Positions 1-64,000 of a DNA stretch of 64,000 bases are shown here, one piece after another. Below the pieces are notes generated by a model. The model was not told where the DNA came from. It did no database searches and saw only the letters and a program-made list of their open reading frames with translations. A program made the position numbers and the translations under genes. The stretch is taken from assembly GCA_017398545.1 (NCBI GenBank), contig JAFQFT010000013.1, positions 5,572-69,571 on the forward strand, written 5' to 3'. The DNA comes from Bacilli bacterium (lineage in GTDB: Bacteria; Bacillota_I; Bacilli_A; ML615J-28; CAG-313). Numbering within the stretch: the stretch's first letter is position 1; every line of letters begins with the position of its first letter.

Positions 1-610
1 TCAACTCTTTGTAATCAACATACAAACTTAAAGCATTTTCTTTTGTTAAACCACAATAATCAATTCCCCATAATTCGAATGCTACAGAAGGATCAAATAA
101 TTCATCCATTAACTTAATAAAGTTAGATGTATCCTTATAATTTACTTTAGTTATGCAATGTTTAATAACAATTTTAATACCATAATAATGAATGTTAAGT
201 AAACCATTAATTGATTTATTAAAACTACCTTTACTAAGGTTCTGTGATTCATGTGTTTCTGCACCGCTGCTATGAATAGTTGTTATTATTTGAAAACGAT
301 TTTTGTCAATATGTTTAGAAAGCTCATATGCAAATTTTATGTCGTAAAGTTTCTCAGCATTTGTTAAAATCGTTGTATAAATATTATTTTCTTTAAAGTA
401 ATCCAAAATATCAAAGATTTCATCGTGTAATAGAGGTTCTCCACCACTTAATGTAACATAAATACGCTCATTTTTATCAATGAAAGGTTTAATTTTGGTT
501 TTTATATCATCTAAAGATAACTTTTGTCCTTTAAATGAATTTTTACCACATGGACAACCTAAACACTTTTGATTACAACCATAAATTATTGCAAAATATA
601 AATTTACCAT
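1..610 (-). CDS. Radical SAM protein, partial (3' end lies beyond position 1; first 203 aa visible)
   Basis: I translated the minus strand from the ATG at 610: MVNLYFAIIYGCNQKCLGCPCGK...LSGGEPLLHDE.... It has a CX3CX2C motif (CNQKCLGC) near the N-terminus and a GGEPLL SAM-binding-type motif. The frame stays open to position 1. The ATG sits inside the stop region of the upstream gene (AAATGGTAA). It is absent from the supplied ORF track because it runs off the window. Confidence 0.75.
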   Translation of the reverse strand, partial: MVNLYFAIIYGCNQKCLGCPCGKNSFKGQKLSLDDIKTKIKPFIDKNERIYVTLSGGEPLLHDEIFDILDYFKENNIYTTILTNAEKLYDIKFAYELSKHIDKNRFQIITTIHSSGAETHESQNLSKGSFNKSINGLLNIHYYGIKIVIKHCITKVNYKDTSNFIKLMDELFDPSVAFELWGIDYCGLTKENALSLYVDYKEL

Positions 611-1158
611 TTTATTGCCTCCAAATACACTTGATTATTTATAAAAGACTTTTTGGTCAACGAATAAATGTATAAATCATAATACTCATCGTTATGTTTT
701 CGATAATCTTTCAATGTAGCTTCCTTTATAACACCTGGAAATTGCATTAAAGAAATTGAATTTTGATTATACGAATAAACCTCGAAAAATATTTTATTTA
801 GACTTAGTTTTTCGAATAAATGATTTAGATATAGAACTGCAGCTTCAACAGAGTATATTTTATTACGATATTCTTCACAAATGTAAATAGTTACAAAAGC
901 GTGAGAATCAATATTTCGAATATTATATGCAAATATAAATCCCATTCTCTTGTTTGAATTATTTTCATAGATTACATAAAACGAGCGATAATGACTTTTA
1001 AGCATTTCATTCATTTCTGTTTGAAACTCAAAATATGTTTGTTTACTGTTTTTGTTACTCCATAAATATAAATCATCTAAACAAAATTTTTCATAAATAA
1101 AATGATAGTCATCTCTATCTTTAATATAATTTAAATATAAATGTTTTCCTAAAATCAT
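604..1158 (-). CDS. GNAT-like (RimJ/RimL-type) acyl/acetyltransferase
   Basis: 184-aa ORF with SD AGAGGA 5 nt before the ATG. The C-terminal half (LNKIFFEVYSYNQNSISLMQFPGVIKEATLKDY) resembles the RimJ/RimL GNAT pattern. There is a 1-nt gap to the upstream gene and an overlap with the downstream rSAM gene. Confidence 0.5.
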   Translation of the reverse strand: MILGKHLYLNYIKDRDDYHFIYEKFCLDDLYLWSNKNSKQTYFEFQTEMNEMLKSHYRSFYVIYENNSNKRMGFIFAYNIRNIDSHAFVTIYICEEYRNKIYSVEAAVLYLNHLFEKLSLNKIFFEVYSYNQNSISLMQFPGVIKEATLKDYRKHNDEYYDLYIYSLTKKSFINNQVYLEAIKW

Positions 1159-1159
1159 A

Positions 1160-2512
1160 TTAGTCCTCTATTTTGATTTCACCTAATGATAATATTTCAA
1201 TAACTTTTTTATTAGTTAAAGCATATTCTATTAATTTAGGGTAAAGATATTCATTAATGCTACATTGCGTTTCGTCAATTTCTGTAAATGATTTTTTATA
1301 CGATATTATTGAAGCAGTGCATCCACCACGGCAATAAACATACCAAGGACATTTATCACATTTGAAATCATTTTTTTTCAAAAAGAAAGGATTGCTTTGA
1401 ATTGATTTCTCTAAAATATCAGTCAAATCACCATCTTGAATATTACCTATTTTAACAATTTCATTACCTACTAATTCACAAGGATAGATATTACCATCTC
1501 TGGAAAAAGTAATAAATTTATATCCACCTAAACATCCATTTGAATGACATAATTCACTATTCCATCCCTTAAATAAATTTATGATTCGATCATAAATATT
1601 CATATCTGTAATTGTATAACCTTCTTTATAGAGTTTTAATAAAATATTTATTAATCGTTCATAAAACATTGGAATATCTTTTTCTGTTAATACAGATTCC
1701 ATTGGAAAAACATCTGAATTAGGATGGACGAAATTTAACTTTATTTTTTTAATTTTTAAATCTTTAGCAAACGAAATAATGCTATCTTCTAAATAATCTA
1801 AGGACATCTTTGTAACTACAGAAATTGTTTGGACATTATATCCATTATACTTTTGAAGATTTTTTATCCCCTCAATAACTTTAAAATATGAGTCTTTCCC
1901 ATCAAAATATTTACGATGAATATTATGGATTTTTTCGTTACCATCAATACTTACTGCAACAGAAATTTTTCTATCATGCAACTCTTTAGCTATTTCCTGA
2001 GTAATTAAAGTTCCGTTAGTTTGAATAACAATCTCAGCCTTTATATTATTTTCTTTAAAGAAATCATCCATTTTTAGTATTTCTTTATATGCTAAAAAGG
2101 GCTCTCCACCCCATGGTTGAATCGTGATAGGTCTGTTGCCATTACTTTTTACATAATTTTTTATATAATCTAAAATTGCAAATAATTCATTTTCTTTAAT
2201 AACTGAACCACGTGAAATAAAATCTCTTAAACAATAATAGCATCCTAAATTGCAACAAGTAGAAAAATCAATCATAAAAAAAGAAATTTTTGGTTTTAAA
2301 GATCGAATTTCAAAGCGATCAGTTTTATAAAAAGAATTAAGTAAAAGTTTATATTTTAATTCCTCACAACATTTATCTTCAATTAAATCATCATACAATA
2401 CTTTTTCTAATATTAAACCATTTCCATTTTTTGATAATATAAATACTTTATCACATGATTTTTGTGAATAAATTATATTAAATTTTTCTATTTTATTATT
2501 CAAGAAAACCAC
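1160..2512 (-). CDS. Radical SAM peptide-modifying enzyme with C-terminal SPASM domain
   Basis: CX3CX2C motif (CNLGCYYC), a GGEPF motif, and the SPASM signature CX2CX5CX3C (CDKCPWYVYCRGGC) plus upstream Cys residues (CHSNGC...YPCE). The start is uncertain: GTG at 2512 or TTG at 2503, the latter with better SD spacing (GAAGGTGG-5nt-TTG). Confidence 0.85.
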   Translation of the reverse strand: MVFLNNKIEKFNIIYSQKSCDKVFILSKNGNGLILEKVLYDDLIEDKCCEELKYKLLLNSFYKTDRFEIRSLKPKISFFMIDFSTCCNLGCYYCLRDFISRGSVIKENELFAILDYIKNYVKSNGNRPITIQPWGGEPFLAYKEILKMDDFFKENNIKAEIVIQTNGTLITQEIAKELHDRKISVAVSIDGNEKIHNIHRKYFDGKDSYFKVIEGIKNLQKYNGYNVQTISVVTKMSLDYLEDSIISFAKDLKIKKIKLNFVHPNSDVFPMESVLTEKDIPMFYERLINILLKLYKEGYTITDMNIYDRIINLFKGWNSELCHSNGCLGGYKFITFSRDGNIYPCELVGNEIVKIGNIQDGDLTDILEKSIQSNPFFLKKNDFKCDKCPWYVYCRGGCTASIISYKKSFTEIDETQCSINEYLYPKLIEYALTNKKVIEILSLGEIKIED

Positions 2513-2744
2513 CTTCTTCTAATTTGTTATAAACATCATGTTCAGTTAATTTTTTTATTGTATCAATAGGTGACCCAATTAATAAAGAATTTAATAATAA
2601 ATTCAATTTATATCTATTTCCATTGATAATAAGTTCATTATTGTTTCTACAACATTTCAAAAATAAACTATCATTTTCTAAAGCATAAATCGTTGATGAT
2701 GATAATTTAATAGTATTTAAGTTATTTTTTTTTAGTACAACCAT
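2496..2744 (-). CDS. Small PqqD-like / RRE-type peptide-binding protein (tentative)
   Basis: 82 aa, sitting immediately upstream of the rSAM-SPASM gene and overlapping it by 17 nt. Its size and position are typical of PqqD-family chaperones. Sequence similarity is judged only loosely by eye. Confidence 0.4.
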   Translation of the reverse strand: MVVLKKNNLNTIKLSSSTIYALENDSLFLKCCRNNNELIINGNRYKLNLLLNSLLIGSPIDTIKKLTEHDVYNKLEEGGFLE

Positions 2745-2748
2745 AAGA

Positions 2749-3696
2749 TTACCTATTATCTTTCCATTTTCCTAGTTCGGGATAAAAACATTCCAAACCA
2801 TTCTCGCAATTTAATTTTTTTATTAGTTTAAATTTATTTAAATTAGCAATAAATTCATTTTTCGAATGGCTTTTCGCTGCTAATTCTCTTATTTCAAAAA
2901 TAGTTTTACAAACATATAATATAAAATCGACATCAAATTCTCTTCCCGTAATTTTAATAGAATTAACACCGATTTCTAAAAAATCATAAATAGCACAAAT
3001 TCCACATCCATAATTTAATAAAGAATTAGAATATACATCATGATTTTCATTATACAAATCAACATCCATATTTATATTCCATTTATTACTTAGAGAAAAC
3101 TTACACATTCCCCCGTTTTCAGTATGAAGGCAAAAGCAATTTCCATTTGAAAATCTGCAACCACTTAAAAAAACAAAACACTCAATTTCAATATTTAATT
3201 CAGTTCTAAATTTTTTAATTTCTTCATAAGAAACGTCTCTTGATAAAATTAATCTATCGACTTTATATCTTTTTATTAACGCTTTCACAGCAGAAATATT
3301 GTATAAAGCAAATATGGTTGATAAATAAATTTTAAGATTAAATTTATTAGCAATTTTTAAGATATTCAAATCACTAACAATAAATCCATCTCCACCCTCT
3401 CTTTCAAATTGTGACATTATTTTCTCAATACTTTGCAATTGTTCGTCACTATAAGAATGAGCATTACAAACCAAAAAGACTTCTTTTTTATTATTTTTTA
3501 TAATGTCAATTACTCTTTTTACATTATCAATATTCTTAAATGATGCTTTAGAACTAAATCCTCTCGAATGATAAGATAAAAAATTATCTTTTTGATCTTT
3601 CCAATCATCATTATTAAAGCTTAAATAAAATTCATCAGCATATTTAACTAATTCTTCTATTTTACTATCTTCATTTATTGGACAAAATATTTTCAT
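2749..3696 (-). CDS. Peptidase-U32-family protein (possible Fe-S enzyme rather than a protease)
   Basis: 315 aa. The Cys-rich segment IECFVFLSGCRFSNGNCFCLHTENGGMCKF resembles the U32 family signature as I remember it (E-x-F-x2-G-[SA]-x-C-x4-G-x-C). The N-terminal half is TIM-barrel-like (DGFIVSDLNILKIA). Confidence 0.6.
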   Translation of the reverse strand: MKIFCPINEDSKIEELVKYADEFYLSFNNDDWKDQKDNFLSYHSRGFSSKASFKNIDNVKRVIDIIKNNKKEVFLVCNAHSYSDEQLQSIEKIMSQFEREGGDGFIVSDLNILKIANKFNLKIYLSTIFALYNISAVKALIKRYKVDRLILSRDVSYEEIKKFRTELNIEIECFVFLSGCRFSNGNCFCLHTENGGMCKFSLSNKWNINMDVDLYNENHDVYSNSLLNYGCGICAIYDFLEIGVNSIKITGREFDVDFILYVCKTIFEIRELAAKSHSKNEFIANLNKFKLIKKLNCENGLECFYPELGKWKDNR

Positions 3697-3704
3697 AATA
3701 ACAT

Positions 3705-6035
3705 TTAACCCTCAATATACTTTAATATAATTTCAAAATCATCATTTTTAAGTAAATCAATTACCTTTTTGTCAAGTTTTCCTTGGTAATATAATGCATT
3801 CATATATTTATAAACTTTAATTTGATTATAATTTGTAGTTGAGCAATATTTTAAACATTCAAAGGAACAATTAACATTTTTAAACTTAGAAGCACACTTT
3901 TTATTAATTCCTGAAAATTCACAAATATTTCCACATGCCTCTAAAATATAAGGATAATTAATATATATTTTATTTAAACTTTGTGGTAATATAAAGTGTT
4001 CTGTTATGTGAGGTTCTAAAGTAACACTACGTATATTATGTTCTTCATAATACTTAAGATTTTCAGAACTAAAAACCCCAATACCTTCATTTGTTAGAAA
4101 AATATTTTTTGTTCTAAAATCACGGATTCTTTTGTCAAACAATCTTCCCAAAATAATATTTACTTTTTTAGAATAAAGTTCCATTATTCCATAATCATTA
4201 ACAATTAGATAATCAATTACTTTACGCTCAAGTAATTGATCAATAACTTGTACAAACTTTTGAAAATATTCTTCTCTAACATTTGGCACAATAAAATACG
4301 TTAAAAGATTTTTTTCTTTCGCCGATATATATTTTTTTATAAGTTTTTCTGCATTTATAGCATCAATAAATCTAGAACAAGTGCTTGAACCATAAATAAC
4401 ACCTTTAATATATGAATTATGTGGATTAATTAACTCAATACATAACTTCGAAATATTATCTAATGACATATCAATTACTGTAAATCGATCACTCAAATCA
4501 ACAATAATACCTTTTTTAAACATCAAAGATGTTTCCTTAGTCAAATAATTATTAACTAATTCCACAATATGCTGCACTTTATCCATTTTTTCAAAATCTT
4601 TATCGCTAAATGTAATATTATACTTTTTTTCTATTTCAACAATAATTAAAAAGAAATCCACTGATGTAATATTTAAATCATATTTCAGGTCGGAGTTATA
4701 AAGTACTTCAACATTAATATATTTTTCAATTAAAGTTTTAATTTCAGTAAATAGTTCATTTTTTACATCATTTCTTTGAACCTTGTGTGCATCTGAATAA
4801 ATTAAATCACCATAGATAATTTGAGTTATAAGATTAAAATTAGGAATCATACTTAATTGTTGAACATTTAATCTGCTTATCGAATCAATTTTTAAAAAGA
4901 GCTTATCGTTTTTTAAAAATAATAATGATCCTTTAACTCCATCAAACTCATTTACAACATTTTCAATTTGTTCAGGAAAAACTTTTAACCCATTTGGTAA
5001 AACAATTAATGTATCACTTCGTCCAAGTAACAATATTTTTTTATCATTTGTTAACATTCCTAAATCGTTAGATGAAAATAAAGGTTGAGTTAAAAAGTTA
5101 GGATAGTATCCTTTCATAACATTTTTACCTTCAACCGTAATTTCATTTTCTCTATTAATTGTTATATTTACGCCTTCGATTAACGAAATAACATTTAATT
5201 TACTAACATTATCAATTAAAGTTATCCCTATGCAGCCTGCTGTTTCTGTAGAACCATAACCGTTAAATAGTTGGAGATTTTTCTTTAAAACTTTATTCGC
5301 TAGTCGTTTAGAAATTTGAGCTCCTCCTACAAGAATTGTTTTCAAATTTAAGTTTTCAATACCATATTTTTCTAAAAAAATAAATAACTTTTCTAATAAT
5401 AACGGTGTTAAATTAATACATGTGGGATTGGCAATAGTAAAAGAATCAAACATTCTATTTACATCATTATTTACATATACTTTTGAACCACCAAAAATTG
5501 GTAAAAAATAATCAGCTATTAAGCCGAATACATGATGAATTGGAAGAATGCTTAAATATGAACATTTTTGATTACTTTTTAAAATTTTCCAACCCCCATT
5601 AACTGCAGCATACAAATTATTATTTGAAAGCATAACACCTTTTTTTTCTAAAGTTGTACCGGAAGTAAAAATAATTGTTGAAACGTTATCTTCATCTAAT
5701 TCTTTTTCTAACTTAAATTCAGTTTTTTCAAAACATTCTTGTAAAATGGAATTAAACTTTATATCATTAATTATTTCAACACAATTAATTAAATTATTTT
5801 GATCAGCAAAAACTGCTATATTATCAGTAAATATAATCGATAAGTATGCAGCAAAAAAATTTATCTTATCCTTAATTATTATGTTAAAATAACATCTATT
5901 ATATTTAGAAAAGTAATTGGATATTTTACTTACTAATGAAAAGAATTCACCATATGAATAATTAATATTTTCAGAACTAAAAAGAATTAGATTTTTATTA
6001 TTGTTAAAAGAATCAATTAAAGCATTCTTTAACAT
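3705..6035 (-). CDS. Tri-domain fusion: AMP-forming adenylation enzyme, acyl/peptidyl carrier domain and U32-like domain
   Basis: Adenylation motifs are TSGTTLEKKG (A3), NGYGSTETAG (A5) and SNDLG...GRSDTLIVLPNGLKVFPEQIE (A7/A8). A carrier-like helix with a Ser follows (LNITSVDFFLIIVEIEKKYNITF). The C-terminal ~270 aa are U32-like (IDYLIVNDYGIMELY...; Cys-rich EACGNICEF...CSFECLKYC). The ATG overlaps the precursor stop (TAATG). Confidence 0.7.
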   Translation of the reverse strand: MLKNALIDSFNNNKNLILFSSENINYSYGEFFSLVSKISNYFSKYNRCYFNIIIKDKINFFAAYLSIIFTDNIAVFADQNNLINCVEIINDIKFNSILQECFEKTEFKLEKELDEDNVSTIIFTSGTTLEKKGVMLSNNNLYAAVNGGWKILKSNQKCSYLSILPIHHVFGLIADYFLPIFGGSKVYVNNDVNRMFDSFTIANPTCINLTPLLLEKLFIFLEKYGIENLNLKTILVGGAQISKRLANKVLKKNLQLFNGYGSTETAGCIGITLIDNVSKLNVISLIEGVNITINRENEITVEGKNVMKGYYPNFLTQPLFSSNDLGMLTNDKKILLLGRSDTLIVLPNGLKVFPEQIENVVNEFDGVKGSLLFLKNDKLFLKIDSISRLNVQQLSMIPNFNLITQIIYGDLIYSDAHKVQRNDVKNELFTEIKTLIEKYINVEVLYNSDLKYDLNITSVDFFLIIVEIEKKYNITFSDKDFEKMDKVQHIVELVNNYLTKETSLMFKKGIIVDLSDRFTVIDMSLDNISKLCIELINPHNSYIKGVIYGSSTCSRFIDAINAEKLIKKYISAKEKNLLTYFIVPNVREEYFQKFVQVIDQLLERKVIDYLIVNDYGIMELYSKKVNIILGRLFDKRIRDFRTKNIFLTNEGIGVFSSENLKYYEEHNIRSVTLEPHITEHFILPQSLNKIYINYPYILEACGNICEFSGINKKCASKFKNVNCSFECLKYCSTTNYNQIKVYKYMNALYYQGKLDKKVIDLLKNDDFEIILKYIEG

Positions 6036-6325
6036 TATTTGCTACTTCCACCTGCACTCCAACTTGTACTATTAGACCAGTATGTCCCACCTGCACTCCA
6101 TTTAGTACTATTAGACCAGTATGTCCCACCTGCACTCCATTTAGTACTATTTGACCAATATGTTCCACCTGCACTCCACGGAGTACTATTTGACCAATAT
6201 GTTCCACCTGCGCTCCATCTTGTGCTATTTGACCAATATGAACTTTGATCATTATTATTTGAAATAGATAAATCGTTACCAAAACATAATACACAATTTA
6301 ATTTTTTAGAATAAACCTTAATCAT
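6035..6325 (-). CDS. Candidate RiPP precursor peptide: ~28-aa leader plus five 13-aa repeats (T/S)YWSNST-x-WSAGG
   Basis: Strong SD (AAGGAGTG, 7 nt before the ATG) and a consensus-like promoter upstream. It is the first gene of the rSAM operon. Sequence: MIKVYSKKLNCVLCFGNDLSISNNNDQS-SYWSNSTRWSAGG-TYWSNSTPWSAGG-TYWSNSTKWSAGG-TYWSNSTKWSAGG-TYWSNSTSWSAGG-SSK. Nucleotide differences between repeats are almost all synonymous in this frame. Confidence 0.75.
   Translation of the reverse strand: MIKVYSKKLNCVLCFGNDLSISNNNDQSSYWSNSTRWSAGGTYWSNSTPWSAGGTYWSNSTKWSAGGTYWSNSTKWSAGGTYWSNSTSWSAGGSSK
6048..6242 (-). repeat. Five tandem 39-bp repeats (unit starts 6048, 6087, 6126, 6165, 6204) encoding the peptide core units
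   Basis: Direct reading of the plus strand gives ccacctgc(a/g)ctcca-nnn-(a/t)gt(a/g)ctat(t/a)(a/t)gacca(g/a)tatg... repeated five times with an exact 39-bp period. Confidence 0.95.
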
Positions 6326-6351
6326 AATTTCACTCCTTTTATATTTTTATT

Positions 6352-6380
6352 ATTTTATCACAATGAAAATAATTAGTCAA
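6352..6380 (-). promoter_or_regulatory. Sigma-A-type promoter of the peptide operon
   Basis: The minus strand reads TTGACT (6380-6375), a 17-nt spacer, then TAAAAT (6357-6352). It lies ~27 nt upstream of the precursor ATG region, ahead of SD AAGGAGTG. Confidence 0.6.
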
Positions 6381-6485
6381 GAAAAATTGTAAAATTTTGT
6401 GGTATTTATGTAAGATATTTTTACAATATTTTATTATTTTTCTCTTTATGATTAAAAAAGTCAAAAATTATTTATATATAAAAAA

Positions 6486-6515
6486 ACCTCTCTTATAGGA
6501 TACTATTAGAGGGGT
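6486..6515. terminator. Bidirectional rho-independent terminator
   Basis: 13-bp stem (one mismatch, one G-U pair) with loop GATA, flanked by an A-run (6481-6486) and a T-run (6515-6520). It lies just downstream of the acyltransferase gene on the minus strand. Confidence 0.7.
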
Positions 6516-6597
6516 TTTTTCTTAAGATATTTTATTAAATCATAAATTAATACAAATAAAAAAATTTAATAAATAATATAATGTTTAATCATAGTTT

Positions 6598-7515
6598 TTA
6601 GTAATTAATAGTAGTTAACTTTTCTTGTTTTTCTATATCGTTTTTAACTTGTTTAAAAATAAATCTCAATAACAATGTCAACAACGATAAACCTAATATA
6701 ATTACAAAAATTACATTTCGATTCGATAAATTAAAAAATTTAATAAATAATCTTGGAACAAGTTGATATGCATAAAGTCCAAAACTAAGTGAACCCAAAA
6801 AATTAAATATCGAAAAATTAAATTTCAATAAAAATGTGAAATAAATTAATGATGGATATAAAATGATGAAAGCAAGCTGTATTAATAGTTTATCACCTGA
6901 ATACATCAAAAATAAAATTGTTAAAGAAAATAAAACAAAAACTAATACCCAATTTAAAATTTTATTAATTTTTAGTTTTGGTATATAACCTATTAATACT
7001 CCTAATGGTAACGCTGCTGCACCTCTAACAAACCCAACATGTTCACACCCAAGATTTCTTAAAACAGTAAATATTAATACCCAACATATTAAAAACATAA
7101 TAAAGTGTTTTTCTCTTTTAAAAAATTTTTTTAAAATAATAAGAATTAAACATGTATAAATCATTTGTTTGACATACCATAAGTAACTCCATAAATTAAG
7201 AGTAAGTTCGTCATTCAAAATAAGACTAATTATACAATAAATTATATTAAAAGATATTCCTACAAATAAAGGTAGGCCTAATTTTAATACTTTCTTTTTA
7301 AAGAATAAAATAATTGCTTCTCTAAAATTCATATCATGTACTTTTTCTAAAAATCCGATAAATAAATAACCAGTTAAAATAAAGAAAAATTCAACACAGA
7401 TAAAACCAGATGAAAAGTAAGGACCACCATATATAAACATTGAATGACTTTTTACAACGATTAAAGATAATATAAATCTATATAATTCAATTAAACTATT
7501 TTTCTTCATACTCAA
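6598..7515 (-). CDS. Integral membrane acyltransferase (acyltransferase_3 / OafA-like family)
   Basis: 305 aa and polytopic. The N-terminal LIELYRFILSLIVVKSHS resembles the conserved start of acyltransferase-3 proteins (R...H motif). Confidence 0.5.
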   Translation of the reverse strand: MSMKKNSLIELYRFILSLIVVKSHSMFIYGGPYFSSGFICVEFFFILTGYLFIGFLEKVHDMNFREAIILFFKKKVLKLGLPLFVGISFNIIYCIISLILNDELTLNLWSYLWYVKQMIYTCLILIILKKFFKREKHFIMFLICWVLIFTVLRNLGCEHVGFVRGAAALPLGVLIGYIPKLKINKILNWVLVFVLFSLTILFLMYSGDKLLIQLAFIILYPSLIYFTFLLKFNFSIFNFLGSLSFGLYAYQLVPRLFIKFFNLSNRNVIFVIILGLSLLTLLLRFIFKQVKNDIEKQEKLTTINY

Positions 7516-7521
7516 ATTTTA

Positions 7522-10500
7522 TTAACGCATACCTTCTATTAACATTAGAATTTCTTCACGTGTTATATATCCTTTACCTACGACAATTGATAAATATCGG
7601 CCATTTAATGCAATAAATTCTTCATATGAAACATAGTCTTGCCATTCTTCATATGTATATAATCCATATTGTGCTATATCTGATTCCATTTTCTCTTTAT
7701 CATATTTATAATCATCGCCAAATTCAAAATATGTTAAAAAGCCAGGAATATCTTCAATTGTTAATGTTAAAAAGCCTTCTACAATAACATTATCGTTGCA
7801 AGCACTTCTTAGAGAATAACACGAACTCCATTTGTATTCTGCAATTCCTGAAACCAATTCTACAGTTTCTATTGTTCCTTCTTCTCCTACCACAGCAAAA
7901 TGATGTCCTAAATATTCAACGTAATTTTCATGATTGATAAAAACATATTTATTAAGCGTGGCATCAAAGAAACCATGTTCAGTTACAACATTTAAAGACT
8001 TTCCATTAGAAAATTCAAGCGTAATTACGTTATATAAACCTTCTCCGTGATTCCAAAATAATGAAATAGGCATTGCTTCTATAGTTCCTGTAAATGCATT
8101 CCACGAAAGAACTAAATCACCAGGTTTCAAACTATCAAGTCTTGCATAAGATCCGTCATCAAGAGCAACAAGTGTATCACCAGTAAAACAGCCATTAGTA
8201 GACCAAGTAACAGTATAAGTTATAGTTTGTTTAGTTATATTATCAGTTATTTTTAACCAAGCATTTCCTGTTTTATCATCTTCCTCTTTATAAACTCTTA
8301 AAAACTCACCGTCATATGTCGCTTTTGCTCCTGAATCTGAACCACATTCATATTTATACGAACCAGAACCACCAGATACAGTTACCATTCTTTTTTCTAC
8401 TTCACTTATACTTGAGAAATCATCATCTTCGTAGTTAGTTGTACTATAACCTAAAGGGTTATACCAAGCACTATTAATCACTTGATCAAATTCAGTAACT
8501 TTTGCTACATAAATTTTACTTTCACTTAGTAATTGATCACCACAAGACCAACCTTTAAACGTATAATCATTATTTGGATCATTACTACTCTTATAAGTTG
8601 CTGAATATTCATAAGTTATTATGCAATCATTACAACTTATCGAATTTGCTTTAACAAGTTGAATTGTTGCATTTCCATAAACGCTTCCTGAATAGATAGT
8701 CATTTTACCAGAACCTATAAAATTAAGCTTAGATTCAGCTCCAGATAAATTTATAATATTACCACAGGTAACGGATGGAGAAATTGAACTTTCACCTAAA
8801 ACATTAATAGTTAAATTTATTCCATTAGTATTATATAAAGATATTGCTTCACTTTCATTAGTTATAAAATTAAAGTTATCAAACGTTAATGTAAGATTTT
8901 GTGAACTTGTATAACTACATAAATACATTCTAAAATTTATAAATGTTCTATCTTTATTACCGATAAATATGACTTCTTCTGAATACCCAGCTACTATATC
9001 TATATTGTTATACCTATTGTTTACTACACTTCTATTAGTGTGTTTTGTTAAATCTATTTCTGATTCATGACGCCAATCTATTATTGTTTTTTTATAAAGT
9101 GGATTCCAAGGAGTGCTATCAATAGTATTATATATCATATACGAATCAGTCTTAAGAGTGTTTTCAACAATTGTCCCAGTTGTGACATATTGACTAATTT
9201 CACGTGTGTTTATTTCCCAAATCGCATATAAAGTAATATTCTCTTTAGAAGTTAATCCAGATATATCATCAACATTTGTAAAACAAATTTCACTATCTGG
9301 GTTTAAAGACCAACCTTTAAAGTTCATTCCTTCAATGAAAAATGCATTATTAGTTAAAGTATATGACTTAAAATAATCACAATCTTGCATAGGAGAAATA
9401 TTTCCACCCTTTGAGCCTATATAATTAATTGTATAAGCAAAACTTGGATAGTTTGCTTCAAAATAGATATCATATAAACTTTTAACGTCAAATGAAATAT
9501 TTTCAATTACTTTTTCAAACTTTATATCAAAATACATAAATGAAACTTTAACCTCTGTTACACAACTTTTATTATTACAATTTAAATTAAAAAGTACTGT
9601 ATTATTTCCATTAGCATCAACTAAATTATGAACATCACCATATTCACTATTAATGCTAAATACTAGTGAAAAATCGTGTAAATTATATAAGCTATTTAAC
9701 GTTAAATATTCATCGTTTTCAGCTATCAATTTCCAAATTTCATCAATAGTATAAATTTTATTATTTTCAATGTAATCTAATTTAAAACTAATCTCATCAA
9801 TTTGATTCATTATTAATTGCATTGAATTATTTTTACTATCAATATCATTAGTAAATTTTGTATTCTCACTACAAATTATATCTATATTCTCACAAAAATC
9901 TATTATAAATTTCATATTATCATATGAATAAAAATTTTTAGAATTTTGTAAATATAGAGTCTTTTTCACTGTTGATGTGTTGAAACCTAATTCAGTTAAA
10001 AAGTTTTCGCTCAATAAAGAACCTTGTAAATTTACATTTTGTAACATTAGTTTATTTAATCCTATACAAAGAGAATCTTTTCGTAAATCCATATTTCTAA
10101 GATTCAAATTTTTTAAGCTATTTAATGAAGAAACATTTAAAGAACTTAAGTTAACTTTATCTAATTTTAACGTACTTAAATTGTTTAAACTACTTAATAC
10201 AATATTTTTTACTGTACTATTAATAACTTCTATACTATCAACATTCGAATTCTTGACTAAAATTGAATCAGTATCAATAGAGTTTAGTTTTATATTTTCT
10301 AGTTTATCACCTGAAGTATTACAATCAATAATAGATAAATCTTTAAAATTATATTTAGTGATTTCAAGCCAACCAATTGTACTATTTTCTAATTTTATGG
10401 TATTAAAATCATTAAAATTAATAAGTGACACATCTTTCAATGAAGTAGTTCCTTTAAAAGACATTGAAGTTATCAAATTATTAATATTTTCGTATAATTG

Positions 10501-13500
10501 ACTTTCAAATGCCCCTGTTCCAACTTTAAGTGTCGTTAAAGCTTTTGTTCCATCTAATGTTAATGTGTCCATAATCGGATAATTTACATATAATTCTTTC
10601 ATTGATTCAAGATTTTTGATAGCATCATTATTTTCTTTATTTAAAACGTTTAGTTTTACAATTCTTAATGAATTTTCACCACTAATATTAAGTTTATAAT
10701 TCAAAGCATTAACTGTTAAATTTACTAATTTCTTATTACTAGTTAAACTTGTATTTGATTCTCCATCTATAATTAAACTTTCAATTGAAGTGTTGCTTAA
10801 ACTTAAATTCTTAATTTGTGAATTAATAATTAATTTTTTGCAACCTAAAGTATTATTTAACACAAGCTCTTCCATATCATCTGAAATATTAAGTTCATTA
10901 AATAAAGTAATACCATCCAAAGTCATTTTCTTAATATTTTCTAATGAAATATCAACATTAATATTATTACCACTACCATATATTTTTAGTTCATCAATTG
11001 ATTCCACACCAAAAGTTGATAGATTTTCTAAGCACGATAAATTTTTAATTATTAAAGACTTTAGTGTTGTAGTGCCAACAAGATTAATTACACTTATACT
11101 CTTATTCCCACCTTCTTCAAGATATGCCTCAATTCTTACATTTTCTAAAGGATTGTTACATAATTGAATATCTTTTACTGTAGAAGGTAATGGTTTATAT
11201 ACTCCATTTTCATCATAATAAGAAATAAAATTATTAATATTATTATTATTTAATATTATTGTTTCTAATCCATTCATCTTTTGAACTAGCATTCCAATTA
11301 TTGCATCATATAATGAATATTTAGTATTAGTTTCTTCATCTAAAAATTTACTATTTACATCTAATGTAATACCAATATTTTCTAAATTCAATTTTTTAAT
11401 TATTGAAGCATTAACACTTAATTTGTCTATAAATTTGTATAAAATTTCTTCACTACTTATTGTACTTTGTTCTTTTTTATGAACCTCAAATTTTAGTTCA
11501 CTGATTTCACAATTATTTAAAGTAATAGGATTAAATAGAATTTCTTCATTTATTGTAATCGTAACTTTTATATTTCCATCATTTATAACATGCACATTTT
11601 CAAATGTTATAGTTGTAAGTTTTTCTAATGCTGGAATTTCTAAATCACTAAATTCGATATTTTTCAATATTAAAGTTTTTAAAGATTGTAATCCATTTAA
11701 TTTTAGTTCTCTTAAACCTCCATTTTCTCCTATAATTTCAACAGAGGCTAAGTATATTGAATCTGTAAGGTTAATAGTTTCAAGATTAAATAAATTAGTA
11801 TTGTTAAATTTAATTTCTGAAAATTTATTTCCACTAATATCTAACGTAGTAATACTTTTATTTAACTTTAAAATATTTTCTAAGAATTCGATGTGTTCTG
11901 ATTCATTATATAGATTATTTAAACCATTGAATGGTAGTGATAACGTTTTATTTATTTTAGTATTAGAATAATTAAAGTTTTCTTTAGTTTTAAATATAGT
12001 AGCAACAGGGTTATATTTATCATCAGTTTCAAGTTTTTCAATAATTAAATCATCAATATTACAATTTGTTAAATTAAATACTTTTAAGGCAGGACATGAA
12101 GATAAATTTAACTTACCTATCATACATTCATCAATTAATAAACTATTTGCATCATTATCAAATGAATTTTTAATTGTTAAATTATTAAAATCACATTTTT
12201 TAATACTTATATTATTAATTAATACATTATCAATACTTAATAAATTATTTAAGAATGAAGTATTTATTATTTCAAGATTTTTAATATTAGGAAAATTATT
12301 TAAATCAAGTGAAACATTAACTGCATTTTTCAATAATAATGTATTAACATTTGAATACTTAGAACCAAGTATCGATTTAATTGCATTACTACTAACATTA
12401 TTTTCATTAAGAAGTTCAATTTTAATTGTTTCTAATAAATCGCAATTGTCTAAGATCATTTCTTGTAAATTTAAATATTTGTCAGTAAAAATAAATTCAA
12501 CAATAGTATTTCCAGTTAAATCAATAGTCTTTTCAATATTAAATTTGTCTAATACTTTTGTCTCAGAAATATCACAGTTTTTTAATGTTAGATAATCTAC
12601 ATCAATATTATTAATTCTATCATACCAAGAGTTTTGATTAATACCATTAAAACTTAAAGTCATAACTTTGCTTGGAAAAACAAAACTATTTAAATCTATC
12701 GATTTTAATGTTGATGAAGAAATTGATAACTCTTTAAACTCTTCTTTTTGACTATAATCTCCAATTATAGTATCAATATTAGTATCATTTAAAGAAAGCT
12801 TATTTAATTTTTCAAATGAACTTAAATCTAAAATATTATCTACAAATGTAGTATTTGAAGCTTGAAGCGATTTTAATGTAGGTCTTGCATTTGATTCATC
12901 ATTCATAAGATCAAAATTTGTTAAATCATTAATAATTAATTCATTAATTCTAAATATATCTGTTGATAATTTTGTAACATCAGTACCTGAAATATTTAAA
13001 CTGTTAATATTAATGATTTGAAAACTATATTCTATATCATTAATCATTCCTTTAAATTCACTATTAATAATTTCATCACTTAAATTTGTGTTGGTAAAGT
13101 TAAATCTTTCAGTTGAAGTTCCATTGTAATATATTTTTAGAGATTGAAAATCAACACCTACTGCATTTATATCAATATTACTTCCTCTAATTAGTTCAAA
13201 TATTTTTGTATGATTTGTAACATTGATTATACAATTTCCTACATCATATATTACAAGAGAATTACTTGGAATAATAACTTCAGTTTGATTTTTATCATTA
13301 TAAAATGCTCTACTTGAACTATTATCGAAATTCACAGAATTTATAATCGAACTGCTATATACTCCACCATCAATTATAATGTTACTAGAATCAATATCCA
13401 AATAACTTAAATTAAATTTACTATTTTCAGCATTATCAAATACTGAAATATTTAAGTCAAGATTCCCTACGTTAATATTCTCTCTATATGAAGAAGTTAT

Positions 13501-15594
13501 ATTGAATGTAACATTGTTATAAATATTTAAATTAACATTTTGTAAACGATTAACTGAAATATCTACATTTGCAATTTCAGAATTTGAAATATTAATACCC
13601 AACCCATCAGATTGTCCTAAAAAGTTATTGTCAATATAAATACCATTTGGTAAATCTTTAACATCTTTAAAAATAGAATTTTTAACAACTTTAAAATTAT
13701 CAGCAACTATATTTTTCAATTCAATATTATTCCCTGAATCTAATGATGAACAATTTGTAATTATTGCTTTTCCTATTTCTAATCCTTCTAAACTAATATG
13801 TTGTAAAGATTCACATTTATCTATATTTAACGTTGGTAAAAATACAATTGTTTCTTGAACATTCTTTATAGATAATCCAGTTAAATTTGCAACATTTATA
13901 ATTTCTAAGCTTTCTAGTTGACCAATTTCATCAAAAATAATTTCATTATTTCCATCAATAGTTAATTCCTCTAATATTATGTTATTTGCATAAGAAGCAC
14001 TCGCAGAAATTACCTTGTTATTCGTATTACTTAATTCAGCTTTTTTAATTTTTAATTCTTTAATAGTTGTACTAGCATCATTAGGTCTAGTTAAAATACC
14101 ATTAAATAGAGAAACAACAGCTTCATTATCTGATAATTTAGAACGAATATTTTCTATAGTAATAGACTCGTAAGATTTATTAGCTAAACGTATTGTATCA
14201 AAATCATTTAATAACATATCGCCTTTTAAAGTAATATGCTCTAACAAGCTTAGATTTTCAAGATTTAATTCACTTCCTCTAAAACTAGTAATTGAAAGTT
14301 TTTTTAGTTTTGTTAAATCATCACTAAATTGATTATTTTCATCAAGGTAACTTTTACTATTTACATTGTCAAATTCAATTTCTTCAATTAAAGACTCATT
14401 ATCTGATGTAATTTTTAAAGACTCTAGATAGCTTAAATTTCTACATATTAGTTTAGTAAAACTATTATTATTTAAGGTAATTGTTTTAATAGAATTAAAC
14501 TCATTACCTACATTAATAGCATCATTAATTTCTAAGCATTCCACTTTTTTAATGTTTGAAAGTATAAGAGTTTTTAATCCTTCTAAGTTTTCTATATTAA
14601 TTTTATTTTCACTATTATTAGTAAAACTAATATTATTTAAATTTAATACAGAAAGATTAGCAGAAGCATTATTTATGAATGATGAAAATTCTTTAGCTGA
14701 TTTAAAGTTTCCACTTAAAAATAGTTCTTCTAACCCCTTCATGTTATTAAGATTTAATTCTTGAATTAAACTATTACCATTAGTAGCATTTATAGTTAAT
14801 TTTTTTAAGTTAGGAAGATAATTAAAGTCTGTATAACTATTAAATGTTTCCTTTTGAAGATTTAATTCCTTAATACTTGCTAAATCATTTCTGTATAACT
14901 GACCATCACTTAATTTTTTTCTTATTTCTGCTTCTATTTCAGAATCATTACACTTAACTGTAAATGCTTGGTTTTCAAGGAAAACATCAGCGTTTTGAGT
15001 TGACTTAATCGTGATATTTCCCTTACCAATACCAGTAGTTAAATATAACCCTTTATTTTCACCATCATTTATTAGTTCAAAACATTTAAAATCAGAAATT
15101 AATTCAAAATCATCAGTTTCTGACCACTGATCAGGTTCAGCATCAATTTCAAATTTATAAAATTGACCTAATTTTAGATTTTGTAAATCTTCAGGATTAG
15201 TAATTTTATTAATACTAATAATTCCAGTAGAAACTTTAAATTCAATAGTTATACTTTTTTTAGAATTATTAAAAGTACCTTCCTTTAATTGAATAATTGC
15301 TTTTGACGTTCCCTTACCAATAGCTGTAAAATAACCTGAATCATATTTAATACATGTGTCATTTTCTAACTTTACAATTACACTTTCTTCAATAATTTGT
15401 TGAGTATCTTTATTATTAAAAAATTTAACAGACTTTACATTAATTAAACTTTCTAAAGAAACACTATTACCTACATATAAAGTTTGTGTTTCTGTTATCG
15501 GTTCTATTGTGGTTGAACTTAAACCAAAGTATAATCCACAAAGGCCTCCTATTAAGAGCGCAAATACTATTAACGCAATTATTAATTTACGCAT
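7522..15594 (-). CDS. Giant (2690 aa) surface protein: N-terminal anchor/signal, Big_2-like domains, long leucine-rich-repeat arrays, Listeria-Bacteroides-type repeats and a C-terminal Hint domain
   Basis: The N-terminus MRKLIIALIVFALLIGGLCGLYFG is hydrophobic. There are many LxxLxLxxN LRR units (e.g. LPNLKKLTINA, LEELFLSGN, LKTLILSNI). FKGWSLNP...ITLYAIWE is a Flg_new-like repeat. The C-terminus has CFTGDTLV...VVTEHGFF. Confidence 0.85.
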   Translation of the reverse strand: MRKLIIALIVFALLIGGLCGLYFGLSSTTIEPITETQTLYVGNSVSLESLINVKSVKFFNNKDTQQIIEESVIVKLENDTCIKYDSGYFTAIGKGTSKAIIQLKEGTFNNSKKSITIEFKVSTGIISINKITNPEDLQNLKLGQFYKFEIDAEPDQWSETDDFELISDFKCFELINDGENKGLYLTTGIGKGNITIKSTQNADVFLENQAFTVKCNDSEIEAEIRKKLSDGQLYRNDLASIKELNLQKETFNSYTDFNYLPNLKKLTINATNGNSLIQELNLNNMKGLEELFLSGNFKSAKEFSSFINNASANLSVLNLNNISFTNNSENKINIENLEGLKTLILSNIKKVECLEINDAINVGNEFNSIKTITLNNNSFTKLICRNLSYLESLKITSDNESLIEEIEFDNVNSKSYLDENNQFSDDLTKLKKLSITSFRGSELNLENLSLLEHITLKGDMLLNDFDTIRLANKSYESITIENIRSKLSDNEAVVSLFNGILTRPNDASTTIKELKIKKAELSNTNNKVISASASYANNIILEELTIDGNNEIIFDEIGQLESLEIINVANLTGLSIKNVQETIVFLPTLNIDKCESLQHISLEGLEIGKAIITNCSSLDSGNNIELKNIVADNFKVVKNSIFKDVKDLPNGIYIDNNFLGQSDGLGINISNSEIANVDISVNRLQNVNLNIYNNVTFNITSSYRENINVGNLDLNISVFDNAENSKFNLSYLDIDSSNIIIDGGVYSSSIINSVNFDNSSSRAFYNDKNQTEVIIPSNSLVIYDVGNCIINVTNHTKIFELIRGSNIDINAVGVDFQSLKIYYNGTSTERFNFTNTNLSDEIINSEFKGMINDIEYSFQIININSLNISGTDVTKLSTDIFRINELIINDLTNFDLMNDESNARPTLKSLQASNTTFVDNILDLSSFEKLNKLSLNDTNIDTIIGDYSQKEEFKELSISSSTLKSIDLNSFVFPSKVMTLSFNGINQNSWYDRINNIDVDYLTLKNCDISETKVLDKFNIEKTIDLTGNTIVEFIFTDKYLNLQEMILDNCDLLETIKIELLNENNVSSNAIKSILGSKYSNVNTLLLKNAVNVSLDLNNFPNIKNLEIINTSFLNNLLSIDNVLINNISIKKCDFNNLTIKNSFDNDANSLLIDECMIGKLNLSSCPALKVFNLTNCNIDDLIIEKLETDDKYNPVATIFKTKENFNYSNTKINKTLSLPFNGLNNLYNESEHIEFLENILKLNKSITTLDISGNKFSEIKFNNTNLFNLETINLTDSIYLASVEIIGENGGLRELKLNGLQSLKTLILKNIEFSDLEIPALEKLTTITFENVHVINDGNIKVTITINEEILFNPITLNNCEISELKFEVHKKEQSTISSEEILYKFIDKLSVNASIIKKLNLENIGITLDVNSKFLDEETNTKYSLYDAIIGMLVQKMNGLETIILNNNNINNFISYYDENGVYKPLPSTVKDIQLCNNPLENVRIEAYLEEGGNKSISVINLVGTTTLKSLIIKNLSCLENLSTFGVESIDELKIYGSGNNINVDISLENIKKMTLDGITLFNELNISDDMEELVLNNTLGCKKLIINSQIKNLSLSNTSIESLIIDGESNTSLTSNKKLVNLTVNALNYKLNISGENSLRIVKLNVLNKENNDAIKNLESMKELYVNYPIMDTLTLDGTKALTTLKVGTGAFESQLYENINNLITSMSFKGTTSLKDVSLINFNDFNTIKLENSTIGWLEITKYNFKDLSIIDCNTSGDKLENIKLNSIDTDSILVKNSNVDSIEVINSTVKNIVLSSLNNLSTLKLDKVNLSSLNVSSLNSLKNLNLRNMDLRKDSLCIGLNKLMLQNVNLQGSLLSENFLTELGFNTSTVKKTLYLQNSKNFYSYDNMKFIIDFCENIDIICSENTKFTNDIDSKNNSMQLIMNQIDEISFKLDYIENNKIYTIDEIWKLIAENDEYLTLNSLYNLHDFSLVFSINSEYGDVHNLVDANGNNTVLFNLNCNNKSCVTEVKVSFMYFDIKFEKVIENISFDVKSLYDIYFEANYPSFAYTINYIGSKGGNISPMQDCDYFKSYTLTNNAFFIEGMNFKGWSLNPDSEICFTNVDDISGLTSKENITLYAIWEINTREISQYVTTGTIVENTLKTDSYMIYNTIDSTPWNPLYKKTIIDWRHESEIDLTKHTNRSVVNNRYNNIDIVAGYSEEVIFIGNKDRTFINFRMYLCSYTSSQNLTLTFDNFNFITNESEAISLYNTNGINLTINVLGESSISPSVTCGNIINLSGAESKLNFIGSGKMTIYSGSVYGNATIQLVKANSISCNDCIITYEYSATYKSSNDPNNDYTFKGWSCGDQLLSESKIYVAKVTEFDQVINSAWYNPLGYSTTNYEDDDFSSISEVEKRMVTVSGGSGSYKYECGSDSGAKATYDGEFLRVYKEEDDKTGNAWLKITDNITKQTITYTVTWSTNGCFTGDTLVALDDGSYARLDSLKPGDLVLSWNAFTGTIEAMPISLFWNHGEGLYNVITLEFSNGKSLNVVTEHGFFDATLNKYVFINHENYVEYLGHHFAVVGEEGTIETVELVSGIAEYKWSSCYSLRSACNDNVIVEGFLTLTIEDIPGFLTYFEFGDDYKYDKEKMESDIAQYGLYTYEEWQDYVSYEEFIALNGRYLSIVVGKGYITREEILMLIEGMR
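7768..8190 (-). other. Hint (Hedgehog/intein-like) autoprocessing domain within the 2690-aa protein
   Basis: Block A is NG-CFTGDTLVALDDG, with the Cys codon TGT at 8190-8188. Block B is the TxxH motif LNVVTEHGFFD. A C-terminal block SACNDNVIVEGFL is followed by an 81-aa acidic tail (7525-7767). Confidence 0.7.
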
Positions 15595-15608
15595 AATTGA
15601 TACCTACT

Positions 15609-18600
15609 TTATTTATCCCATGAGTATTCAACTGGATTTACTGCAGAAATAATACTTGATCCATTTCCTAATGCTCTCAATTTAAGTCTAAATCCAATGG
15701 CATTTTCAGGCATGTCTGCGATTACATATGTAGTACTTGTATGTCTTTCGACAAATAAAGTTTGAGTAGTACCATCACTTAAAATAAATTCAAATTCTAA
15801 TTCATAAGCAACTGCTTTTGCTACTGATGAATATCTTAAAATATATGTATTGTTAGAAATACTTACGTCAAAATCATTAATTGAAGGATTAGATAATAGA
15901 GTAACATCTTTTGCAGTTGATGGAACTGAATCTAACATATATTTATTGATAGAATCATTAAATAATCCACCATGTGCAACTACTGTAATAGAAGTTGTAA
16001 TTCCAGCATTTAATTTAATTGTAGCTGTATATTCAGATGTTGAAACTCTTTCAACTCCTCCAATAAATTCAAATATAGTATCTTCATGATATTTATTTAG
16101 AACTTTAATAGTTACTAAATCACCATTTACTGATTCAATTGCGATTTCTGGCTTTTCTTGTGGAGTAACAGTAATTAATTGTTCATATGGTGTAGAATTA
16201 ATAGTATTAACTCCTAAATCACCTAAAGCAATTACTTTTAATACTGCATCTTGAGTCACATTTAACGTACATTCAGGCTCTATACCAGAATAAACTAATT
16301 CACTGTTTAAATATACAGCATATTTAGTCGCACCGATAACGCCTTCCCATGAAATAACATTTTTATCTTTAATAACTACATTAGGAGTTGATAATTTTTG
16401 TATATTCAAAGGATCACTTATTTCACCAGCAAAATAAGTTTTTTCATTACCAATCGCTTGAACCGTAACAGCATAACTCTTTGTAGGATCAACAAAATGA
16501 GACACTAAATTATTTACATCATATGAAGTACCTGTAACAGTTTCAATTGTAGAAGTTCCAACTTTAATACGATAAGAAACTCTTACACCTTCTCCAGCTT
16601 GAACAGGATTCCATACTAATTTGCTACTTGCTAAGGATGTACTATCTTCAACAATAGAAAGTCCATTTACTTTTTTCAATCTAATTACAACATCAGTACT
16701 ACTCATTCCTGAATCAACTTTTGTAGAATTATTTCCTAATGCTCTTACATATATTGCTGTTCCATTTGTTGAAATATATTGATCTTCTATTGTAAATGAA
16801 TTTGTTACAACTTGTGTTGTGTATTCACCAACTTTAATATCATATTTTTCAGCACCATAAACTTCATCCCACTTTAATACGCCATTAACTATTTCTAAAC
16901 CTGTTGGAGTAGCTAATTTATCAAATGTTAACACTTTAGATTTATTTGAAGAAATATATGAGGAACCGTTTCCTAATGCTCTTACAGTCACATCATGTTC
17001 TCCTGAACTTAAACCTTCAGGAAGTTCAAAGATATTAGTTGTAGGATAGTATACTTTTCCATTAATATCTACTATATATCCAGTTGAATGAGGAATTACA
17101 TCCCATTTAATTGTTGAATTTTCAATTGATAGTTCTGTAGGTGTTGCAACTTTTGTAATTGTAAATTCGTATCCTGCTAACGAATCTAAAATTACCTTAT
17201 CAGTTGAATAACTTTGTCCATCACCAACAGCAAAAATTTCTACTTTTATAGTTGACTCAGCAGTAAGGTCTGTATAATACTTAGAATCTTTAAAATAGAA
17301 TGGTGAACCAGCAACTTCTTTACTTTCAGTTCCATTAATTCTTACTCGATAATTTTTTGCATATAACACTGTATCAAAATTAATAAATGTTTCATTAATT
17401 TGTGTGTTAATATCGAATACTTTTCCAGTTGAAGGTTTTTCTAATCTAATAATTTCAATTTCATTAGAGTATTTTGAACCAAAATAACCTTTTTCCTCAT
17501 CTGCTAAAGTAGCTACTTTAACCTTATAAATTCCGCTTTGTGCAAATTCATTAAAGTATGAAACATTTTGATTACTTAAATTAGGTACATTAATATCTTC
17601 TCCATTAAGAGATAAACTTACTTTATACCCACTAGCATTTGAAATTCCATCCCATTTAATAACACCATCTTCATATTTAATTTGAGGTGCAACACAAATA
17701 GAAATAAACACAGGTTCTGACCATTCTGAATAATATGTAGCCTTATCAGAAACTTGAAGAATACTAATAGAATACGACTCACCAGGCACGATATTTGTAT
17801 ATTGAGGTTTATCTAAAATAGTACTTTGTAAATCATTATCAATCTTAATTTTATAACCAGTTGCTTTTTCAGAACCATTCCAAACCAATACACCGTCAAC
17901 CATAGTTAAATTTTCAACTTGCGGTAAGAAAACAAATTCTTTTGATTCAGAATTATCTGAATCAAAAACATAATTTAGATGATCACCAACAGCTTTTACT
18001 GAAACAGTAAAATCTTTCTTACCTGGTTCATATTGATATGAATTATTTACTACAGTTGTTTTTTCAACACCATTAATAGTAACTTCATATTTATATGCAT
18101 TCTTTACTAAATCCCAAGTTATAATTTTATTTTCAGCATCAAACTTAATATTAGTAGGTACATCTAATAATTCAAATTGTAAAGGTGCAGTCCAAACTGA
18201 ATAAGCACGTGAATTATCTACGTTAATTGCTCTAATTTCAATAGTATTTTTTCCAATATTAAATCCACTATATTCTCTAACACTATAAGTATCTGGCAAT
18301 TCAGTACCATTTACTCTTAACTTATATGCATTTGCACCAGGTACTTCATCCCATGTAACAACACCATCTTCAATTTTAATATTAGTTACGGAACCTAAAT
18401 CTGTAAAGCTAACAGTTACTGCTTCAGAATATATTTTTTCCCCTTTAGCATTATACTTATATGCCTTAATGGAAAAAGAAAAATTTCCACCATTTTTATA
18501 TGTATATGATACAGCATGAGTATCTTTATAAACATCACCATTTATAGATACTTCATAACCTTCTGCATTTTTTACATCATCCCATTTAATCGATTCACCA

Positions 18601-18734
18601 GTATATACTATTGAATTTTCATCTACTTCTTTTATTTTATTTCTTGAACAGCCACTAACAAAACATAAAGCCATTCCTAAAACAAAAAATACTCCAATAA
18701 ATTTAAATATATTATTAATGTTTGTTTTTTTCAT
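15609..18734 (-). CDS. Lipoprotein (1041 aa) built from ~10 FN3/Ig-like repeats
   Basis: Signal peptide plus lipobox (LCFVSGC|SR). A recurring signature appears, (I/V)xW(D/N)xVxxAxxYx(V/I)xxNG, e.g. IKWDDVKNAEGYEVSING, VTWDEVPGANAYKLRVNG, ITWDLVKNAYKYEVTING. Confidence 0.75.
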   Translation of the reverse strand: MKKTNINNIFKFIGVFFVLGMALCFVSGCSRNKIKEVDENSIVYTGESIKWDDVKNAEGYEVSINGDVYKDTHAVSYTYKNGGNFSFSIKAYKYNAKGEKIYSEAVTVSFTDLGSVTNIKIEDGVVTWDEVPGANAYKLRVNGTELPDTYSVREYSGFNIGKNTIEIRAINVDNSRAYSVWTAPLQFELLDVPTNIKFDAENKIITWDLVKNAYKYEVTINGVEKTTVVNNSYQYEPGKKDFTVSVKAVGDHLNYVFDSDNSESKEFVFLPQVENLTMVDGVLVWNGSEKATGYKIKIDNDLQSTILDKPQYTNIVPGESYSISILQVSDKATYYSEWSEPVFISICVAPQIKYEDGVIKWDGISNASGYKVSLSLNGEDINVPNLSNQNVSYFNEFAQSGIYKVKVATLADEEKGYFGSKYSNEIEIIRLEKPSTGKVFDINTQINETFINFDTVLYAKNYRVRINGTESKEVAGSPFYFKDSKYYTDLTAESTIKVEIFAVGDGQSYSTDKVILDSLAGYEFTITKVATPTELSIENSTIKWDVIPHSTGYIVDINGKVYYPTTNIFELPEGLSSGEHDVTVRALGNGSSYISSNKSKVLTFDKLATPTGLEIVNGVLKWDEVYGAEKYDIKVGEYTTQVVTNSFTIEDQYISTNGTAIYVRALGNNSTKVDSGMSSTDVVIRLKKVNGLSIVEDSTSLASSKLVWNPVQAGEGVRVSYRIKVGTSTIETVTGTSYDVNNLVSHFVDPTKSYAVTVQAIGNEKTYFAGEISDPLNIQKLSTPNVVIKDKNVISWEGVIGATKYAVYLNSELVYSGIEPECTLNVTQDAVLKVIALGDLGVNTINSTPYEQLITVTPQEKPEIAIESVNGDLVTIKVLNKYHEDTIFEFIGGVERVSTSEYTATIKLNAGITTSITVVAHGGLFNDSINKYMLDSVPSTAKDVTLLSNPSINDFDVSISNNTYILRYSSVAKAVAYELEFEFILSDGTTQTLFVERHTSTTYVIADMPENAIGFRLKLRALGNGSSIISAVNPVEYSWDK

Positions 18735-21700
18735 CTTTTTTTCTTCCTTTCTTTAAAACTATTAACAAAATACCCACACTAATTGTTATACAACAAACTC
18801 CGCCAACAATAAACCATAATAAATTATTTGTTCCAGATAGTATATTTAAAGTATAACATGTCTCATAATCTAGATAACTAATGATTATTTCGTATTCTCC
18901 TTCTTTATTTTTTACATTGCTAAAGTCAACTTGATAATCTTTAATTTCTTGCTTACTACCATCATTTCCTACTAAATAAACTTTTAAATTAGTAACATTA
19001 TGATCCTCTAGTTCTTCTACATTTAACTCTACATTAGAAGTATCAACTATTAACTCATACTTAATATTACTATTTATATCAGAATTATTGTTAGAATCAT
19101 CACCAACAATTAGCTTAATTGTACATTCTTTACCATCATAAGATGTTGCTGTTATAGTAGTTTCACCTGCTTTAACACCTATAATCTTCCCGTTTTCAAT
19201 ATTAATTACTTCAGAATTTGAAGTACTAAGTGAATAACTTTGAATAGTTGAATTAAGTGGATTAAATACAACATTAAAATCAATTTCCTCACCTAACAAA
19301 ATAGTTGTTTTTGGCACTACAATTTCAACATTTTCTATAACAATGAAATTATTATAACTAACATTAAAATCATATTTTTTACTTCTTTGTACTTCTTCTT
19401 CAAATAATGTAATTGAAATGGTTTTAGATGATTCATTAATATAATCTTTTAAACTAACTTCTGAACTCTGTTTACTTAAAAGATCAAAATTTATTATATC
19501 TTGTATTCCGTTAACTATTATAACGGCATTTATATTAAAATCAAAATTATATTGATTAGTAACAATCATTACATCATTTTCTAAGGTTACTCCAATATTA
19601 TCAATTTTATCACGATTAATAATATCTATATTAACTAAATTATTCACAACAGATAATTCTAGAATGTTTGATGAAACAGAAAATGATACTGAATCATTTA
19701 AAGATTCCTTTAAAACATTTAAATCATAAATAAATTCAAAAAATTGTTTTTCTTTATGAGATAATGGTTTAATCTCTAAAATTACCTTATCAAATAAATT
19801 ATTCATACTTTTGATAGATAACTGTGTATACGTAGTGTTATCTATTCCATTATTGATGACATAACCTCTAATTGTATTATATTGACCATTATAGACTTGT
19901 TCTTCTATAACTATTTGTAAATCTCTTGAAGGCAATTCTATAATATTTTCATAAACCTCACCATCAAGAATTATAGAATAACTAAACATACCTTCTTCAT
20001 TAGGTATAATAATTTGAATACCTTTAAGTTCGCCACTTAAACATTCAACTAATACACTTTCACTGTAAATATAAGTATTAGATTCATCTAAAATTGTAAC
20101 TTGAACTTCATTTAGCACGTCATATCCTAGATTTGTTATAATTAAATCTATTACTAAATTATCATCAACTATTTCGTAATTAACATCATATAAATGTGAT
20201 TTTTCATTAGTTGAATGACATCCTACAATAATATTGTTCACTTGAAGTTCCTCACAATTATAATAAACCGTTTCTTCAACAGATGCAACATAATATAATT
20301 TTCCATTTTGTAAAATAATATCATAATTTTTTACAGTTTCTTCAGTTAATGATTCTAATGGAATTTCAAAATCATCTTTTTCCTCATTATAAATAAATGA
20401 AATTATACTTCCTGCACTTAAACCAGATACAATAAATTGCTCATAATCTGATAAAATGTTAATATTACTTAAGTTATATCTAGAAAAATCAAATTGTTTA
20501 ATTAATTTATTTGATTCATAATCAAAGATATTTAATATACCTTGATCAAAAATTATAAATCTGTTTTCACTTTGATACTCATTTATTCCAATATATGCAA
20601 GATAATTAAAACTTTCATAAATATTTTGATTATTTAAATAAACGACATATTGATTAGTAGTTTCCCCATTATTAGTAGTTTCTTCGCTAACCATATAAGC
20701 ACAATACTTATTATCTAAATACTCAAAATCAAGTACTTGATTATTAACAGTTATTAATTTTTTTGCCTCTTGATTATTAGATATATTTTTAGCATAAATG
20801 CTATAATTCACATCTTCTTGAGTTCCGAATAAATCCAATTTATTCATATTTGAATAAACCAAATATAAACTATCATTAACAACTGTAAATTTTTTATCAT
20901 ATATTAGTTCTTCTGATTTAGAGTAAGGGCCAATTTTATCCACCGTAATAAACTCTTGCTTATTCTCATCAAAGTAGCAAATTTCATTTTCCATATACGC
21001 ATACACTTTTTGAAGTTGATCATATTGATTACCACTAATATAATATTCATCTACAATTTCTGAAGCATTATCATATATCAAGTATAATTTATCCTCATAA
21101 ACATATGCTGCAAATGATGAATCTAATGTATTATCAGCTTTTACTTGCTTAGGAATAGACCAACTATTTCCATCAAAATAACTATAAAACAAATGTTGGA
21201 AATTATACGTGTTACTTTCACCATCATCATCAAGCCATAAAACAATCTTTTCATCATTACCTAAATTATATATTTTAGCTTGATTATTAGAAATTACATT
21301 TTCTTCTAACATTTGAGCATATTGATTAATTTTATTATTCACTCTTTTAACATAATTTTCAACATCAAAATCTTTAGTTTCAAGATATAAATAAGTTCTT
21401 TCAATTAAATTAGTATCATAATTATTTTCAATAAAGCTATTAAAAGTAGAAATATCTAACCTTTCAAACCATTCTTTATCTTTATGAGACATTACATCAG
21501 TCCATTCATTTTTTTCAAAATCGTAATATCCTTCAATTGATAAAATATCAAACGATGCTTTAACAAATAACAGTTCAGCAAAACCTTTTAAATGAGCCTC
21601 TAAATAAACAAGAACATTAAAATCAAAAATATTTTGTTTAGTATAAATATCTGTTTCTTTAATTGTACTTAGAGAGCCACCACCAGTTACGCCTATACTT

Positions 21701-24700
21701 GCTAGTCCTTTAGCTCCTGCTCCTAAAGATGCATCAATTAAATATTCAGTCGCACTCAAAAGAGTCACAATATTTGTTAATTTTTCTTCGTAAAAATCAG
21801 TTCCCCAATTTATTATGGTCTTCCTAGAAGTACCAAAATCAAATGTTAGATAACCTGGAATTCCTAGAATCGGAATCAAAAGAGGTTTTGTGATAGATAG
21901 ATTAACTCCAACATCTAGAGTAATACCTCCGCTTAAAAACTTTGCTTCATCCATATTATCAAAACTTTTTTCAAACATAAAACATGCTTCAAGCTCGGTT
22001 TCTATTTCAACTTTCTTATCCCATGTTTTATTCTTAATAAGTTTTTCAAAATCTTCAAATTTTTTCTCTTGTTTTTTATAAAAATTATCAACTAATTTTT
22101 CTATTAATACTAATTTTTCTTTACTTTTATTCTTTTTAACTCCAATTTCATCAGCATCTATTTTATAACTAATTCCATGAGTAAAAACATAATATATTTT
22201 TCTTTCCTCAATATCAATTATACTATTAATTTGCAGAAGTTTAGAAATATCTATATTACCTGTAAATTGTGATAAATACGATAAATTAATTCCAAAGAAT
22301 AATTCAAGATTTACATTATTATCTTCATAGAACTTTATTTCAATTTTTGGTCTTAAAACATTAATTTCAAGCGTTTTATTAAAAATCCCATCAATAGTAT
22401 AAATTTCAATAAGGTCATAACCATAATAATACGTTGGATTTATTATTCCAAAATCATTAATACTAATTATATGTTCATATTCTTCAATACCATTTGAAGA
22501 TATATTATATTTTTTTCTTTCAAATATAAAATTAGCATTTATTGCATCTTCTGGATAATATTTAATTTGTAGATTATCTAGTCTACCATCACATAAAACA
22601 GTCTCATAATCTAATTCCAAATAATCATCTAATATTTGACCATTTTGTGTAACGAAATAAACATCTTCAACTAAACCTCTTAAATAAAAATCAATACTAT
22701 TTTTTGATAAAAAGCTATTGTTTAAATACAAATAAATGTTTAATGTATATACCCCTGACTTAGTTAAGTTTTGAATATTAATTCTACCTACATCTTTAAT
22801 TGTATTTTCCAATATTTTTGAATCACCAAACGATATATCATAACGTATTTCATCATAATTAGTACCATTAATTAAGTAATCAAAACCAAAAATCTTATCA
22901 CACTCGAACACCATATTTTGTTCCGATGTAAATTCAGCTTGTGCATTTAAAACATCAAAATAACAATCTTTTTCTATTAATGATTCTGTAAAGAATACTC
23001 TAACAAACGATTCACCATCATTAATACATTTTATATCACATTTATATATAGTTATATATGAATCCCCTTCAGTATAACTATATTTTTCATCTTCAGAAAC
23101 AACAGTTACAATTGAGTCATTTGCAGATGTGAATAACACATCTTCCATTACTGGAAATTTTGATTTTACATGTACTTCCAATTTATAATTATCTAATTCA
23201 TATAATGATAAATCACTAGAAGACAATTCGACACTTGTAATTGAAGAATTGACTATAATACTATTACTCTCATAGAAAAGTTCACTATCATCAACAAACA
23301 ATTTTATTGTATATTTTCCAGGACTAATATAATCTTGTATTACATATTTAAAAGAATCATCAGAATAATATTGATTTACTAAAGTATTTTTCTTATAAAT
23401 TTCAATTTTTACATTGTCGAATGAAATCCCTCTTAGATGATAATCAATAACTATTTCTTCTCCCGATAAATAAATATATTTTTCAGTTTGTGCAGCAATT
23501 ATTTTTGTTTCCAAAATTTTTACTTCTATCTTATTAGAAACGTTACCACATGAAATATTTACAAATGTACTTCCTACGTTTTTGGCGATGAACTTACCAT
23601 CAACATATTCAATTATATTTTCGTTCTCAACCTCTATTTTTACATCTTTGTTAGTTGTGTTATATGGATAAATAGTGTTAATAAACTCTATTTTATCACC
23701 TGTATAAATTTCATTAGATAATACTTCGCTTTCGATTCTTACAGCCTCAACTACAATAGAAATACTTTTTCTATCATATACTGTCACACCATTATTCAAA
23801 ACTAGTGTTGCATCAATATTATATTTTCCACCATCAACATTAATAAGCCAATTTACACTTTTTGCTTCATTACCTGAAATTATTCTAACACATGAACCAT
23901 ATTCATTGTAAATTCTATATTCTAAAGATCGATAATTAGTACCTTCAACTTCAGATGACAATTCAATAACATCACCATTTTTATACACTTTATCTTCCAC
24001 AACAGTAGTATTCTTTATTTTCGCATCTAATATTGTTAATTTTACTTCTTCCACTATTTCACTTCGATTAGTTGATACAAATACAGTTAATTCCCCACTA
24101 GCTAGTGTTAATAATTTATTTCCGTCAAATGTAGCTAATTTTTCATCACTTAATGAGTAAATAGCATCATTGTATGAAGCATTACTAGGTTCAATAACAG
24201 TTTCAAATTCAATTACTTCATCTACATAGCAAACATTCTTAGAAATATTCGTTTTAATATCAGTTGTTTGAATAAATTCAGTAACTTCATAAGGTAACCT
24301 TACTTTAAAATCATCAAATATAATGTTAAATTCATAAGTTCCAATTTTTTCTGTTGAAAAATCACTTACATATTCATCTAAAACGGGTGTCATAAAAATT
24401 TCTTCATTATTATAAACAACATACATTATAGTATCATCTAAATTAAGATATTCACCAGCTACATAAACACTATTGTATTCTTCTACAAAAATATCAACAA
24501 TATATGGAGGTAACACCTCATAATTTACTTCATATATTAATCCTTCAACTAAAACTTTCATAGTAAAAATACCTATATTTTCAGTTGTAAAATCACGTAT
24601 CATACTTTCATTTATTTCAATTTCAATATTTCCATTATTTGTAACTCCAATAACTTTAGATAACGAAGTATTTAATGTTTCTTTTTGATAATAAAACAAT

Positions 24701-25920
24701 TTGAAAGTATCTTCAGTAATTAAAACTTCAGTTATATCACCATGATAGCTAACAATATTATAATCTTTTAATATATTTTTATAATCATCTAACAAATTAG
24801 GATGTACAAAGATTGTAGCCGTATTATTTAAAATTGATAAATTATTAAAAGATTTAATCTTATCTCCATCTAACCTTACACTTAATAAATTTGGACAATT
24901 TTCCAGAGCATAAGATTCAACTATCGATACATTTTCACCAAAAATAATATATTCCAATCCAGTACAACTAAATGAATATTGACCTACACGTTTTAAAGAA
25001 GGAGATAAATCAACTTTTTCAAGACTAGGACAATTATAGAAAGCATGGTGCTTTATTGTTTCTACATACATACCAACATCTACTGCTTTTAAGAAATTAT
25101 TATTAGCAAATGTATATTGTTCAATTGTCTTAACTTCACCTTTTAACTTTATCGTTTGAAGATTAGTATCATAAAAAGCATATTCACCAATTAAATTAAC
25201 ATTGTCAGGAATGATAATAGATTCAATTTTTTTGTTTTTATAAAATGCATAATTATTAATTTTATTAACATATGGTTTAATGAAATAATTTGTTTCGGAA
25301 TTTCCATTTGGATAAGAATGTAATATTGTATTTAAATTTGAAGAATCCTTTTCATACAATACTCTTTCACTATATCCATACTTAGCATTACCCGATTGAA
25401 CATAAAAACTATCAATCTTGTTATTACCACTAAATGCACCTTCACCAATTTCATTAATATATTTCGAAATATATACACTGCCACTAGTCGTATTAATCTG
25501 ATTAGTAGGAACAACACGTTCTAATGATTCACAATCTAAAAATGCAAATTTACCTATACTAATTAATGTGTCTGGGTAATAAACAAATTGTAAAGATTTC
25601 ATATTGCTAAATGTACCTTCACCAATCTTATTAACTCCATTTTCAGATACAATAATTTCAGTAATTGTATCATTATTGGCAAATGCATAATCTGAAATAG
25701 AAACAACCTTCATCCCATTATATCTATTAGGGATAGTAACAGATGATTCATTACCATTATACTTAATTAACTCAACTCCATCAGAACACTCTCTATATTC
25801 AAATATTTCTTGATTTGAATATAAATTCACTACATTATCAGCACTGACATTTAAATAATATAATCGATTTAAAGTAATACATAATAAAAGTGAAAAAATT
25901 AATATAATTTTTTTAACCAT
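18715..25920 (-). CDS. Giant (2401 aa) surface protein: signal peptide, BspA-type LRR (LRR_5) region, multiple Big_2-like Ig domains and a C-terminal TM anchor
   Basis: The N-terminal segment ISDYAFANN...IGEGTFSNMKSLQFV...IGKFAFLDCESLERV is typical of LRR_5. Big_2-like segments include GKIIGVKAGETTITATS and FTSANDSIVTV. The C-terminus LLWFIVGGVCCITISVGILLIVLKKGRKK is a TM anchor. Confidence 0.8.
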   Translation of the reverse strand: MVKKIILIFSLLLCITLNRLYYLNVSADNVVNLYSNQEIFEYRECSDGVELIKYNGNESSVTIPNRYNGMKVVSISDYAFANNDTITEIIVSENGVNKIGEGTFSNMKSLQFVYYPDTLISIGKFAFLDCESLERVVPTNQINTTSGSVYISKYINEIGEGAFSGNNKIDSFYVQSGNAKYGYSERVLYEKDSSNLNTILHSYPNGNSETNYFIKPYVNKINNYAFYKNKKIESIIIPDNVNLIGEYAFYDTNLQTIKLKGEVKTIEQYTFANNNFLKAVDVGMYVETIKHHAFYNCPSLEKVDLSPSLKRVGQYSFSCTGLEYIIFGENVSIVESYALENCPNLLSVRLDGDKIKSFNNLSILNNTATIFVHPNLLDDYKNILKDYNIVSYHGDITEVLITEDTFKLFYYQKETLNTSLSKVIGVTNNGNIEIEINESMIRDFTTENIGIFTMKVLVEGLIYEVNYEVLPPYIVDIFVEEYNSVYVAGEYLNLDDTIMYVVYNNEEIFMTPVLDEYVSDFSTEKIGTYEFNIIFDDFKVRLPYEVTEFIQTTDIKTNISKNVCYVDEVIEFETVIEPSNASYNDAIYSLSDEKLATFDGNKLLTLASGELTVFVSTNRSEIVEEVKLTILDAKIKNTTVVEDKVYKNGDVIELSSEVEGTNYRSLEYRIYNEYGSCVRIISGNEAKSVNWLINVDGGKYNIDATLVLNNGVTVYDRKSISIVVEAVRIESEVLSNEIYTGDKIEFINTIYPYNTTNKDVKIEVENENIIEYVDGKFIAKNVGSTFVNISCGNVSNKIEVKILETKIIAAQTEKYIYLSGEEIVIDYHLRGISFDNVKIEIYKKNTLVNQYYSDDSFKYVIQDYISPGKYTIKLFVDDSELFYESNSIIVNSSITSVELSSSDLSLYELDNYKLEVHVKSKFPVMEDVLFTSANDSIVTVVSEDEKYSYTEGDSYITIYKCDIKCINDGESFVRVFFTESLIEKDCYFDVLNAQAEFTSEQNMVFECDKIFGFDYLINGTNYDEIRYDISFGDSKILENTIKDVGRINIQNLTKSGVYTLNIYLYLNNSFLSKNSIDFYLRGLVEDVYFVTQNGQILDDYLELDYETVLCDGRLDNLQIKYYPEDAINANFIFERKKYNISSNGIEEYEHIISINDFGIINPTYYYGYDLIEIYTIDGIFNKTLEINVLRPKIEIKFYEDNNVNLELFFGINLSYLSQFTGNIDISKLLQINSIIDIEERKIYYVFTHGISYKIDADEIGVKKNKSKEKLVLIEKLVDNFYKKQEKKFEDFEKLIKNKTWDKKVEIETELEACFMFEKSFDNMDEAKFLSGGITLDVGVNLSITKPLLIPILGIPGYLTFDFGTSRKTIINWGTDFYEEKLTNIVTLLSATEYLIDASLGAGAKGLASIGVTGGGSLSTIKETDIYTKQNIFDFNVLVYLEAHLKGFAELLFVKASFDILSIEGYYDFEKNEWTDVMSHKDKEWFERLDISTFNSFIENNYDTNLIERTYLYLETKDFDVENYVKRVNNKINQYAQMLEENVISNNQAKIYNLGNDEKIVLWLDDDGESNTYNFQHLFYSYFDGNSWSIPKQVKADNTLDSSFAAYVYEDKLYLIYDNASEIVDEYYISGNQYDQLQKVYAYMENEICYFDENKQEFITVDKIGPYSKSEELIYDKKFTVVNDSLYLVYSNMNKLDLFGTQEDVNYSIYAKNISNNQEAKKLITVNNQVLDFEYLDNKYCAYMVSEETTNNGETTNQYVVYLNNQNIYESFNYLAYIGINEYQSENRFIIFDQGILNIFDYESNKLIKQFDFSRYNLSNINILSDYEQFIVSGLSAGSIISFIYNEEKDDFEIPLESLTEETVKNYDIILQNGKLYYVASVEETVYYNCEELQVNNIIVGCHSTNEKSHLYDVNYEIVDDNLVIDLIITNLGYDVLNEVQVTILDESNTYIYSESVLVECLSGELKGIQIIIPNEEGMFSYSIILDGEVYENIIELPSRDLQIVIEEQVYNGQYNTIRGYVINNGIDNTTYTQLSIKSMNNLFDKVILEIKPLSHKEKQFFEFIYDLNVLKESLNDSVSFSVSSNILELSVVNNLVNIDIINRDKIDNIGVTLENDVMIVTNQYNFDFNINAVIIVNGIQDIINFDLLSKQSSEVSLKDYINESSKTISITLFEEEVQRSKKYDFNVSYNNFIVIENVEIVVPKTTILLGEEIDFNVVFNPLNSTIQSYSLSTSNSEVINIENGKIIGVKAGETTITATSYDGKECTIKLIVGDDSNNNSDINSNIKYELIVDTSNVELNVEELEDHNVTNLKVYLVGNDGSKQEIKDYQVDFSNVKNKEGEYEIIISYLDYETCYTLNILSGTNNLLWFIVGGVCCITISVGILLIVLKKGRKKDEKNKH

Positions 25921-26707
25921 TTTTCTTTGCCACCTTTCTAAACAAAACTATTAATAAACCTATAACATCTATTATTAAAGAAAAGAAAATTGATATTATG
26001 GAAAACATTATCATTAAATTAATTAACATTATAAAATAACTAGTAATTATATCAAGAAAACTATAAAACACAAAATACAGAATTAAACTGATTAAAACTA
26101 TGCAACCTATTAAAAATAAAATTCCATATTTTGCAGCCTTAATATCATTAGTACTTAAATCCATATGAATTGCAATATTAAGACATATTATAATATAAAT
26201 CCACCACCATATATTTGCAAAATTTGAAATAGAAAATAAATTTTCAAAGTAATCTATACTAAATGAAAAGAAATTCACTAAATTAAATTCATATAAATCA
26301 ATAGTATTAATAGACAATCTTAAACTATCAAACAAATCAGGACAAAGTAACATACATAGCAATAATTGTATAACTCCTCCAAAGATAATTGGACCTATAC
26401 CAATGAAATAGTTACCAATATTATGGTATATATTTTTTTTATTATATGTATGTGATACATATCCAAGTGTATTTTCATCCCATTTTAATAACTTCATATC
26501 TACAATTTTATGTCCAAAAATTATACAGAAAAAAGCATGACCCAATTCATGAATTGGAGTACCAATAATAGATGTTGCAAGACAAATACTTTTAGATTTA
26601 TTACCACATATTGAATAAAAAAACTTATTTGTCATAGAAATAACACAACCACAAATTAATGGACATAAAATAAATATTATGAACAAATATAAAATTATCA
26701 AAAGCAT
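25913..26707 (-). CDS. Polytopic membrane protein with an HExxH motif (putative membrane zinc metalloprotease, DUF3267-like)
   Basis: 264 aa with PIHELGHAFFCIIFGH at a membrane boundary. SD AAGAGGA. It overlaps the start of the 2401-aa gene by 8 nt. Confidence 0.5.
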   Translation of the reverse strand: MLLIILYLFIIFILCPLICGCVISMTNKFFYSICGNKSKSICLATSIIGTPIHELGHAFFCIIFGHKIVDMKLLKWDENTLGYVSHTYNKKNIYHNIGNYFIGIGPIIFGGVIQLLLCMLLCPDLFDSLRLSINTIDLYEFNLVNFFSFSIDYFENLFSISNFANIWWWIYIIICLNIAIHMDLSTNDIKAAKYGILFLIGCIVLISLILYFVFYSFLDIITSYFIMLINLMIMFSIISIFFSLIIDVIGLLIVLFRKVAKKNG

Positions 26708-26899
26708 AATACTATTCCTCTTATAACAATAAATATAAGTTTAAAAAGGTAAACATTTATGTAAATAAAAAAAGTCGAATTTTAGTCTAAAAAAAATATA
26801 AAATATTGCAATATTTGGTATAATTTGTTATAATATAAATGAATAATTAGATAGACACAAATGTTTACCTTTATAGACTTAACAATATAAAATAAAATT

Positions 26900-26925
26900 C
26901 CCTCTTATAGAATCCTATAAGAGGG
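26900..26925 (-). terminator. Rho-independent terminator after rseP
   Basis: Perfect 11-bp stem ccctcttatag / ctataagaggg with a 4-nt loop, and T-rich runs on both sides. Confidence 0.8.
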
Positions 26926-26939
26926 TTTTTGTTTTATTT

Positions 26940-28607
26940 TTAGAAGCATTTAATTACATCTGAGATTAAAATTACTACAAATAATCCCATTAATAATATA
27001 AATCCTATATTATGTATTGTATTTTCTACTTTTGGAGTAGGTTTCTTTTTAGTTACACCTTCATATGCTAAGAATGCAAGACGTCCACCATCAAGCGCAG
27101 GAAGTGGTAAAAGGTTAATTAGACCAATATTTACAGAAAGTAGTCCTGTCCAATAAAGGATTTGATAGAATGAATCTTCTCCTTTTACTAGTTGTGTAAA
27201 TAAACTTAAAATACCAACTGGACCTGAAAGGTCAGTAAGTTTAACACCAGATCCTTTTTTAAAGAATAAACCTAATGTTTTAAAGATTTGAACTGATGCT
27301 TCACCTGTTTGTACCCATGGCATATAAAGAGATTTTACAAAATCTCTAGAAGATCCTGTTGAAACACCCATTGTAAGTTTTGTTTGAGGAATGCTTGAAG
27401 TATCTAACATATCAGCAGAATATGTATCAACATTAAAAGAAAGAGCTTCCATAGTTCCATCTTCTTTTGTTCTATTTACATAGAATGTAACTGTTTTTGC
27501 CTCCGTGAAACTATTAAAAAATACTAGTAGATCTTTTATACCATTAATATCAGTATCATCTATCTTTAAAATTTCATCACCTGGTAATAGCCCTGCTTTA
27601 CCAACTTTAGTATCACTCATTAAATCTCCATAATCACCAACGATTACTTTATTATCCGGAGTTTCTTTATCATATTTTAAAACCATTTCAACTGAATATA
27701 CAAATACTTGTGGTTCTAACATTACAGTTACTAATTCATTATTATTTGATTCATCTAAATATACAACTTCAATAGTACCATCTTGTGAAATACCTTCACC
27801 TTTTGCAGCTTTTGCCATAGCAGCAGATAAATCATCCCAGTCCGATAATACTTCACCATTAATAGAATAAATTGTATCATTGTTTTCAAGTCCTGCAACT
27901 TGTGCTGGACCAGAAACTTCTGCAATCTTAGTTGAAGATGTATCAGCATAACCATAACATACACCCATAATAAAGAATACAATTATTGCAAGAACAAAGT
28001 TCATTAAAGGACCTGCTAAAACACTAAAGAAACGATTCCAGAATGGTTTATATGCAAATGTTCTATTCTTAGGTGCAATTTGAAGTTCTTCTTTCTTTTC
28101 AACATTCATCATCGCATCACGAGCAACAATATACTTATTTACTTCACCATCTTCACTTTCTAGTTCTAAATAAAGTTCATCATCAAGTCCTTCCATAGTT
28201 CCTGATAAATCATAACTTACTAAGTTATATACAGGAAGATTATTATATTTAGGATTATCTAAATTAATAATAATTTTACAAACTCTATTATTTTCTAATA
28301 TAACTTTTACTCGCTTTACATCTTTTAATGCATCAAACTCAACTTCTTCACCAGCCATTGCAACGTAACCACCAAATGGAATAGCACGAATAGAGAACAT
28401 TGTTTCTCCTTTTTTTGTTTGCCAAATTAATGGCCCCATTCCAATTGAAAATTCATGACATAAGATACCTGACTTTTTAGCAATAATAAAATGTCCAGCC
28501 TCATGAATTAACACAATGATACCAAGTACTAAAATAAATACAATAACACCTAAAATAAGGTATAGTACTTGTGACCATTCTATATTATAAAATCCTAAAA
28601 ACTTCAT
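26940..28607 (-). CDS. rseP: RIP site-2 metalloprotease RseP/RasP (M50 family) with an enlarged extracytoplasmic PDZ region
   Basis: HEAGHFIIAK (HExxH) sits in TM1 and the C-terminal motif is NLLPLPALDGG. It holds the conserved position after dxr. At 555 aa it is longer than typical members, with extra sequence after TM2. Confidence 0.9.
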   Translation of the reverse strand: MKFLGFYNIEWSQVLYLILGVIVFILVLGIIVLIHEAGHFIIAKKSGILCHEFSIGMGPLIWQTKKGETMFSIRAIPFGGYVAMAGEEVEFDALKDVKRVKVILENNRVCKIIINLDNPKYNNLPVYNLVSYDLSGTMEGLDDELYLELESEDGEVNKYIVARDAMMNVEKKEELQIAPKNRTFAYKPFWNRFFSVLAGPLMNFVLAIIVFFIMGVCYGYADTSSTKIAEVSGPAQVAGLENNDTIYSINGEVLSDWDDLSAAMAKAAKGEGISQDGTIEVVYLDESNNNELVTVMLEPQVFVYSVEMVLKYDKETPDNKVIVGDYGDLMSDTKVGKAGLLPGDEILKIDDTDINGIKDLLVFFNSFTEAKTVTFYVNRTKEDGTMEALSFNVDTYSADMLDTSSIPQTKLTMGVSTGSSRDFVKSLYMPWVQTGEASVQIFKTLGLFFKKGSGVKLTDLSGPVGILSLFTQLVKGEDSFYQILYWTGLLSVNIGLINLLPLPALDGGRLAFLAYEGVTKKKPTPKVENTIHNIGFILLMGLFVVILISDVIKCF

Positions 28608-28622
28608 TTCTACAAAACCTTT

Positions 28623-29783
28623 CTATCTATACTTTGTAAGAATTTGAATTCTTACAAGTTCATCTACACTCATAATTTTAGGAATAGTTAAATCACCACT
28701 TGTAAATTTTTCATATATTGGATTATCAAGTGCTTCTTTAACAATATTCTCAATATCTAAAAATTTAATCTTATCTTTTAAGAATAAACCTACTGCAACT
28801 TCATTAGCAGCATTTAAAATTGTTGGATAAATATTTCCTCGTTTTATAGCCTCTATTGCATACCCTAACATTGGAAATCTATTTACTGATAACTCTTCAA
28901 AATGAAGTGTCCCAACTTTTACTAAATCAAGTCTTTCAACCAGTTCAGTATATGAATGACTAGGATATTCAAGCGCATATTTAATTGGAAGTCGCATATC
29001 ACTAGTAGCCATTTGCGCAAATACACTTCCGTCAAGAAATTCCACAAAAGAATGAATAATACTTTCTTTATGCATTATATAATCTATTTTATCCATTGGT
29101 AAATCAAATAAATAATGTGCTTCAATAAGTTCAAAACCTTTATTCATCATTGTCGCAGAATCAATTGTTATCTTAGATCCCATGCTCCAATTTGGATGAT
29201 TTAACGCATCTTCTTTTGTAACGTTTTCAAGCTCATCTCTTGTTTTGTCTCTAAATGATCCACCAGATGCAGTAATGATTATACGTTTAACATCATCAAT
29301 ATTATTACCATTTAATAATTGAAATATTGCGCTATGTTCACTATCAATAGGAATAATTTTTACACCCATTTCTTTTGCTTTAGCCATAACAATTTCTCCA
29401 CCAATAACTAGAGTTTCTTTATTAGCTAAATATACATCTCTACCTACTTCAATAGCACTTAATGTTGGTAAAAGCCCCACAGCACCAACTAAAGAATTAA
29501 TAACTTTAGGACATAAACAATCATGTGTAGCAACTTGTTGTAAACCTTTATTTCCAAAAGTAACTTTTACTTTTGGAAATTTTTCTTTTATAACATTAGC
29601 ATCAAACTCTTCAATTGCGCATACTAAATCAGGTTCAAATTCTTCAACAATTTCTAATGCTTTATTTATATTATGCCCAAAACTAAATGCTGCAAGTCTA
29701 TAAACATCACGCTTTTCTCTTATTAAATCAAGTACTTGTCCACCAATTGAACCTGTAGCACCAAGCAAACATAACTCTATCAT
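28623..29783 (-). CDS. dxr: 1-deoxy-D-xylulose-5-phosphate reductoisomerase
   Basis: LLGATGSIGGQ NADPH-binding motif, LANKE, and NKGFELIEAHYLF. I moved the start to the ATG at 29783 (MIELCLLG...), which forms an ATGA overlap with the cdsA stop. The ORF-track start at 29828 adds 15 implausible residues. Confidence 0.92.
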   Translation of the reverse strand: MIELCLLGATGSIGGQVLDLIREKRDVYRLAAFSFGHNINKALEIVEEFEPDLVCAIEEFDANVIKEKFPKVKVTFGNKGLQQVATHDCLCPKVINSLVGAVGLLPTLSAIEVGRDVYLANKETLVIGGEIVMAKAKEMGVKIIPIDSEHSAIFQLLNGNNIDDVKRIIITASGGSFRDKTRDELENVTKEDALNHPNWSMGSKITIDSATMMNKGFELIEAHYLFDLPMDKIDYIMHKESIIHSFVEFLDGSVFAQMATSDMRLPIKYALEYPSHSYTELVERLDLVKVGTLHFEELSVNRFPMLGYAIEAIKRGNIYPTILNAANEVAVGLFLKDKIKFLDIENIVKEALDNPIYEKFTSGDLTIPKIMSVDELVRIQILTKYR

Positions 29784-30688
29784 AGTATAACTCCTAATAA
29801 TGTAAGTACTACAAAAAATACAGCACAAGTTAAAATAACACTATCAAAGCGATCCATTACACCACCATGACCAGGAAATATTTTACCATAATCTTTAATT
29901 TCATATTCTCTTTTTAATTTAGATGCTATTAAATCACCTAATTGACTAATAATAGTTAACATTAAAGAAATAACCGCAATAATAACTATTTTAAATCCAA
30001 GTTTATCAATACCAAATAAATTAAATCCCACAAACTCTTCCGCAAGTATTAAACAAACAGTACCAACAATAGTCCCACAAATAGAACCACCTATTGCACC
30101 TTCAACACTCTTATTTGGTGAAATACTAGGAATAAGCTTATGTTTACCAATTCTACAACCTATAGAATAAGCACCAATATCAGTAAATATAGTAGTAAAA
30201 TAAATATAAACAAAAATAAATAAACCACTTAAATTTAAATCAATATTACCTAATTTTACATTATTAACAGCATATAAATCAACATTTCTTATAGTTGCCA
30301 TAACACCAAAACTAAGACCACCATATAATATAGCACCAATATAATAAAAACTATCACTTACCTTTAATTCACTATATATAAGTGATGTAATTAATAGTAC
30401 AATAACAATTAATAATAAACCAAATAAAATATATTTTTGCGCATCAAAATTAATCTTTAAATCAGCAAACATTGTAATAATTACCATACCACTTGAAAAA
30501 CTAGGTATAACAATATCAAGTATTTTAGGTAAATTATATTTACGGTTATGCATCTTAACAAGCTCATATGTCCCAATAAAAGCTAAAACTGCACATAAAC
30601 CATACATAAAATACCCACCAAGTAAAATAAATGGAATTAAAATTATTACCATTGCTATAGCAGTAACAACTCTAACTTTACTCAGCAT
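29780..30688 (-). CDS. cdsA: Phosphatidate cytidylyltransferase
   Basis: C-terminal signature SxLKRxxxxKDxGxxxPGHGGxxDRxDS (ASKLKREYEIKDYGKIFPGHGGVMDRFDS). I moved the start to the ATG at 30688 (MLSKVRVV...), which has SD GGAGA. Confidence 0.9.
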   Translation of the reverse strand: MLSKVRVVTAIAMVIILIPFILLGGYFMYGLCAVLAFIGTYELVKMHNRKYNLPKILDIVIPSFSSGMVIITMFADLKINFDAQKYILFGLLLIVIVLLITSLIYSELKVSDSFYYIGAILYGGLSFGVMATIRNVDLYAVNNVKLGNIDLNLSGLFIFVYIYFTTIFTDIGAYSIGCRIGKHKLIPSISPNKSVEGAIGGSICGTIVGTVCLILAEEFVGFNLFGIDKLGFKIVIIAVISLMLTIISQLGDLIASKLKREYEIKDYGKIFPGHGGVMDRFDSVILTCAVFFVVLTLLGVIL

Positions 30689-31430
30689 TCTTATTCTCCA
30701 ATCCTCCAAATCTTCTATTACGACTTTGGAATGCATCTATACACTCATATAATTCTCTTTTATTAAAATCAGGCCAGTAACAAGAAGTAAAAATAAACTC
30801 ACTATATGCAAGTTGCCATGGCAAGAAATTACTAAGTCTCTTTTCACCACTAGTTCTAATCATTAAATCAACTGGATCAATACCAGCAGTATATAAATGT
30901 TCATCAAATAATTCAACATTTATATCATCAATTGATATTTCACCATCTACAACTTTCTTACATATTTCTTTTGTAGCGTGAACAATTTCTTGTCTACCAC
31001 CATAATTAAAACATATTCCAAGCGTATAATTTGTAAATTCTTTAGTTAAATCCTCAATTTTATTAATAGTTTCTAAAACATCACTTGGTAAATTAGTTCT
31101 TTCACCAATAATTGAAACTCTTGTTTTATTTTTAATTAACTTTTCTGTATATTTATCAATATTCTTTACAAATGCTTTCATTAAAAACTCTACTTCATCA
31201 CTTGGTCTAGACCAGTTCTCCGTAGAAAAAGCATATACAAGCATTGCTTTAACACCTAAATCTCTACATAATTCAGATGTTTTTACAAGTGTTTCAATCC
31301 CTTTAGTATGACCAAAAGTACGAGGAAGTCCACGTTTTTTAGCCCATCTACCATTACCATCCAAAATAAATGCAATAGTATTTGGAATCTTTTTACTTAA
31401 AATCTTATTTTTCAATTCATCAATTTTCAT
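30678..31430 (-). CDS. uppS: Undecaprenyl-diphosphate synthase (isoprenyl transferase)
   Basis: IAFILDGNGRWAKKRGLPRTFGH and the C-terminal RRFGG are classic UppS motifs. Confidence 0.93.
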   Translation of the reverse strand: MKIDELKNKILSKKIPNTIAFILDGNGRWAKKRGLPRTFGHTKGIETLVKTSELCRDLGVKAMLVYAFSTENWSRPSDEVEFLMKAFVKNIDKYTEKLIKNKTRVSIIGERTNLPSDVLETINKIEDLTKEFTNYTLGICFNYGGRQEIVHATKEICKKVVDGEISIDDINVELFDEHLYTAGIDPVDLMIRTSGEKRLSNFLPWQLAYSEFIFTSCYWPDFNKRELYECIDAFQSRNRRFGGLENKNAE

Positions 31431-31464
31431 AAAGATACCTCTAAATATAAATCTCTATTTATCT

Positions 31465-31493
31465 ATTATACTATATTTCACAATAAAAATCAA
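31465..31493 (-). promoter_or_regulatory. Sigma-A-type promoter for uppS-cdsA-dxr-rseP
   Basis: The minus strand reads TTGATT (31493-31488), 17 nt, then TATAAT (31470-31465). The ATG is at 31430, preceded by SD AGAGG. Confidence 0.55.
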
Positions 31494-31511
31494 ATCAATA
31501 CCACTAAAAAA

Positions 31512-31540
31512 GAAACCATAAGCACTAAACTTATGGTTTC
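31512..31540 (-). terminator. Rho-independent terminator after the HD-domain gene
   Basis: Perfect 11-bp stem gaaaccataag / cttatggtttc with a 7-nt loop, followed on the minus strand by TTTTTT. Confidence 0.8.
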
Positions 31541-31564
31541 TATTATATATTACAAATATTAACT

Positions 31565-32221
31565 CTAAATTAATTCATGATCATTTATTACAAGTTTAAA
31601 TTCTAATCCAAAAAATGAAGCAGCTTTTTCACATAATTTCATACGTGATAAGAATATTTCAAAATATTCCATAATTGAACAAATACTTGTATCAATTACT
31701 AAATTAAGATTTAAAGTCTTATTATCTTTATCTACAACAACTCTACTTTTAATAGCAGCATAATTAACACGATTATGAATATCAAACTCTAATATTTCTT
31801 TTCTAACTCTACTTCTTCTAACATCAGTTTTATCTGCAATAATAAGTGCAGAAGAAATAATACTTACAGGATATGCAGATGATTCATCATGATTACCAAT
31901 TGCAGATACAATTAACGCAATCTCACTTGTATCCATTCCAAGTTTTTCTAAAATATGAAAAGCCATTAAAGCACCACTTCTAGCATGACCTGCACGATTA
32001 ACAACATTTCCAATATCATGCATATAAGCTGCAATCTTACCTAGTTCAATTATTCTGTCATCATAACCTAAACTTGTAAGTATTTCTTCAACAACAGCAG
32101 CACATCTTAAAACATGCTTAAACGAATGTTCAGTATATCCAATATCAGCTAAATACTTATCAGCTGATTCAATATATGTATTAATTTCTTTATTTTCTTT
32201 TATTTCTTTAAATGTAATCAT
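31565..32221 (-). CDS. HD-domain phosphohydrolase
   Basis: H...HD...D pattern: FKHVLR, YMHDIGN, GNHDE, ADKTD. Confidence 0.7.
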   Translation of the reverse strand: MITFKEIKENKEINTYIESADKYLADIGYTEHSFKHVLRCAAVVEEILTSLGYDDRIIELGKIAAYMHDIGNVVNRAGHARSGALMAFHILEKLGMDTSEIALIVSAIGNHDESSAYPVSIISSALIIADKTDVRRSRVRKEILEFDIHNRVNYAAIKSRVVVDKDNKTLNLNLVIDTSICSIMEYFEIFLSRMKLCEKAASFFGLEFKLVINDHELI

Positions 32222-32251
32222 TTTTTTCTCCTTTAAATTTTTATTACCATT

Positions 32252-33589
32252 TTATAAACAAATTGACATATAATAAGGTAAATATACTATATTATCCTCT
32301 ACTTTAATATCTCCATTATGTAAAACATATAATGTTCCAATTTTTTTATTAAAAATATTTTTAAATTTTAATAGAGATGAAATAGTATAATTATTTGTAG
32401 ACTTAACTTCTATTGGACATACTTTATTATTATGCCTAATTAGAAAATCAATTTCCATTACCGTATTTTTAGATTCTTTATCAGTTTTTTTATAATAATA
32501 TATATTATGACCATTTGCTCTTAAAGCTTGTGCTACAATATTTTCGATAATCATTCCTTCATTAATATGTAGTTTATCAAATAAAATTGCTTCATAAAAT
32601 TCATTTTCTAAATAATCCTTATTTTTATATGCTAAAGATACAAGCAATCCTGTATCCCCCATATAACATTTAAATGATGGGTCTGTAGTTGACAAATTAA
32701 ACGCAACGCTCGGATCACTTACATTTTCTGCAATATTAACTATCATTGCATCATTCAACCATCTTATTGGTTCCTTATACTCACGACGTCTAGCTCCTTC
32801 AATATGAGATAAAACAAATTGTTTATCATGTTTTGAAAGTTCAGAAGGAATATGTAAAAATATATTTTTTACATACACTGGATTCACTTCATTTTGTGTT
32901 TCTATATCATTCTCATATAGGTTTAATATATTTTGTTTTACAAAATCAACTTTACCGAAATCTTTAGATTTTACATATTCTGCAACTGCTTGAGGCATTC
33001 CTCCAACAAGAAGATATTCTCTAAAGCTTTTCATGATATCTTTATTTATTTTTCCAAGTGGTCTTAAATTAGTATAATGTTCTTTAATAATATCTATTGT
33101 AATATCATTATTCATTGCCCACATATATTCTTCAAAATCCATCGGTAATACTTCAATTGTATATTCCTCGGATGGTATCAATATATCTTTACTCTTTTTG
33201 GTTATTGAAGCAAGTGAACCAGTTTCAACATAATCATATCTCTTATCTTCAAGTAAAGTTTTTAGTGCTTTTCTAGCTGCAGGAAATAATTGTATTTCAT
33301 CAAGAATAATTAATGATTCTCTAACATATAACCTAGTTTTATAAAATATTTGTAATTTATTAAAAAAATAATCTAAATCTTCTAATGAATTTATAAACAA
33401 TTCTTTTATCTCATCAGGAGCTTTATCAAATCTTATTTCAATATATGATTTATATTCTTCCCTACCTAACCTTAATGCAAGTGTAGATTTACCAACACGT
33501 CTAGCACCCTTTAAAAACAAAGCATAATCAGGAGCATATTCATTTTTCCATTTAATCATTTTATTATAAACTTTTCTCTTAAACTCCAT
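32252..33589 (-). CDS. AAA-type ATPase with C-terminal PD-(D/E)xK nuclease-like domain (DUF4143-type architecture)
   Basis: Walker A GARRVGKST and Walker B LIILDEIQ. The C-terminal MEIDFLIRHNNKVCPIEVKS fits a D...ExK nuclease motif. Confidence 0.7.
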   Translation of the reverse strand: MEFKRKVYNKMIKWKNEYAPDYALFLKGARRVGKSTLALRLGREEYKSYIEIRFDKAPDEIKELFINSLEDLDYFFNKLQIFYKTRLYVRESLIILDEIQLFPAARKALKTLLEDKRYDYVETGSLASITKKSKDILIPSEEYTIEVLPMDFEEYMWAMNNDITIDIIKEHYTNLRPLGKINKDIMKSFREYLLVGGMPQAVAEYVKSKDFGKVDFVKQNILNLYENDIETQNEVNPVYVKNIFLHIPSELSKHDKQFVLSHIEGARRREYKEPIRWLNDAMIVNIAENVSDPSVAFNLSTTDPSFKCYMGDTGLLVSLAYKNKDYLENEFYEAILFDKLHINEGMIIENIVAQALRANGHNIYYYKKTDKESKNTVMEIDFLIRHNNKVCPIEVKSTNNYTISSLLKFKNIFNKKIGTLYVLHNGDIKVEDNIVYLPYYMSICL

Positions 33590-33631
33590 ATATTTTTTCC
33601 TTTCTCACAATTGCGAAGACTTTACACTCAT

Positions 33632-33660
33632 ATTATATCACAATTGCGAATGATTTTCAA
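33632..33660 (-). promoter_or_regulatory. Promoter P1 of the ATPase-nuclease gene, with an operator copy filling most of the spacer
   Basis: The minus strand reads TTGAAA (33660-33655), 17 nt (atcaTTCGCAATTGTGA), then TATAAT (33637-33632) with an extended TG. A further operator copy lies between the -10 and the SD. Confidence 0.6.
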
Positions 33661-33730
33661 GTATAACATTTCACAATTGCGAAGACATTTTGCGTGTTAT
33701 TTTTCACAATTGCGAAGACTACACACACAT

Positions 33731-33759
33731 ATTTTATCACAATTGCGAAAACATTTCAA
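33731..33759 (-). promoter_or_regulatory. Promoter P2, a duplicate of P1 lying 99 bp upstream
   Basis: The minus strand reads TTGAAA (33759-33754), 17 nt (tgttTTCGCAATTGTGA), then TAAAAT (33736-33731). Confidence 0.5.
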
Positions 33760-33864
33760 GTATGATATTTCACAATTGCGAATAAATTACAAATTTATTA
33801 TATAACAATTTTAATAAATTTATACGTATACAAATTGTTTTAATTATCCAATAGCTATATAAAA

Positions 33865-33890
33865 AGGATAAACCCTTTTGAGTTTATCCT
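33865..33890 (-). terminator. Rho-independent terminator after the 935-aa lipoprotein gene
   Basis: Stem aggataaac / gtttatcct with an 8-nt loop, flanked by A- and T-runs. Confidence 0.7.
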
Positions 33891-33901
33891 TATTTTATAT
33901 A

Positions 33902-36709
33902 TTAAATTGCTTCACAACTTGTAATAATATAAGTATATTGAGTTTGATACCAGTTATAAGAAACTAAAGTAACTTTAACTTGCTTACCATTTAATGCTTC
34001 TAATGGTTGATAATTTTCTTGATAGAATTTAGCATTTGTATAGTTATACATTACAATTTCAGTATCACCAGATGTAATAGAAACTTTTTCGCCTTGAGTA
34101 GTGATATTTAAAGTACCAGTTACATTAGTATAAACTAAACCACCATTTTTAGCAGCTTCACCAGCAAATGCATCAGATGCAACATCTTTTAAACTTGCAT
34201 TTACTTTAAATGCATCTTGAGGAATTACATTACCACTTGATAATACTTCAACAGTACCTTTAGAAATTTGAGGTAAACCATAATAAATATCAATATTACC
34301 TTGAATTCTTACCTTATCACCAACTTCAACAGCAGCAGATGAATAAGATAGGATAGTTGCAGTACCATCAGTTATATAGAAATTCCAAGTACTTGCACCA
34401 CTTGATTTAACAAGTCCACATACGATACCTTCAACAACTACAGTTGGACCGCCTTTAGCAGCTTGATCTCTAAAGTCTTTTAATGAAATAACTGAAGCTT
34501 TAACAACATTAAATGCAATAGTAATATCTTCATTATATTCACCAAGTTTGAAATTAACAACTACTTTAGCATTTTCAGTAGATGTTGGTTCTTTTACATC
34601 AACTGTAAATACACCATTTTCTACTTTTGCAGTAACTTGTGAAGAACTAACTTCTTTAACTGTTAAAGTCGCACCTTCTGGCACATTATAAGTAACAGTA
34701 GCAGCACTTGGATATTCAGCAGCGAATTTTCCTAATAATTCTTCTTTTGCAAATCCAGCAACTAAATGGTCAGGAGTAGGAACAACTTGAAGAACTTCTA
34801 ATACACCAGCTTTCCAAATGAATTCACCACTTGATTTAGCACCAATACGAAGTGTTACATAAGCTTCTACACATAAACCAGCATATTCTGATAACCATGC
34901 ATATTCACCAGGACCAGTTTTATTTGAGTTTTGTGAATAAACGATCATACTTAAAGATGGATCTTCTAAATCATGAATATAATAATTCACATAATTTCCA
35001 CTTGATTTTTCAACATACATTGTTGTTTTATAAACTTTATTAGAAATATTATTATCAGATGGATTATTAACTAATTCAGCCATAGGCATTTCTTCAATCC
35101 ATTCACTTGGAATTTCATTTTCTTGCCAATCTTGATATAATACTTCAGCATTATTTAAACGAATAGAACCTGTATGATTATAATCTTCTCTTGATTGATA
35201 TAAATCACCTAAACCTTCAACGATTACATATTCACCTTTTTTAAGTTTAGTTATATCTGTATTAGCATCAACAGCAGTAGAAATAAATACTGCAATTGAG
35301 GAAGTTTCATCAATTAATTCAAATCCAGCAGGAGTAGTAGCACCTTTCATATATAAGAAACCAACAATGTAACCTTCGATAACAGCTTTTTCACCTACAG
35401 GAACATTTCTTGCTTCTTCAATAGAAATAGTTTCAATTTCAGGTTTTTCAATTCCACATTCAAATGAAACTTCACGTTCATAATTAACACCTTTATACTC
35501 TACATTAATAACAACATTCATAACTACTTTTTCTTCACCGAAGTTTAAAGCAATATTAAATACATCTTCTTTATCAGCAATTACAACACCTTCAGATGTA
35601 GATATATAACTAACCTTAGACCCTTCTAAAATTTCATCAGTTTTTACTAAATCAAAATCACATAATGCAGTATATTTTTCAGCAAATTGTTTTTCTAATC
35701 TATCAAGAGCATATAATGCATAAGTTTCATCACTTACTTCAACTTCATCTAAAATTTGAAGAGGAACAATTCTCCAGAAGTTTCCACTTGCAGATAATTT
35801 ACAGTTTTGAATAGCAATAATACATTCTCTAACTTCACCATCATATTCATTTAACCATTCTAAATCAGCACCATTAGCAGTTGTATAAGCATAATAACTA
35901 TCAACACCATTTAAATCGTTAAAGTAATAATTAACAAATCCATTACCTTGACTTCTATTAATTCTTGCAACAACTTTATAAACATTTGATGTAATATTTT
36001 CAGAAACTGGAATCATACATAAATCAGCAATTGAAGTTTCTTCAACAAAATCAGTATTAATTTCATTTTCTTTACTTACAACTTCACAAGTTGCAGGAAC
36101 AATTTGTCTAGCACCAGTATAACCAGCATATTGAGCTGAAGATGCACTTGATTCATCAATATATTTAGTAAAATGACCAGTAATAATTACTTCATCACCA
36201 GCAACTACTTCTTTTGCATAGTCATATGAATATACATAAATAGCATCAGTATTGTCATATAAATAGAAACCAACAGGAATATTTTTAGTAGTACCATAAA
36301 CAACAAAAGCAACAACACCATTTACATAAACTTCTTGTCCTTCAGCAAATCCTTTTACTTCTTTTAAAGAATCATATTCTTCTGCAAGAACAACAAATTC
36401 ATATACTTTTAAAGTTTGAGCACCATTAAGTTCAAACTTAACAGCAACTTCTACTACTTGATCTTCTCTTTGTCTAACAACAACACCTTCATTAGAAATA
36501 ACTTCAGGTTTTGAAGATTCATATGTAATTTTAACTCCATCAACATTATTAACGAAATCTAAATCTTCAGTAACTTTATCAAATTTAACATCGCAAAAGA
36601 AATTTTCTGCAACTTTTTCTACACTAGCAAAACCAGGAGTACCAATTGTACATGAAGCAACAAAGCATGCACAAATAGTTAAAACTAATACAGTAAATAA
36701 TTTTTTCAT
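33902..36709 (-). CDS. Surface lipoprotein (935 aa) with three OB-fold-like modules and duplicated accessory modules
   Basis: Lipobox CFVASC|T. Three segments follow the pattern G(x)xVxVxGVVxxxxxxxxxGFYLxDxTxAIxVYS...GDxVxIxG, similar to OB domains of extracellular nucleases and DNA-binding proteins. Paralogous modules are NVYKVVARINRSQGNGFVNYYFNDL and NKVYKTTMYVEKSSGNYVNYYIHDL. Confidence 0.55.
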   Translation of the reverse strand: MKKLFTVLVLTICACFVASCTIGTPGFASVEKVAENFFCDVKFDKVTEDLDFVNNVDGVKITYESSKPEVISNEGVVVRQREDQVVEVAVKFELNGAQTLKVYEFVVLAEEYDSLKEVKGFAEGQEVYVNGVVAFVVYGTTKNIPVGFYLYDNTDAIYVYSYDYAKEVVAGDEVIITGHFTKYIDESSASSAQYAGYTGARQIVPATCEVVSKENEINTDFVEETSIADLCMIPVSENITSNVYKVVARINRSQGNGFVNYYFNDLNGVDSYYAYTTANGADLEWLNEYDGEVRECIIAIQNCKLSASGNFWRIVPLQILDEVEVSDETYALYALDRLEKQFAEKYTALCDFDLVKTDEILEGSKVSYISTSEGVVIADKEDVFNIALNFGEEKVVMNVVINVEYKGVNYEREVSFECGIEKPEIETISIEEARNVPVGEKAVIEGYIVGFLYMKGATTPAGFELIDETSSIAVFISTAVDANTDITKLKKGEYVIVEGLGDLYQSREDYNHTGSIRLNNAEVLYQDWQENEIPSEWIEEMPMAELVNNPSDNNISNKVYKTTMYVEKSSGNYVNYYIHDLEDPSLSMIVYSQNSNKTGPGEYAWLSEYAGLCVEAYVTLRIGAKSSGEFIWKAGVLEVLQVVPTPDHLVAGFAKEELLGKFAAEYPSAATVTYNVPEGATLTVKEVSSSQVTAKVENGVFTVDVKEPTSTENAKVVVNFKLGEYNEDITIAFNVVKASVISLKDFRDQAAKGGPTVVVEGIVCGLVKSSGASTWNFYITDGTATILSYSSAAVEVGDKVRIQGNIDIYYGLPQISKGTVEVLSSGNVIPQDAFKVNASLKDVASDAFAGEAAKNGGLVYTNVTGTLNITTQGEKVSITSGDTEIVMYNYTNAKFYQENYQPLEALNGKQVKVTLVSYNWYQTQYTYIITSCEAI

Positions 36710-36812
36710 ACTTTTCTTCCTTTTCTTAATAATTATTTTTAGGGGGAGAATAATCTCACTTATATTATACTATTTTTAAATTTTTTTTACCATCTATTAA
36801 CACAAAAAAACA

Positions 36813-36836
36813 AACGTATCATTTAACTGATACGTT
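36813..36836 (-). terminator. Rho-independent terminator after the paralog pair
   Basis: Stem aacgtatca / tgatacgtt with a 6-nt loop, followed on the minus strand by TGTTTTTTTG. Confidence 0.75.
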
Positions 36837-37289
36837 TTATAACTTTTTAATAATAACAGCAACTTGATTTTTTTCATCAAGTCCTGCAATTACTGTTTCT
36901 CCTATTACATTATCTAATAGAGTTTCTTTATTTATGCAATAACCACCATAAATACTAATCGTATTAAAAGTTTTAATTTCTTCATTTATTATAAAATTAA
37001 CCACTAAACCACTAGCATAAGATACTCCATTAGAATGAGTTTTTTCAATTTTAACCTCTTGAATATATTTTAGATTAACATTTTTATAATAATTATATTT
37101 AACAAAAGCATAAATAAATATAATAATAAATGGACATAGTATTGCAAAAAAACAAATCCAGAAAATCCATAATTCCATTCCCTCACTAAACACACATCCA
37201 AGCATTGCTAAAAGACTTACTGCTAATGCAATACTACTAATTACTGTTAATCTCACTTGTGATTTATAATAAATTGCATTATGATTCAT
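36837..37289 (-). CDS. Small two-TM membrane protein, paralog B
   Basis: Start moved to the ATG at 37289 (MNHNAIYYK...), with SD GGAGA, 1 nt after the paralog A stop. It shares NHNxIYYK...YY(K)(K/N)V(E/N)LKYIQEVK(L/I)EK with paralog A. Confidence 0.7.
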   Translation of the reverse strand: MNHNAIYYKSQVRLTVISSIALAVSLLAMLGCVFSEGMELWIFWICFFAILCPFIIIFIYAFVKYNYYKNVNLKYIQEVKIEKTHSNGVSYASGLVVNFIINEEIKTFNTISIYGGYCINKETLLDNVIGETVIAGLDEKNQVAVIIKKL

Positions 37290-37290
37290 A

Positions 37291-37767
37291 TTATTCTCCA
37301 CAAAAATCGTTATTAGATATCTTTTCAATAATTACACAAACTTCATTAATTTCATCATAACCTACTTTTACAGTTTCTCCGACATATTCATCAATTTGAA
37401 AATATAAAAGAGCATTCCATCCACTTCGATATAGCGCAAGAGTCTCAACATTTTTCATTTCTCCGTTAATATTCATCTTAATTAAAAAGCTACTGCAATG
37501 ATTAAATCCGGGTGTAAGTTTTTCTAATTTAACTTCTTGAATATATTTAAGTTCTACTTTTTTATAGTACCAATATTTATATAAATAATAAATTGTCATG
37601 CATAAAAATGGACAAAGAACTAAAACAATATATAATCCAAGATATTCTTTATCTCCATCTTCAGTAAAAATTAAGACTAATAATGGTGAAAATAATAGTA
37701 ACATAAGTATTGACATAGCAATACTAAATATTAAATTTCTTTTATAATAAATTACATTATGATTCAT
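37291..37767 (-). CDS. Small two-TM membrane protein, paralog A
   Basis: Start moved to the ATG at 37767 (MNHNVIYYK...), with SD AGAGGTG. The ORF-track start is a GTG lying inside that SD. Confidence 0.7.
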   Translation of the reverse strand: MNHNVIYYKRNLIFSIAMSILMLLLFSPLLVLIFTEDGDKEYLGLYIVLVLCPFLCMTIYYLYKYWYYKKVELKYIQEVKLEKLTPGFNHCSSFLIKMNINGEMKNVETLALYRSGWNALLYFQIDEYVGETVKVGYDEINEVCVIIEKISNNDFCGE

Positions 37768-37788
37768 TAAAAACACCTCTTTTGAATT

Positions 37789-37817
37789 ATTATATCAATT
37801 AAATAGGAAAAAGTAAA
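37789..37817 (-). promoter_or_regulatory. Candidate promoter for the paralog pair
   Basis: The minus strand reads TTTACT, 17 nt, then TATAAT preceded by TGa (extended -10). It lies directly after the frr terminator. Confidence 0.4.
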
Positions 37818-37842
37818 TATTCTATTTGAAAAAAAATAAAAA

Positions 37843-37865
37843 CCCTCTACCTTTGTAGTAGAGGG
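37843..37865 (-). terminator. Rho-independent terminator after frr
   Basis: Stem ccctctac / gtagaggg, followed on the minus strand by TTTTTATTTTTTTT. Confidence 0.8.
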
Positions 37866-37880
37866 TATTTAAATTCAATA

Positions 37881-38438
37881 TTAGATAGACATAATGTCGC
37901 TTTCTTTTTCTTTTGTTAAATTATCAATATTTAAGATATATTTATCAGTAAGTTTTTGAACTTGTTCACTATAACGTTTTAATTCATCTTCAGTGATTAA
38001 ACTATCTTTTTCTAATTTCTTTAAAGATTCAATAGCATCACGACGAACATTACGAATTGCAACTTTATTTTCTTCTGCAACTTTCTTAGCTTGTTTTGCA
38101 AGGTCTTTACGAGTTTGTTCATTTAGTGGTGGAATATGAATTCTAACAACTTCACCATCATTTTGAGGATTTAATCCAAGACCTGCAGTAAGAATTGCTT
38201 TTTCAATATCTTTTAAAATAGATTTGTCCCAAGGTTTAACAACAATAGTTTGTGGATCTGAAGCAGACACACTACCTACTTGAGAAACAGGAGTAGGAAC
38301 ACCATAATAAGAAACCATAACATCATTTAAAATAGCAGGATTAGCTTTACCAGTTCTAATTTTAGTAAAATCCTTTTTAAGTGATTCAATAGTTTTTAAC
38401 ATTTTTTCTTCGCAAGATGCGATAATTGTTTTAGGCAT
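37881..38438 (-). CDS. frr: Ribosome recycling factor
   Basis: 185 aa. KIRTGKANPAILNDVMVSYYG and IRNVRRDA are classic Frr motifs, and the pyrH-frr synteny is conserved. Confidence 0.95.
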   Translation of the reverse strand: MPKTIIASCEEKMLKTIESLKKDFTKIRTGKANPAILNDVMVSYYGVPTPVSQVGSVSASDPQTIVVKPWDKSILKDIEKAILTAGLGLNPQNDGEVVRIHIPPLNEQTRKDLAKQAKKVAEENKVAIRNVRRDAIESLKKLEKDSLITEDELKRYSEQVQKLTDKYILNIDNLTKEKESDIMSI

Positions 38439-38452
38439 GTTTAGTTCTCCTT

Positions 38453-39157
38453 TTATTTATTTGATACAATTGTTCCAATAGATGGATCAATCATAATTTG
38501 TTTGATATTTCCACTTTTATTCATATCGAATACTACAGCATCAATATCATTATCACTACAAAGACTAGCAGCTGTTAAATCCATAACTTCTAATTGTTCA
38601 TTTAACACTTGTTGATATGTTATATGAGTATATCTTTTAGCATTTGGATTTTTTCTAGGGTCACTATCATAAACACCATCAGTACCATTTTTAGCCATTA
38701 AAATCTTCTTTGCACCAATCTCAGCAGCACGAAGTGCAGCAGTAGTATCAGTTGAGAAGAATGGACTACCAGTACCACCAGCAAATATTACTATATAACC
38801 TTTTTCTAAAAATTCTACAGCATCACTTCTTGTATATGATTTTACAAGTGAAGGCATAGGAACAGCACTAAGAGTAACAGCTTTTAGTCCTGCATTTCTT
38901 AAACCATTTTCTACAGCTAAACTGTTCATAACAGTTCCAAGCATTCCAATACTATCAGCTAAGCAGCGATCCATATTATTAGTTTTTGCATCTCTACCAC
39001 GCCACATATTTCCAGCACCACAAACAATTCCAATTTGAACATCTGTTGAAGCAAGTTCTTTAATTTCTTTTACAACTGCTTCAATTTTTTTAGCACAAAT
39101 ACCAGTTCCTGATTCTGATAACGCTTGACCACTTAGTTTAAGAATGATACGTTCCAT
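38453..39157 (-). CDS. pyrH: UMP kinase
   Basis: ILKLSGQAL, GGGNMWRG-like (GAGNMWRG) and FAGGTGSPFFSTDT motifs. Confidence 0.95.
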   Translation of the reverse strand: MERIILKLSGQALSESGTGICAKKIEAVVKEIKELASTDVQIGIVCGAGNMWRGRDAKTNNMDRCLADSIGMLGTVMNSLAVENGLRNAGLKAVTLSAVPMPSLVKSYTRSDAVEFLEKGYIVIFAGGTGSPFFSTDTTAALRAAEIGAKKILMAKNGTDGVYDSDPRKNPNAKRYTHITYQQVLNEQLEVMDLTAASLCSDNDIDAVVFDMNKSGNIKQIMIDPSIGTIVSNK

Positions 39158-39184
39158 AGATAAGCCTCCGATTATTTTTAGATA

Positions 39185-40081
39185 TTATTTGTTTTGAGCA
39201 GCAGCTGCTTGTGCAGCAACTTCAGCAGCGAAATCATCATTACGTTTTTCCATACCTTCACCTACTTCATAACGAACGTAAGCTACAGCTGAACTATTGT
39301 GTAATTTTAAGAATTGTTCAACAGTTACACTTGGATCTTTAACGAATGGTTGATCTACTAAACAAATTTCTTTCTTGAATTTAGCTAAACGACCAACAAC
39401 CATTTTTTCAATGATTGCTTCTGGTTTAGAAGCATTTTTAGGATCATTAGCAATTTCAGTTTTGATCATTTCAGCTTCTTTATCTAATACTTCTTGATCA
39501 ATTAATGATGAATCTAAGTAACGAGGGTTGTACATTGCAACATGCATACATACATCTTTAGCAACTAATTCATCACTACCTTTAATTACTGATAATACAA
39601 CGATTTTACCACCATTGTGTTTGTAAATACCAAATACTTCATCATCAGCTTTTTCAACACGTGTAACACGACGTAAGCTTAATTTTTCACCAATTACTGC
39701 AGTAGCAGCAACGATAATTTCTTCACCTGTTTGACCATTGTGAGAAGCTGCTAAAACACATTTTTCACATTTAGCATCTGCTTCAACACAGATTTCACCA
39801 ACTGTTGCAAGTAAATCAATGAACTTTTGGTTTTTAGCAACGAAGTCAGTTTCAGAGTTTAATTCATAAAGGTAAGCAACATTACCATTAACAACTACAT
39901 CTGCTAAACCTTCAGCAGCAATTCTTGATGCTTTCTTTTCAGCTTTTGCAATACCTTTTTCACGTAACCAGTCAACAGCAGCTGTAATATCACCATTACA
40001 TTCAGTAAGAGCTTTTTTACAGTCCATCATACCAGCGCCAGTTTTTTCTCTTAATTCTTTAACTAATGCAGCACTAATCAT
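39185..40081 (-). CDS. tsf: Elongation factor Ts
   Basis: N-terminal UBA-like segment LVKELREKTGAGMMDCKKAL and LREKGIAKAEKKASR. Confidence 0.95.
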   Translation of the reverse strand: MISAALVKELREKTGAGMMDCKKALTECNGDITAAVDWLREKGIAKAEKKASRIAAEGLADVVVNGNVAYLYELNSETDFVAKNQKFIDLLATVGEICVEADAKCEKCVLAASHNGQTGEEIIVAATAVIGEKLSLRRVTRVEKADDEVFGIYKHNGGKIVVLSVIKGSDELVAKDVCMHVAMYNPRYLDSSLIDQEVLDKEAEMIKTEIANDPKNASKPEAIIEKMVVGRLAKFKKEICLVDQPFVKDPSVTVEQFLKLHNSSAVAYVRYEVGEGMEKRNDDFAAEVAAQAAAAQNK

Positions 40082-40110
40082 TTTTATATTCTCCTTAAAT
40101 TAAATTTTTA

Positions 40111-40977
40111 TTATTCAGCTTGTGGAGCTTCTTCTTTAGGTTCTGCTTTTTCTTCAGCTTTAGGAGCTTCTGCTTCAGCTTTACGAGGTTTTGCAGGACG
40201 AGGTTTTCTTTCACCACGAGCAGGTTTTGCAGGACGTTGAACTTGTTCTTCAGGTTGTTTTTCTTCTTCTGGTAAAACATATGGTTCAACAGCTTGACCA
40301 TTTGCTTCTAATACAGCGTTAGCCATAACACCTACGATTAAACGAACAGCTCTAACACCATCATCATTTGCAGGAATGATATAATCAACATCATCTGGAT
40401 CACAGTTAGTATCTACTAAACCGAAAACAGGAATACCAAGTTTACGAGCTTCTAAAACAGCATTGTGTTCAGTTTTAGGGTCAACTACGAAAATGGCACC
40501 AGGAAGTTCAGTCATTTCTTTGATACCACCAAAGAATGCTTCAAGTCTTACCATTTCTTTTTTGATTTCGATTACTTCTTTTTTAGGTAAAAGATCAAAT
40601 GTTCCATCTTTTTCCATTTCTTCATATTTGTATAATTTTGCAATACTCTTACGAATAGTCTTGATGTTAGTCATTGTACCACCAAGCCAACGTTTGTCAA
40701 CATAATATTGACCAGCACGAGTTGCTTCTTCTTTGATAATGTCTTGAATTTGTTTTCTTGTACCAACAAATAATACTTTACAATTGTTGTTACGAACTAC
40801 TTCTACCATCTTAGCATATGCAGCTTCGATTAAATCAGCAGTTTTTTGAAGGTCAATGATGTAAACACCATTTCTTTCTCCATAGATATACTCTTTCATT
40901 TTAGGGTTCCAACGGCGAGTATGATGACCGAAATGAACGCCAGCTTCTAGTAATTGTTTCATTGTAATTACAGCCAT
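40111..40977 (-). CDS. rpsB: 30S ribosomal protein S2 with a Lys/Glu/Pro/Ala-rich C-terminal tail
   Basis: Start moved to the ATG at 40977 ([18 protein letters not shown]...), with SD GGAGGA. The tail begins after ~aa 235 ([52 protein letters not shown]). Confidence 0.93.
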
Positions 40978-41118
40978 GATTTTTTCCTCCATTTTTCTTT
41001 TGTTTTTGGCCTCTAAGAAAGTCTTCATGGACCGCCCTAGTTTGAATCTTGTCTTATTTCATCAAACATAAACATGACGACGCACTCGTTTCTTATGTGT
41101 ATTTTTTTGCCATTATAT

Positions 41119-41127
41119 ATTATACCA
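41119..41127 (-). promoter_or_regulatory. Extended -10 element (TGGTATAAT) upstream of rpsB
   Basis: The minus strand reads TGGTATAAT. The -35 is weak (TGGCAA-like). This implies a ~135-nt leader before the rpsB ATG. Confidence 0.45.
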
Positions 41128-41156
41128 AAAAATATACTATATTGCCATTATTTAAC

Positions 41157-41630
41157 TTATCTTTTTTTAATTAAAGTAATAAAAGATAATCCCTCATGTT
41201 CAACTTCTCTTTCTATTTCAACAAATCCAGCTTGTTTATAGAAGTTTACATTATGATCTTCTTCTAAAATTGTATCAACATACCAAGTATTTACATCACT
41301 ATGTTTATCCATTACAGCTTCAAATACAAGTCTCCCAATCCCTTGATGTCTAAATTCATCAGATATATAGAATTGTGCTATTTGCATCACATGTGGATCA
41401 TCAAGTTCAAATATAAAAATTCCACCAATAATACTTTCAGTTTTAAAATCGACAACTTTATAATAATGACCAAACTTATATTTTAAATTAAATTCCATTC
41501 TATGCAGAGTCATATGATATGGATTAGAATCAAAATCACCATACTTAACAGAATAATTTTCAAAACACTTCTTTTGAATTTCAAGTAAAACTTTAGCATC
41601 TTTAACTAACGCTTTTTCTAAATTTACCAT
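41157..41630 (-). CDS. GNAT family N-acetyltransferase
   Basis: 157 aa. Motif A-like RHQGIGRLVFEAV and the C-terminal FYKQAGFVEIE. Confidence 0.7.
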   Translation of the reverse strand: MVNLEKALVKDAKVLLEIQKKCFENYSVKYGDFDSNPYHMTLHRMEFNLKYKFGHYYKVVDFKTESIIGGIFIFELDDPHVMQIAQFYISDEFRHQGIGRLVFEAVMDKHSDVNTWYVDTILEEDHNVNFYKQAGFVEIEREVEHEGLSFITLIKKR

Positions 41631-41675
41631 TAATTTCTCCTTTTATATCAAAAATTAAATTATTTTACTATTTAA

Positions 41676-42686
41676 TTATTTCCTATCATTTCTTTGTCTT
41701 GGATGATTCTCCATTGACTTTTTTAATTGTTCAGTAGACACATGAGTATAAATTTGTGTAGTAGATAAATTAGAATGCCCAAGCATTTCTTGAACACTTC
41801 TAAGATCTGCACCACCATCTAAAAGATGCGTCGCAAATGTATGTCTAAGCATATGTGGATACACATGAATTGACTCAGCAGCATCTTCTAATATCTTATT
41901 TATAATCACTCTAACACCTCTTGTTGTAAGAGCACCGCCATTACGATTTACAAATAAAACACTCGGTTGAACAGTCTCAACCTTTAAAACAAGTTCAGGT
42001 CTACCTACGTGAATATAGTTATTTAAAGCCTCAATCGTTCTTAAATTCATCGGAACATAACGTTCTTTACTACCTTTACCAAGCACTTTTATCATTGCAT
42101 TTGAGAAGTCTAAATTCTTTTCTTCAAGTGACACTAGTTCCGAAACACGGAGTCCTGAACCATATAAAATCTCCATTATCGCAAGGTTTCTTTTACCAAT
42201 AGCAGTTGTTTTATCAATAGAGGAAAATATTTTTTCAATTTCTTCTTTGTATAAAAATCTTGGTAAACTCTTCTCAACCTTAGGACTTTCAATAAGTTCA
42301 AAAGGATTTTTAGTGACAATTTTCTCAGTGATTAAGTAGCGATAAAAATTTTTAAGACTTGATAATTTTCTTGCGATAGACTTCTTTTTAAAATCTTTAT
42401 TAAAAAGTCTTGTCATAAAATTTCTCGCATGAATACTTCTTGCAGTAATTAGTGTTCCCATTTCTTCTTCTTTTAAAAAGTCTTTAAATTCACAAATATC
42501 ATCAATATAAGCATTTATCGTATATTCAGAATAATTACGTTCTGCTGTTAAATATTCACGATATTTTTCAATTGCTTCAATTGATTTAGACTCATTATCA
42601 ATTGTAACTGTTTCTTTCTTTTTAACACTTGGAACACTTCTTTTACCGGTTGGTCTAATCGTCTTCTTTACTGCCACTTTCATCAC
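41676..42686 (-). CDS. xerC: Tyrosine recombinase XerC/CodV-type
   Basis: R...HxxR...Y catalytic pattern (GLRVSELVSL, HMLRHTFATHLL, LGHSNLSTTQIYTHV). It lies directly downstream of trmFO, as codV does in Bacillus. The N-terminal basic extension is ~35 aa. Confidence 0.85.
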   Translation of the reverse strand: MMKVAVKKTIRPTGKRSVPSVKKKETVTIDNESKSIEAIEKYREYLTAERNYSEYTINAYIDDICEFKDFLKEEEMGTLITARSIHARNFMTRLFNKDFKKKSIARKLSSLKNFYRYLITEKIVTKNPFELIESPKVEKSLPRFLYKEEIEKIFSSIDKTTAIGKRNLAIMEILYGSGLRVSELVSLEEKNLDFSNAMIKVLGKGSKERYVPMNLRTIEALNNYIHVGRPELVLKVETVQPSVLFVNRNGGALTTRGVRVIINKILEDAAESIHVYPHMLRHTFATHLLDGGADLRSVQEMLGHSNLSTTQIYTHVSTEQLKKSMENHPRQRNDRK

Positions 42687-42710
42687 CTCCTTATTATATA
42701 ATATAATATT

Positions 42711-44021
42711 TTATAAATCTTTCACTAATTCATCAATTATAGAAAGTGCTCTTGCAGCATAAGCACCTTTACGTTCTTTCTTTCCTACTTTTATATTTAA
42801 TGGTTCAAAAATACCAAAATTAACATTCATTGGATCGAATTTTTCAACACCTTCATCACCATTATGATAATAACTAATATAATTAGCAAGTGCTCCTATA
42901 GCAGTCTTAGAATCTAAATTTAAAATATCTAAACCACTTAAATATCTGGCCATATTAATCCCCGCAACAAGTCCACTTGCAGCACTTTCAACATATCCTT
43001 CAACTCCAGTCATTTGACCTGCAAAGAATATTTGTTTATTATCTTTAAACTGAAAACCATTATTTAATACTTTAGTAGAATTAATATAAGTATTACGGTG
43101 CATTACTCCATATCTAACTATTTCTGCATTTTCAAGACCAGGAATAAGACCTAATAATTTCTTTTGTTCACCCCATTTAAGATGAGTTTGAAAACCCACT
43201 AAATTATATAAACTTTTAGCTTTATTATCTTGACGAAGTTGTACTACCGCATAAGGCCATCTACCAGTTCTAGGATCATCAAGTCCTACAGGTTTCATTG
43301 GTCCAAATAATAACGTTTGTGCACCACGCAGTGCCATTTCTTCAATCGGCATACAACCTTCAAACACTTTCATTTCAAATTCATGACTAACAGTCTTTTC
43401 TGCGTGAATTAAAAAATCATAAAATGCTTCAAATTCTTCTTTATTCATTGGACAATTAATATAAGCAGCTTCTCCCTTATTATATCTAGATGCTAAAAAA
43501 CATTTATTCATATCAATTGATTCATATGTTACAATAGGTGCAACAGCATCAAAAAAGTACATATAATCATGTCCAACAAGTTTACCAATCTCAACATGTA
43601 ATTCATCACTTGTAAGAGGACCTGATGCGATAATCACAGGAGCATCAGGAATAGTTTTAACTTCTTCATAGTGTACTTCTACATTCGGATGATTAACAAG
43701 TTCATCAGTAATATATTTAGAAAATAACTCTCTATCAACAGCCAAAGCACCACCAGCTTCAACTCTTGTTGCATCAGCAGCACGAATAATTAACGAATCC
43801 ATTCTTCTCATTTCTTCTTTTAATAAACCTACTGCATTTTCGATCCCTGCAGCGCGAAGAGAATTACTACAGATAAGTTCTGCAAATCCACATGTTTGAT
43901 GAGCAGGAGTCATCTTCTTTGGTCTCATTTCATACAAATGCACTTTTATTCCTCTTTTAGCTAGCTGATATGTTGCTTCACTTCCTGCAAGACCAGCTCC
44001 AATTACAATTACTTCTTTCAT
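42711..44021 (-). CDS. trmFO: Methylenetetrahydrofolate--tRNA-(uracil-5-)-methyltransferase
   Basis: FAD-binding [11 protein letters not shown] and the family-typical [18 protein letters not shown]. Confidence 0.93.
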
Positions 44022-44052
44022 AAAAACCTCGTTGATAAATTATCTTTATTAC

Positions 44053-44060
44053 ATTATACA
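44053..44060 (-). promoter_or_regulatory. Candidate extended -10 (TGTATAAT) for trmFO
   Basis: The minus strand reads TGTATAAT ~30 nt upstream of the ATG at 44021. No convincing -35 is present. Confidence 0.35.
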
Positions 44061-44166
44061 CTATTTTTTAAAAAAATACCATTATTTCCTCTTATCAAAT
44101 AAAACTTCCATTTGAAATTCATTTAAAATTTTAAAAAATTTATAAGGCATTTTTTTATCTTTTAAA

Positions 44167-44195
44167 TTGACTATTATATTTTTTCATAGTATAAT
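44167..44195 (+). promoter_or_regulatory. Near-consensus sigma-A promoter for the AlbA_2-domain gene
   Basis: TTGACT (44167-44172), a 17-nt spacer, then TATAAT (44190-44195). The ATG at 44366 has SD AAGGAGG. Confidence 0.6.
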
Positions 44196-44365
44196 TTTCT
44201 TAATAGGACGAAATAATATGTATAACTAATTATATTATATAATTACTAATTAATACAATATTTTTTAAAGCTTTTATTTATTAAATTTTATACAAAAATA
44301 CACTTAACACATTTAAAGAAAATCATTTACCACATTCGCCTTATTCAATAATTAAGGAGGAAATT

Positions 44366-45949
44366 ATGATTAATTTAAATGATCTACTAACTAAAAAAGA
44401 AAATAATCAACTTGAAGTAAAAGATGCTAAAGGAGGATTACCGAACAGTATTTGGGAAACTTACTCAGCTTTTGCAAATTCTTACGGAGGAACAATTCTA
44501 CTTGGTGTTATTGAAACAAAAAAGAAAAAACTAATTCCAGTAGGATTAAACGAAACAGAAGTAAATCTTCTATTAAAAAATTTTTGGGATACAATACACT
44601 CTGATAAAGTAAGTATTAATTTATTAACTGACTATCACGTTAGAATAGAAAATATTAATAACAATTATATCCTAATTATTAACGTACCACAAGCTTCAAG
44701 ATATGATAAACCTATTTATTTAAACAATAATTTATATTTATGTTATCGACGAAGCCACGAAGGAGATTATAAATGTACTAAAAACGAAGTTATCAATATG
44801 ATTAGAGATAACGATGTCAACTCACAAGATTCATACATTGTTGAAAAATTAACCATTAATGATTTGTGTAAAGATACAATTGAAAAATATAGAACATATT
44901 TCATAAACCATAAAGGTAAAGAACATCCATTTAGTAATGAACCAATCGAACTATTTTTAAAACATATTAATGCCGCAAAACTAGATAATAATGATATATT
45001 AAGACCTACTAAAGCAGGACTATTAATGTTCGGTTATAACTATGACATAATTAATGTATATCCAAATTACTTTTTAGACTATCAAGATAAAAGAAATGTT
45101 GATGATAATATACATTGGGTAAATAGAGTCTATTCCTCATCAGGAGATTGGAGCGGAAATTTATTTGACTTCTTTTTTAGAATTAACAATTATTTAGTAG
45201 AAAACGTAAAAGTACCCTTCAAAATGGATGGAATTTTTAGAGTAGATATAACTCCAATTCACAAAGCAGTTCGTGAACTTTTATGTAATTGTTTATCAAA
45301 CGCAGATTATAATGGTACGCGAGGACTAGTTATAAAACAATACAATGATAAATTAGAATTCTCAAATCCTGGTTCTTTTTTAATACCAAAAGAAATCGCC
45401 TTTAATGGTGGAAATTCCGATGCGAGAAATAAATTAATTTTAACCATGTTCAATAATATCAATGTTGGAGAAAGAACTGGATCAGGAATCCCACTAATCT
45501 TCAATGCAACTAAAGAACAAGGATATTCTACTCCAACTTTTCAAGATTTCTTTAATCCTGATTATACAATAGTTACAATTTATTTAACCAATGTTTTTAA
45601 ATCTCAAAATAAGTTGGACATTGGTAACGACAAGTTGGACATTGGTAATGATAAGTTGGACATTGGTAACGATAAGTTGGACATTAAAGATGATGGTTTA
45701 ATAATTACCTACGAGAAAATAAAGATTAAACATATAATTGAAAATTTGGATATTCGTAGCGATATAAAAGAAAAACTAGTAATAATTTATGAAAATTTTA
45801 AAAATGATACTTTTAGTTCTTCATCTATAGTAGAATTAATAAATTGTAGTCGCAGTTCTTCAGATAATTACATAAAAGTACTTCGAGCAAATAACCTTAT
45901 CGAACCTATCAAAGGAAAAGGAAAGGGAAAATATAAATTTAAATCTTAA
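44366..45949 (+). CDS. AlbA_2 (Schlafen-like) DNA-binding domain, ATPase-like domain and C-terminal wHTH protein (RecG-like putative regulator family)
   Basis: The N-terminal segment LEVKDAKGGLPNSIWETYSAFANSYGGTILLGV is typical of AlbA_2. The middle segment ELLCNCLSNADY...GERTGSGI is HATPase_c_4-like. The C-terminal wHTH-like segment ends in KGKGKGKYKF. Confidence 0.65.
   Translation: MINLNDLLTKKENNQLEVKDAKGGLPNSIWETYSAFANSYGGTILLGVIETKKKKLIPVGLNETEVNLLLKNFWDTIHSDKVSINLLTDYHVRIENINNNYILIINVPQASRYDKPIYLNNNLYLCYRRSHEGDYKCTKNEVINMIRDNDVNSQDSYIVEKLTINDLCKDTIEKYRTYFINHKGKEHPFSNEPIELFLKHINAAKLDNNDILRPTKAGLLMFGYNYDIINVYPNYFLDYQDKRNVDDNIHWVNRVYSSSGDWSGNLFDFFFRINNYLVENVKVPFKMDGIFRVDITPIHKAVRELLCNCLSNADYNGTRGLVIKQYNDKLEFSNPGSFLIPKEIAFNGGNSDARNKLILTMFNNINVGERTGSGIPLIFNATKEQGYSTPTFQDFFNPDYTIVTIYLTNVFKSQNKLDIGNDKLDIGNDKLDIGNDKLDIKDDGLIITYEKIKIKHIIENLDIRSDIKEKLVIIYENFKNDTFSSSSIVELINCSRSSSDNYIKVLRANNLIEPIKGKGKGKYKFKS
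45611..45694 (+). repeat. Four tandem 21-bp in-frame repeats encoding KLDIGND
   Basis: aagttggacattggtaa(c/t)ga(c/t) occurs three times, plus one degenerate copy (aagttggacattaaagatgat). The protein reads NKLDIGNDKLDIGNDKLDIGNDKLDIKDD. Confidence 0.9.
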
Positions 45950-46004
45950 TAGTTCACAATAAATTAATATTTAAAATAAATTAACTTATATATCTTAAAA
46001 TTTA

Positions 46005-46044
46005 AATAATGGAATAATACCATAAAAGATATCATTCCATTATT
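46005..46044 (+). terminator. Candidate terminator for the AlbA_2-domain gene
   Basis: 11-bp AT-rich stem aataatggaat / attccattatt with an 18-nt loop, followed by TTGTTTTG. Confidence 0.45.
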
Positions 46045-46134
46045 TTGTTTTGCATATTTATCTTGAATTATTAATAATTCTATTATGAAAAAAAGTTTAT
46101 ATTTCTTTCTTTTTTCAAGTACCATCTTAATTTG

Positions 46135-46158
46135 AGCAGTCAAATGACTGCTTTTTTA
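46135..46158 (+). terminator. Orphan rho-independent terminator
   Basis: Stem agcagtc / gactgct with loop aaat, followed by TTTTTTA. It is not adjacent to any tracked ORF. Confidence 0.65.
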
Positions 46159-46444
46159 TTTACACAAAAATCATTAACTATAATCAAACAATATAAAATA
46201 GTTAAATAGATGCTAACTCAATATATAACTAAATTTTCATTACTACTATAAAAATATATAATTAATTAAAAAAATTAAATTACTATTTCACATTTTTGTA
46301 TATATTTTTAGCGGTATTTTTCACATTTTTGTGATTATTAATGCTATAAATCACTAAAATAAAATTATCATTCAATGCTTAAATCAATCGCATATGTATA
46401 TCTTATTGTATAATAATTGTCAATAGATTAAATAAGAAAAGAAA

Positions 46445-46464
46445 AATCACTTTTACAAGTGATT
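46445..46464 (-). terminator. Rho-independent terminator after the LysM gene
   Basis: Stem aatcactt / aagtgatt with loop ttac. The minus strand continues TTTTTCTTTTCTT. Confidence 0.7.
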
Positions 46465-46477
46465 CTCTTATATTTTA

Positions 46478-46945
46478 TTATAGATAAATCTTATTTCCAG
46501 TTTTAAGCCATGAACTTGCGTTAGCACGAAGTAATTCTATTGCACTTTTATTAGTAGCTGCAAGTACACTATCAACAGTATCATCGCTTCTTACTGTATA
46601 AACATTACTTTTAGGGATTGTCATTTCTTGTCCAGGAACTAGTTTTAATTTACCAAAATCATTATATAAACCTAATAAAACAGGATCTACATTTTCTTTA
46701 TCAGAAATTCTTTCAATTGTATCACCATCTACAGTTGTATAAGTATAATAGTCAAATCCTGATTCTGTTGCATTCTTTTTTGGGACTAATAGGACTTGTC
46801 CAGGAAATAATGTATTAGATGTTAACATATTGATATCTATTAACTCTGATACTGTTGTATTAAACATTTTAGCGATTGCATATAGCGAATCACCTTTTTT
46901 AACTGAATACTCAACATATTCAACTCTTAAACCATAATTATTCAT
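46478..46945 (-). CDS. LysM-repeat peptidoglycan-binding protein (three LysM-like modules, no signal peptide seen)
   Basis: YSVKKGDSLYAIAKMFNTTVSELIDINML...PGQVLLVP, YTTVDGDTIERISDK...LVPGQEMTIP and YTVRSDDTVDSVLAA...LKTGNKIYL. Confidence 0.8.
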   Translation of the reverse strand: MNNYGLRVEYVEYSVKKGDSLYAIAKMFNTTVSELIDINMLTSNTLFPGQVLLVPKKNATESGFDYYTYTTVDGDTIERISDKENVDPVLLGLYNDFGKLKLVPGQEMTIPKSNVYTVRSDDTVDSVLAATNKSAIELLRANASSWLKTGNKIYL

Positions 46946-46994
46946 AATAAAAGCCTCCTCACATTTATTATATGAGAAGGCTTATTTTTTGTGA

Positions 46995-47861
46995 TTAATT
47001 TCGATAATTTGAATCGTTTAATTCAACAAATTCCATCAATACTCTAATTCTTTCTTCAATACGTGAAGCACGTAGTTCATCAATATCTTTAGCAGTTTCT
47101 GCAAGATGATTATGAAGAGATACGGGATCTAAGTTAGATGTCATAAATGTAAGTTTATAGTTTTCCATTCTTTCTTGTAACACTGCACCAAGCACTTCAT
47201 CCCTAATAAACGAAGTAGTTGTTTCTCCACCAAAATCATCAAGGAATAACACATCTGCATCTTTTAAAATTTCTACTGCATCTTCTAAACCACCTGTAGA
47301 TATTGACGACTTAATTTGTCTAATTAAATCAGGATAATACGCAAAAACTACTTTTTTACCATTTTCCGCAAACTTATTCGCAAAACATGCCATAATATAT
47401 GATTTACCACAACCATATGGCCCATGTAAATAAATACCTTTAACTTTCTCGCCATTTATTTCTTTATTAAAGATATTCATCATTTTAGAATAAATTAGTT
47501 TACGAGCAGGTTTATCACTAAATAAACTACTAGCATCAACATTATCTAAATTACACGCAAGAACAGTTAGGTTTGCAATTTTATCATTCTTATCCATTTG
47601 TTTTTGTAAGTATGGACAAGGAACATATTCAGTATAAAAATTACCATTAAACAAAAGTTTTGGCATCGAACCAATTAAATCTTGATTACAACCGTTTATT
47701 GAAGTACATCCAGCACATTTCTTTTTATTAATCATAAATGAATAAATATTTAAGATTTCTTTTTCTAGAACATCTATATTTATTTGATGATGTTCTACAA
47801 GTGTTTTAACATCTTTGTCTTCTAAAGCCGCTTTTAATATTTGTTCTCTACTAAAATTCAT
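46995..47861 (-). CDS. dnaI: Primosomal helicase loader DnaI
   Basis: N-terminal Cys cluster (CAGCTSINGC), Walker A GPYGCGKSY and Walker B LFLDDFGGE. Start moved to the ATG at 47861 with SD AAGGAGG. It follows dnaB, as in Bacillus. Confidence 0.85.
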   Translation of the reverse strand: MNFSREQILKAALEDKDVKTLVEHHQINIDVLEKEILNIYSFMINKKKCAGCTSINGCNQDLIGSMPKLLFNGNFYTEYVPCPYLQKQMDKNDKIANLTVLACNLDNVDASSLFSDKPARKLIYSKMMNIFNKEINGEKVKGIYLHGPYGCGKSYIMACFANKFAENGKKVVFAYYPDLIRQIKSSISTGGLEDAVEILKDADVLFLDDFGGETTTSFIRDEVLGAVLQERMENYKLTFMTSNLDPVSLHNHLAETAKDIDELRASRIEERIRVLMEFVELNDSNYRN

Positions 47862-47871
47862 ATGTGCCTCC

Positions 47872-49131
47872 TTACTCATTAGGTTTAAAGAAATTAGTAA
47901 TATCACTATCTAATTCTTCTTCATTATTATCGTTATTTTCATTTGATTCTTGTTTACCATACCAATTTGGTACTTGTTTAACAGTTTTAGTTTTAGTACT
48001 TTTACCTTTTTTAGGTTCTGTTTTATTATTAATATGATTTAACGCATCCATAGTATTTACAATACCAGCTCTAATCCAAGTATTAAGTACTTTTAAGAAA
48101 TAATTATATGATGGTATTTCCCCATTTTTTTCTGATAATACATATAAAATACATACATTTAAAACTCCAATTGAAACATTAGTTTCTTTTAACAACTTAT
48201 CAAACATACTAATTTCAGAACTTGTAAGTTCAGTTTGATATTTATGTTTAACAAGTTCATTAGGAGAAAGTGTATTTAACGCATTAACTAATTTATCAGA
48301 ACTTTTTACAACATCACGTTTTTTAACAAATACAACCTTTTGATTACGATTATCATATAATCTTTTTACTTGATTTTCTAATTCTTCATAATTAATTGTT
48401 TTATCAATATTTACAGATAATAAAACTGCATCTTTTAACATTTCAACACTTAATCCATATAAATATGCATAACGTTTAATTAAATTTAAAAAGTCATCAT
48501 CTTGTAGAATAGCCTTATCAAGTATATCCATTGCATCTACTAAAATAATAAAGTGATCTAAATTAAATTTATCATTATTTATAACAATACCATTATTTAT
48601 TGTATCTACACCAACACCAAGATATGTTGCGTCTGTTTCAAAAATAGAATCAAAAACATCATCAAAACTAACAGTAATATTTTCAAACTTATTTGGATCA
48701 AGTCTTCTTAGTAAAAAGTTGTATGCTAGAGTATTTAAATCATCTAATCCAATAATTGAACTTAGGACTCTCACAAAATCATGATTATTAAAAAACTCAT
48801 AAGGTGATAATACTTTTTTTAGTACATATATAAAATGTCCATCTTTATAATACGTACTAAGAAGTCCAACAGCTTCAAGTTTTCTTCTTTCTAAAACAAG
48901 TTTAGTTTTAGGAATCCCTGTCAACTTAACAAGTTGGGAGTGATTTAAAACGCTACTTTCTTGTGAACCTGGATCTAACATTGTAAATAATGTTAGATAT
49001 ATACTCATCGCCTTATCACCAATAATAGGTAAATAACAATGTGTTAATACTTTTCTGTCAAGATCTGTTAACGTATTATCAACATAGATTGTAAATGCAG
49101 TATTTTCAATTGAATAATTCTTAATACTCAA
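47872..49131 (-). CDS. dnaB: Replication initiation/membrane attachment protein DnaB (Bacillus type, DnaD-like domains; not the helicase)
   Basis: 419 aa, with an N-terminal DnaB_2-like segment (LDRKVLTHCYLPIIGDKAMSIYLTLF) and a position upstream of dnaI. It starts with TTG overlapping the upstream TGA (TTGA). Confidence 0.65.
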   Translation of the reverse strand: MSIKNYSIENTAFTIYVDNTLTDLDRKVLTHCYLPIIGDKAMSIYLTLFTMLDPGSQESSVLNHSQLVKLTGIPKTKLVLERRKLEAVGLLSTYYKDGHFIYVLKKVLSPYEFFNNHDFVRVLSSIIGLDDLNTLAYNFLLRRLDPNKFENITVSFDDVFDSIFETDATYLGVGVDTINNGIVINNDKFNLDHFIILVDAMDILDKAILQDDDFLNLIKRYAYLYGLSVEMLKDAVLLSVNIDKTINYEELENQVKRLYDNRNQKVVFVKKRDVVKSSDKLVNALNTLSPNELVKHKYQTELTSSEISMFDKLLKETNVSIGVLNVCILYVLSEKNGEIPSYNYFLKVLNTWIRAGIVNTMDALNHINNKTEPKKGKSTKTKTVKQVPNWYGKQESNENNDNNEEELDSDITNFFKPNE

Positions 49132-49496
49132 CTTACACCACCACCAATTTTCTTAAGAGGTAATTGTTTATTTAAACTATCATAATAACTTCCAATAACT
49201 TTAGCCCCACGATTAAGCGGTAATATATACATTGTTGAAATCTTAAAATCAACGCTTGTTACACTTGGAGTTTGATTAAATAAAGTTACAATTAATTCTC
49301 CCCTTGGCATAAGAATAAGCATTTCTTGAAAATCATCATTAATATTACTTACTTTAAAACGCATTGCTTTAGAAATATCTATTATAGTATTCTTAACCTT
49401 TTCATAATCAGCTTGATAATAATGTGTTAAAAGATTATTATTATCCCCAAATTCTACAGTTTCAAAACTATTAGAAAAAATCGCTTTTAATCCCAT
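49128..49496 (-). CDS. Hypothetical protein (122 aa)
   Basis: Compact ORF packed between coaE and dnaB, with a 2-nt gap upstream and a 4-nt overlap downstream. I recognised no motif. Confidence 0.5.
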   Translation of the reverse strand: MGLKAIFSNSFETVEFGDNNNLLTHYYQADYEKVKNTIIDISKAMRFKVSNINDDFQEMLILMPRGELIVTLFNQTPSVTSVDFKISTMYILPLNRGAKVIGSYYDSLNKQLPLKKIGGGVS

Positions 49497-49498
49497 CT

Positions 49499-50923
49499 TT
49501 ATTTCCTCATTTCTAGTAATTTATTTATTACTTTATCTACTTGATTATAAGTATAACATAAATCAAGCGAATTATCAATTATAAAGTGTGCTTTTTGTTT
49601 TTTAATTTCTATATCCATTTGTGAATTAATTCTTACCATTGCTTCATCTAACGTTAAATTATCACGATTCATTAGTCTATCAATATTTATATCTATATTA
49701 GCATAAACACAAATGACTTTATGACATAAATCATCAAAACCAGATTCATATAAAAGTGGTACATCTACAAAGACTATTTTTTGATTGCAATTATTTATTT
49801 CTTCAATAACTTTCTTTTTAATAATAGGATGAATTAAAGAATTAAGTTTTTTATTAGCATCTTTATCATTAAAAATAAGCTCGCCCATTTTCTTACGGTT
49901 TAGTGTTCCATTTTCAATAAATTCATCACCAAAAACTATTTTTATTGATTCAATAAAACCACTAGTACTTGCAACCTCTTTAGAAATAACATCTGTATCA
50001 ATAACAGTATATCCTAAACTAATTAAATATTTAGATACACTAGATTTTCCACACCCAATACCACCAGTAATTCCAACAACAAGAGGTTTATTCATCTTTT
50101 GACAATTATCACATAGATATGTGCCACGTCCACCAACCACAATTTTTTTAATTGGTGAAGAACATTTCTCACAAGGACATCCTACTTTTGTATGAACATG
50201 AAGTTTTAACTGAAAACGTCCTGTTACACCAAGACTTGATGTATAACTCCTAATCGTAGTACCACCAGCTTTAATAGCACCTTCAAGCACATATTTTGCG
50301 TTATCTAATATAGTTTTAGAGTCATGTAAAGTTAAATAATTACAAGGGTACTCTGGATGAAGATTAGATAAATAACAAACTTCATCAACATAAATATTAC
50401 CAAGTCCCGCAATTAAAGTTTGATCAAGTAATGCGGTTTTTAACTTAATTCGCATTTTAGATATTTTACTATGAAAATCATTTATATCTATTAGTGGAGA
50501 ATTTGCTTCAGGACCTAATTTTTTTAGTTCTGGTTCAGACATAATTTCAAATAGATCAGTAGTTTTAACAAGTTTCATTGTGCCAAACTTTCTCGTATCA
50601 TGATACCTTAAAGTCTTTCCACTTTCAAATGTAAAAACTATATGTTCATGAATATTTCTTGGTTCAAATATATCTTTTATAAAATATTTACCTTCCATTC
50701 GAAGATGTGAAATAATAGATACATTATTAAATATAAAGAATAAATATTTACCATATCTTAAAATATCTGTTACACTTTCACCAATTAATAATTCTTTAAA
50801 ATAATTTCTTGATTCTTCATCAATCATTGATTCATAAAATACATCAACTGCTACTATTTTTTCACCTATTATTTTAGTTTTAAGTGTTTCTTTTACTGTT
50901 TCAACTTCTGGTAATTCTGGCAC
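49499..50923 (-). CDS. mutM-coaE: Fusion of formamidopyrimidine-DNA glycosylase (Fpg/MutM) and dephospho-CoA kinase (CoaE)
   Basis: The Fpg part has PELPEVETV, the H2TH region and the zinc finger CPCEKCSSP...GRGTYLCDNCQ. After a 6-aa linker the CoaE P-loop follows (VVGITGGIGCGKSS). I moved the start to the GTG at 50923, so that the product begins M-PELPEV (catalytic Pro2). SD AAGGTAGGTG lies 6 nt upstream. Confidence 0.85.
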   Translation of the reverse strand: MPELPEVETVKETLKTKIIGEKIVAVDVFYESMIDEESRNYFKELLIGESVTDILRYGKYLFFIFNNVSIISHLRMEGKYFIKDIFEPRNIHEHIVFTFESGKTLRYHDTRKFGTMKLVKTTDLFEIMSEPELKKLGPEANSPLIDINDFHSKISKMRIKLKTALLDQTLIAGLGNIYVDEVCYLSNLHPEYPCNYLTLHDSKTILDNAKYVLEGAIKAGGTTIRSYTSSLGVTGRFQLKLHVHTKVGCPCEKCSSPIKKIVVGGRGTYLCDNCQKMNKPLVVGITGGIGCGKSSVSKYLISLGYTVIDTDVISKEVASTSGFIESIKIVFGDEFIENGTLNRKKMGELIFNDKDANKKLNSLIHPIIKKKVIEEINNCNQKIVFVDVPLLYESGFDDLCHKVICVYANIDINIDRLMNRDNLTLDEAMVRINSQMDIEIKKQKAHFIIDNSLDLCYTYNQVDKVINKLLEMRK

Positions 50924-50937
50924 AAACTTCACCTACC

Positions 50938-53571
50938 TTATTTCATGTCCCAATTTTCTCCCCATGAAAGTGATGCTTCTAAAACTACATCAAGACTTAC
51001 AACACCTTCCATAACTTCTTTTAATATCTTTTTAACAATTTCAACTTCAGAAATTTTTGTATCAACAACAAGTTCATCGTGAACTTGTGCTATTAATTTA
51101 CTCTCTAAATTTAATTCTTTAAACTTCTTATCAACTGCTATCATTGCTATTTTAATAACATCTGCAGCAGCACCTTGAATAGGAGCATTCTTAGCAGTAC
51201 GTTCTGCAAATTGACGAAGAGCACCATTTGATGAATTAATCTCAGGCATATATCTTCTTCTACCGAAAATAGTTTCAGTATAACCTGTAGTTTTAGTATT
51301 ACTTACAGTTTTATCTAAATAATCTTTAACTTCAGGATAAATGCTAAAATAACGATTTATAAAATCATTAGCTTCAAATGTTGAAATTTTCAACTCTTCC
51401 GCAAGTCCCCAAGGACTCATACCATATACAATACCAAAGTTAACTGCCTTAGCCATTCTTCTTTGATCTTTAGTTACATTAGAAATATCTACATTATATA
51501 TTTTAGCAGCAGTAGATGAATGTAAATCTTCTCCACTGTTAAATGCATCAATCATATTTTTACATTTAGAAACATGTGCTAAAATACGAAGTTCAATTTG
51601 TGAATAGTCAGCACTAATAAGAAGTGAATCATCACTTGGAATAAACGCCGAACGTATAAGTCTACCATCTTCAGTTCTAATTGGAATATTTTGAATATTA
51701 GGTTCAACTGAAGACAAACGACCTGTAAGTGTAAGTGATTGTTTAAATATTGTATGAACTTTACCATCATCAAACATCATATCAAGCAAACCTACTACAT
51801 ATGTAGAATATAGTTTACTATATTTACGGTACTCTAATACCTTCATAGGAACTGGATGAATTTCAGCTAGTTTTTCTAATGTTTCCGCATTAGTTACATA
51901 TCCAGTTTTATTCTTCTTACCTTTTGCTATAGCAAGTTTTTCAAATAAAACTTCACCAAGTTGTTTAGGGGATGCAATATTAAATTCAAACCCACAAAGT
52001 TCATATATTTCTTTTTCTAAACGATTAATCTCATTTAATACAAATTCACCAATTTCATTTAATCTTTCTTTACTAATTCTAAAACCATTTAATTCCATAT
52101 CTCCAAGCACAACTGCAAGAGGTATTTCTACTTCATATAATAATTTCTTTTGTTCACTAGTTAATATAGCATCAATCTCTGATTTTACAGTTTCTAAATA
52201 ACTTACCTTATCAATACTATATTTACCATATACATCAACACTAGGTACTTCATGTTTAGCATTCTTACCATAAACTTCTTCTAAATATGGAATATTAGTT
52301 TCAATAAACTTTTCATACATACTTTTAGCATCAACTGATGAATAACTTGGATTAACAATATATGCAGCAAGTCCTAAATCAAAACTAAATTTATTTAGTG
52401 TAATACCAAGTTTTTTCAAAGAAACATAAACTTTTTTAGCATCAATTGTATATAGTTCTTTATTACTTAACTCACTAATTAATTCATTATTATTTAAAAG
52501 ATTTTTTTCAATAAAATAACCCTTATTATTTATAACTACACTAATACCAAGTATTTCTTCTTTATGATAATTTTCTTTAGATATTTCTACATCAAATAAA
52601 CATTTAACACTCTTTTTTAACTCACTTATTAAACTATCTACTTCATTATAATAATATTCTAATTCTAGTTTTTCAGATTTAACAATAGTTTTTTCTTCTG
52701 TAATATCACCTAGTTTTTTTATAAAAGATTTAAATTCAACTTTTTCATAGAACTCTCTTAAAACTTCCTTTTTAGGTTCAACATATAAAGTATCATTTAT
52801 ATTATATGGTAATTCTACATCCAAATAAAGTGTTGCAAGTTTCTTACATCTTAAGGCTTGTTCTTGATCGTTTATAAGAGATACTTGAGTTTTGCCCTTT
52901 AATGAAGGAATATTTTCAATTATCTTTTCAAGCGTACCATATTCTTCTAATAACTTTGCAGCAGTCTTAGGACCTATTCCACTAACCCCTGGTAAATTAT
53001 CGCTAGAATCCCCAATTAACCCTTTATAATCAGTCATTTGATATGATTCTATCCCCATTAAACTTTTAAAGTTTTCTTCAGTATAACACTCTAAATCAGT
53101 AAGCCCTTTTTTTGTTAAATAAACATGAACATTACCTTTAGCAAGTTGAAGTAAGTCCTTATCACCTGATATAACCATTACTTCATCAAATTCATTTCTA
53201 GCCAGCATTGCCATACTACCAACAATATCATCAGCTTCATAATCATCAAGTTCTAAATGCTTAATACCAAGAACATCTAAATACTCTTTAATATAAGGAA
53301 TTTGCATCAAAAATTCCTCAGGTGTTGGTTTTCTACCACCTTTATAATCAGAATATGTTTGATGACGAAGTGTCTTTTTACCCTTGTCAAACGCAACAAA
53401 AATATTTGTCATACCTGGAGTTTGAAGGATATGTTGAATCATATTAACAAATCCATATATTGCATTAGTATATAAACCACTTCTAGCTTGCATTAAATTA
53501 CCAGTATATGCAGTTGCATAATATGCTCTAAACATAATACTATTTCCATCTAAAACAATCATTTTTTTCAT
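50938..53571 (-). CDS. polA: DNA polymerase I
   Basis: 877 aa. 5'-nuclease N-terminus (LDGNSIMFRAYYA, GDKDLLQL) and polymerase motifs DYSQIELRILAH, RRMAKAVNFGIVYG and QVHDELV. Confidence 0.95.
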   Translation of the reverse strand: MKKMIVLDGNSIMFRAYYATAYTGNLMQARSGLYTNAIYGFVNMIQHILQTPGMTNIFVAFDKGKKTLRHQTYSDYKGGRKPTPEEFLMQIPYIKEYLDVLGIKHLELDDYEADDIVGSMAMLARNEFDEVMVISGDKDLLQLAKGNVHVYLTKKGLTDLECYTEENFKSLMGIESYQMTDYKGLIGDSSDNLPGVSGIGPKTAAKLLEEYGTLEKIIENIPSLKGKTQVSLINDQEQALRCKKLATLYLDVELPYNINDTLYVEPKKEVLREFYEKVEFKSFIKKLGDITEEKTIVKSEKLELEYYYNEVDSLISELKKSVKCLFDVEISKENYHKEEILGISVVINNKGYFIEKNLLNNNELISELSNKELYTIDAKKVYVSLKKLGITLNKFSFDLGLAAYIVNPSYSSVDAKSMYEKFIETNIPYLEEVYGKNAKHEVPSVDVYGKYSIDKVSYLETVKSEIDAILTSEQKKLLYEVEIPLAVVLGDMELNGFRISKERLNEIGEFVLNEINRLEKEIYELCGFEFNIASPKQLGEVLFEKLAIAKGKKNKTGYVTNAETLEKLAEIHPVPMKVLEYRKYSKLYSTYVVGLLDMMFDDGKVHTIFKQSLTLTGRLSSVEPNIQNIPIRTEDGRLIRSAFIPSDDSLLISADYSQIELRILAHVSKCKNMIDAFNSGEDLHSSTAAKIYNVDISNVTKDQRRMAKAVNFGIVYGMSPWGLAEELKISTFEANDFINRYFSIYPEVKDYLDKTVSNTKTTGYTETIFGRRRYMPEINSSNGALRQFAERTAKNAPIQGAAADVIKIAMIAVDKKFKELNLESKLIAQVHDELVVDTKISEVEIVKKILKEVMEGVVSLDVVLEASLSWGENWDMK

Positions 53572-53675
53572 ACAAGTCCTCCAAATATTTACTTATATAT
53601 ATTTTACCACAAAATTCAAGAAAAATCACATTATTAAACAATAAAAAATGACAATAATAACAGTGGAGGAAATTT

Positions 53676-54446
53676 ATGAAAAAATTAATTTATATTTTAT
53701 TATTCCTATTAATACTAACAAGTTGTAAACAACTATCAACAAATCCATTTTATGATATCATTAAAGAATATCCTCATAATAGTAGTTTATTAAATGAATA
53801 TGAAAAAATATACAATGAAACTAATAATATTGTATATGCTATAAATAAGGTTAACTATCCAAATTTCTTAACACCTAATTCTTCAAATTATTTATCTTTC
53901 AAAATAAATAACATTCAACTAGTTAATACAAACTATAAACTATCAAAAAATTATATCCCTAAAACACTTGTAGAAATTACTAATGTTGATTATATTAAAA
54001 GAACAAACGTGATAATGATGATTGATCAAAATACACTAAATGCATACACTCTTCTTTTTAACGAATCACTTCTAAATAATTTAAACCTAATAGTATTTTC
54101 AAGTTATCGAAGTTATGAATATCAAGAATCTATATATAATAAGGAAGAAAATAACTTTATTGCAGCACCAGGTGCATCAGAACATCAAACAGGACTAGCA
54201 ATTGATATATCAACAAAAGATACTGGTTTAACTGAGTACTTTGATAATACTCCTGAATGTATATGGTTAACAAATAATGCTCATAAATATGGTTTTATCA
54301 AAAGATATCCTAAAGATAAAGAACATATAACAGGATATCCTCATGAATCATGGCATTATAGATATGTAGGGGTAGAAGTTGCAGAAATTATTTATAACAA
54401 CAACTTAACACTAGAAGAATATTTTTATCAATATATTATTTTATAA
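53676..54446 (+). CDS. Lipoprotein D-alanyl-D-alanine carboxypeptidase (M15B/VanY-like)
   Basis: Lipobox LILTSC|K. Motifs SYRSYEYQ, SEHQTGLAIDI and ESWHYRYVG form the VanY-type H-x6-D...H zinc site. Confidence 0.8.
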   Translation: MKKLIYILLFLLILTSCKQLSTNPFYDIIKEYPHNSSLLNEYEKIYNETNNIVYAINKVNYPNFLTPNSSNYLSFKINNIQLVNTNYKLSKNYIPKTLVEITNVDYIKRTNVIMMIDQNTLNAYTLLFNESLLNNLNLIVFSSYRSYEYQESIYNKEENNFIAAPGASEHQTGLAIDISTKDTGLTEYFDNTPECIWLTNNAHKYGFIKRYPKDKEHITGYPHESWHYRYVGVEVAEIIYNNNLTLEEYFYQYIIL

Positions 54447-54491
54447 TCACAAATTAAAATTGTCTTCATATTTTATAATAGAGGTGATTTA

Positions 54492-54743
54492 ATGCAATAC
54501 CAACAAGTTATTAATGAAAAAGGTGAAAGATTATGGATACCACTACTTGCAGGAGCTGCAATCTTATCTGCTCCATTTTGGTTAAATAATAATAATAAAT
54601 GTTGTAATAATTCATATTACCCTGCACCATATCCATATCCAGTTTACCCGGTAAACTATAATCCATACCCTTATCCGTATCAATATCAATATCCTTACTC
54701 AGGAGTTCCTATTGTTCAAAACTTTACAAGAAAGATAAAATAA
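54492..54743 (+). CDS. Small single-TM protein with a Pro/Tyr-rich tail
   Basis: 83 aa with SD AGAGGTGA. The TM segment is LWIPLLAGAAILSAPFWL, followed by NNNNKCCNNSYYPAPYPYPVYPVNYNPYPYPYQYQYPY. Confidence 0.55.
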   Translation: MQYQQVINEKGERLWIPLLAGAAILSAPFWLNNNNKCCNNSYYPAPYPYPVYPVNYNPYPYPYQYQYPYSGVPIVQNFTRKIK

Positions 54744-54770
54744 CGATGTCTTTTGACACCGTTATTTTTA
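54742..54770 (+). terminator. Rho-independent terminator after the PY-rich gene
   Basis: Stem aacgatgtc / gacaccgtt (one mismatch) with loop tttt, followed by ATTTTTA. Confidence 0.65.
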
Positions 54771-55206
54771 TGGTTCAATAAAATCTTTTGAGATTTTGAG
54801 ATTTTAAGATTTTGAGATAATTAATAAATTATTTTGAGATTATTTGTAAAATCTTTTGAGATGAAAAAGAGATTTGTATTTATAATACAAACCTCTTTTA
54901 TTTTTGTTCTTTATTTTCTATAATGTATTTGTCGCACCAGTATTATAAAAAATTAAATATGAACAAATATAATTATAAACTAAAATAGAGCAATTTTCAA
55001 GATTAAAAATAAAATATCAGATTTTACATAAAATAATTATAATTAAGGTAATGAATTAAAATAATACAATTAAAAATAGGGAACGGATCATAAATCCATT
55101 CCCTTTAATTTTGAGATAGATAATAAAATCATTTGAGATATTTTTCAGAATCTTTTAAGATAGGTTCTTATTTTATCTCAAAATCTCAAAAGATTTTACA
55201 GAACCA
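54771..55206. mobile_element. 436-bp non-coding MITE-like element with 32-bp terminal inverted repeats and subterminal TTTGAGAT repeats
   Basis: The left end tggttcaataaaatcttttgagattttgagat (54771-54802) matches the reverse complement of 55175-55206 at 30 of 32 positions. TTTTTA flanks both ends. At least 9 TTT(G/A)AGAT copies are present. No ORF. Confidence 0.4.
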
Positions 55207-55219
55207 TTTTTATTTTTAT

Positions 55220-57652
55220 TTATTTTTTTAAATCGTATAATTTAAATATAATACACATACCATTATAGTAAATACTAATATAATCACCAGTAAAAAGATT
55301 ATTAGTAGGATCAAGTATTGGATTACCATCTACACCTATTAATGCACTACCATTAAAGTAAGCAAATCCATTCATACCTTCAACTGTATCACCTTGGAAT
55401 GAAGGTGCACCAAGTGCAAATGTTTGATCTAACATTCCAGATAAATATGGATTTCCTTCACCATAATTAAACTCTGCATCACCTATTTTAATAGAACCTT
55501 CTACTTTTTCACTAGTAAATGATTGAGCATTACCTGATTTAATAATACCAACAAAGTTAAAGTAAGTAATACTTGAATCACCTTCATTTGTAGTTAAGAA
55601 AGTTTTTCCATAAGCATTTAAAACTTGGTCTAAAGCTTTAATAGTTGGAACAAGTGCTGTTGCATTAACTACTGAGAACCAACCTTCACTACCTGCTACA
55701 TATGAATCAATAGTACAATCAATAAATTCAGTATGCGCAATACTTTCATCTTCTTCACCAGGTCTTACATGGTCTTGAATTAAGACAGGACCACCAGCTC
55801 CTTCAAATGTACAGTTTTTAACAACAAAAGTAGGAGATCCCCAGTTATATAAGAATGAGTTAAATGAATCATATGATTTAGAATCTTCTAAATACATTGG
55901 AGCTTTTGTATCTTCTGCCATAAACGCAATAAAGAAACTATTAGATAAAGTATTCTTAATAAGTGTTTCAGGACCTTGAACTTGAATTAAAATTAATCCA
56001 CCTGCTTTTTGTGTATTTTCAACTTTAGGAGCATTACCTAATAAACTAATATTTTTAACATTAACTTTACCTGTATCATCACCACTAAAGTGTAAAACAA
56101 CTGAGTGACCAATTGACATACCTTCTGGTGTAATTTCATCAAATGCTCTTGTAACAACAGGAACTGTAGATGTATCTAAATTAAAGTAGTTACCATATAA
56201 ACCAAATTCATTACCAACAGCATTATATTGATAAAGATTTACATAGTCTCTAAGTGATCCAAGTGTTCTTTCATAATCAGAATCACTAGGAAGTAAATCA
56301 GCGTCACCTTCATTATAGAAGAATTTTTGTGGTAAGTCATCTTTTGTTACTTTAATATTCGTATGTAAAATTACGTTTGTAGGATGATAATTTACATCTA
56401 AATTATTTAAAGTTTTAAATTCTACCCATGCATCATAACCTTCTTCATCAGCAGGTCTATTATCAAGATAAGCTAAATCAAGTGCAGTATATGCATTAAA
56501 TCCATCAACAACCCCACAATAATAAGTTACAACATATTTACTAATTTGATCACTTGCTGATTGTTTTACAGTTAAATATTCTGGAATAATTTCTACTTTT
56601 AATGATTTACCAATTGCAGCTTCACTAAAATCAATTAAACCATTTTCTTTATCAAATGAATCAACTAAAGCACTATCATCTAACACTTCAACATATTCTT
56701 CACCAGTAAGTTCATATAATTTATAAGTAAAATGCCAAACACCAGTATAATCATCAAAATCATCACCAGCAGCATTTAAAACACCTAATTCATAAATAGG
56801 TAATACTTTCCAACCATTATCATCACCAACCATATAAGCTTGAGTTCTATCAATATATTCAATTTCTTTATTAGTTTGTTCTTTAATATTATTATTATAT
56901 GCAACCCAGTTTCTATTTGATGATGTTGATAAGATATATACATATTGTTCCCATTTAGCATATAAAGTTAAATCTTCATATACTAAAGAATCAAAATCAT
57001 ATTTATTAGTTAATTCTTTATCAGTATACCAACCAGTAACTTTATGAGCAGTACTCTTTAATTCCTCTGGTTCAACAACTGTATTTGAATATACAACATT
57101 TTGTGATTCTACTTCATATCCTTCACCTGCAACAAATGTAACAGTAAATACTTCAGAAGTATCAACCCATTTTGCATATAAAGTTAAATCACTTGTAACT
57201 TTTTGTTTAAAATCATATTTATTTTCAAATTCACTATCAAGATACCAACCAACTAAAGTTAACCCCTCATTAGTCAATTGTGGACTTTCGATAAGTTCAC
57301 CTTCTTTAACTTCAACTGGTTCTAAAATTACCTCACAATTAGTTACAAATGTTATTGTATAACATCCAATCCATTTAGCATATACAACAATATTTTTTGT
57401 TATTGGCTCATTAAATAAATACTCTTCAGTTAATCCAGCATCAGTATACCAACCACCAAATTCAAATCCTTCTTTTTCAGGATCAGCAGGTTTAGTAGGT
57501 ATTGTACCTTTAATAACATCCATTTGTTCAATCTTAGTTCCACCATCTGTTCTAAATGTAATTCTATAAGATGAAGCATCATCTACACATCCAGTTATAA
57601 CAAATGCTAATAAAACTAAAACTAAAACCATTAATTTCTTAAATAATTTCAT
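55220..57652 (-). CDS. Lipoprotein (810 aa) with three Listeria-Bacteroides-type (Flg_new) repeats and a large uncharacterised C-terminal domain
   Basis: Lipobox FVITGC|V. Three units follow the pattern ITF...GxxFxGWYxDxxxxxxYxFxxxxxxxxxLYAKW. Confidence 0.7.
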   Translation of the reverse strand: MKLFKKLMVLVLVLLAFVITGCVDDASSYRITFRTDGGTKIEQMDVIKGTIPTKPADPEKEGFEFGGWYTDAGLTEEYLFNEPITKNIVVYAKWIGCYTITFVTNCEVILEPVEVKEGELIESPQLTNEGLTLVGWYLDSEFENKYDFKQKVTSDLTLYAKWVDTSEVFTVTFVAGEGYEVESQNVVYSNTVVEPEELKSTAHKVTGWYTDKELTNKYDFDSLVYEDLTLYAKWEQYVYILSTSSNRNWVAYNNNIKEQTNKEIEYIDRTQAYMVGDDNGWKVLPIYELGVLNAAGDDFDDYTGVWHFTYKLYELTGEEYVEVLDDSALVDSFDKENGLIDFSEAAIGKSLKVEIIPEYLTVKQSASDQISKYVVTYYCGVVDGFNAYTALDLAYLDNRPADEEGYDAWVEFKTLNNLDVNYHPTNVILHTNIKVTKDDLPQKFFYNEGDADLLPSDSDYERTLGSLRDYVNLYQYNAVGNEFGLYGNYFNLDTSTVPVVTRAFDEITPEGMSIGHSVVLHFSGDDTGKVNVKNISLLGNAPKVENTQKAGGLILIQVQGPETLIKNTLSNSFFIAFMAEDTKAPMYLEDSKSYDSFNSFLYNWGSPTFVVKNCTFEGAGGPVLIQDHVRPGEEDESIAHTEFIDCTIDSYVAGSEGWFSVVNATALVPTIKALDQVLNAYGKTFLTTNEGDSSITYFNFVGIIKSGNAQSFTSEKVEGSIKIGDAEFNYGEGNPYLSGMLDQTFALGAPSFQGDTVEGMNGFAYFNGSALIGVDGNPILDPTNNLFTGDYISIYYNGMCIIFKLYDLKK

Positions 57653-57666
57653 ATTTTCACTCCTTT

Positions 57667-58104
57667 TTAAATTATACCGCCTATATCAGGTTTACAGTAA
57701 ACTTTTATCGTTAAAGATATATTAGAATTTCTATCAGTTGGAACAATTGTAATATATGCAGCACCTGCATCTAGCATTTTTATCGTACAAGTACCATCAC
57801 CATTTTCAACAATTTCAAACAACCTTCCAACTTCATCATGATCATAATCAAATCTAAGCATAGGATTTGTTGCGTTGTCTGGTTTAACTTGACATTTAAT
57901 AACAATTTCTTGATTCTTTTTTGCTATAATTTGACCATCACAATGTTCATCATTTACAATTTCTTCATATCCTTCTGTAACACAAACAATACTTTCTACA
58001 TATACTTTTTCATTATAAACTTTTAACGCAATCCCCAAAAATCCTACTACAACAATCGCAAGAATATAAATTATACTAATAGTTAAAACGACTGACTTTT
58101 TCAT
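57667..58104 (-). CDS. N-terminally anchored small Ig-like (Big_2-like) protein
   Basis: 145 aa with an N-terminal TM segment. The beta-rich ectodomain ends in AGAAYITIVPTDRNSNISLTIKV. Confidence 0.5.
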   Translation of the reverse strand: MKKSVVLTISIIYILAIVVVGFLGIALKVYNEKVYVESIVCVTEGYEEIVNDEHCDGQIIAKKNQEIVIKCQVKPDNATNPMLRFDYDHDEVGRLFEIVENGDGTCTIKMLDAGAAYITIVPTDRNSNISLTIKVYCKPDIGGII

Positions 58105-58109
58105 ATATT

Positions 58110-59783
58110 CTACTGCCCCTCATAATAATAAGCTTTTATTTTTTTAATAAACAATATTGTACAACTTACACAATATAAAAGCGATATTAATAATAATCTA
58201 CAACATGCTGATAAATAATTACCATATTGAATACCTGATTCATTAAATAGAATAAACGCTATAATCGCATAAACAAACGATAAAATAAACGCCAAAATAG
58301 TAGATTTATTTTCATTTGGATTATCGCTTACTACACCTGTAGAATCATATTGTTCATTTTGTGGATTCATTACATCAAGTAAAGCACTATAAATCATATG
58401 ACCATAATGTAAGAATAAGATTGCAAATCCTAATATAACAATATATAAAGCATTAAATCCAACCGACTTTCCAAATATAACAACTGTTACAAATACAGTT
58501 GGAATTGATAAGACTAAATTAAAAAATAATTTAGTAAATAAAGGATACAAAGCATATATCGGTTTAACTTTTTTAAGATAACCAGCTTTTCCCTCACGAC
58601 TATAATATGTTGCAACTAACGCATTAGAGGCAAGTAGTGGCAAACAAATAATTAAAATATTAAATGTAAAAATTAAAATTTCACCTAAATATTTTAAATC
58701 CATTGCTCCATATAAAGCATTAAGTAACAAAATAAGAATCGGAACTACAATATATACCATTAAATAATTAATAGAAATTGAGATAGTTCTTAGATTTATT
58801 TTTAATTCCTTATTAACAAACGCAAAATATTTTGAATGTCTTACATTTTTATGAGTAACTTGACGAGACTTATTAGTTTCAAAGTTTTTAGCCATAATAC
58901 TAAAGAATAAAGGTCTTGCAAGTAAATATACAAATACTAATAATGAAGAATTAACTACAATTAATAAACCAAACTTTAATACAGTCATAATATTAATTAC
59001 ACAATCGGAATCGATACTAGCTTGTTCACCAACAATAATTCTTATTAAGAATCTCATCGGTGGAAGTTTTTGTTCTATATTTACTAAAAATTGATATAAC
59101 CATTTTTTTATCGTAGGCCATTGATTTATTAAATCAATCTTCTCAGGAATTAAATTAATTAATTGAATAATAACTATAATAACAAAAGATAAAATAACAC
59201 CAAATAAAATCACTTGTAAAATTGAGTATCTTTTTAAGAATTTATATACATACATAACTGGTATTGATAAAATTGCACCTAATAAAACAGGAATCGCAAT
59301 TATCATTAATAATGGTAACCACATCCATAAAAAAGCAAATGGGCTAGCACAACCTTTAGATACTAATAATATTACACTACCTAGAGTAATAGGTATTAAA
59401 AAACTTAAACTTCTTTTAATTTCATATAAATAAAATACAATTAATTTTGATAAAAATAGTACATTACTATTAACAGGAAAAGTAATCAATACTTTATTAT
59501 CTTCTGCAAAATACAAATTCAACATCAAATCTTTTGTACATGTTATTAATGAAAGAAATAAAGAAAATGTAACTACTAATATCATTATTCTTGGTGATTC
59601 ACTATAATAGAAAATACCAATATATTGACACAAATATAAAATTACATAAGTAATTGCAGTAATAATAGCAAACTTAAGAAAACAAAAAAGAAATGTTCTA
59701 AAGATATTCATTTTAGTATTAGCCCAACTAAAATCAATCTTATTTCTTAGTTGCATCATTACAAGAGTTTTTAAGTGTTTCAT
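58110..59783 (-). CDS. Polytopic membrane protein, putative ABC exporter permease component
   Basis: 557 aa with more than 10 hydrophobic segments. Its start overlaps the upstream ABC ATPase gene by 4 nt. The N-terminus MKHLKTLVMMQLRNK is typical of putative ABC-exporter permeases as I remember them. Confidence 0.55.
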   Translation of the reverse strand: MKHLKTLVMMQLRNKIDFSWANTKMNIFRTFLFCFLKFAIITAITYVILYLCQYIGIFYYSESPRIMILVVTFSLFLSLITCTKDLMLNLYFAEDNKVLITFPVNSNVLFLSKLIVFYLYEIKRSLSFLIPITLGSVILLVSKGCASPFAFLWMWLPLLMIIAIPVLLGAILSIPVMYVYKFLKRYSILQVILFGVILSFVIIVIIQLINLIPEKIDLINQWPTIKKWLYQFLVNIEQKLPPMRFLIRIIVGEQASIDSDCVINIMTVLKFGLLIVVNSSLLVFVYLLARPLFFSIMAKNFETNKSRQVTHKNVRHSKYFAFVNKELKINLRTISISINYLMVYIVVPILILLLNALYGAMDLKYLGEILIFTFNILIICLPLLASNALVATYYSREGKAGYLKKVKPIYALYPLFTKLFFNLVLSIPTVFVTVVIFGKSVGFNALYIVILGFAILFLHYGHMIYSALLDVMNPQNEQYDSTGVVSDNPNENKSTILAFILSFVYAIIAFILFNESGIQYGNYLSACCRLLLISLLYCVSCTILFIKKIKAYYYEGQ

Positions 59784-61900
59784 GAAACCACTTCCTCTTT
59801 AACTGCATCAATACTTTCAATAGTTTGCATATAAAATTCTTCTAATGATAATCCAGATGATTCAATTTCTTCTAAAGTTTTAACACAAAGAATTTCTCCT
59901 TTTCTAATAATAGCAATTCTTTGACATAACTTTTCAACAATATCAATTAAGTGAGAACTAAAGAATACAATATTACCTTCAGCAGCATGTATTCTCATAC
60001 ATTCTTTAACTTGGAAAATACTATTAGGATCAAGACCAGTTAATGGTTCATCTAGAATCCAAACTTTAGGATTATGAACTAAAGCTGCCATAATAGTGAT
60101 TTTTTGTTTCATACCATGTGAATATGTAGCAATTTTACTATCTATCGCATGTTCTAATTGGAATATTTTAATATATTTATTTAATCTTTCATTTCTTTCT
60201 TCTTCTGTAACATCAAAAATATCTGCAATATAATTAATATATTCACGACCAGTTAACTTTTCATATAACGCATAATGGTCAGGAACATACCCAATATTAT
60301 ATTTAGCTTTTGTAGGTTCATTTGAAACATCATAACCACAAACTTCAATCGCACCTTCACTAAGCGGTTGAATACCTACAATAGATTTAATAATTGTAGA
60401 TTTACCAGCCCCATTAGGTCCAAGGAATCCAAATATTTCACCACCAAATACTTCAAAAGATGCATCTTTAACTGAATAGTGTTTATTTGTTCCATACTTT
60501 TTCGAGAAATGTTTTAACTCTAATTTAATTTCATTATTATTATTCATCATTTCCTCCTTCTGTTCAGAAGATAATTTTTCTAAATATTCTAATTTAAGTT
60601 GTTTATTAATTTTTAAACGAACATGTAAATCATAATGTTTATCAGCAATTCTAAAGAATTCAGTATAAACAAACCATTCTGCAAAACCTAACAAAATATA
60701 TACAATAAAGAATAAAATTTGATATATAGGTCTAAATACTAACTGATAACCACTAACATTCACACTAACACTAAATTCAAATAAGTGTTCTGCCCATTTA
60801 CCTAATTTATCCGCAATAAAATCTGAATTAATAAAGAAATAGTCAACATCATGTCCCATTGCAGTAAAAAGAACATTACAAACAAGTGCAAATAAAAAGT
60901 ATACTAAGAAACCACACATTGAATAATAAAACTCTTTTAATTTAGGACGATTAAAGACCTTTAAAGCTACAATTAATAAAGGCATAAAGAATGCAACCCA
61001 GTGATTATACCAAAATCTAACTAAACCTGGATCAAATAAATTTGTTGCACTATCATAATTAGGCATTAACATTGCAAGTAGTGCACCTAGTACATTAATA
61101 AAATAAGTAAAATAGAATAATTTCTTTAATCTAAATATTAAACAAATAGGAATAATAAATAATGCTGTATTACATAAATGAATTGGCCAACTCCATGGTT
61201 CTTTAAGACTAGCAAAATCATATCCAATCATAAAGCCAATCAATACACCACAACTAACATATATTAAAACAAATCTTCTTATAAGTTCATCTTTATCTCT
61301 TAATAAGAAATACATAACTACAGGTACAATAATACCAATATATAAGAAAATTCTATGAGCAAGCGAAATATCAATTACTTTAATTAAAGGATTTGCCAGT
61401 CCAAATGTAAATTGTAAAAAATAAGTTGGCATTGTAGGAATTAGTAATAATAACCAAATACCTAACATAACAAAAATTGATTTAACATTCACTTTTTCTT
61501 TTAAATCAATTATAAAATAATAGCACCAAACAATTAAACCTATAATACACTCAATTAATAATAGAGTTTTAAAAGGATTAAAATCTAAAACACCAGTTAA
61601 TAAAACTGTACTTGCATTTAAATATAATAAATTAATTACATACACAATTGGTACAATAAATCTAGTAATTAATCTTACACTTTTAATATCAAAAAAAGGT
61701 CTACATCCTACAATTAAAGTAGAACTTAATTGAAACCATATTGCAAGCAAAGTTATTATTGTAACTATTGTAGAATATGGCGATGTCTCTAATCCTATAT
61801 AATTATAAATATCATTATTATATGAAAAAACTCTTGCAATTAATACTAAGACTAATAAAATAGGAAGAATTCTTTCAAATATTAATTTACGTACTTTCAT
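59780..61900 (-). CDS. Fusion of a ~440-aa polytopic membrane domain (YwaF/TP0381-like HLC motif) with a C-terminal ABC ATP-binding domain
   Basis: Walker A GPNGAGKST, signature YSHGMKQK and Walker B VWILDEPLTGLD in the last ~240 aa. The N-terminal domain contains WSWPIHLCNTALFIIPI. Confidence 0.8.
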   Translation of the reverse strand: MKVRKLIFERILPILLVLVLIARVFSYNNDIYNYIGLETSPYSTIVTIITLLAIWFQLSSTLIVGCRPFFDIKSVRLITRFIVPIVYVINLLYLNASTVLLTGVLDFNPFKTLLLIECIIGLIVWCYYFIIDLKEKVNVKSIFVMLGIWLLLLIPTMPTYFLQFTFGLANPLIKVIDISLAHRIFLYIGIIVPVVMYFLLRDKDELIRRFVLIYVSCGVLIGFMIGYDFASLKEPWSWPIHLCNTALFIIPICLIFRLKKLFYFTYFINVLGALLAMLMPNYDSATNLFDPGLVRFWYNHWVAFFMPLLIVALKVFNRPKLKEFYYSMCGFLVYFLFALVCNVLFTAMGHDVDYFFINSDFIADKLGKWAEHLFEFSVSVNVSGYQLVFRPIYQILFFIVYILLGFAEWFVYTEFFRIADKHYDLHVRLKINKQLKLEYLEKLSSEQKEEMMNNNNEIKLELKHFSKKYGTNKHYSVKDASFEVFGGEIFGFLGPNGAGKSTIIKSIVGIQPLSEGAIEVCGYDVSNEPTKAKYNIGYVPDHYALYEKLTGREYINYIADIFDVTEEERNERLNKYIKIFQLEHAIDSKIATYSHGMKQKITIMAALVHNPKVWILDEPLTGLDPNSIFQVKECMRIHAAEGNIVFFSSHLIDIVEKLCQRIAIIRKGEILCVKTLEEIESSGLSLEEFYMQTIESIDAVKEEVVS

Positions 61901-62074
61901 ATTCTTTCACCTAAATAAAATCATATTATACTATATTTTACTATTTTTAAATATATTTTTCAAGTAATTAACGAAAATAGAGCCTTTTTTAACGTGGAAA
62001 TTTTTGCATAAAAAATCTCTAATTTTTTCATATGCATTCTAATAATATAAATATGCATTTTGGCCAAATCACCA

Positions 62075-62103
62075 TTGAATAAAAAAAGATAATATGATAT
62101 ACT
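62075..62103 (+). promoter_or_regulatory. Sigma-A-type promoter for the YwaF-like gene
   Basis: TTGAAT (62075-62080), 17 nt, then TATACT (62098-62103). The ATG at 62128 has SD GGAG. Confidence 0.5.
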
Positions 62104-62127
62104 TGCAAAGTAAAATCGGAGTATATT

Positions 62128-62961
62128 ATGAATTTATTAGAAAATTTTATGTTATTTTTAGATTCAAAAATGACAACACCTACAAGTTATGGGATATTCC
62201 ATATTATCTTTTTATTAATCGTTATAACTGTAACATTCTTATTATGTAAATACTTTAAAGATTGTAATGAATCTACTTTTAAAAGAATTATCTTTATTAC
62301 TTGGATAATTATATTTATATTAGAAGTTTACAAACAAGTCATATTTTCATTTAATTACGATAACCAAAGTATTACGTGGGACTATCAATGGTATGCCTTT
62401 CCATTTCAATTATGTTCTACACCTATATATATTTTACCTATTATCTTTCTTTCGAAAGATGGTAAAATACATCAATCTGCTATAGCATATACAGCAACCT
62501 TCGCCCTATTTGGTGGTATTGCCGTAATGATATATCCAGGAGATGTTTTTATTGAAACCATTGGAATAAACTTACAAACAATGATTCATCATGGTTCTCA
62601 AGTAGTAATGGGAATATTTTGTTTAATACATGAACGAAAAAGATTAAATTTTAAATACTATACTAAAGGAATTTTAGTCTTTCTTATTCTATTAACAATT
62701 GCTGTTACATCTAATATTATAGTATATAACATATTCCAAAAACTATCAATCGATGAAACATTTAATATGTTTTATGTAGGTCCATATTTCCCATCAACAT
62801 TACCAATATTAAGTAGCATCTATCCAAAAGTACCATATATTGTATTTTTATTACTTTATACAATTGGTTTTGTATTAATTTCTTATATTATTTTCTTTGT
62901 ATTTACTAAAATAAATAATATATTTAAAAAAAATTATACTGTCACATATAAAACAATTTAA
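62128..62961 (+). CDS. YwaF/TP0381-like integral membrane protein
   Basis: 277 aa with ~7 TM segments. The motif YAFPFQLCSTPIYILPI parallels WPIHLCNTALFIIPI in the divergent ABC fusion protein. Confidence 0.6.
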   Translation: MNLLENFMLFLDSKMTTPTSYGIFHIIFLLIVITVTFLLCKYFKDCNESTFKRIIFITWIIIFILEVYKQVIFSFNYDNQSITWDYQWYAFPFQLCSTPIYILPIIFLSKDGKIHQSAIAYTATFALFGGIAVMIYPGDVFIETIGINLQTMIHHGSQVVMGIFCLIHERKRLNFKYYTKGILVFLILLTIAVTSNIIVYNIFQKLSIDETFNMFYVGPYFPSTLPILSSIYPKVPYIVFLLLYTIGFVLISYIIFFVFTKINNIFKKNYTVTYKTI

Positions 62962-63002
62962 ACTATCAAAAAGTGACAAAAATACATTTATATAATAAAT
63001 AA

Positions 63003-63041
63003 ATGACTGTTAATTACCTAAAATCTAGGCTTAACAGTCAT
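63003..63041. terminator. Bidirectional terminator between convergent genes
   Basis: Perfect 11-bp stem atgactgttaa / ttaacagtcat with a 17-nt loop, and T-runs on both strands. Confidence 0.6.
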
Positions 63042-63049
63042 TTTATTTT

Positions 63050-64000
63050 TTAAAGTCGATTTAATTCTTTATTAATCTCTTCTGGTGTACTCTTTATAAT
63101 TTGAATTGATAAATTTGAAACAGTAGAAGTAAAAACAATCTTAACCATTATATTATCACTATTGTATGTGATAAATACATATTGTGAAGCTTCATTAGTA
63201 GCTCCTTTACCTTCAGCAAATCCATAGTTTTGTAAACTATTTGCATAATCTTTAACATGATTTAATCTAGTATTTTCAATACTAATTAGTGCATTATCAC
63301 CATAATCAATGGCAAAAGAAAAATCGCCACTTGGATATTCAGGTATAAGTAATGCAAGTCCCATATCAGGCCACTTATTAAATTCTAATGGAGCAATTTC
63401 TGTTTCATATTCTAAAATAGGATTAATTACTTGATTTGCAGAACTTTCTTCAAATGATAACTCAACAAACTCCCATGCAGAAACTGATTTTGTTCCAGAA
63501 ATAACTGTTTCTAAATGAGCTTTAACACAATATCCAGTAACTTTATCAACATAATATTGATATTTAGCATAATTTTTAGTATCTACTGTAATTAACTTTT
63601 CATACAAATCACATTCATAATTACCTACTTGTTGATTTTCAACTTTAGTATATTTTCCATCAACTTTTTCAATATGTTCTGATAACAGATCAATTAATAC
63701 ATTTTTATTAGCATCTTTATCAAATGTTAATTGTATATCTAATGTTTTAACTTTTAATTCATTATCAATTAAATAAATGTCATTATTAGCTTTATCTAAT
63801 ATAATTTCACTACTTTTAAAATTATAATAAAAATAATTACTATTTTCACATATTACAAATGTATTACTACTTCCATCAGTATTATTTAAATTAACTTTAG
63901 AATAATAAACATCAAATGCTTTTTCAATTTCTTCTTTACTTATGAATGTATATTCAACTTCTGTATTATTATAATTCGGATCAGTTGCACCACACTCACA
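63050..64000 (-). CDS. Hypothetical secreted protein or lipoprotein, partial (5' end beyond the window)
   Basis: My translation shows the frame is open from 64000 (CECGATDPNYNNTEVEYTF...) down to the stop at 63050. The ORF-track start at 63607 is only an internal TTG. The first visible residues look like a post-lipobox Cys region. Confidence 0.6.
   Translation of the reverse strand, partial: CECGATDPNYNNTEVEYTFISKEEIEKAFDVYYSKVNLNNTDGSSNTFVICENSNYFYYNFKSSEIILDKANNDIYLIDNELKVKTLDIQLTFDKDANKNVLIDLLSEHIEKVDGKYTKVENQQVGNYECDLYEKLITVDTKNYAKYQYYVDKVTGYCVKAHLETVISGTKSVSAWEFVELSFEESSANQVINPILEYETEIAPLEFNKWPDMGLALLIPEYPSGDFSFAIDYGDNALISIENTRLNHVKDYANSLQNYGFAEGKGATNEASQYVFITYNSDNIMVKIVFTSTVSNLSIQIIKSTPEEINKELNRL

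What the first reader, a model, noticed from the sequence alone, without database searches (positions are those of the whole stretch)
7525..8190. Hint (intein/Hedgehog-type) autoprocessing domain plus an 81-aa acidic tail at the C-terminus of a 2690-aa LRR surface protein
Seen in the sequence: NG-CFTGDTLVALDDG (nucleophilic Cys, block A), LNVVTEHGFFD (TxxH, block B) and SACNDNVIVEGFL (C-terminal block). An 81-aa tail follows, rich in Tyr, Glu and Asp (…YGLYTYEEWQDYVSYEEFIALNGRYLSIVVGKGYITREEILMLIEGMR). Established knowledge: bacterial intein-like (BIL) and Hint domains catalyse N-S acyl shift and cleavage. In polymorphic toxin proteins a Hint domain releases the C-terminal module. Inference: the giant adhesin-like protein may release, or transfer by ester linkage, either its ~2470-aa LRR ectodomain or the small tail. 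I could not assign a fold to the tail.
Basis: partly seen in the sequence, partly recalled or inferred. Interest (0 to 1): 0.6.

Follow-up and report, generated by a model that had tools for sequence, protein, structure and literature searches.

The report
Self-cleaving Hint-plus-tail end of surface giant
The last 222 residues of this 2,690-residue exported protein are a Hedgehog/intein-type self-cutting (Hint) domain fused to a small conserved helical domain of unknown fold. The same undescribed two-part cassette ends thousands of giant surface proteins of uncultured gut Clostridia, so it may be an unrecognised way of maturing or attaching bacterial surface proteins.

Summary
Window 7525-8190 (minus strand) encodes Cys2469 to Arg2690 of a 2,690-aa protein. 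It comprises a complete Hint fold (Pfam PF01079 above its cut-off; AlphaFold pLDDT 92.6; Foldseek TM about 0.8 to mini-inteins, BIL2 and Hedgehog 1AT0) and a 78-aa acidic four-helix tail with no Pfam, PDB or fold match.

Two details are off. Block B reads V-T-E-H, not TxxH, and no LRR profile hits this protein.

Hint plus tail is one conserved cassette:
- 2,415 cluster representatives match it.
- 227 of 232 modules sit at the extreme C-terminus.
- Cys1 and the block-B His are invariant in 166 non-redundant members.
- The intein terminal His-Asn is never present, so only N-terminal cleavage at Gly2468|Cys2469 is chemically possible.

The tail is constant, not polymorphic. It is 98% identical in an orthologue whose whole protein is 78% identical, and in another homologue the similarity starts exactly at Cys1. 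The toxin-release reading therefore fails.

- Stand-alone tail-only genes exist and are under purifying selection.
- The cassette also ends a signal-less phage head-module protein.
- No neighbouring gene is conserved.
- The lineage largely lacks sortase.

Whether the thioester is hydrolysed or passed to an acceptor is untested. This scan has reported the same cassette on several other genomes.

The parts
7522..15594 (-). Gene for the 2,690-aa exported giant protein (P0001), stop codon included
   Evidence: ORF list and translation. The orthologue P0004 is 77.6% identical over the full length.
15514..15594 (-). N-terminal hydrophobic segment (MRKLIIALIVFALLIGGLCGLYFGLSS): a Sec signal peptide or an uncleaved signal anchor
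   Evidence: Read directly from the sequence. It falls in the class 'hydrophobic N-term' of my own hydropathy screen. Whether it is cleaved or acts as an anchor was not resolved.
9223..9435 (-). Listeria-Bacteroides (Flg_new / InlB B-repeat type) repeat, residues 2054-2124, in the passenger
   Evidence: Pfam PF09479, 37.4 bits against a cut-off of 27.
8188..8193 (-). Predicted scissile junction Gly2468 | Cys2469 (Hint residue 1, the nucleophile)
   Evidence: Translation. Cys is present in 166 of 166 non-redundant relatives, and the -1 residue is G/S/T in most. Homology with P0005 begins exactly at this Cys.
7759..8190 (-). Hint domain, residues 2469-2612 (blocks A, B and F/G, without a terminal His-Asn)
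   Evidence: PF01079 above its cut-off. AF2 model pLDDT 92.6. Foldseek hits to inteins, BIL2 and Hedgehog with target TM about 0.8. The profile alignment to BIL2 runs through block G.
7975..7977 (-). Block-B histidine His2540 (position 72 of the Hint domain, the same number as Hedgehog HhC His72)
   Evidence: Invariant in 166 of 166. Aligned to the Hedgehog TPAH His.
7525..7758 (-). Conserved acidic four-helix tail domain, residues 2613-2690 (motifs KYD, DI..YGLYTYE, GKG.IT)
   Evidence: Alignments A1 and A2 show invariant G and L of YGLYTY and G of GKG. Modelled alone it folds with pLDDT 92.5 and pTM 0.79. It has no Pfam, PDB-sequence, PDB-fold or BFVD match.

Best explanation
The last 222 residues form a self-contained, two-domain autoprocessing cassette laid out like the Hedgehog 'Hog' domain: a Hint domain followed by an accessory region.

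Proposed mechanism:
1. The protein is exported through its N-terminal signal.
2. The Hint domain folds. Cys2469, helped by His2540, attacks the Gly2468 carbonyl (N-S acyl shift), which turns the last peptide bond of the passenger into a thioester.
3. The domain lacks the intein terminal His-Asn and has no downstream extein, so it cannot splice and cannot cut off the tail.
4. The only outcome left is resolution of the thioester. This separates the roughly 2,440-aa passenger from the Hint+tail fragment.
5. The 78-aa helical tail is an obligate partner of this Hint clade. I infer that it controls or directs resolution by recruiting an acceptor, gating the reaction or driving oligomerisation.

What is shown: the fold, the catalytic residues and their conservation, the absence of C-terminal cleavage chemistry, the constancy and modularity of the cassette, and its autonomy (no conserved partner gene).

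What is inferred: that cleavage happens at all.

What is open: whether water or a specific nucleophile resolves the thioester. Given that cleavage occurs, I put roughly 55:45 on plain self-removal versus transfer.
For: - Fold: Pfam Hint above its cut-off. High-confidence model in which Hint and tail form one unit. Complete Hint fold by Foldseek.
- Alignment: profile match to Tetrahymena BIL2 across blocks A to G at E 3e-8.
- Conservation: Cys1 and the block-B His are invariant in 166 relatives that are <80% identical to each other. The terminal His-Asn equivalent is never present.
- One unit: 2,415 cluster representatives match Hint+tail together, and 227 of 232 modules end within 15 residues of the C-terminus.
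- Constant cassette on shuffled passengers: 98% versus 77.6% identity in the orthologue; P0003 shares only the last 620 aa; P0005 shares only Cys2469 onward.
- Export: signals on most carriers (106 Sec-like, 24 SipW-type, 13 prepilin-type).
- Autonomy: no conserved neighbouring gene in 80 loci.
Against: - No experiment exists. Nothing here shows cleavage.
- The Thr of TxxH is absent.
- By sequence alignment, the residue matching the Hedgehog cholesterol-activating Asp46 is Asn here and N/Y/D in the family. The neighbouring H/D is present in 88%. Catalytic efficiency and the resolution step may therefore differ from Hedgehog.
- An invariant Cys and His could be kept for reasons other than cleavage.
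- The cassette also occurs on a signal-less phage head-module protein, and the tail exists as a stand-alone, signal-less small protein. Any model tied to the cell envelope is incomplete.
Confidence: 0.7

Rival explanations
1. Hog-like transfer rather than plain cleavage. The tail binds a specific acceptor, such as an envelope polymer or lipid, a Lys of a partner protein, or a host or dietary molecule. The thioester is resolved by that acceptor, which covalently joins the passenger's new C-terminus to it. This would be sortase-independent, ATP-independent anchoring or ligation. It is a refinement of the best explanation, not exclusive of thioester formation.
For: - A strictly coupled, strongly conserved extra domain is not needed for cleavage alone. 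Hint domains without one do that job in polymorphic toxins (PMC3482391).
- In Hedgehog and Hog proteins the region after the Hint is the sterol- or adduct-recognition region (PMC2362128).
- The closest solved relative by profile, Tetrahymena BIL2, forms an isopeptide bond to substrate lysines without ATP (PMC8616854).
- The protein has no LPXTG motif and no wall-binding domain was detected.
- Sortase PF04203 was not found in the window's own genome (88% complete) and was found in 2 of 41 relatives.
Against: - No homology between the tail and the Hedgehog SRR. The Pfam Hint match stops at profile position 86 of 213.
- The Hedgehog Asp46 equivalent is not conserved.
- No conserved partner gene.
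- Most sortase-less relatives also lack the cassette, so sortase absence is a lineage trait and not a correlate of the cassette.
- The cassette on a cytoplasmic phage protein and the signal-less stand-alone tails argue against an acceptor restricted to the envelope.
- Some carriers have dockerins or pilin-type anchors and need no extra anchor.
Confidence: 0.3
2. The cassette does not cleave. It is a static C-terminal docking, oligomerisation or capping module, and Cys1 and His are conserved for structural, redox or metal-binding reasons.
For: - The block-B Thr is missing.
- The tail is an autonomous domain. It folds alone in the model and exists as stand-alone genes under purifying selection, with pN 0.13 versus pS 0.83. 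It clearly has a function of its own.
- Five members carry further domains after the tail.
Against: - Absolute conservation of exactly the two residues needed for the acyl shift, at 33-45% overall identity.
- The family's homology boundary falls exactly at Cys1, as expected if the junction is functional.
- The -1 residue is small (G/S/T) in most members.
- No Hint domain with an intact Cys1 and block-B His is known to me to be purely structural (own knowledge).
Confidence: 0.12
3. Polymorphic-toxin-type processing. The Hint domain releases the C-terminal tail as a toxin or effector payload.
For: The Hint domain sits just before a C-terminal module of a giant filamentous exported protein, the position described for HINT peptidases in polymorphic toxins (PMC3482391).
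Against: - The tail is constant, not polymorphic.
- There is no terminal Asn or other chemistry to cut between Hint and tail.
- No conserved immunity-like downstream gene in 80 loci.
- No toxin family hit.
- PT-HINT is matched by 1 of 36 members, and only weakly.
Confidence: 0.03

Closest known systems
Hedgehog / Hog C-terminal autoprocessing domain (Hint + sterol- or adduct-recognition region; Pfam PF01079; PDB 1AT0)
   Same: - Best Pfam family, and above its cut-off.
- Same fold (1AT0: E 2e-8, target TM 0.80).
- Same layout: exported passenger, then Gly-Cys-Phe junction, then Hint, then a 60-80-aa extra region at the extreme C-terminus.
- Cys1 and His72 are at the same positions.
- No C-terminal splice junction.
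   Different: - Bacterial.
- The tail shows no detectable similarity to the SRR. The Pfam match covers only profile positions 6-86 of 213.
- The Thr of TPAH is replaced by I/V/L.
- The Asp46 equivalent is N/Y/D.
- The acceptor, if there is one, is unknown.
Bacterial/ciliate intein-like (BIL) domains, in particular Tetrahymena BUBL BIL2 (PDB 6Y75, 6TMM) and the C. thermocellum BIL (2LWY)
   Same: - BIL2 is the closest solved sequence by profile (E 3e-8, aligned over the whole Hint domain).
- Fold hits for both.
- Hint domains of this group process non-intein host proteins. BIL2 passes its N-terminal partner to a lysine amine (PMC8616854).
   Different: - BIL2 keeps the terminal His-Asn and sits between ubiquitin-like domains.
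- The cassette here has Leu-Thr at those positions, lies at the extreme C-terminus, and always carries the orphan tail.
Pretoxin HINT (PF07591) of polymorphic toxins
   Same: A Hint domain near the C-terminus of giant exported filamentous proteins (PMC3482391).
   Different: - What follows here is a constant 78-aa domain, not a variable toxin.
- No immunity gene.
- No C-terminal cleavage chemistry.
- PF07591 is hit by 1 of 36 members.
Inteins
   Same: Same fold. The best Foldseek hits are mini-inteins (4O1R, E 1e-9). NCBIfam intein_Nterm gives a sub-threshold hit (22.2 bits against 24.5).
   Different: No C-extein, no terminal His-Asn, no +1 nucleophile and no homing endonuclease. Splicing is impossible.
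C-terminal intramolecular chaperone / self-cleaving domains of phage tail spikes and fibres (Peptidase_S74); functional analogy only, recalled from own knowledge
   Same: A constant C-terminal module on large fibrous proteins that removes itself after assembly. One lineage of the cassette sits in a phage structural module.
   Different: No sequence or fold relation was detected. The chemistry differs (Ser-Lys dyad versus Cys thioester).

Membership tests
Hint superfamily (Hedgehog/intein fold) | Hint beta-fold | tested here: met
   AF2 pLDDT 92.6, pTM 0.88. Foldseek hits to inteins, BIL2, 1AT0 and 2LWY with target TM 0.75-0.84 and E down to 1e-9.
Hint superfamily (Hedgehog/intein fold) | Profile match above the curated threshold | tested here: met
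   PF01079 scores 31.1 and 35 bits against a cut-off of 29.7. 28 of 36 relatives hit PF01079.
Hint superfamily (Hedgehog/intein fold) | Nucleophile (Cys/Ser) as first residue of the domain (block A) | tested here: met
   Cys2469. Cys in 166 of 166 non-redundant relatives.
Hint superfamily (Hedgehog/intein fold) | Block B TxxH | tested here: inconclusive
   The His is invariant (166 of 166). The Thr position is I/V/L in 96%, and the window reads V-T-E-H.
Intein (protein splicing) | Terminal His-Asn plus a +1 Cys/Ser/Thr of a C-extein | tested here: not met
   The aligned positions are Leu-Thr here and L/I/V/M + T/P/A family-wide. A conserved tail domain follows, not an extein.
Hog domain (Hedgehog-type Hint + SRR/ARR) | Hint domain at the C-terminal end of a secreted protein, followed by an extra C-terminal region | tested here: met
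   N-terminal signal. The Hint domain is residues 2469-2612 and the tail 2613-2690. 227 of 232 cassettes are C-terminal.
Hog domain (Hedgehog-type Hint + SRR/ARR) | Sequence similarity of the post-Hint region to SRR/ARR | tested here: not met
   The Pfam Hint model (213 positions) is matched only at positions 6-86. The tail profile has no Pfam or PDB hit.
Hog domain (Hedgehog-type Hint + SRR/ARR) | General-base Asp (HhC Asp46) that activates the acceptor | tested here: not met
   By sequence alignment the equivalent is Asn61 of P0002. Family-wide it is N 54%, Y 16%, D 8%. The next position is H/D in 88%. A structural superposition was not possible.
Hog domain (Hedgehog-type Hint + SRR/ARR) | Transfer of the N-terminal fragment to an adduct | not testable with these tools
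   This needs biochemistry or mass spectrometry.
Polymorphic toxin with pretoxin-HINT (PF07591) | Variable C-terminal toxin domain after the Hint, with a cognate immunity gene downstream | tested here: not met
   The tail is 98% identical in the orthologue and conserved family-wide. No neighbour is conserved in 80 loci. PF07591 is hit by 1 of 36 members at E 0.0017.
Sortase-anchored (LPXTG) surface protein | C-terminal LPXTG sorting signal and a sortase in the genome | tested here: not met
   No LP.TG motif in the protein. PF04203 was not found in the window's own genome (88% complete) and was found in 2 of 41 relatives.
   No LRR family at E<=0.1. A loose pattern is about 2-fold enriched and the canonical one is not. 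The neighbouring 2,401-aa protein does hit LRR_5 but is unrelated in sequence.

The most novel reading that the evidence does not exclude
The cassette is a bacterial counterpart of Hedgehog autoprocessing that ligates instead of merely cutting. The orphan tail domain selects an acceptor, which could be an envelope polymer or lipid, a lysine of a partner or virion protein, or a host or dietary molecule such as a sterol. The Hint thioester then transfers the C-terminus of the giant passenger onto that acceptor. This would give sortase-poor gut Clostridia, and one phage lineage, an enzyme-free and ATP-free way of covalently fixing proteins. Stand-alone tail proteins would then act as competitors, regulators or acceptor carriers.
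Probability: 0.3. Interest if true: 0.85.

Novelty: new variant of a known kind. Interest (0 to 1): 0.6.

Why it matters
Hint domains are known from inteins, Hedgehog, BIL domains and polymorphic toxins. A Hog-like arrangement, a Hint domain plus an obligatory conserved accessory domain at the very end of secreted proteins, has been regarded as eukaryotic.

Here that arrangement closes at least 2,400 protein clusters. The carriers include giants of 1,500 to more than 8,000 residues with Sec, SipW-type or pilin-type export signals. They come from uncultured gut and rumen Clostridia, mostly small-genome lineages in which sortase was rarely found.

If the cassette only cuts, it defines a widespread, unannotated maturation step for the dominant surface proteins of abundant gut bacteria. 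If it transfers, it would be a new covalent anchoring or ligation chemistry in bacteria and a possible evolutionary source of Hedgehog-type lipidation. It would also be a compact self-ligating tag of biotechnological interest.

The tail deserves its own domain-family entry, because annotation pipelines currently leave it blank.

Tried and rejected
1. Phage context for the window. PHROGs and Pfam on the neighbours show an ordinary chromosomal region.
2. Toxin payload. Rejected because the tail is constant, there is no immunity gene and there is no C-terminal cleavage chemistry.
3. Intein. Rejected.
4. Conserved partner gene. ORFs of 80 loci were clustered. Only other giant surface proteins recur (18 loci), plus a small SipW/TasA-like operon (4 loci). 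The Acyl_transf_3 gene downstream of this gene recurs in 2 of 80 loci.
5. Sortase absence as a correlate of the cassette. Sortase is rare in the whole lineage (2 of 41), with or without the cassette, so this is uninformative.
6. SIR2-family hit of the tail (5A3A, E 0.01 with the single sequence). It fades to E 0.62 with the profile, so it is chance.
7. EF-hand. 6 of 36 tails give weak half-loop hits (best E 0.037) and no Asp ligand triad is present. Rejected.
8. Tail fold. Foldseek gives 0 PDB hits at E<=10, and nothing below E 3 in BFVD.
9. Isolated phages (INPHARED). Only intein N-halves match and no cassette is found.
10. Short 'Hint+tail only' proteins (237-395 aa). Those I read begin at an internal Met in passenger-like sequence (two inside repeat-end motifs of the TFTMPASDVTI type), so they are most likely truncated gene calls.
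11. Literature. Six full-text searches found no description of this cassette. The library is incomplete, so this is a weak negative.
Model coordinates were not exposed to my scripts, so I could not measure the geometry between the tail and the active site.
Full report
**1. What is there**

The finding lies at the 3' end of a minus-strand gene, window 7522..15594, which encodes 2,690 aa. Its coordinates 7525-8190 run exactly from the codon of Cys2469 to the last codon. All quoted motifs are present.

- Pfam places a Hint module (PF01079) at residues 2462-2541. It scores 31.1 bits on the whole protein and 35 bits on the C-terminal piece, against a curated cut-off of 29.7.
- NCBIfam gives a sub-threshold intein_Nterm hit.
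- The only other family above its cut-off in the whole protein is one Listeria-Bacteroides repeat (residues 2054-2124).
- No LRR family hits this protein at E<=0.1 and no PDB sequence matches it. A loose LRR-like pattern is about 2-fold enriched over shuffles, but the canonical pattern is not. The 'LRR' label is therefore unconfirmed.
- The N-terminus is a long hydrophobic segment, either a signal peptide or a signal anchor.
- There is no LPXTG motif.

**2. Structure**

I modelled the last 236 residues with an alignment of 36 diverse relatives (A1). The model has pLDDT 92.6 and pTM 0.88: beta strands up to residue 157, then helices.

- Foldseek against the PDB returns only Hint domains: mini-inteins (4O1R, E 1e-9, target TM 0.82), Tetrahymena BUBL BIL2 (6Y75), Hedgehog 1AT0 (E 2e-8, TM 0.80) and the C. 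thermocellum BIL (2LWY). About 150 residues are aligned each time. The Hint fold is complete, not just the N-terminal half that Pfam sees.
- A profile of A1 finds BIL2 as the closest solved sequence (E 3e-8), aligned from block A through block G. The BIL2 terminal His-Asn aligns with Leu-Thr of the window protein.
- The tail modelled alone (A2) still folds confidently, with pLDDT 92.5 and pTM 0.79, as four helices.
- The tail has no Foldseek hit in the PDB at E<=10, nothing meaningful in BFVD, and no Pfam or PDB sequence match.
- A SIR2-family hit seen with the single sequence (E 0.01) fades to E 0.62 with the profile, so it is chance.

**3. The family**

- A full scan of 1.84 billion cluster representatives with the 236-aa piece gives 2,415 hits at E<=1e-3 and 984 at E<=1e-30. 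Nearly all align over query positions about 13-233, which means Hint and tail together.
Five carry a further 200-500-aa beta-rich extension.
- In 166 relatives that are <80% identical to each other, four positions are invariant: Cys1, the block-B His, G49 and the G of YGLYTY (G190). The G of GKG is 99% conserved.
- The residue before Cys1 is mostly G/S/T. The Thr position of TxxH is I/V/L in 96%. The positions equivalent to the intein His-Asn are L/I/V/M + T/P/A. Only N-terminal acyl shift and cleavage is chemically available. Neither splicing nor separate release of the tail is possible.
- By sequence alignment to Hedgehog, the cholesterol-activating Asp46 corresponds to Asn here and to N/Y/D in the family. 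The adjacent position is H/D in 88%.

**4. Constant cassette, shuffled passengers**

- The orthologue P0004 is 77.6% identical over all 2,690 residues but 98% identical in the cassette.
- P0003 shares only the last 620 residues, with a 97% identical cassette.
- P0005 (Candidatus Scatosoma) shares only Cys2469 onward, at 76% identity.

This is the reverse of polymorphic toxins, where the C-terminal tip varies (PMC3482391). It also places the unit's boundary exactly at the predicted scissile bond.

Carriers are 1,500 to more than 4,600 aa, and one relative has an 8,308-codon open frame. Their passengers include Flg_new, LRR_5/LRR_8, dockerin, cohesin and MBG-type domains. Their N-termini are Sec-like (106), SipW/TasA-type ...AWFTD (24) or prepilin-type (13). 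Of the 27 with no obvious signal, one that I read in full is a multi-pass membrane protein with a cytoplasmic kinase-like domain.

**5. Distribution and context**

- In one-genome-per-species GTDB contigs, a single peptide pattern recovered 379 loci. The listed loci are nearly all MAGs of gut or rumen Clostridia: Ca. Scatosoma, Christensenellaceae, Oscillospiraceae, Faecousia and 'Eubacteriales'. A few are labelled Acholeplasmatales or Anaeroplasmataceae, and single contigs are binned to Prevotella and Alistipes MAGs.
- The window's own genome (1.83 Mb, 88% complete) has one copy.
- 13 of 41 close relatives have a match, 9 of them strong.
- 24 of 399 genomes of the class have the tail, concentrated in a few families.
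- ORFs of 80 loci were clustered, and no neighbouring gene is conserved. Only other giant surface proteins recur (18 loci). About a dozen loci carry tandem cassette-bearing paralogues. The cassette looks self-sufficient.
- Sortase (PF04203) was not found in the own genome and was found in 2 of 41 relatives. Most of those relatives also lack the cassette, so this is a lineage trait, not a correlate.

**6. Two observations that constrain the mechanism**

(a) The tail exists on its own. A search for 44-140-aa proteins with the tail profile returned 299 hits. Most sit on contigs of under 5 kb and are probably truncated gene calls. Some, however, lie inside long contigs with no Hint-coding sequence upstream:
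- P0303: 80 aa, between mgtE and an ABC transporter, preceded by a terminator-like hairpin and a promoter-like site that would give a leaderless mRNA.
- P0293: 85 aa, after a SipW-type secreted protein and an acidic membrane protein.
- P0345: 89 aa, 20 member sequences.

P0303 and P0293 differ at 83% of synonymous sites but only 13% of non-synonymous sites, so they are under purifying selection. They have no signal peptide. In the class sample, 2-3 of 31 tail matches are in short frames.

(b) Three IMG/VR contigs carry the cassette. In L084 it ends a 767-aa protein that is signal-less and rich in coiled coil and low-complexity sequence. That gene lies directly after the small terminase, large terminase and portal genes, and directly before a classical polyvalent protein with PBECR5, PBECR3, ART-PolyVal and GNAT domains. 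Isolated phages in INPHARED have no cassette.

Both observations mean that the cassette and the tail can work in the cytoplasm or in a virion. This weakens models in which the tail recognises only a cell-wall acceptor.

**7. Interpretation**

My best explanation, at confidence 0.7, is that the cassette is an active, autonomous autoprocessing unit. It forms a thioester at Gly2468|Cys2469 and separates itself from the passenger.

The fold, the residues, the modularity and the absence of C-terminal chemistry are shown. Cleavage itself is inferred.

How the thioester is resolved is open.
- The obligatory, strongly conserved tail argues for a Hog-like directed transfer (0.3). So do the documented lysine-ligating activity of the closest solved relative, BIL2 (PMC8616854), and the Hog SRR/ARR precedent (PMC2362128).
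- Against an envelope-specific anchor stand the non-conserved Asp46 equivalent, the lack of any partner gene, the phage copy and the cytoplasmic stand-alone tails. These leave plain self-removal slightly ahead.
- A non-cleaving docking module (0.12) and a toxin payload (0.03) are less likely.

**8. Known or new**

Six full-text literature searches found no description of this cassette. Pfam, NCBIfam and PHROGs have no model for the tail.

Earlier reports of this scan, on other genomes, reached the same Hog-like reading. I formed my reading before seeing them. I re-tested the core claims here and added the following:
- the stand-alone tail genes and their selection signature;
- the exact homology boundary at Cys1;
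- the position of the phage copy between the portal gene and the polyvalent-protein gene;
- the BIL2 alignment through block G.

I class the finding as a new variant of a known kind: a Hint domain in a bacterial Hog-like architecture with an orphan accessory domain.

**9. Limits**

- All carriers are uncultured.

Noticed in passing
window 7522-25920 (minus strand): Three giant surface-protein genes lie in tandem. The first is a 2,401-aa BspA-type LRR_5 + Big_2 protein (18715-25920), the second a 1,041-aa protein with no family above its cut-off (15609-18734), and the third the 2,690-aa Hint-tailed protein. The first and third are unrelated in sequence, and only the third carries the cassette.
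   Followed up: partly
window 604-7515 (minus strand): Seven bases downstream of the giant gene comes a gene cluster: an Acyl_transf_3 membrane O-acyltransferase (6598-7515), two small ORFs (6013-6325), a 776-aa AMP-binding + carrier-protein enzyme (3705-6035), a peptidase U32 (2749-3696), an 82-aa ORF (2496-2744), a radical SAM/SPASM enzyme (1160-2512) and a GNAT (604-1158). It looks like a small peptide- or lipid-modification cluster. It is not conserved next to cassette genes elsewhere; the acyltransferase recurs in 2 of 80 loci.
   Followed up: partly
L088:6001-6243; L089:5001-5258; L085:6001-6270: Stand-alone tail-only genes of 80-89 aa, with no Hint domain and no signal peptide, occur in unrelated genomic contexts. 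pN 0.13 versus pS 0.83 between two of them indicates purifying selection. In L088 a terminator-like hairpin and a TTGACT...TGtGATATT promoter-like site sit so close to the ATG that the mRNA would be leaderless.
   Followed up: partly
L084:6381-8684 and L084:8697-16661: On an IMG/VR viral contig the cassette ends a 767-aa signal-less protein. That gene lies between the portal gene and a polyvalent protein of more than 2,655 aa (PBECR5, PBECR3, ART-PolyVal, GNAT). This suggests a virion-internal or ejected protein that processes itself.
   Followed up: partly
P0135, P0183, P0187, P0214, P0229 (proteins): Five family members continue after the tail with an acidic linker and one to several copies of a beta-rich repeat (...TASGTATTGYAKITV.GD.YYT.QI..GES...) plus a terminal domain. 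After cleavage these would stay attached to the Hint+tail fragment. No family was assigned.
   Followed up: no
P0064, P0083, P0119-P0121 and others; P0069-P0079 and others: Cassette carriers include giants of 1,000-1,650 aa with prepilin-type N-termini (KAFT[LI]VEL...) and giants of 1,800-2,200 aa with SipW/TasA-type signals (...GTTFAWFTD). Several loci also hold small TasA-like operons next to the cassette gene (clusters 2 and 3).
   Followed up: no
P0097: A 1,224-aa member has an N-terminal protein-kinase-like domain, a long multi-pass membrane region, Flg_new-like repeats and then the cassette. This would be a signalling-type membrane protein whose outward end carries the self-cleaving unit.
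   Followed up: no
G020:C17:50461-51141: A relative in the same family carries the cassette at the end of an uninterrupted open frame of 8,308 codons.
   Followed up: no

Follow-up and report, generated by a model that had tools for sequence, protein, structure and literature searches.

Six identical short sites, evenly spaced, precede an ATPase-nuclease gene in a gut bacterium of 25% GC, whose relatives are MAGs labelled Bacilli or "Mollicutes", and they raise the question of which protein reads them and what this reading does to the gene. In the window, by which we mean the whole stretch of 64,000 nucleotides that was analysed, the gene lies on the minus strand (32252..33589) in a chromosomal accessory insert between frr and uppS, the order being pyrH-frr, then two small membrane proteins, an OB-fold lipoprotein, the ATPase and an HD-domain protein, then uppS-cdsA-dxr. 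A preliminary description of the region had proposed a dimeric HTH-type repressor as the binder, had noted that no regulator gene is adjacent, and had mentioned in passing the ATPase itself as a possible binder. The lack of an adjacent regulator agrees with both neighbours, since the gene upstream encodes the OB-fold lipoprotein and the one downstream the HD-domain protein. Upstream, the ATPase control region extends as far as the intrinsic terminator of the lipoprotein gene (33864..33891, minus strand).

The predicted protein has 445 residues and is assigned by Pfam and PADLOC profile matches to the AAA_14-DUF4143 ATPase-nucleases, PADLOC PDC-S01. Both Pfam domains scored above their gathering thresholds (AAA_14 79.8 bits against a cut-off of 27, DUF4143 81.9 bits against 28.1), the PDC-S01 profile PDLC04786 matched residues 1-444 of 445 with an E-value of 2.1e-101, and the C-terminus, NERD/PD-(D/E)xK-like, gave a weak NERD nuclease match. 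Walker A reads GARRVGKST and Walker B ILDEIQ, and the PD-(D/E)xK residues are D381, E394 and K396; these three, together with G28, K34, D97 and E98, were invariant in an alignment of 19 sequences. An AlphaFold2 model built from 19 homologues (mean pLDDT 85.7) predicts an AAA+ core (1-160), a helical lid (162-230), a winged helix at about 235-312, with a helix-turn-helix and a beta-hairpin wing, which is the least confident region (pLDDT 50-85), and a PD-(D/E)xK domain (313-445). The best PDB matches of this model in Foldseek were ORC/Cdc6 subunits, clamp loaders and CED-4, at TM-scores of 0.21-0.42; they have the AAA+-lid(-winged-helix) order in common with the model, and archaeal Orc1-DNA complexes were among the top ones. 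No solved structure matched by sequence with either a protein or a profile query. According to a published account (PMC12988326), PDC-S01, an ATPase fused to a PD-(D/E)xK domain, ranks fourth in abundance among prokaryotic defence candidates, its status being that of a candidate without experimental validation. The papers that we found on DUF4143, COG1373 and PDC-S01 gave no function and made no mention of upstream repeats, DNA sequence specificity or autoregulation, and we found no published description of phased repeat arrays at DUF4143 genes.

Upstream of the gene, TCACAATTGCGAA starts at 33605, 33638, 33671, 33704, 33737 and 33770 with 0 mismatches and a step of exactly 33 bp. When up to 2 mismatches were allowed, the window held 9 matches, all of them within the array, as against 1.93 +/- 1.42 in shuffled sequences, of which 0 of 100 reached 9. 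On the gene strand the word reads TTCGCAATTGTGA, and its six copies are arranged head-to-tail from -193 to -16 relative to the ATG. Tandem Repeats Finder reported a period of 33 (6.2 copies) and one of 99 (1.8 copies, 86% matches), and the core is self-complementary at 10 of 12 positions, centred on CAATTG. Hence the exact phase, the 99-bp higher-order duplication and the near-palindromic appearance that the preliminary description had reported are all confirmed.

A promoter scan with a sigma-70-type consensus predicted a proximal promoter, P1 (33632..33660, minus strand), in which TTGAAA (33660-33655) is followed after 17 nt by TATAAT (33637-33632), with a TG and a consensus match of 11/12, and a distal promoter, P2 (33731..33759, minus strand), in which TTGAAA (33759-33754) is followed after 17 nt by TAAAAT (33736-33731), again with a TG, and a match of 10/12; P2 is a duplicate of P1, 99 bp upstream. 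All cores are read on the minus strand. Core 1 (33605..33617) belongs to the 5' UTR: it follows the P1 -10 and is directly abutted on its other side by the Shine-Dalgarno sequence GAAAGGA (33598..33604, minus strand). Among orthologues, the start of the copy nearest the gene is always 24-30 nt ahead of the ATG. Core 2 (33638..33650) occupies 13 of the 17 spacer positions of P1, its 3' TG serving as the extended -10 TG, core 3 (33671..33683) is directly upstream of the P1 -35, and core 4 (33704..33716) is located between the P2 -10 and the -35 unit of P1. Core 5 (33737..33749) has the corresponding place in P2, where it again takes up 13 of 17 spacer positions, and core 6 (33770..33782) forms the distal end of the array. 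Beyond it, a possible decayed seventh unit, ATTAAAATTGTTA (33803..33815, minus strand), is in phase with 8/13 matches and is followed by TATAAT. The preliminary description had correctly placed operator copies in both promoter spacers and a further one between the P1 -10 and the Shine-Dalgarno sequence, and it had rightly dismissed a plus-strand open reading frame (33611..33805) as a by-product of the repeat, as its translation consists of ISQLR-type repeats.

Three contigs from other samples have the lipoprotein context in common with the window and allow the array to be compared across strains, as had been proposed, with four or six copies as the outcome. In two of them the encoded protein is 99% identical and the array has six copies, while the third, L076, encodes a 98%-identical protein, carries four copies, is exactly 66 bp shorter and has P1 only. 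In L076 the first copy joins the upstream flank of core 6 to a spacer of the unit-4 type, which is the junction that a core-to-core deletion of 66 bp would leave, and core 5 has no separate counterpart there. Of the two promoters claimed earlier, both were found by the scan; P2, however, is dispensable to judge by this strain. Between the window and the 99%-identical strain, substitutions hit 0 of 66 core positions and 13 of 125 spacer positions (Fisher p=0.005), compared with 23 of 1338 in the gene and 2 of 127 in the flank upstream of the array. Spacer substitutions thus accumulate at several times the rate of the neighbouring DNA, and part of them resemble the outcome of conversion among units. 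This pattern of substitutions shows purifying selection on the array sites. Because the cores are invariant while the spacers drift, within the array, between strains and among orthologues down to 58% identity, comparative evidence supports the view that the sites behave as selected protein-binding sites on promoters, the binding itself being putative.

Next, we asked where else the word occurs. A search of the own assembly (1.83 Mb, 88% complete) with at most 1 mismatch found the word nowhere outside the array, with the exception of one 1-mismatch match on contig C68, a chance match within the coding region of a lipoprotein signal peptide. The genome-wide search by which the preliminary description had hoped to define a regulon therefore revealed none, the array being the only place in the genome where the word stands. 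Its claim was to fall if the motif were absent elsewhere and also bound by no protein; absence elsewhere, one half of this, is what we observed, yet it is also what a private self-operator would be expected to give.

Outside this genome, the word precedes orthologues of the ATPase at about 40 loci in other genomes and metagenomes, where the proteins are 58-99% identical, the phase is 33 bp and the copy number ranges from 1 to 6. All eight orthologues in other genomes (70-91% identical) have CGCAATTGTGA upstream at a 33-bp phase in 1, 3 or 5 copies, the single copy being that of orthologue L016. A scan of metagenome contigs with DNA alone, using the pattern CGCAATTGTGA-N22-CGCAATTGTGA, returned 21 loci, at 15 of which an ATPase homologue begins 24-60 nt past the last copy; 14 of these homologues are 58-91% identical to the window protein and the remaining one, at 46%, is L037, to which we return below. 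Among the other pattern loci, two end at a contig edge with a gene start visible and three precede a frameshifted or truncated remnant. Two loci, L026 and L035, have a further array on the 3' side of an unknown gene that adjoins the ATPase and runs on the reverse strand; the two arrays of L035 are 836 bp apart. The HD-domain, lipoprotein, UppS and TM neighbours did not recur in the orthologous loci, and clustering of all flanking ORFs left the ATPase as the sole common gene, so that a conserved partner gene was rejected. A phage or plasmid origin was rejected as well: the two-copy CGCAATTGTGA pattern had no match in viral contigs, and the closest homologues in plasmids and phage collections are at most 48% identical.

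The word and its phase are kept even in GC-rich and Bacteroidota-like contexts that lack TTGAAA and TATAAT. Over 88 units the conserved block is (T/G)CGCAATTGTG(A/G)(A/T)A, the central nine positions being biased by the seed used to find units, and the remainder of the unit is free. The centre of the word differs in two orthologues, one with CGCATTTGTG (81% identity) and one with CGCAAATGTG (69%), from which it follows that AATT in the middle is less important than the flanking CGCA and TGTG. These comparisons show that the array is inherited and transferred together with the ATPase gene and is private to its lineage. The feature is real, selected and gene-private.

We also looked at the rest of the family. 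Three paralogues in the own genome, 30-34% identical, were examined: that on C33 has TTAGAAAAACCGAT at -99, -66 and -33, that on C37 has TATTGAAAAAGAGGRCA at -106 and -73, and that on C10, which belongs to a different subfamily, has paired palindromes. In 21 related genomes, with 0-17 family copies per genome, members with the N-terminal type of the window protein have 2-4 copies of a gene-specific word of 13-25 bp at a 32-33 bp phase, a second subfamily (with a GPKWCGKT Walker A) has 3-4 copies at 23 bp, and a third mostly lacks obvious arrays. A search of 400 genomes of the class yielded 106 distinct homologues in Bacilli genomes. With an array defined as at least 2 copies matching at 13/14 positions or more with a period of 32-34 bp, phased words were present at 84 of the 106 homologues, 68 of these 84 at 33 bp and with three copies as the mode; the six copies of the window are the maximum. 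As a background, an exact 12-mer recurring at 32-34 bp was found upstream of 24/28 homologues but only 2/1052 ORFs of the own genome, and both of the latter are DUF4143 genes; in these counts relatives are not independent, though words differ between clades.

Homologues that are 44-50% identical have words other than that of the window. In many clades the word ends in YGTG and its promoter-proximal copy abuts the -10 hexamer, and therefore the site would occupy the promoter spacer across clades. The same design was found in two cultured strains, at V3C14_RS19145 of Agathobacter rectalis DFI.5.28 (four copies of AAAATGCGATTTTGTGGTAAA) and at LK433_RS14125 of Segatella copri DSM 18205 (three copies of CGTCAAAACGTGAGAAATAG), where the whole array is downstream of an apparent promoter motif. 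Words of sister clades are non-palindromic and stand in the same head-to-tail arrays. Taken over the sampled homologues, these sequence comparisons show that phasing at 32-34 bp with lineage-specific words is general for the subfamily of the window ATPase. A separate observation concerns contig C1, on which a similar array with a 23-bp phase precedes a non-ATPase, amidase-like gene, the assembly containing no matching ATPase; arrays can thus exist without a cis-encoded ATPase.

Which protein, then, binds the array? Of the options considered, the aside that it could be the ATPase is the best supported, and it rests on four indirect lines of evidence. Where the neighbourhoods are unrelated, nothing but the array together with its gene is conserved; the word changes from paralogue to paralogue at a constant phase; a winged helix is predicted in the protein; and homologues that keep the word conserve this winged helix better than the lid and the nuclease. 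In the same-word homologue L021 it is 66% conserved, compared with 44% for the lid and 49% for the nuclease, whereas in different-word homologues (44-50% identical) it is the least conserved region, at about 39% vs 45%. Residues that are invariant in the same-word clade and rare elsewhere number 12.5 per 100 aa in the winged helix and 10.1 in the AAA core, and include H262 and A296-F297-N298 of the wing loop; this enrichment is weak and not significant (p=0.10), and we take it as suggestive only. Likewise only suggestive is an association of residue 262 with the word, in that closer clades combine His262 with TGTG-ending words and Ser/Ala262 with CGTG-ending ones, as it involves 2-3 lineages and has exceptions in distant clades.

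Locus L037 had the look of a natural domain swap, with a window-type array joined to a foreign C-terminal half that includes a foreign winged helix, and at first sight it spoke against self-recognition. Each half, however, is 100% identical to an abundant gut sequence, the join is exact and falls at a common PMDFEEF stretch, and the C-terminal donor, P0192 (Waltera sp.), has an array of its own, ATTGAAWAAACGGGGCRA, in its native loci. We set this case aside, since L037 is probably an assembly chimera and for this reason uninformative.

Based on these observations we propose that the six sites probably form a self-operator array private to the ATPase gene, by means of which the protein represses its own expression. 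Each 33-bp unit carries (T/G)CGCAATTGTG(A), and the ancestral unit may have been a complete promoter, made up of TTGAAA, a 17-nt spacer containing the word, TATAAT and 4 further nt; duplication of a three-unit module in the window would then have given rise to two promoters and six words. The ATPase, with its AAA+ core, lid, winged helix and PD-(D/E)xK nuclease, would most likely bind the polar words head-to-tail, and its occupancy of the -35/-10 spacers and of the 5' UTR beside the Shine-Dalgarno sequence would block RNA polymerase, keeping the level of its own, potentially toxic, ATPase-nuclease low. The positions of the cores, between the predicted -35 and -10 and over the 5' UTR, fit repression, and the copy number (1-6) may tune its strength. 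A step of 33 bp would correspond to three turns at 11 bp per turn, and the 23 bp of the sister subfamily to two turns at 11.5, which suggests that the fixed steps reflect the geometry of an oligomer on slightly underwound DNA.

Self-repression need not be the main role of such binding. It could be that the ATPase binds the array chiefly as an iteron- or ORB-like docking platform for AAA+ polymerisation, which would license or restrain the nuclease or would sense foreign DNA by titration, with regulation as a side effect. The predicted AAA+-lid-winged-helix architecture, which is ORC/Cdc6- and STAND-like, would fit such a platform, and the strict, clade-independent phase (33 bp, or 23 bp in the sister subfamily) combined with differing words points to oligomer geometry; moreover, up to six copies are beyond the need of promoter occlusion, and L035 has its second array at a distance of 836 bp. 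Against this, the arrays always lie within ~200 bp upstream, overlapping the core promoter or the 5' UTR, one copy is enough in orthologue L016, and there are no copies elsewhere in the genome, so that we judge a primary docking role unlikely. An extension of the same idea to the whole family, which we offer as a speculation with a small chance of being right, would see the PDC-S01 proteins as ORC- or iteron-style sequence-specific AAA+ nucleases, each paralogue of which polymerises head-to-tail on its private 33-bp-phased address beside its own gene; the filament would be a self-repressed resting immune sensor, expression and nuclease activity alike would be set free when infection disturbs it (through titration, DNA damage or a change in the nucleotide pool), and the six-copy array would be an expanded docking platform.

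In the reading that the preliminary description had preferred, the near-palindromic sites centred on CAATTG would be bound by a different protein, a repressor acting in trans from another locus, for instance a dimeric HTH protein. The 10/12 palindromic core suits this reading, promoter spacers are a usual place for the operators of classical repressors, and the orphan array on C1 before a non-ATPase gene indicates that arrays can act without an adjacent ATPase. However, no regulator gene is adjacent here or in about 30 orthologous loci with unrelated neighbourhoods, the genome has no occurrence of the word outside the array, and the word follows the gene into MAGs and contigs of different labels and GC contents. 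With up to 17 paralogues per genome and a private word for each of those examined, an equal number of unlinked repressors would be needed. Furthermore, sister clades build the same head-to-tail arrays from words that are no palindromes, and the core always keeps its G/T asymmetry, so that the window word probably looks palindromic only incidentally. Measured against what defines a classical dimeric HTH repressor, the locus has no linked regulator and the genome no other site, and we consider this reading quite unlikely and the dimeric interpretation of the palindrome not upheld.

It might also be argued that no protein reads the word, and that slippage made a tandem duplication of a promoter in which the word was kept by recency or gene conversion. 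Such an origin would account for an ancestral 33-bp unit equal to one full promoter plus 4 nt, as in L014 and L015, for copy numbers that differ among strains and for spacers with conversion-like changes that diverge faster than the flanks. But the word stays invariant while the spacers diverge, down to 58% protein identity and even where sigma-70 hexamers are lacking; the copy next to the Shine-Dalgarno sequence keeps the word though it has no promoter hexamers; and unrelated words at the same phase recur at 84/106 homologues. Duplication without a reader is accordingly very improbable.

Finally, action of the repeats as RNA, in a 5'-UTR element or a small RNA, merits hardly any credence, for although core 1 is always transcribed and the Segatella copri array lies wholly downstream of an apparent promoter motif, a search of Rfam, by which we ruled out an RNA element, found nothing near threshold, CGCAAUUGUG is incapable of folding on itself, and most copies are upstream of the proximal promoter.

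The self-operator reading would have consequences beyond this locus. Copies of PDC-S01 are reported to number in the tens of thousands, and we counted as many as 17 paralogues in a 2-Mb genome of our sample; if the reading is true, the family consists of AAA+ proteins that bind DNA sequence-specifically, and a target is predicted for each of them. The window would be among the clearest substrates on which to study them, as it offers six identical cores, two textbook promoters, natural alleles with four and six copies, and a word that is kept to 58% identity.

How does the array compare with known systems? The control region of the Ss-LrpB gene of Sulfolobus solfataricus contains three boxes at regular intervals, to which Ss-LrpB itself binds (PMC1802622). 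The window array resembles it as an autoregulatory operator-array design, but Ss-LrpB is a small Lrp-type HTH dimer acting on true palindromes, whereas the presumed binder here is a 445-aa AAA+ ATPase-nuclease, the repeats are direct and polar, and the words differ between paralogues. Plasmid iterons, such as those of P1 RepA, R6K pi, pPS10 RepA and RK2 TrfA, are head-to-tail repeats at a fixed phase beside the gene of their binder; their Rep initiators autorepress, their words are lineage-specific and their period is about 22 bp. The window array is likewise head-to-tail at a fixed phase next to the gene of its presumed binder, but its period is 33 bp and the locus is chromosomal, with a GC skew that is monotonic across the window and no replicon context. 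No Rep fold, Rep-like gene, DnaA boxes or unwinding element was seen at the window locus, and a plasmid iteron/Rep origin was rejected on the pyrH-frr and uppS-cdsA-dxr context of the insert, the lack of a Rep-like gene and the monotonic skew.

Repeated boxes directly upstream of an initiator gene are also known for Orc1/Cdc6, with its origin recognition boxes, and for DnaA, with its DnaA boxes. The AAA+-lid-winged-helix order of Orc1/Cdc6 is predicted by the AlphaFold2 model for the window protein too, and Foldseek lists ORC/Cdc6 chains first; however, TM-scores do not exceed 0.42, the winged helix has a pLDDT of 50-85, and sequence homology is not detectable. Unlike both Orc1/Cdc6 and DnaA, the window protein has an extra C-terminal nuclease and many paralogues per genome, and nothing suggests an origin function. 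The window system lacks both a replicon context and sequence homology to these proteins, and is not a member of the Ss-LrpB, iteron/Rep, ORB or DnaA families. It belongs with PDC-S01 (AAA_14 + DUF4143; COG1373), the full-length models and both Pfam domains of which the gene matches, and to published accounts of which the upstream array and its gene-private word are an addition. Within our sample, an operator-array design is characteristic of one PDC-S01 subfamily, and the window array is, by its putative operators, the most expanded example of it.

The AAA_14-DUF4143 ATPase-nuclease gene (window 32252-33589, minus strand) is part of a five-gene accessory insert (region window 31431-37880), which breaks the conserved frr-uppS linkage; Pfam matches bear out the identities of the genes flanking this insert, namely pyrH, frr, uppS, cdsA and dxr. 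When the region containing the upstream array (window 33590-33800) was compared with the corresponding strain locus L074, the spacers between the conserved word copies differed at 10% of positions, while the ATPase gene differed at 1.7% and the upstream flank at 1.6%. Because some of the spacer substitutions bring one unit closer to another unit, the sequence comparison suggests that gene conversion has taken place within the array.

Besides the window ATPase, the same genome (GCA_017398545.1) encodes four DUF4143 paralogues, each on a different contig. Those on C33 (16909-18210, plus strand) and C37 (32451-33719, minus strand) each carry a private word at 33-bp phase. The paralogue on C10 (~7030-8230, minus strand), a member of the GVRRSGKT subfamily, has two TTTTGTCAG-N9-CTGACAAAA palindromes instead of phased words, and that on C70 (281-1582, minus strand) has weak AAAAAGTC repeats only. 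In two loci from other sources, L013 and L017, the orthologue is followed directly downstream by a second DUF4143 paralogue, forming a tandem gene pair. On contig C18 of the own genome, a minus-strand gene for a 532-aa membrane protein is preceded by two copies of a composite repeat (GGTGGAGTCTGTCAAATATAACGGGTGGAGTCTATC) with ~85 bp between them; this repeat is unrelated to the ATPase arrays.

The metagenomic locus L035 (Ga0310696_10504991) contains two CGCAATTGTGA arrays of two copies each (nt 86-130 and 922-966), lying in like orientation 836 bp apart, with a reverse-strand 229-aa ORF between them and an ATPase homologue immediately downstream; L026 likewise has a second array, positioned 3' of a reverse-strand gene that neighbours the ATPase. 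Two further contigs, from activated-sludge and other metagenomes (L025 and L039), have kept a two-copy array although the ATPase gene behind it survives as a remnant with a frameshift, and in L031 the array is kept while the C-terminal nuclease fragment alone remains, ~250 bp downstream. In the contig L037 (OGOM01011619.1), one ATPase gene contributes its array and its initial ~440 nt, and the rest comes from another paralogue, a very abundant one from Waltera sp. Both parts match their respective sources at 100% identity and the join falls at a PMDFEEF-coding stretch common to both; L037 is either a chimera produced during assembly or the product of very recent recombination.

Outside the window, contig C1 of the own genome carries at ~nt 150-270 four copies of a AATATTGGTCAGTT-like word at 23-bp phase; an amidase_2-like gene (372 aa) has this array directly on its promoter. 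No ATPase of the GPKWCGKT subfamily was found in the own-genome assembly, which is 88% complete. The C1 array may be an orphan, either a relic or a target in trans, and its word is of the same family as that in the GPKWCGKT-subfamily arrays of relatives (L056 and L066).
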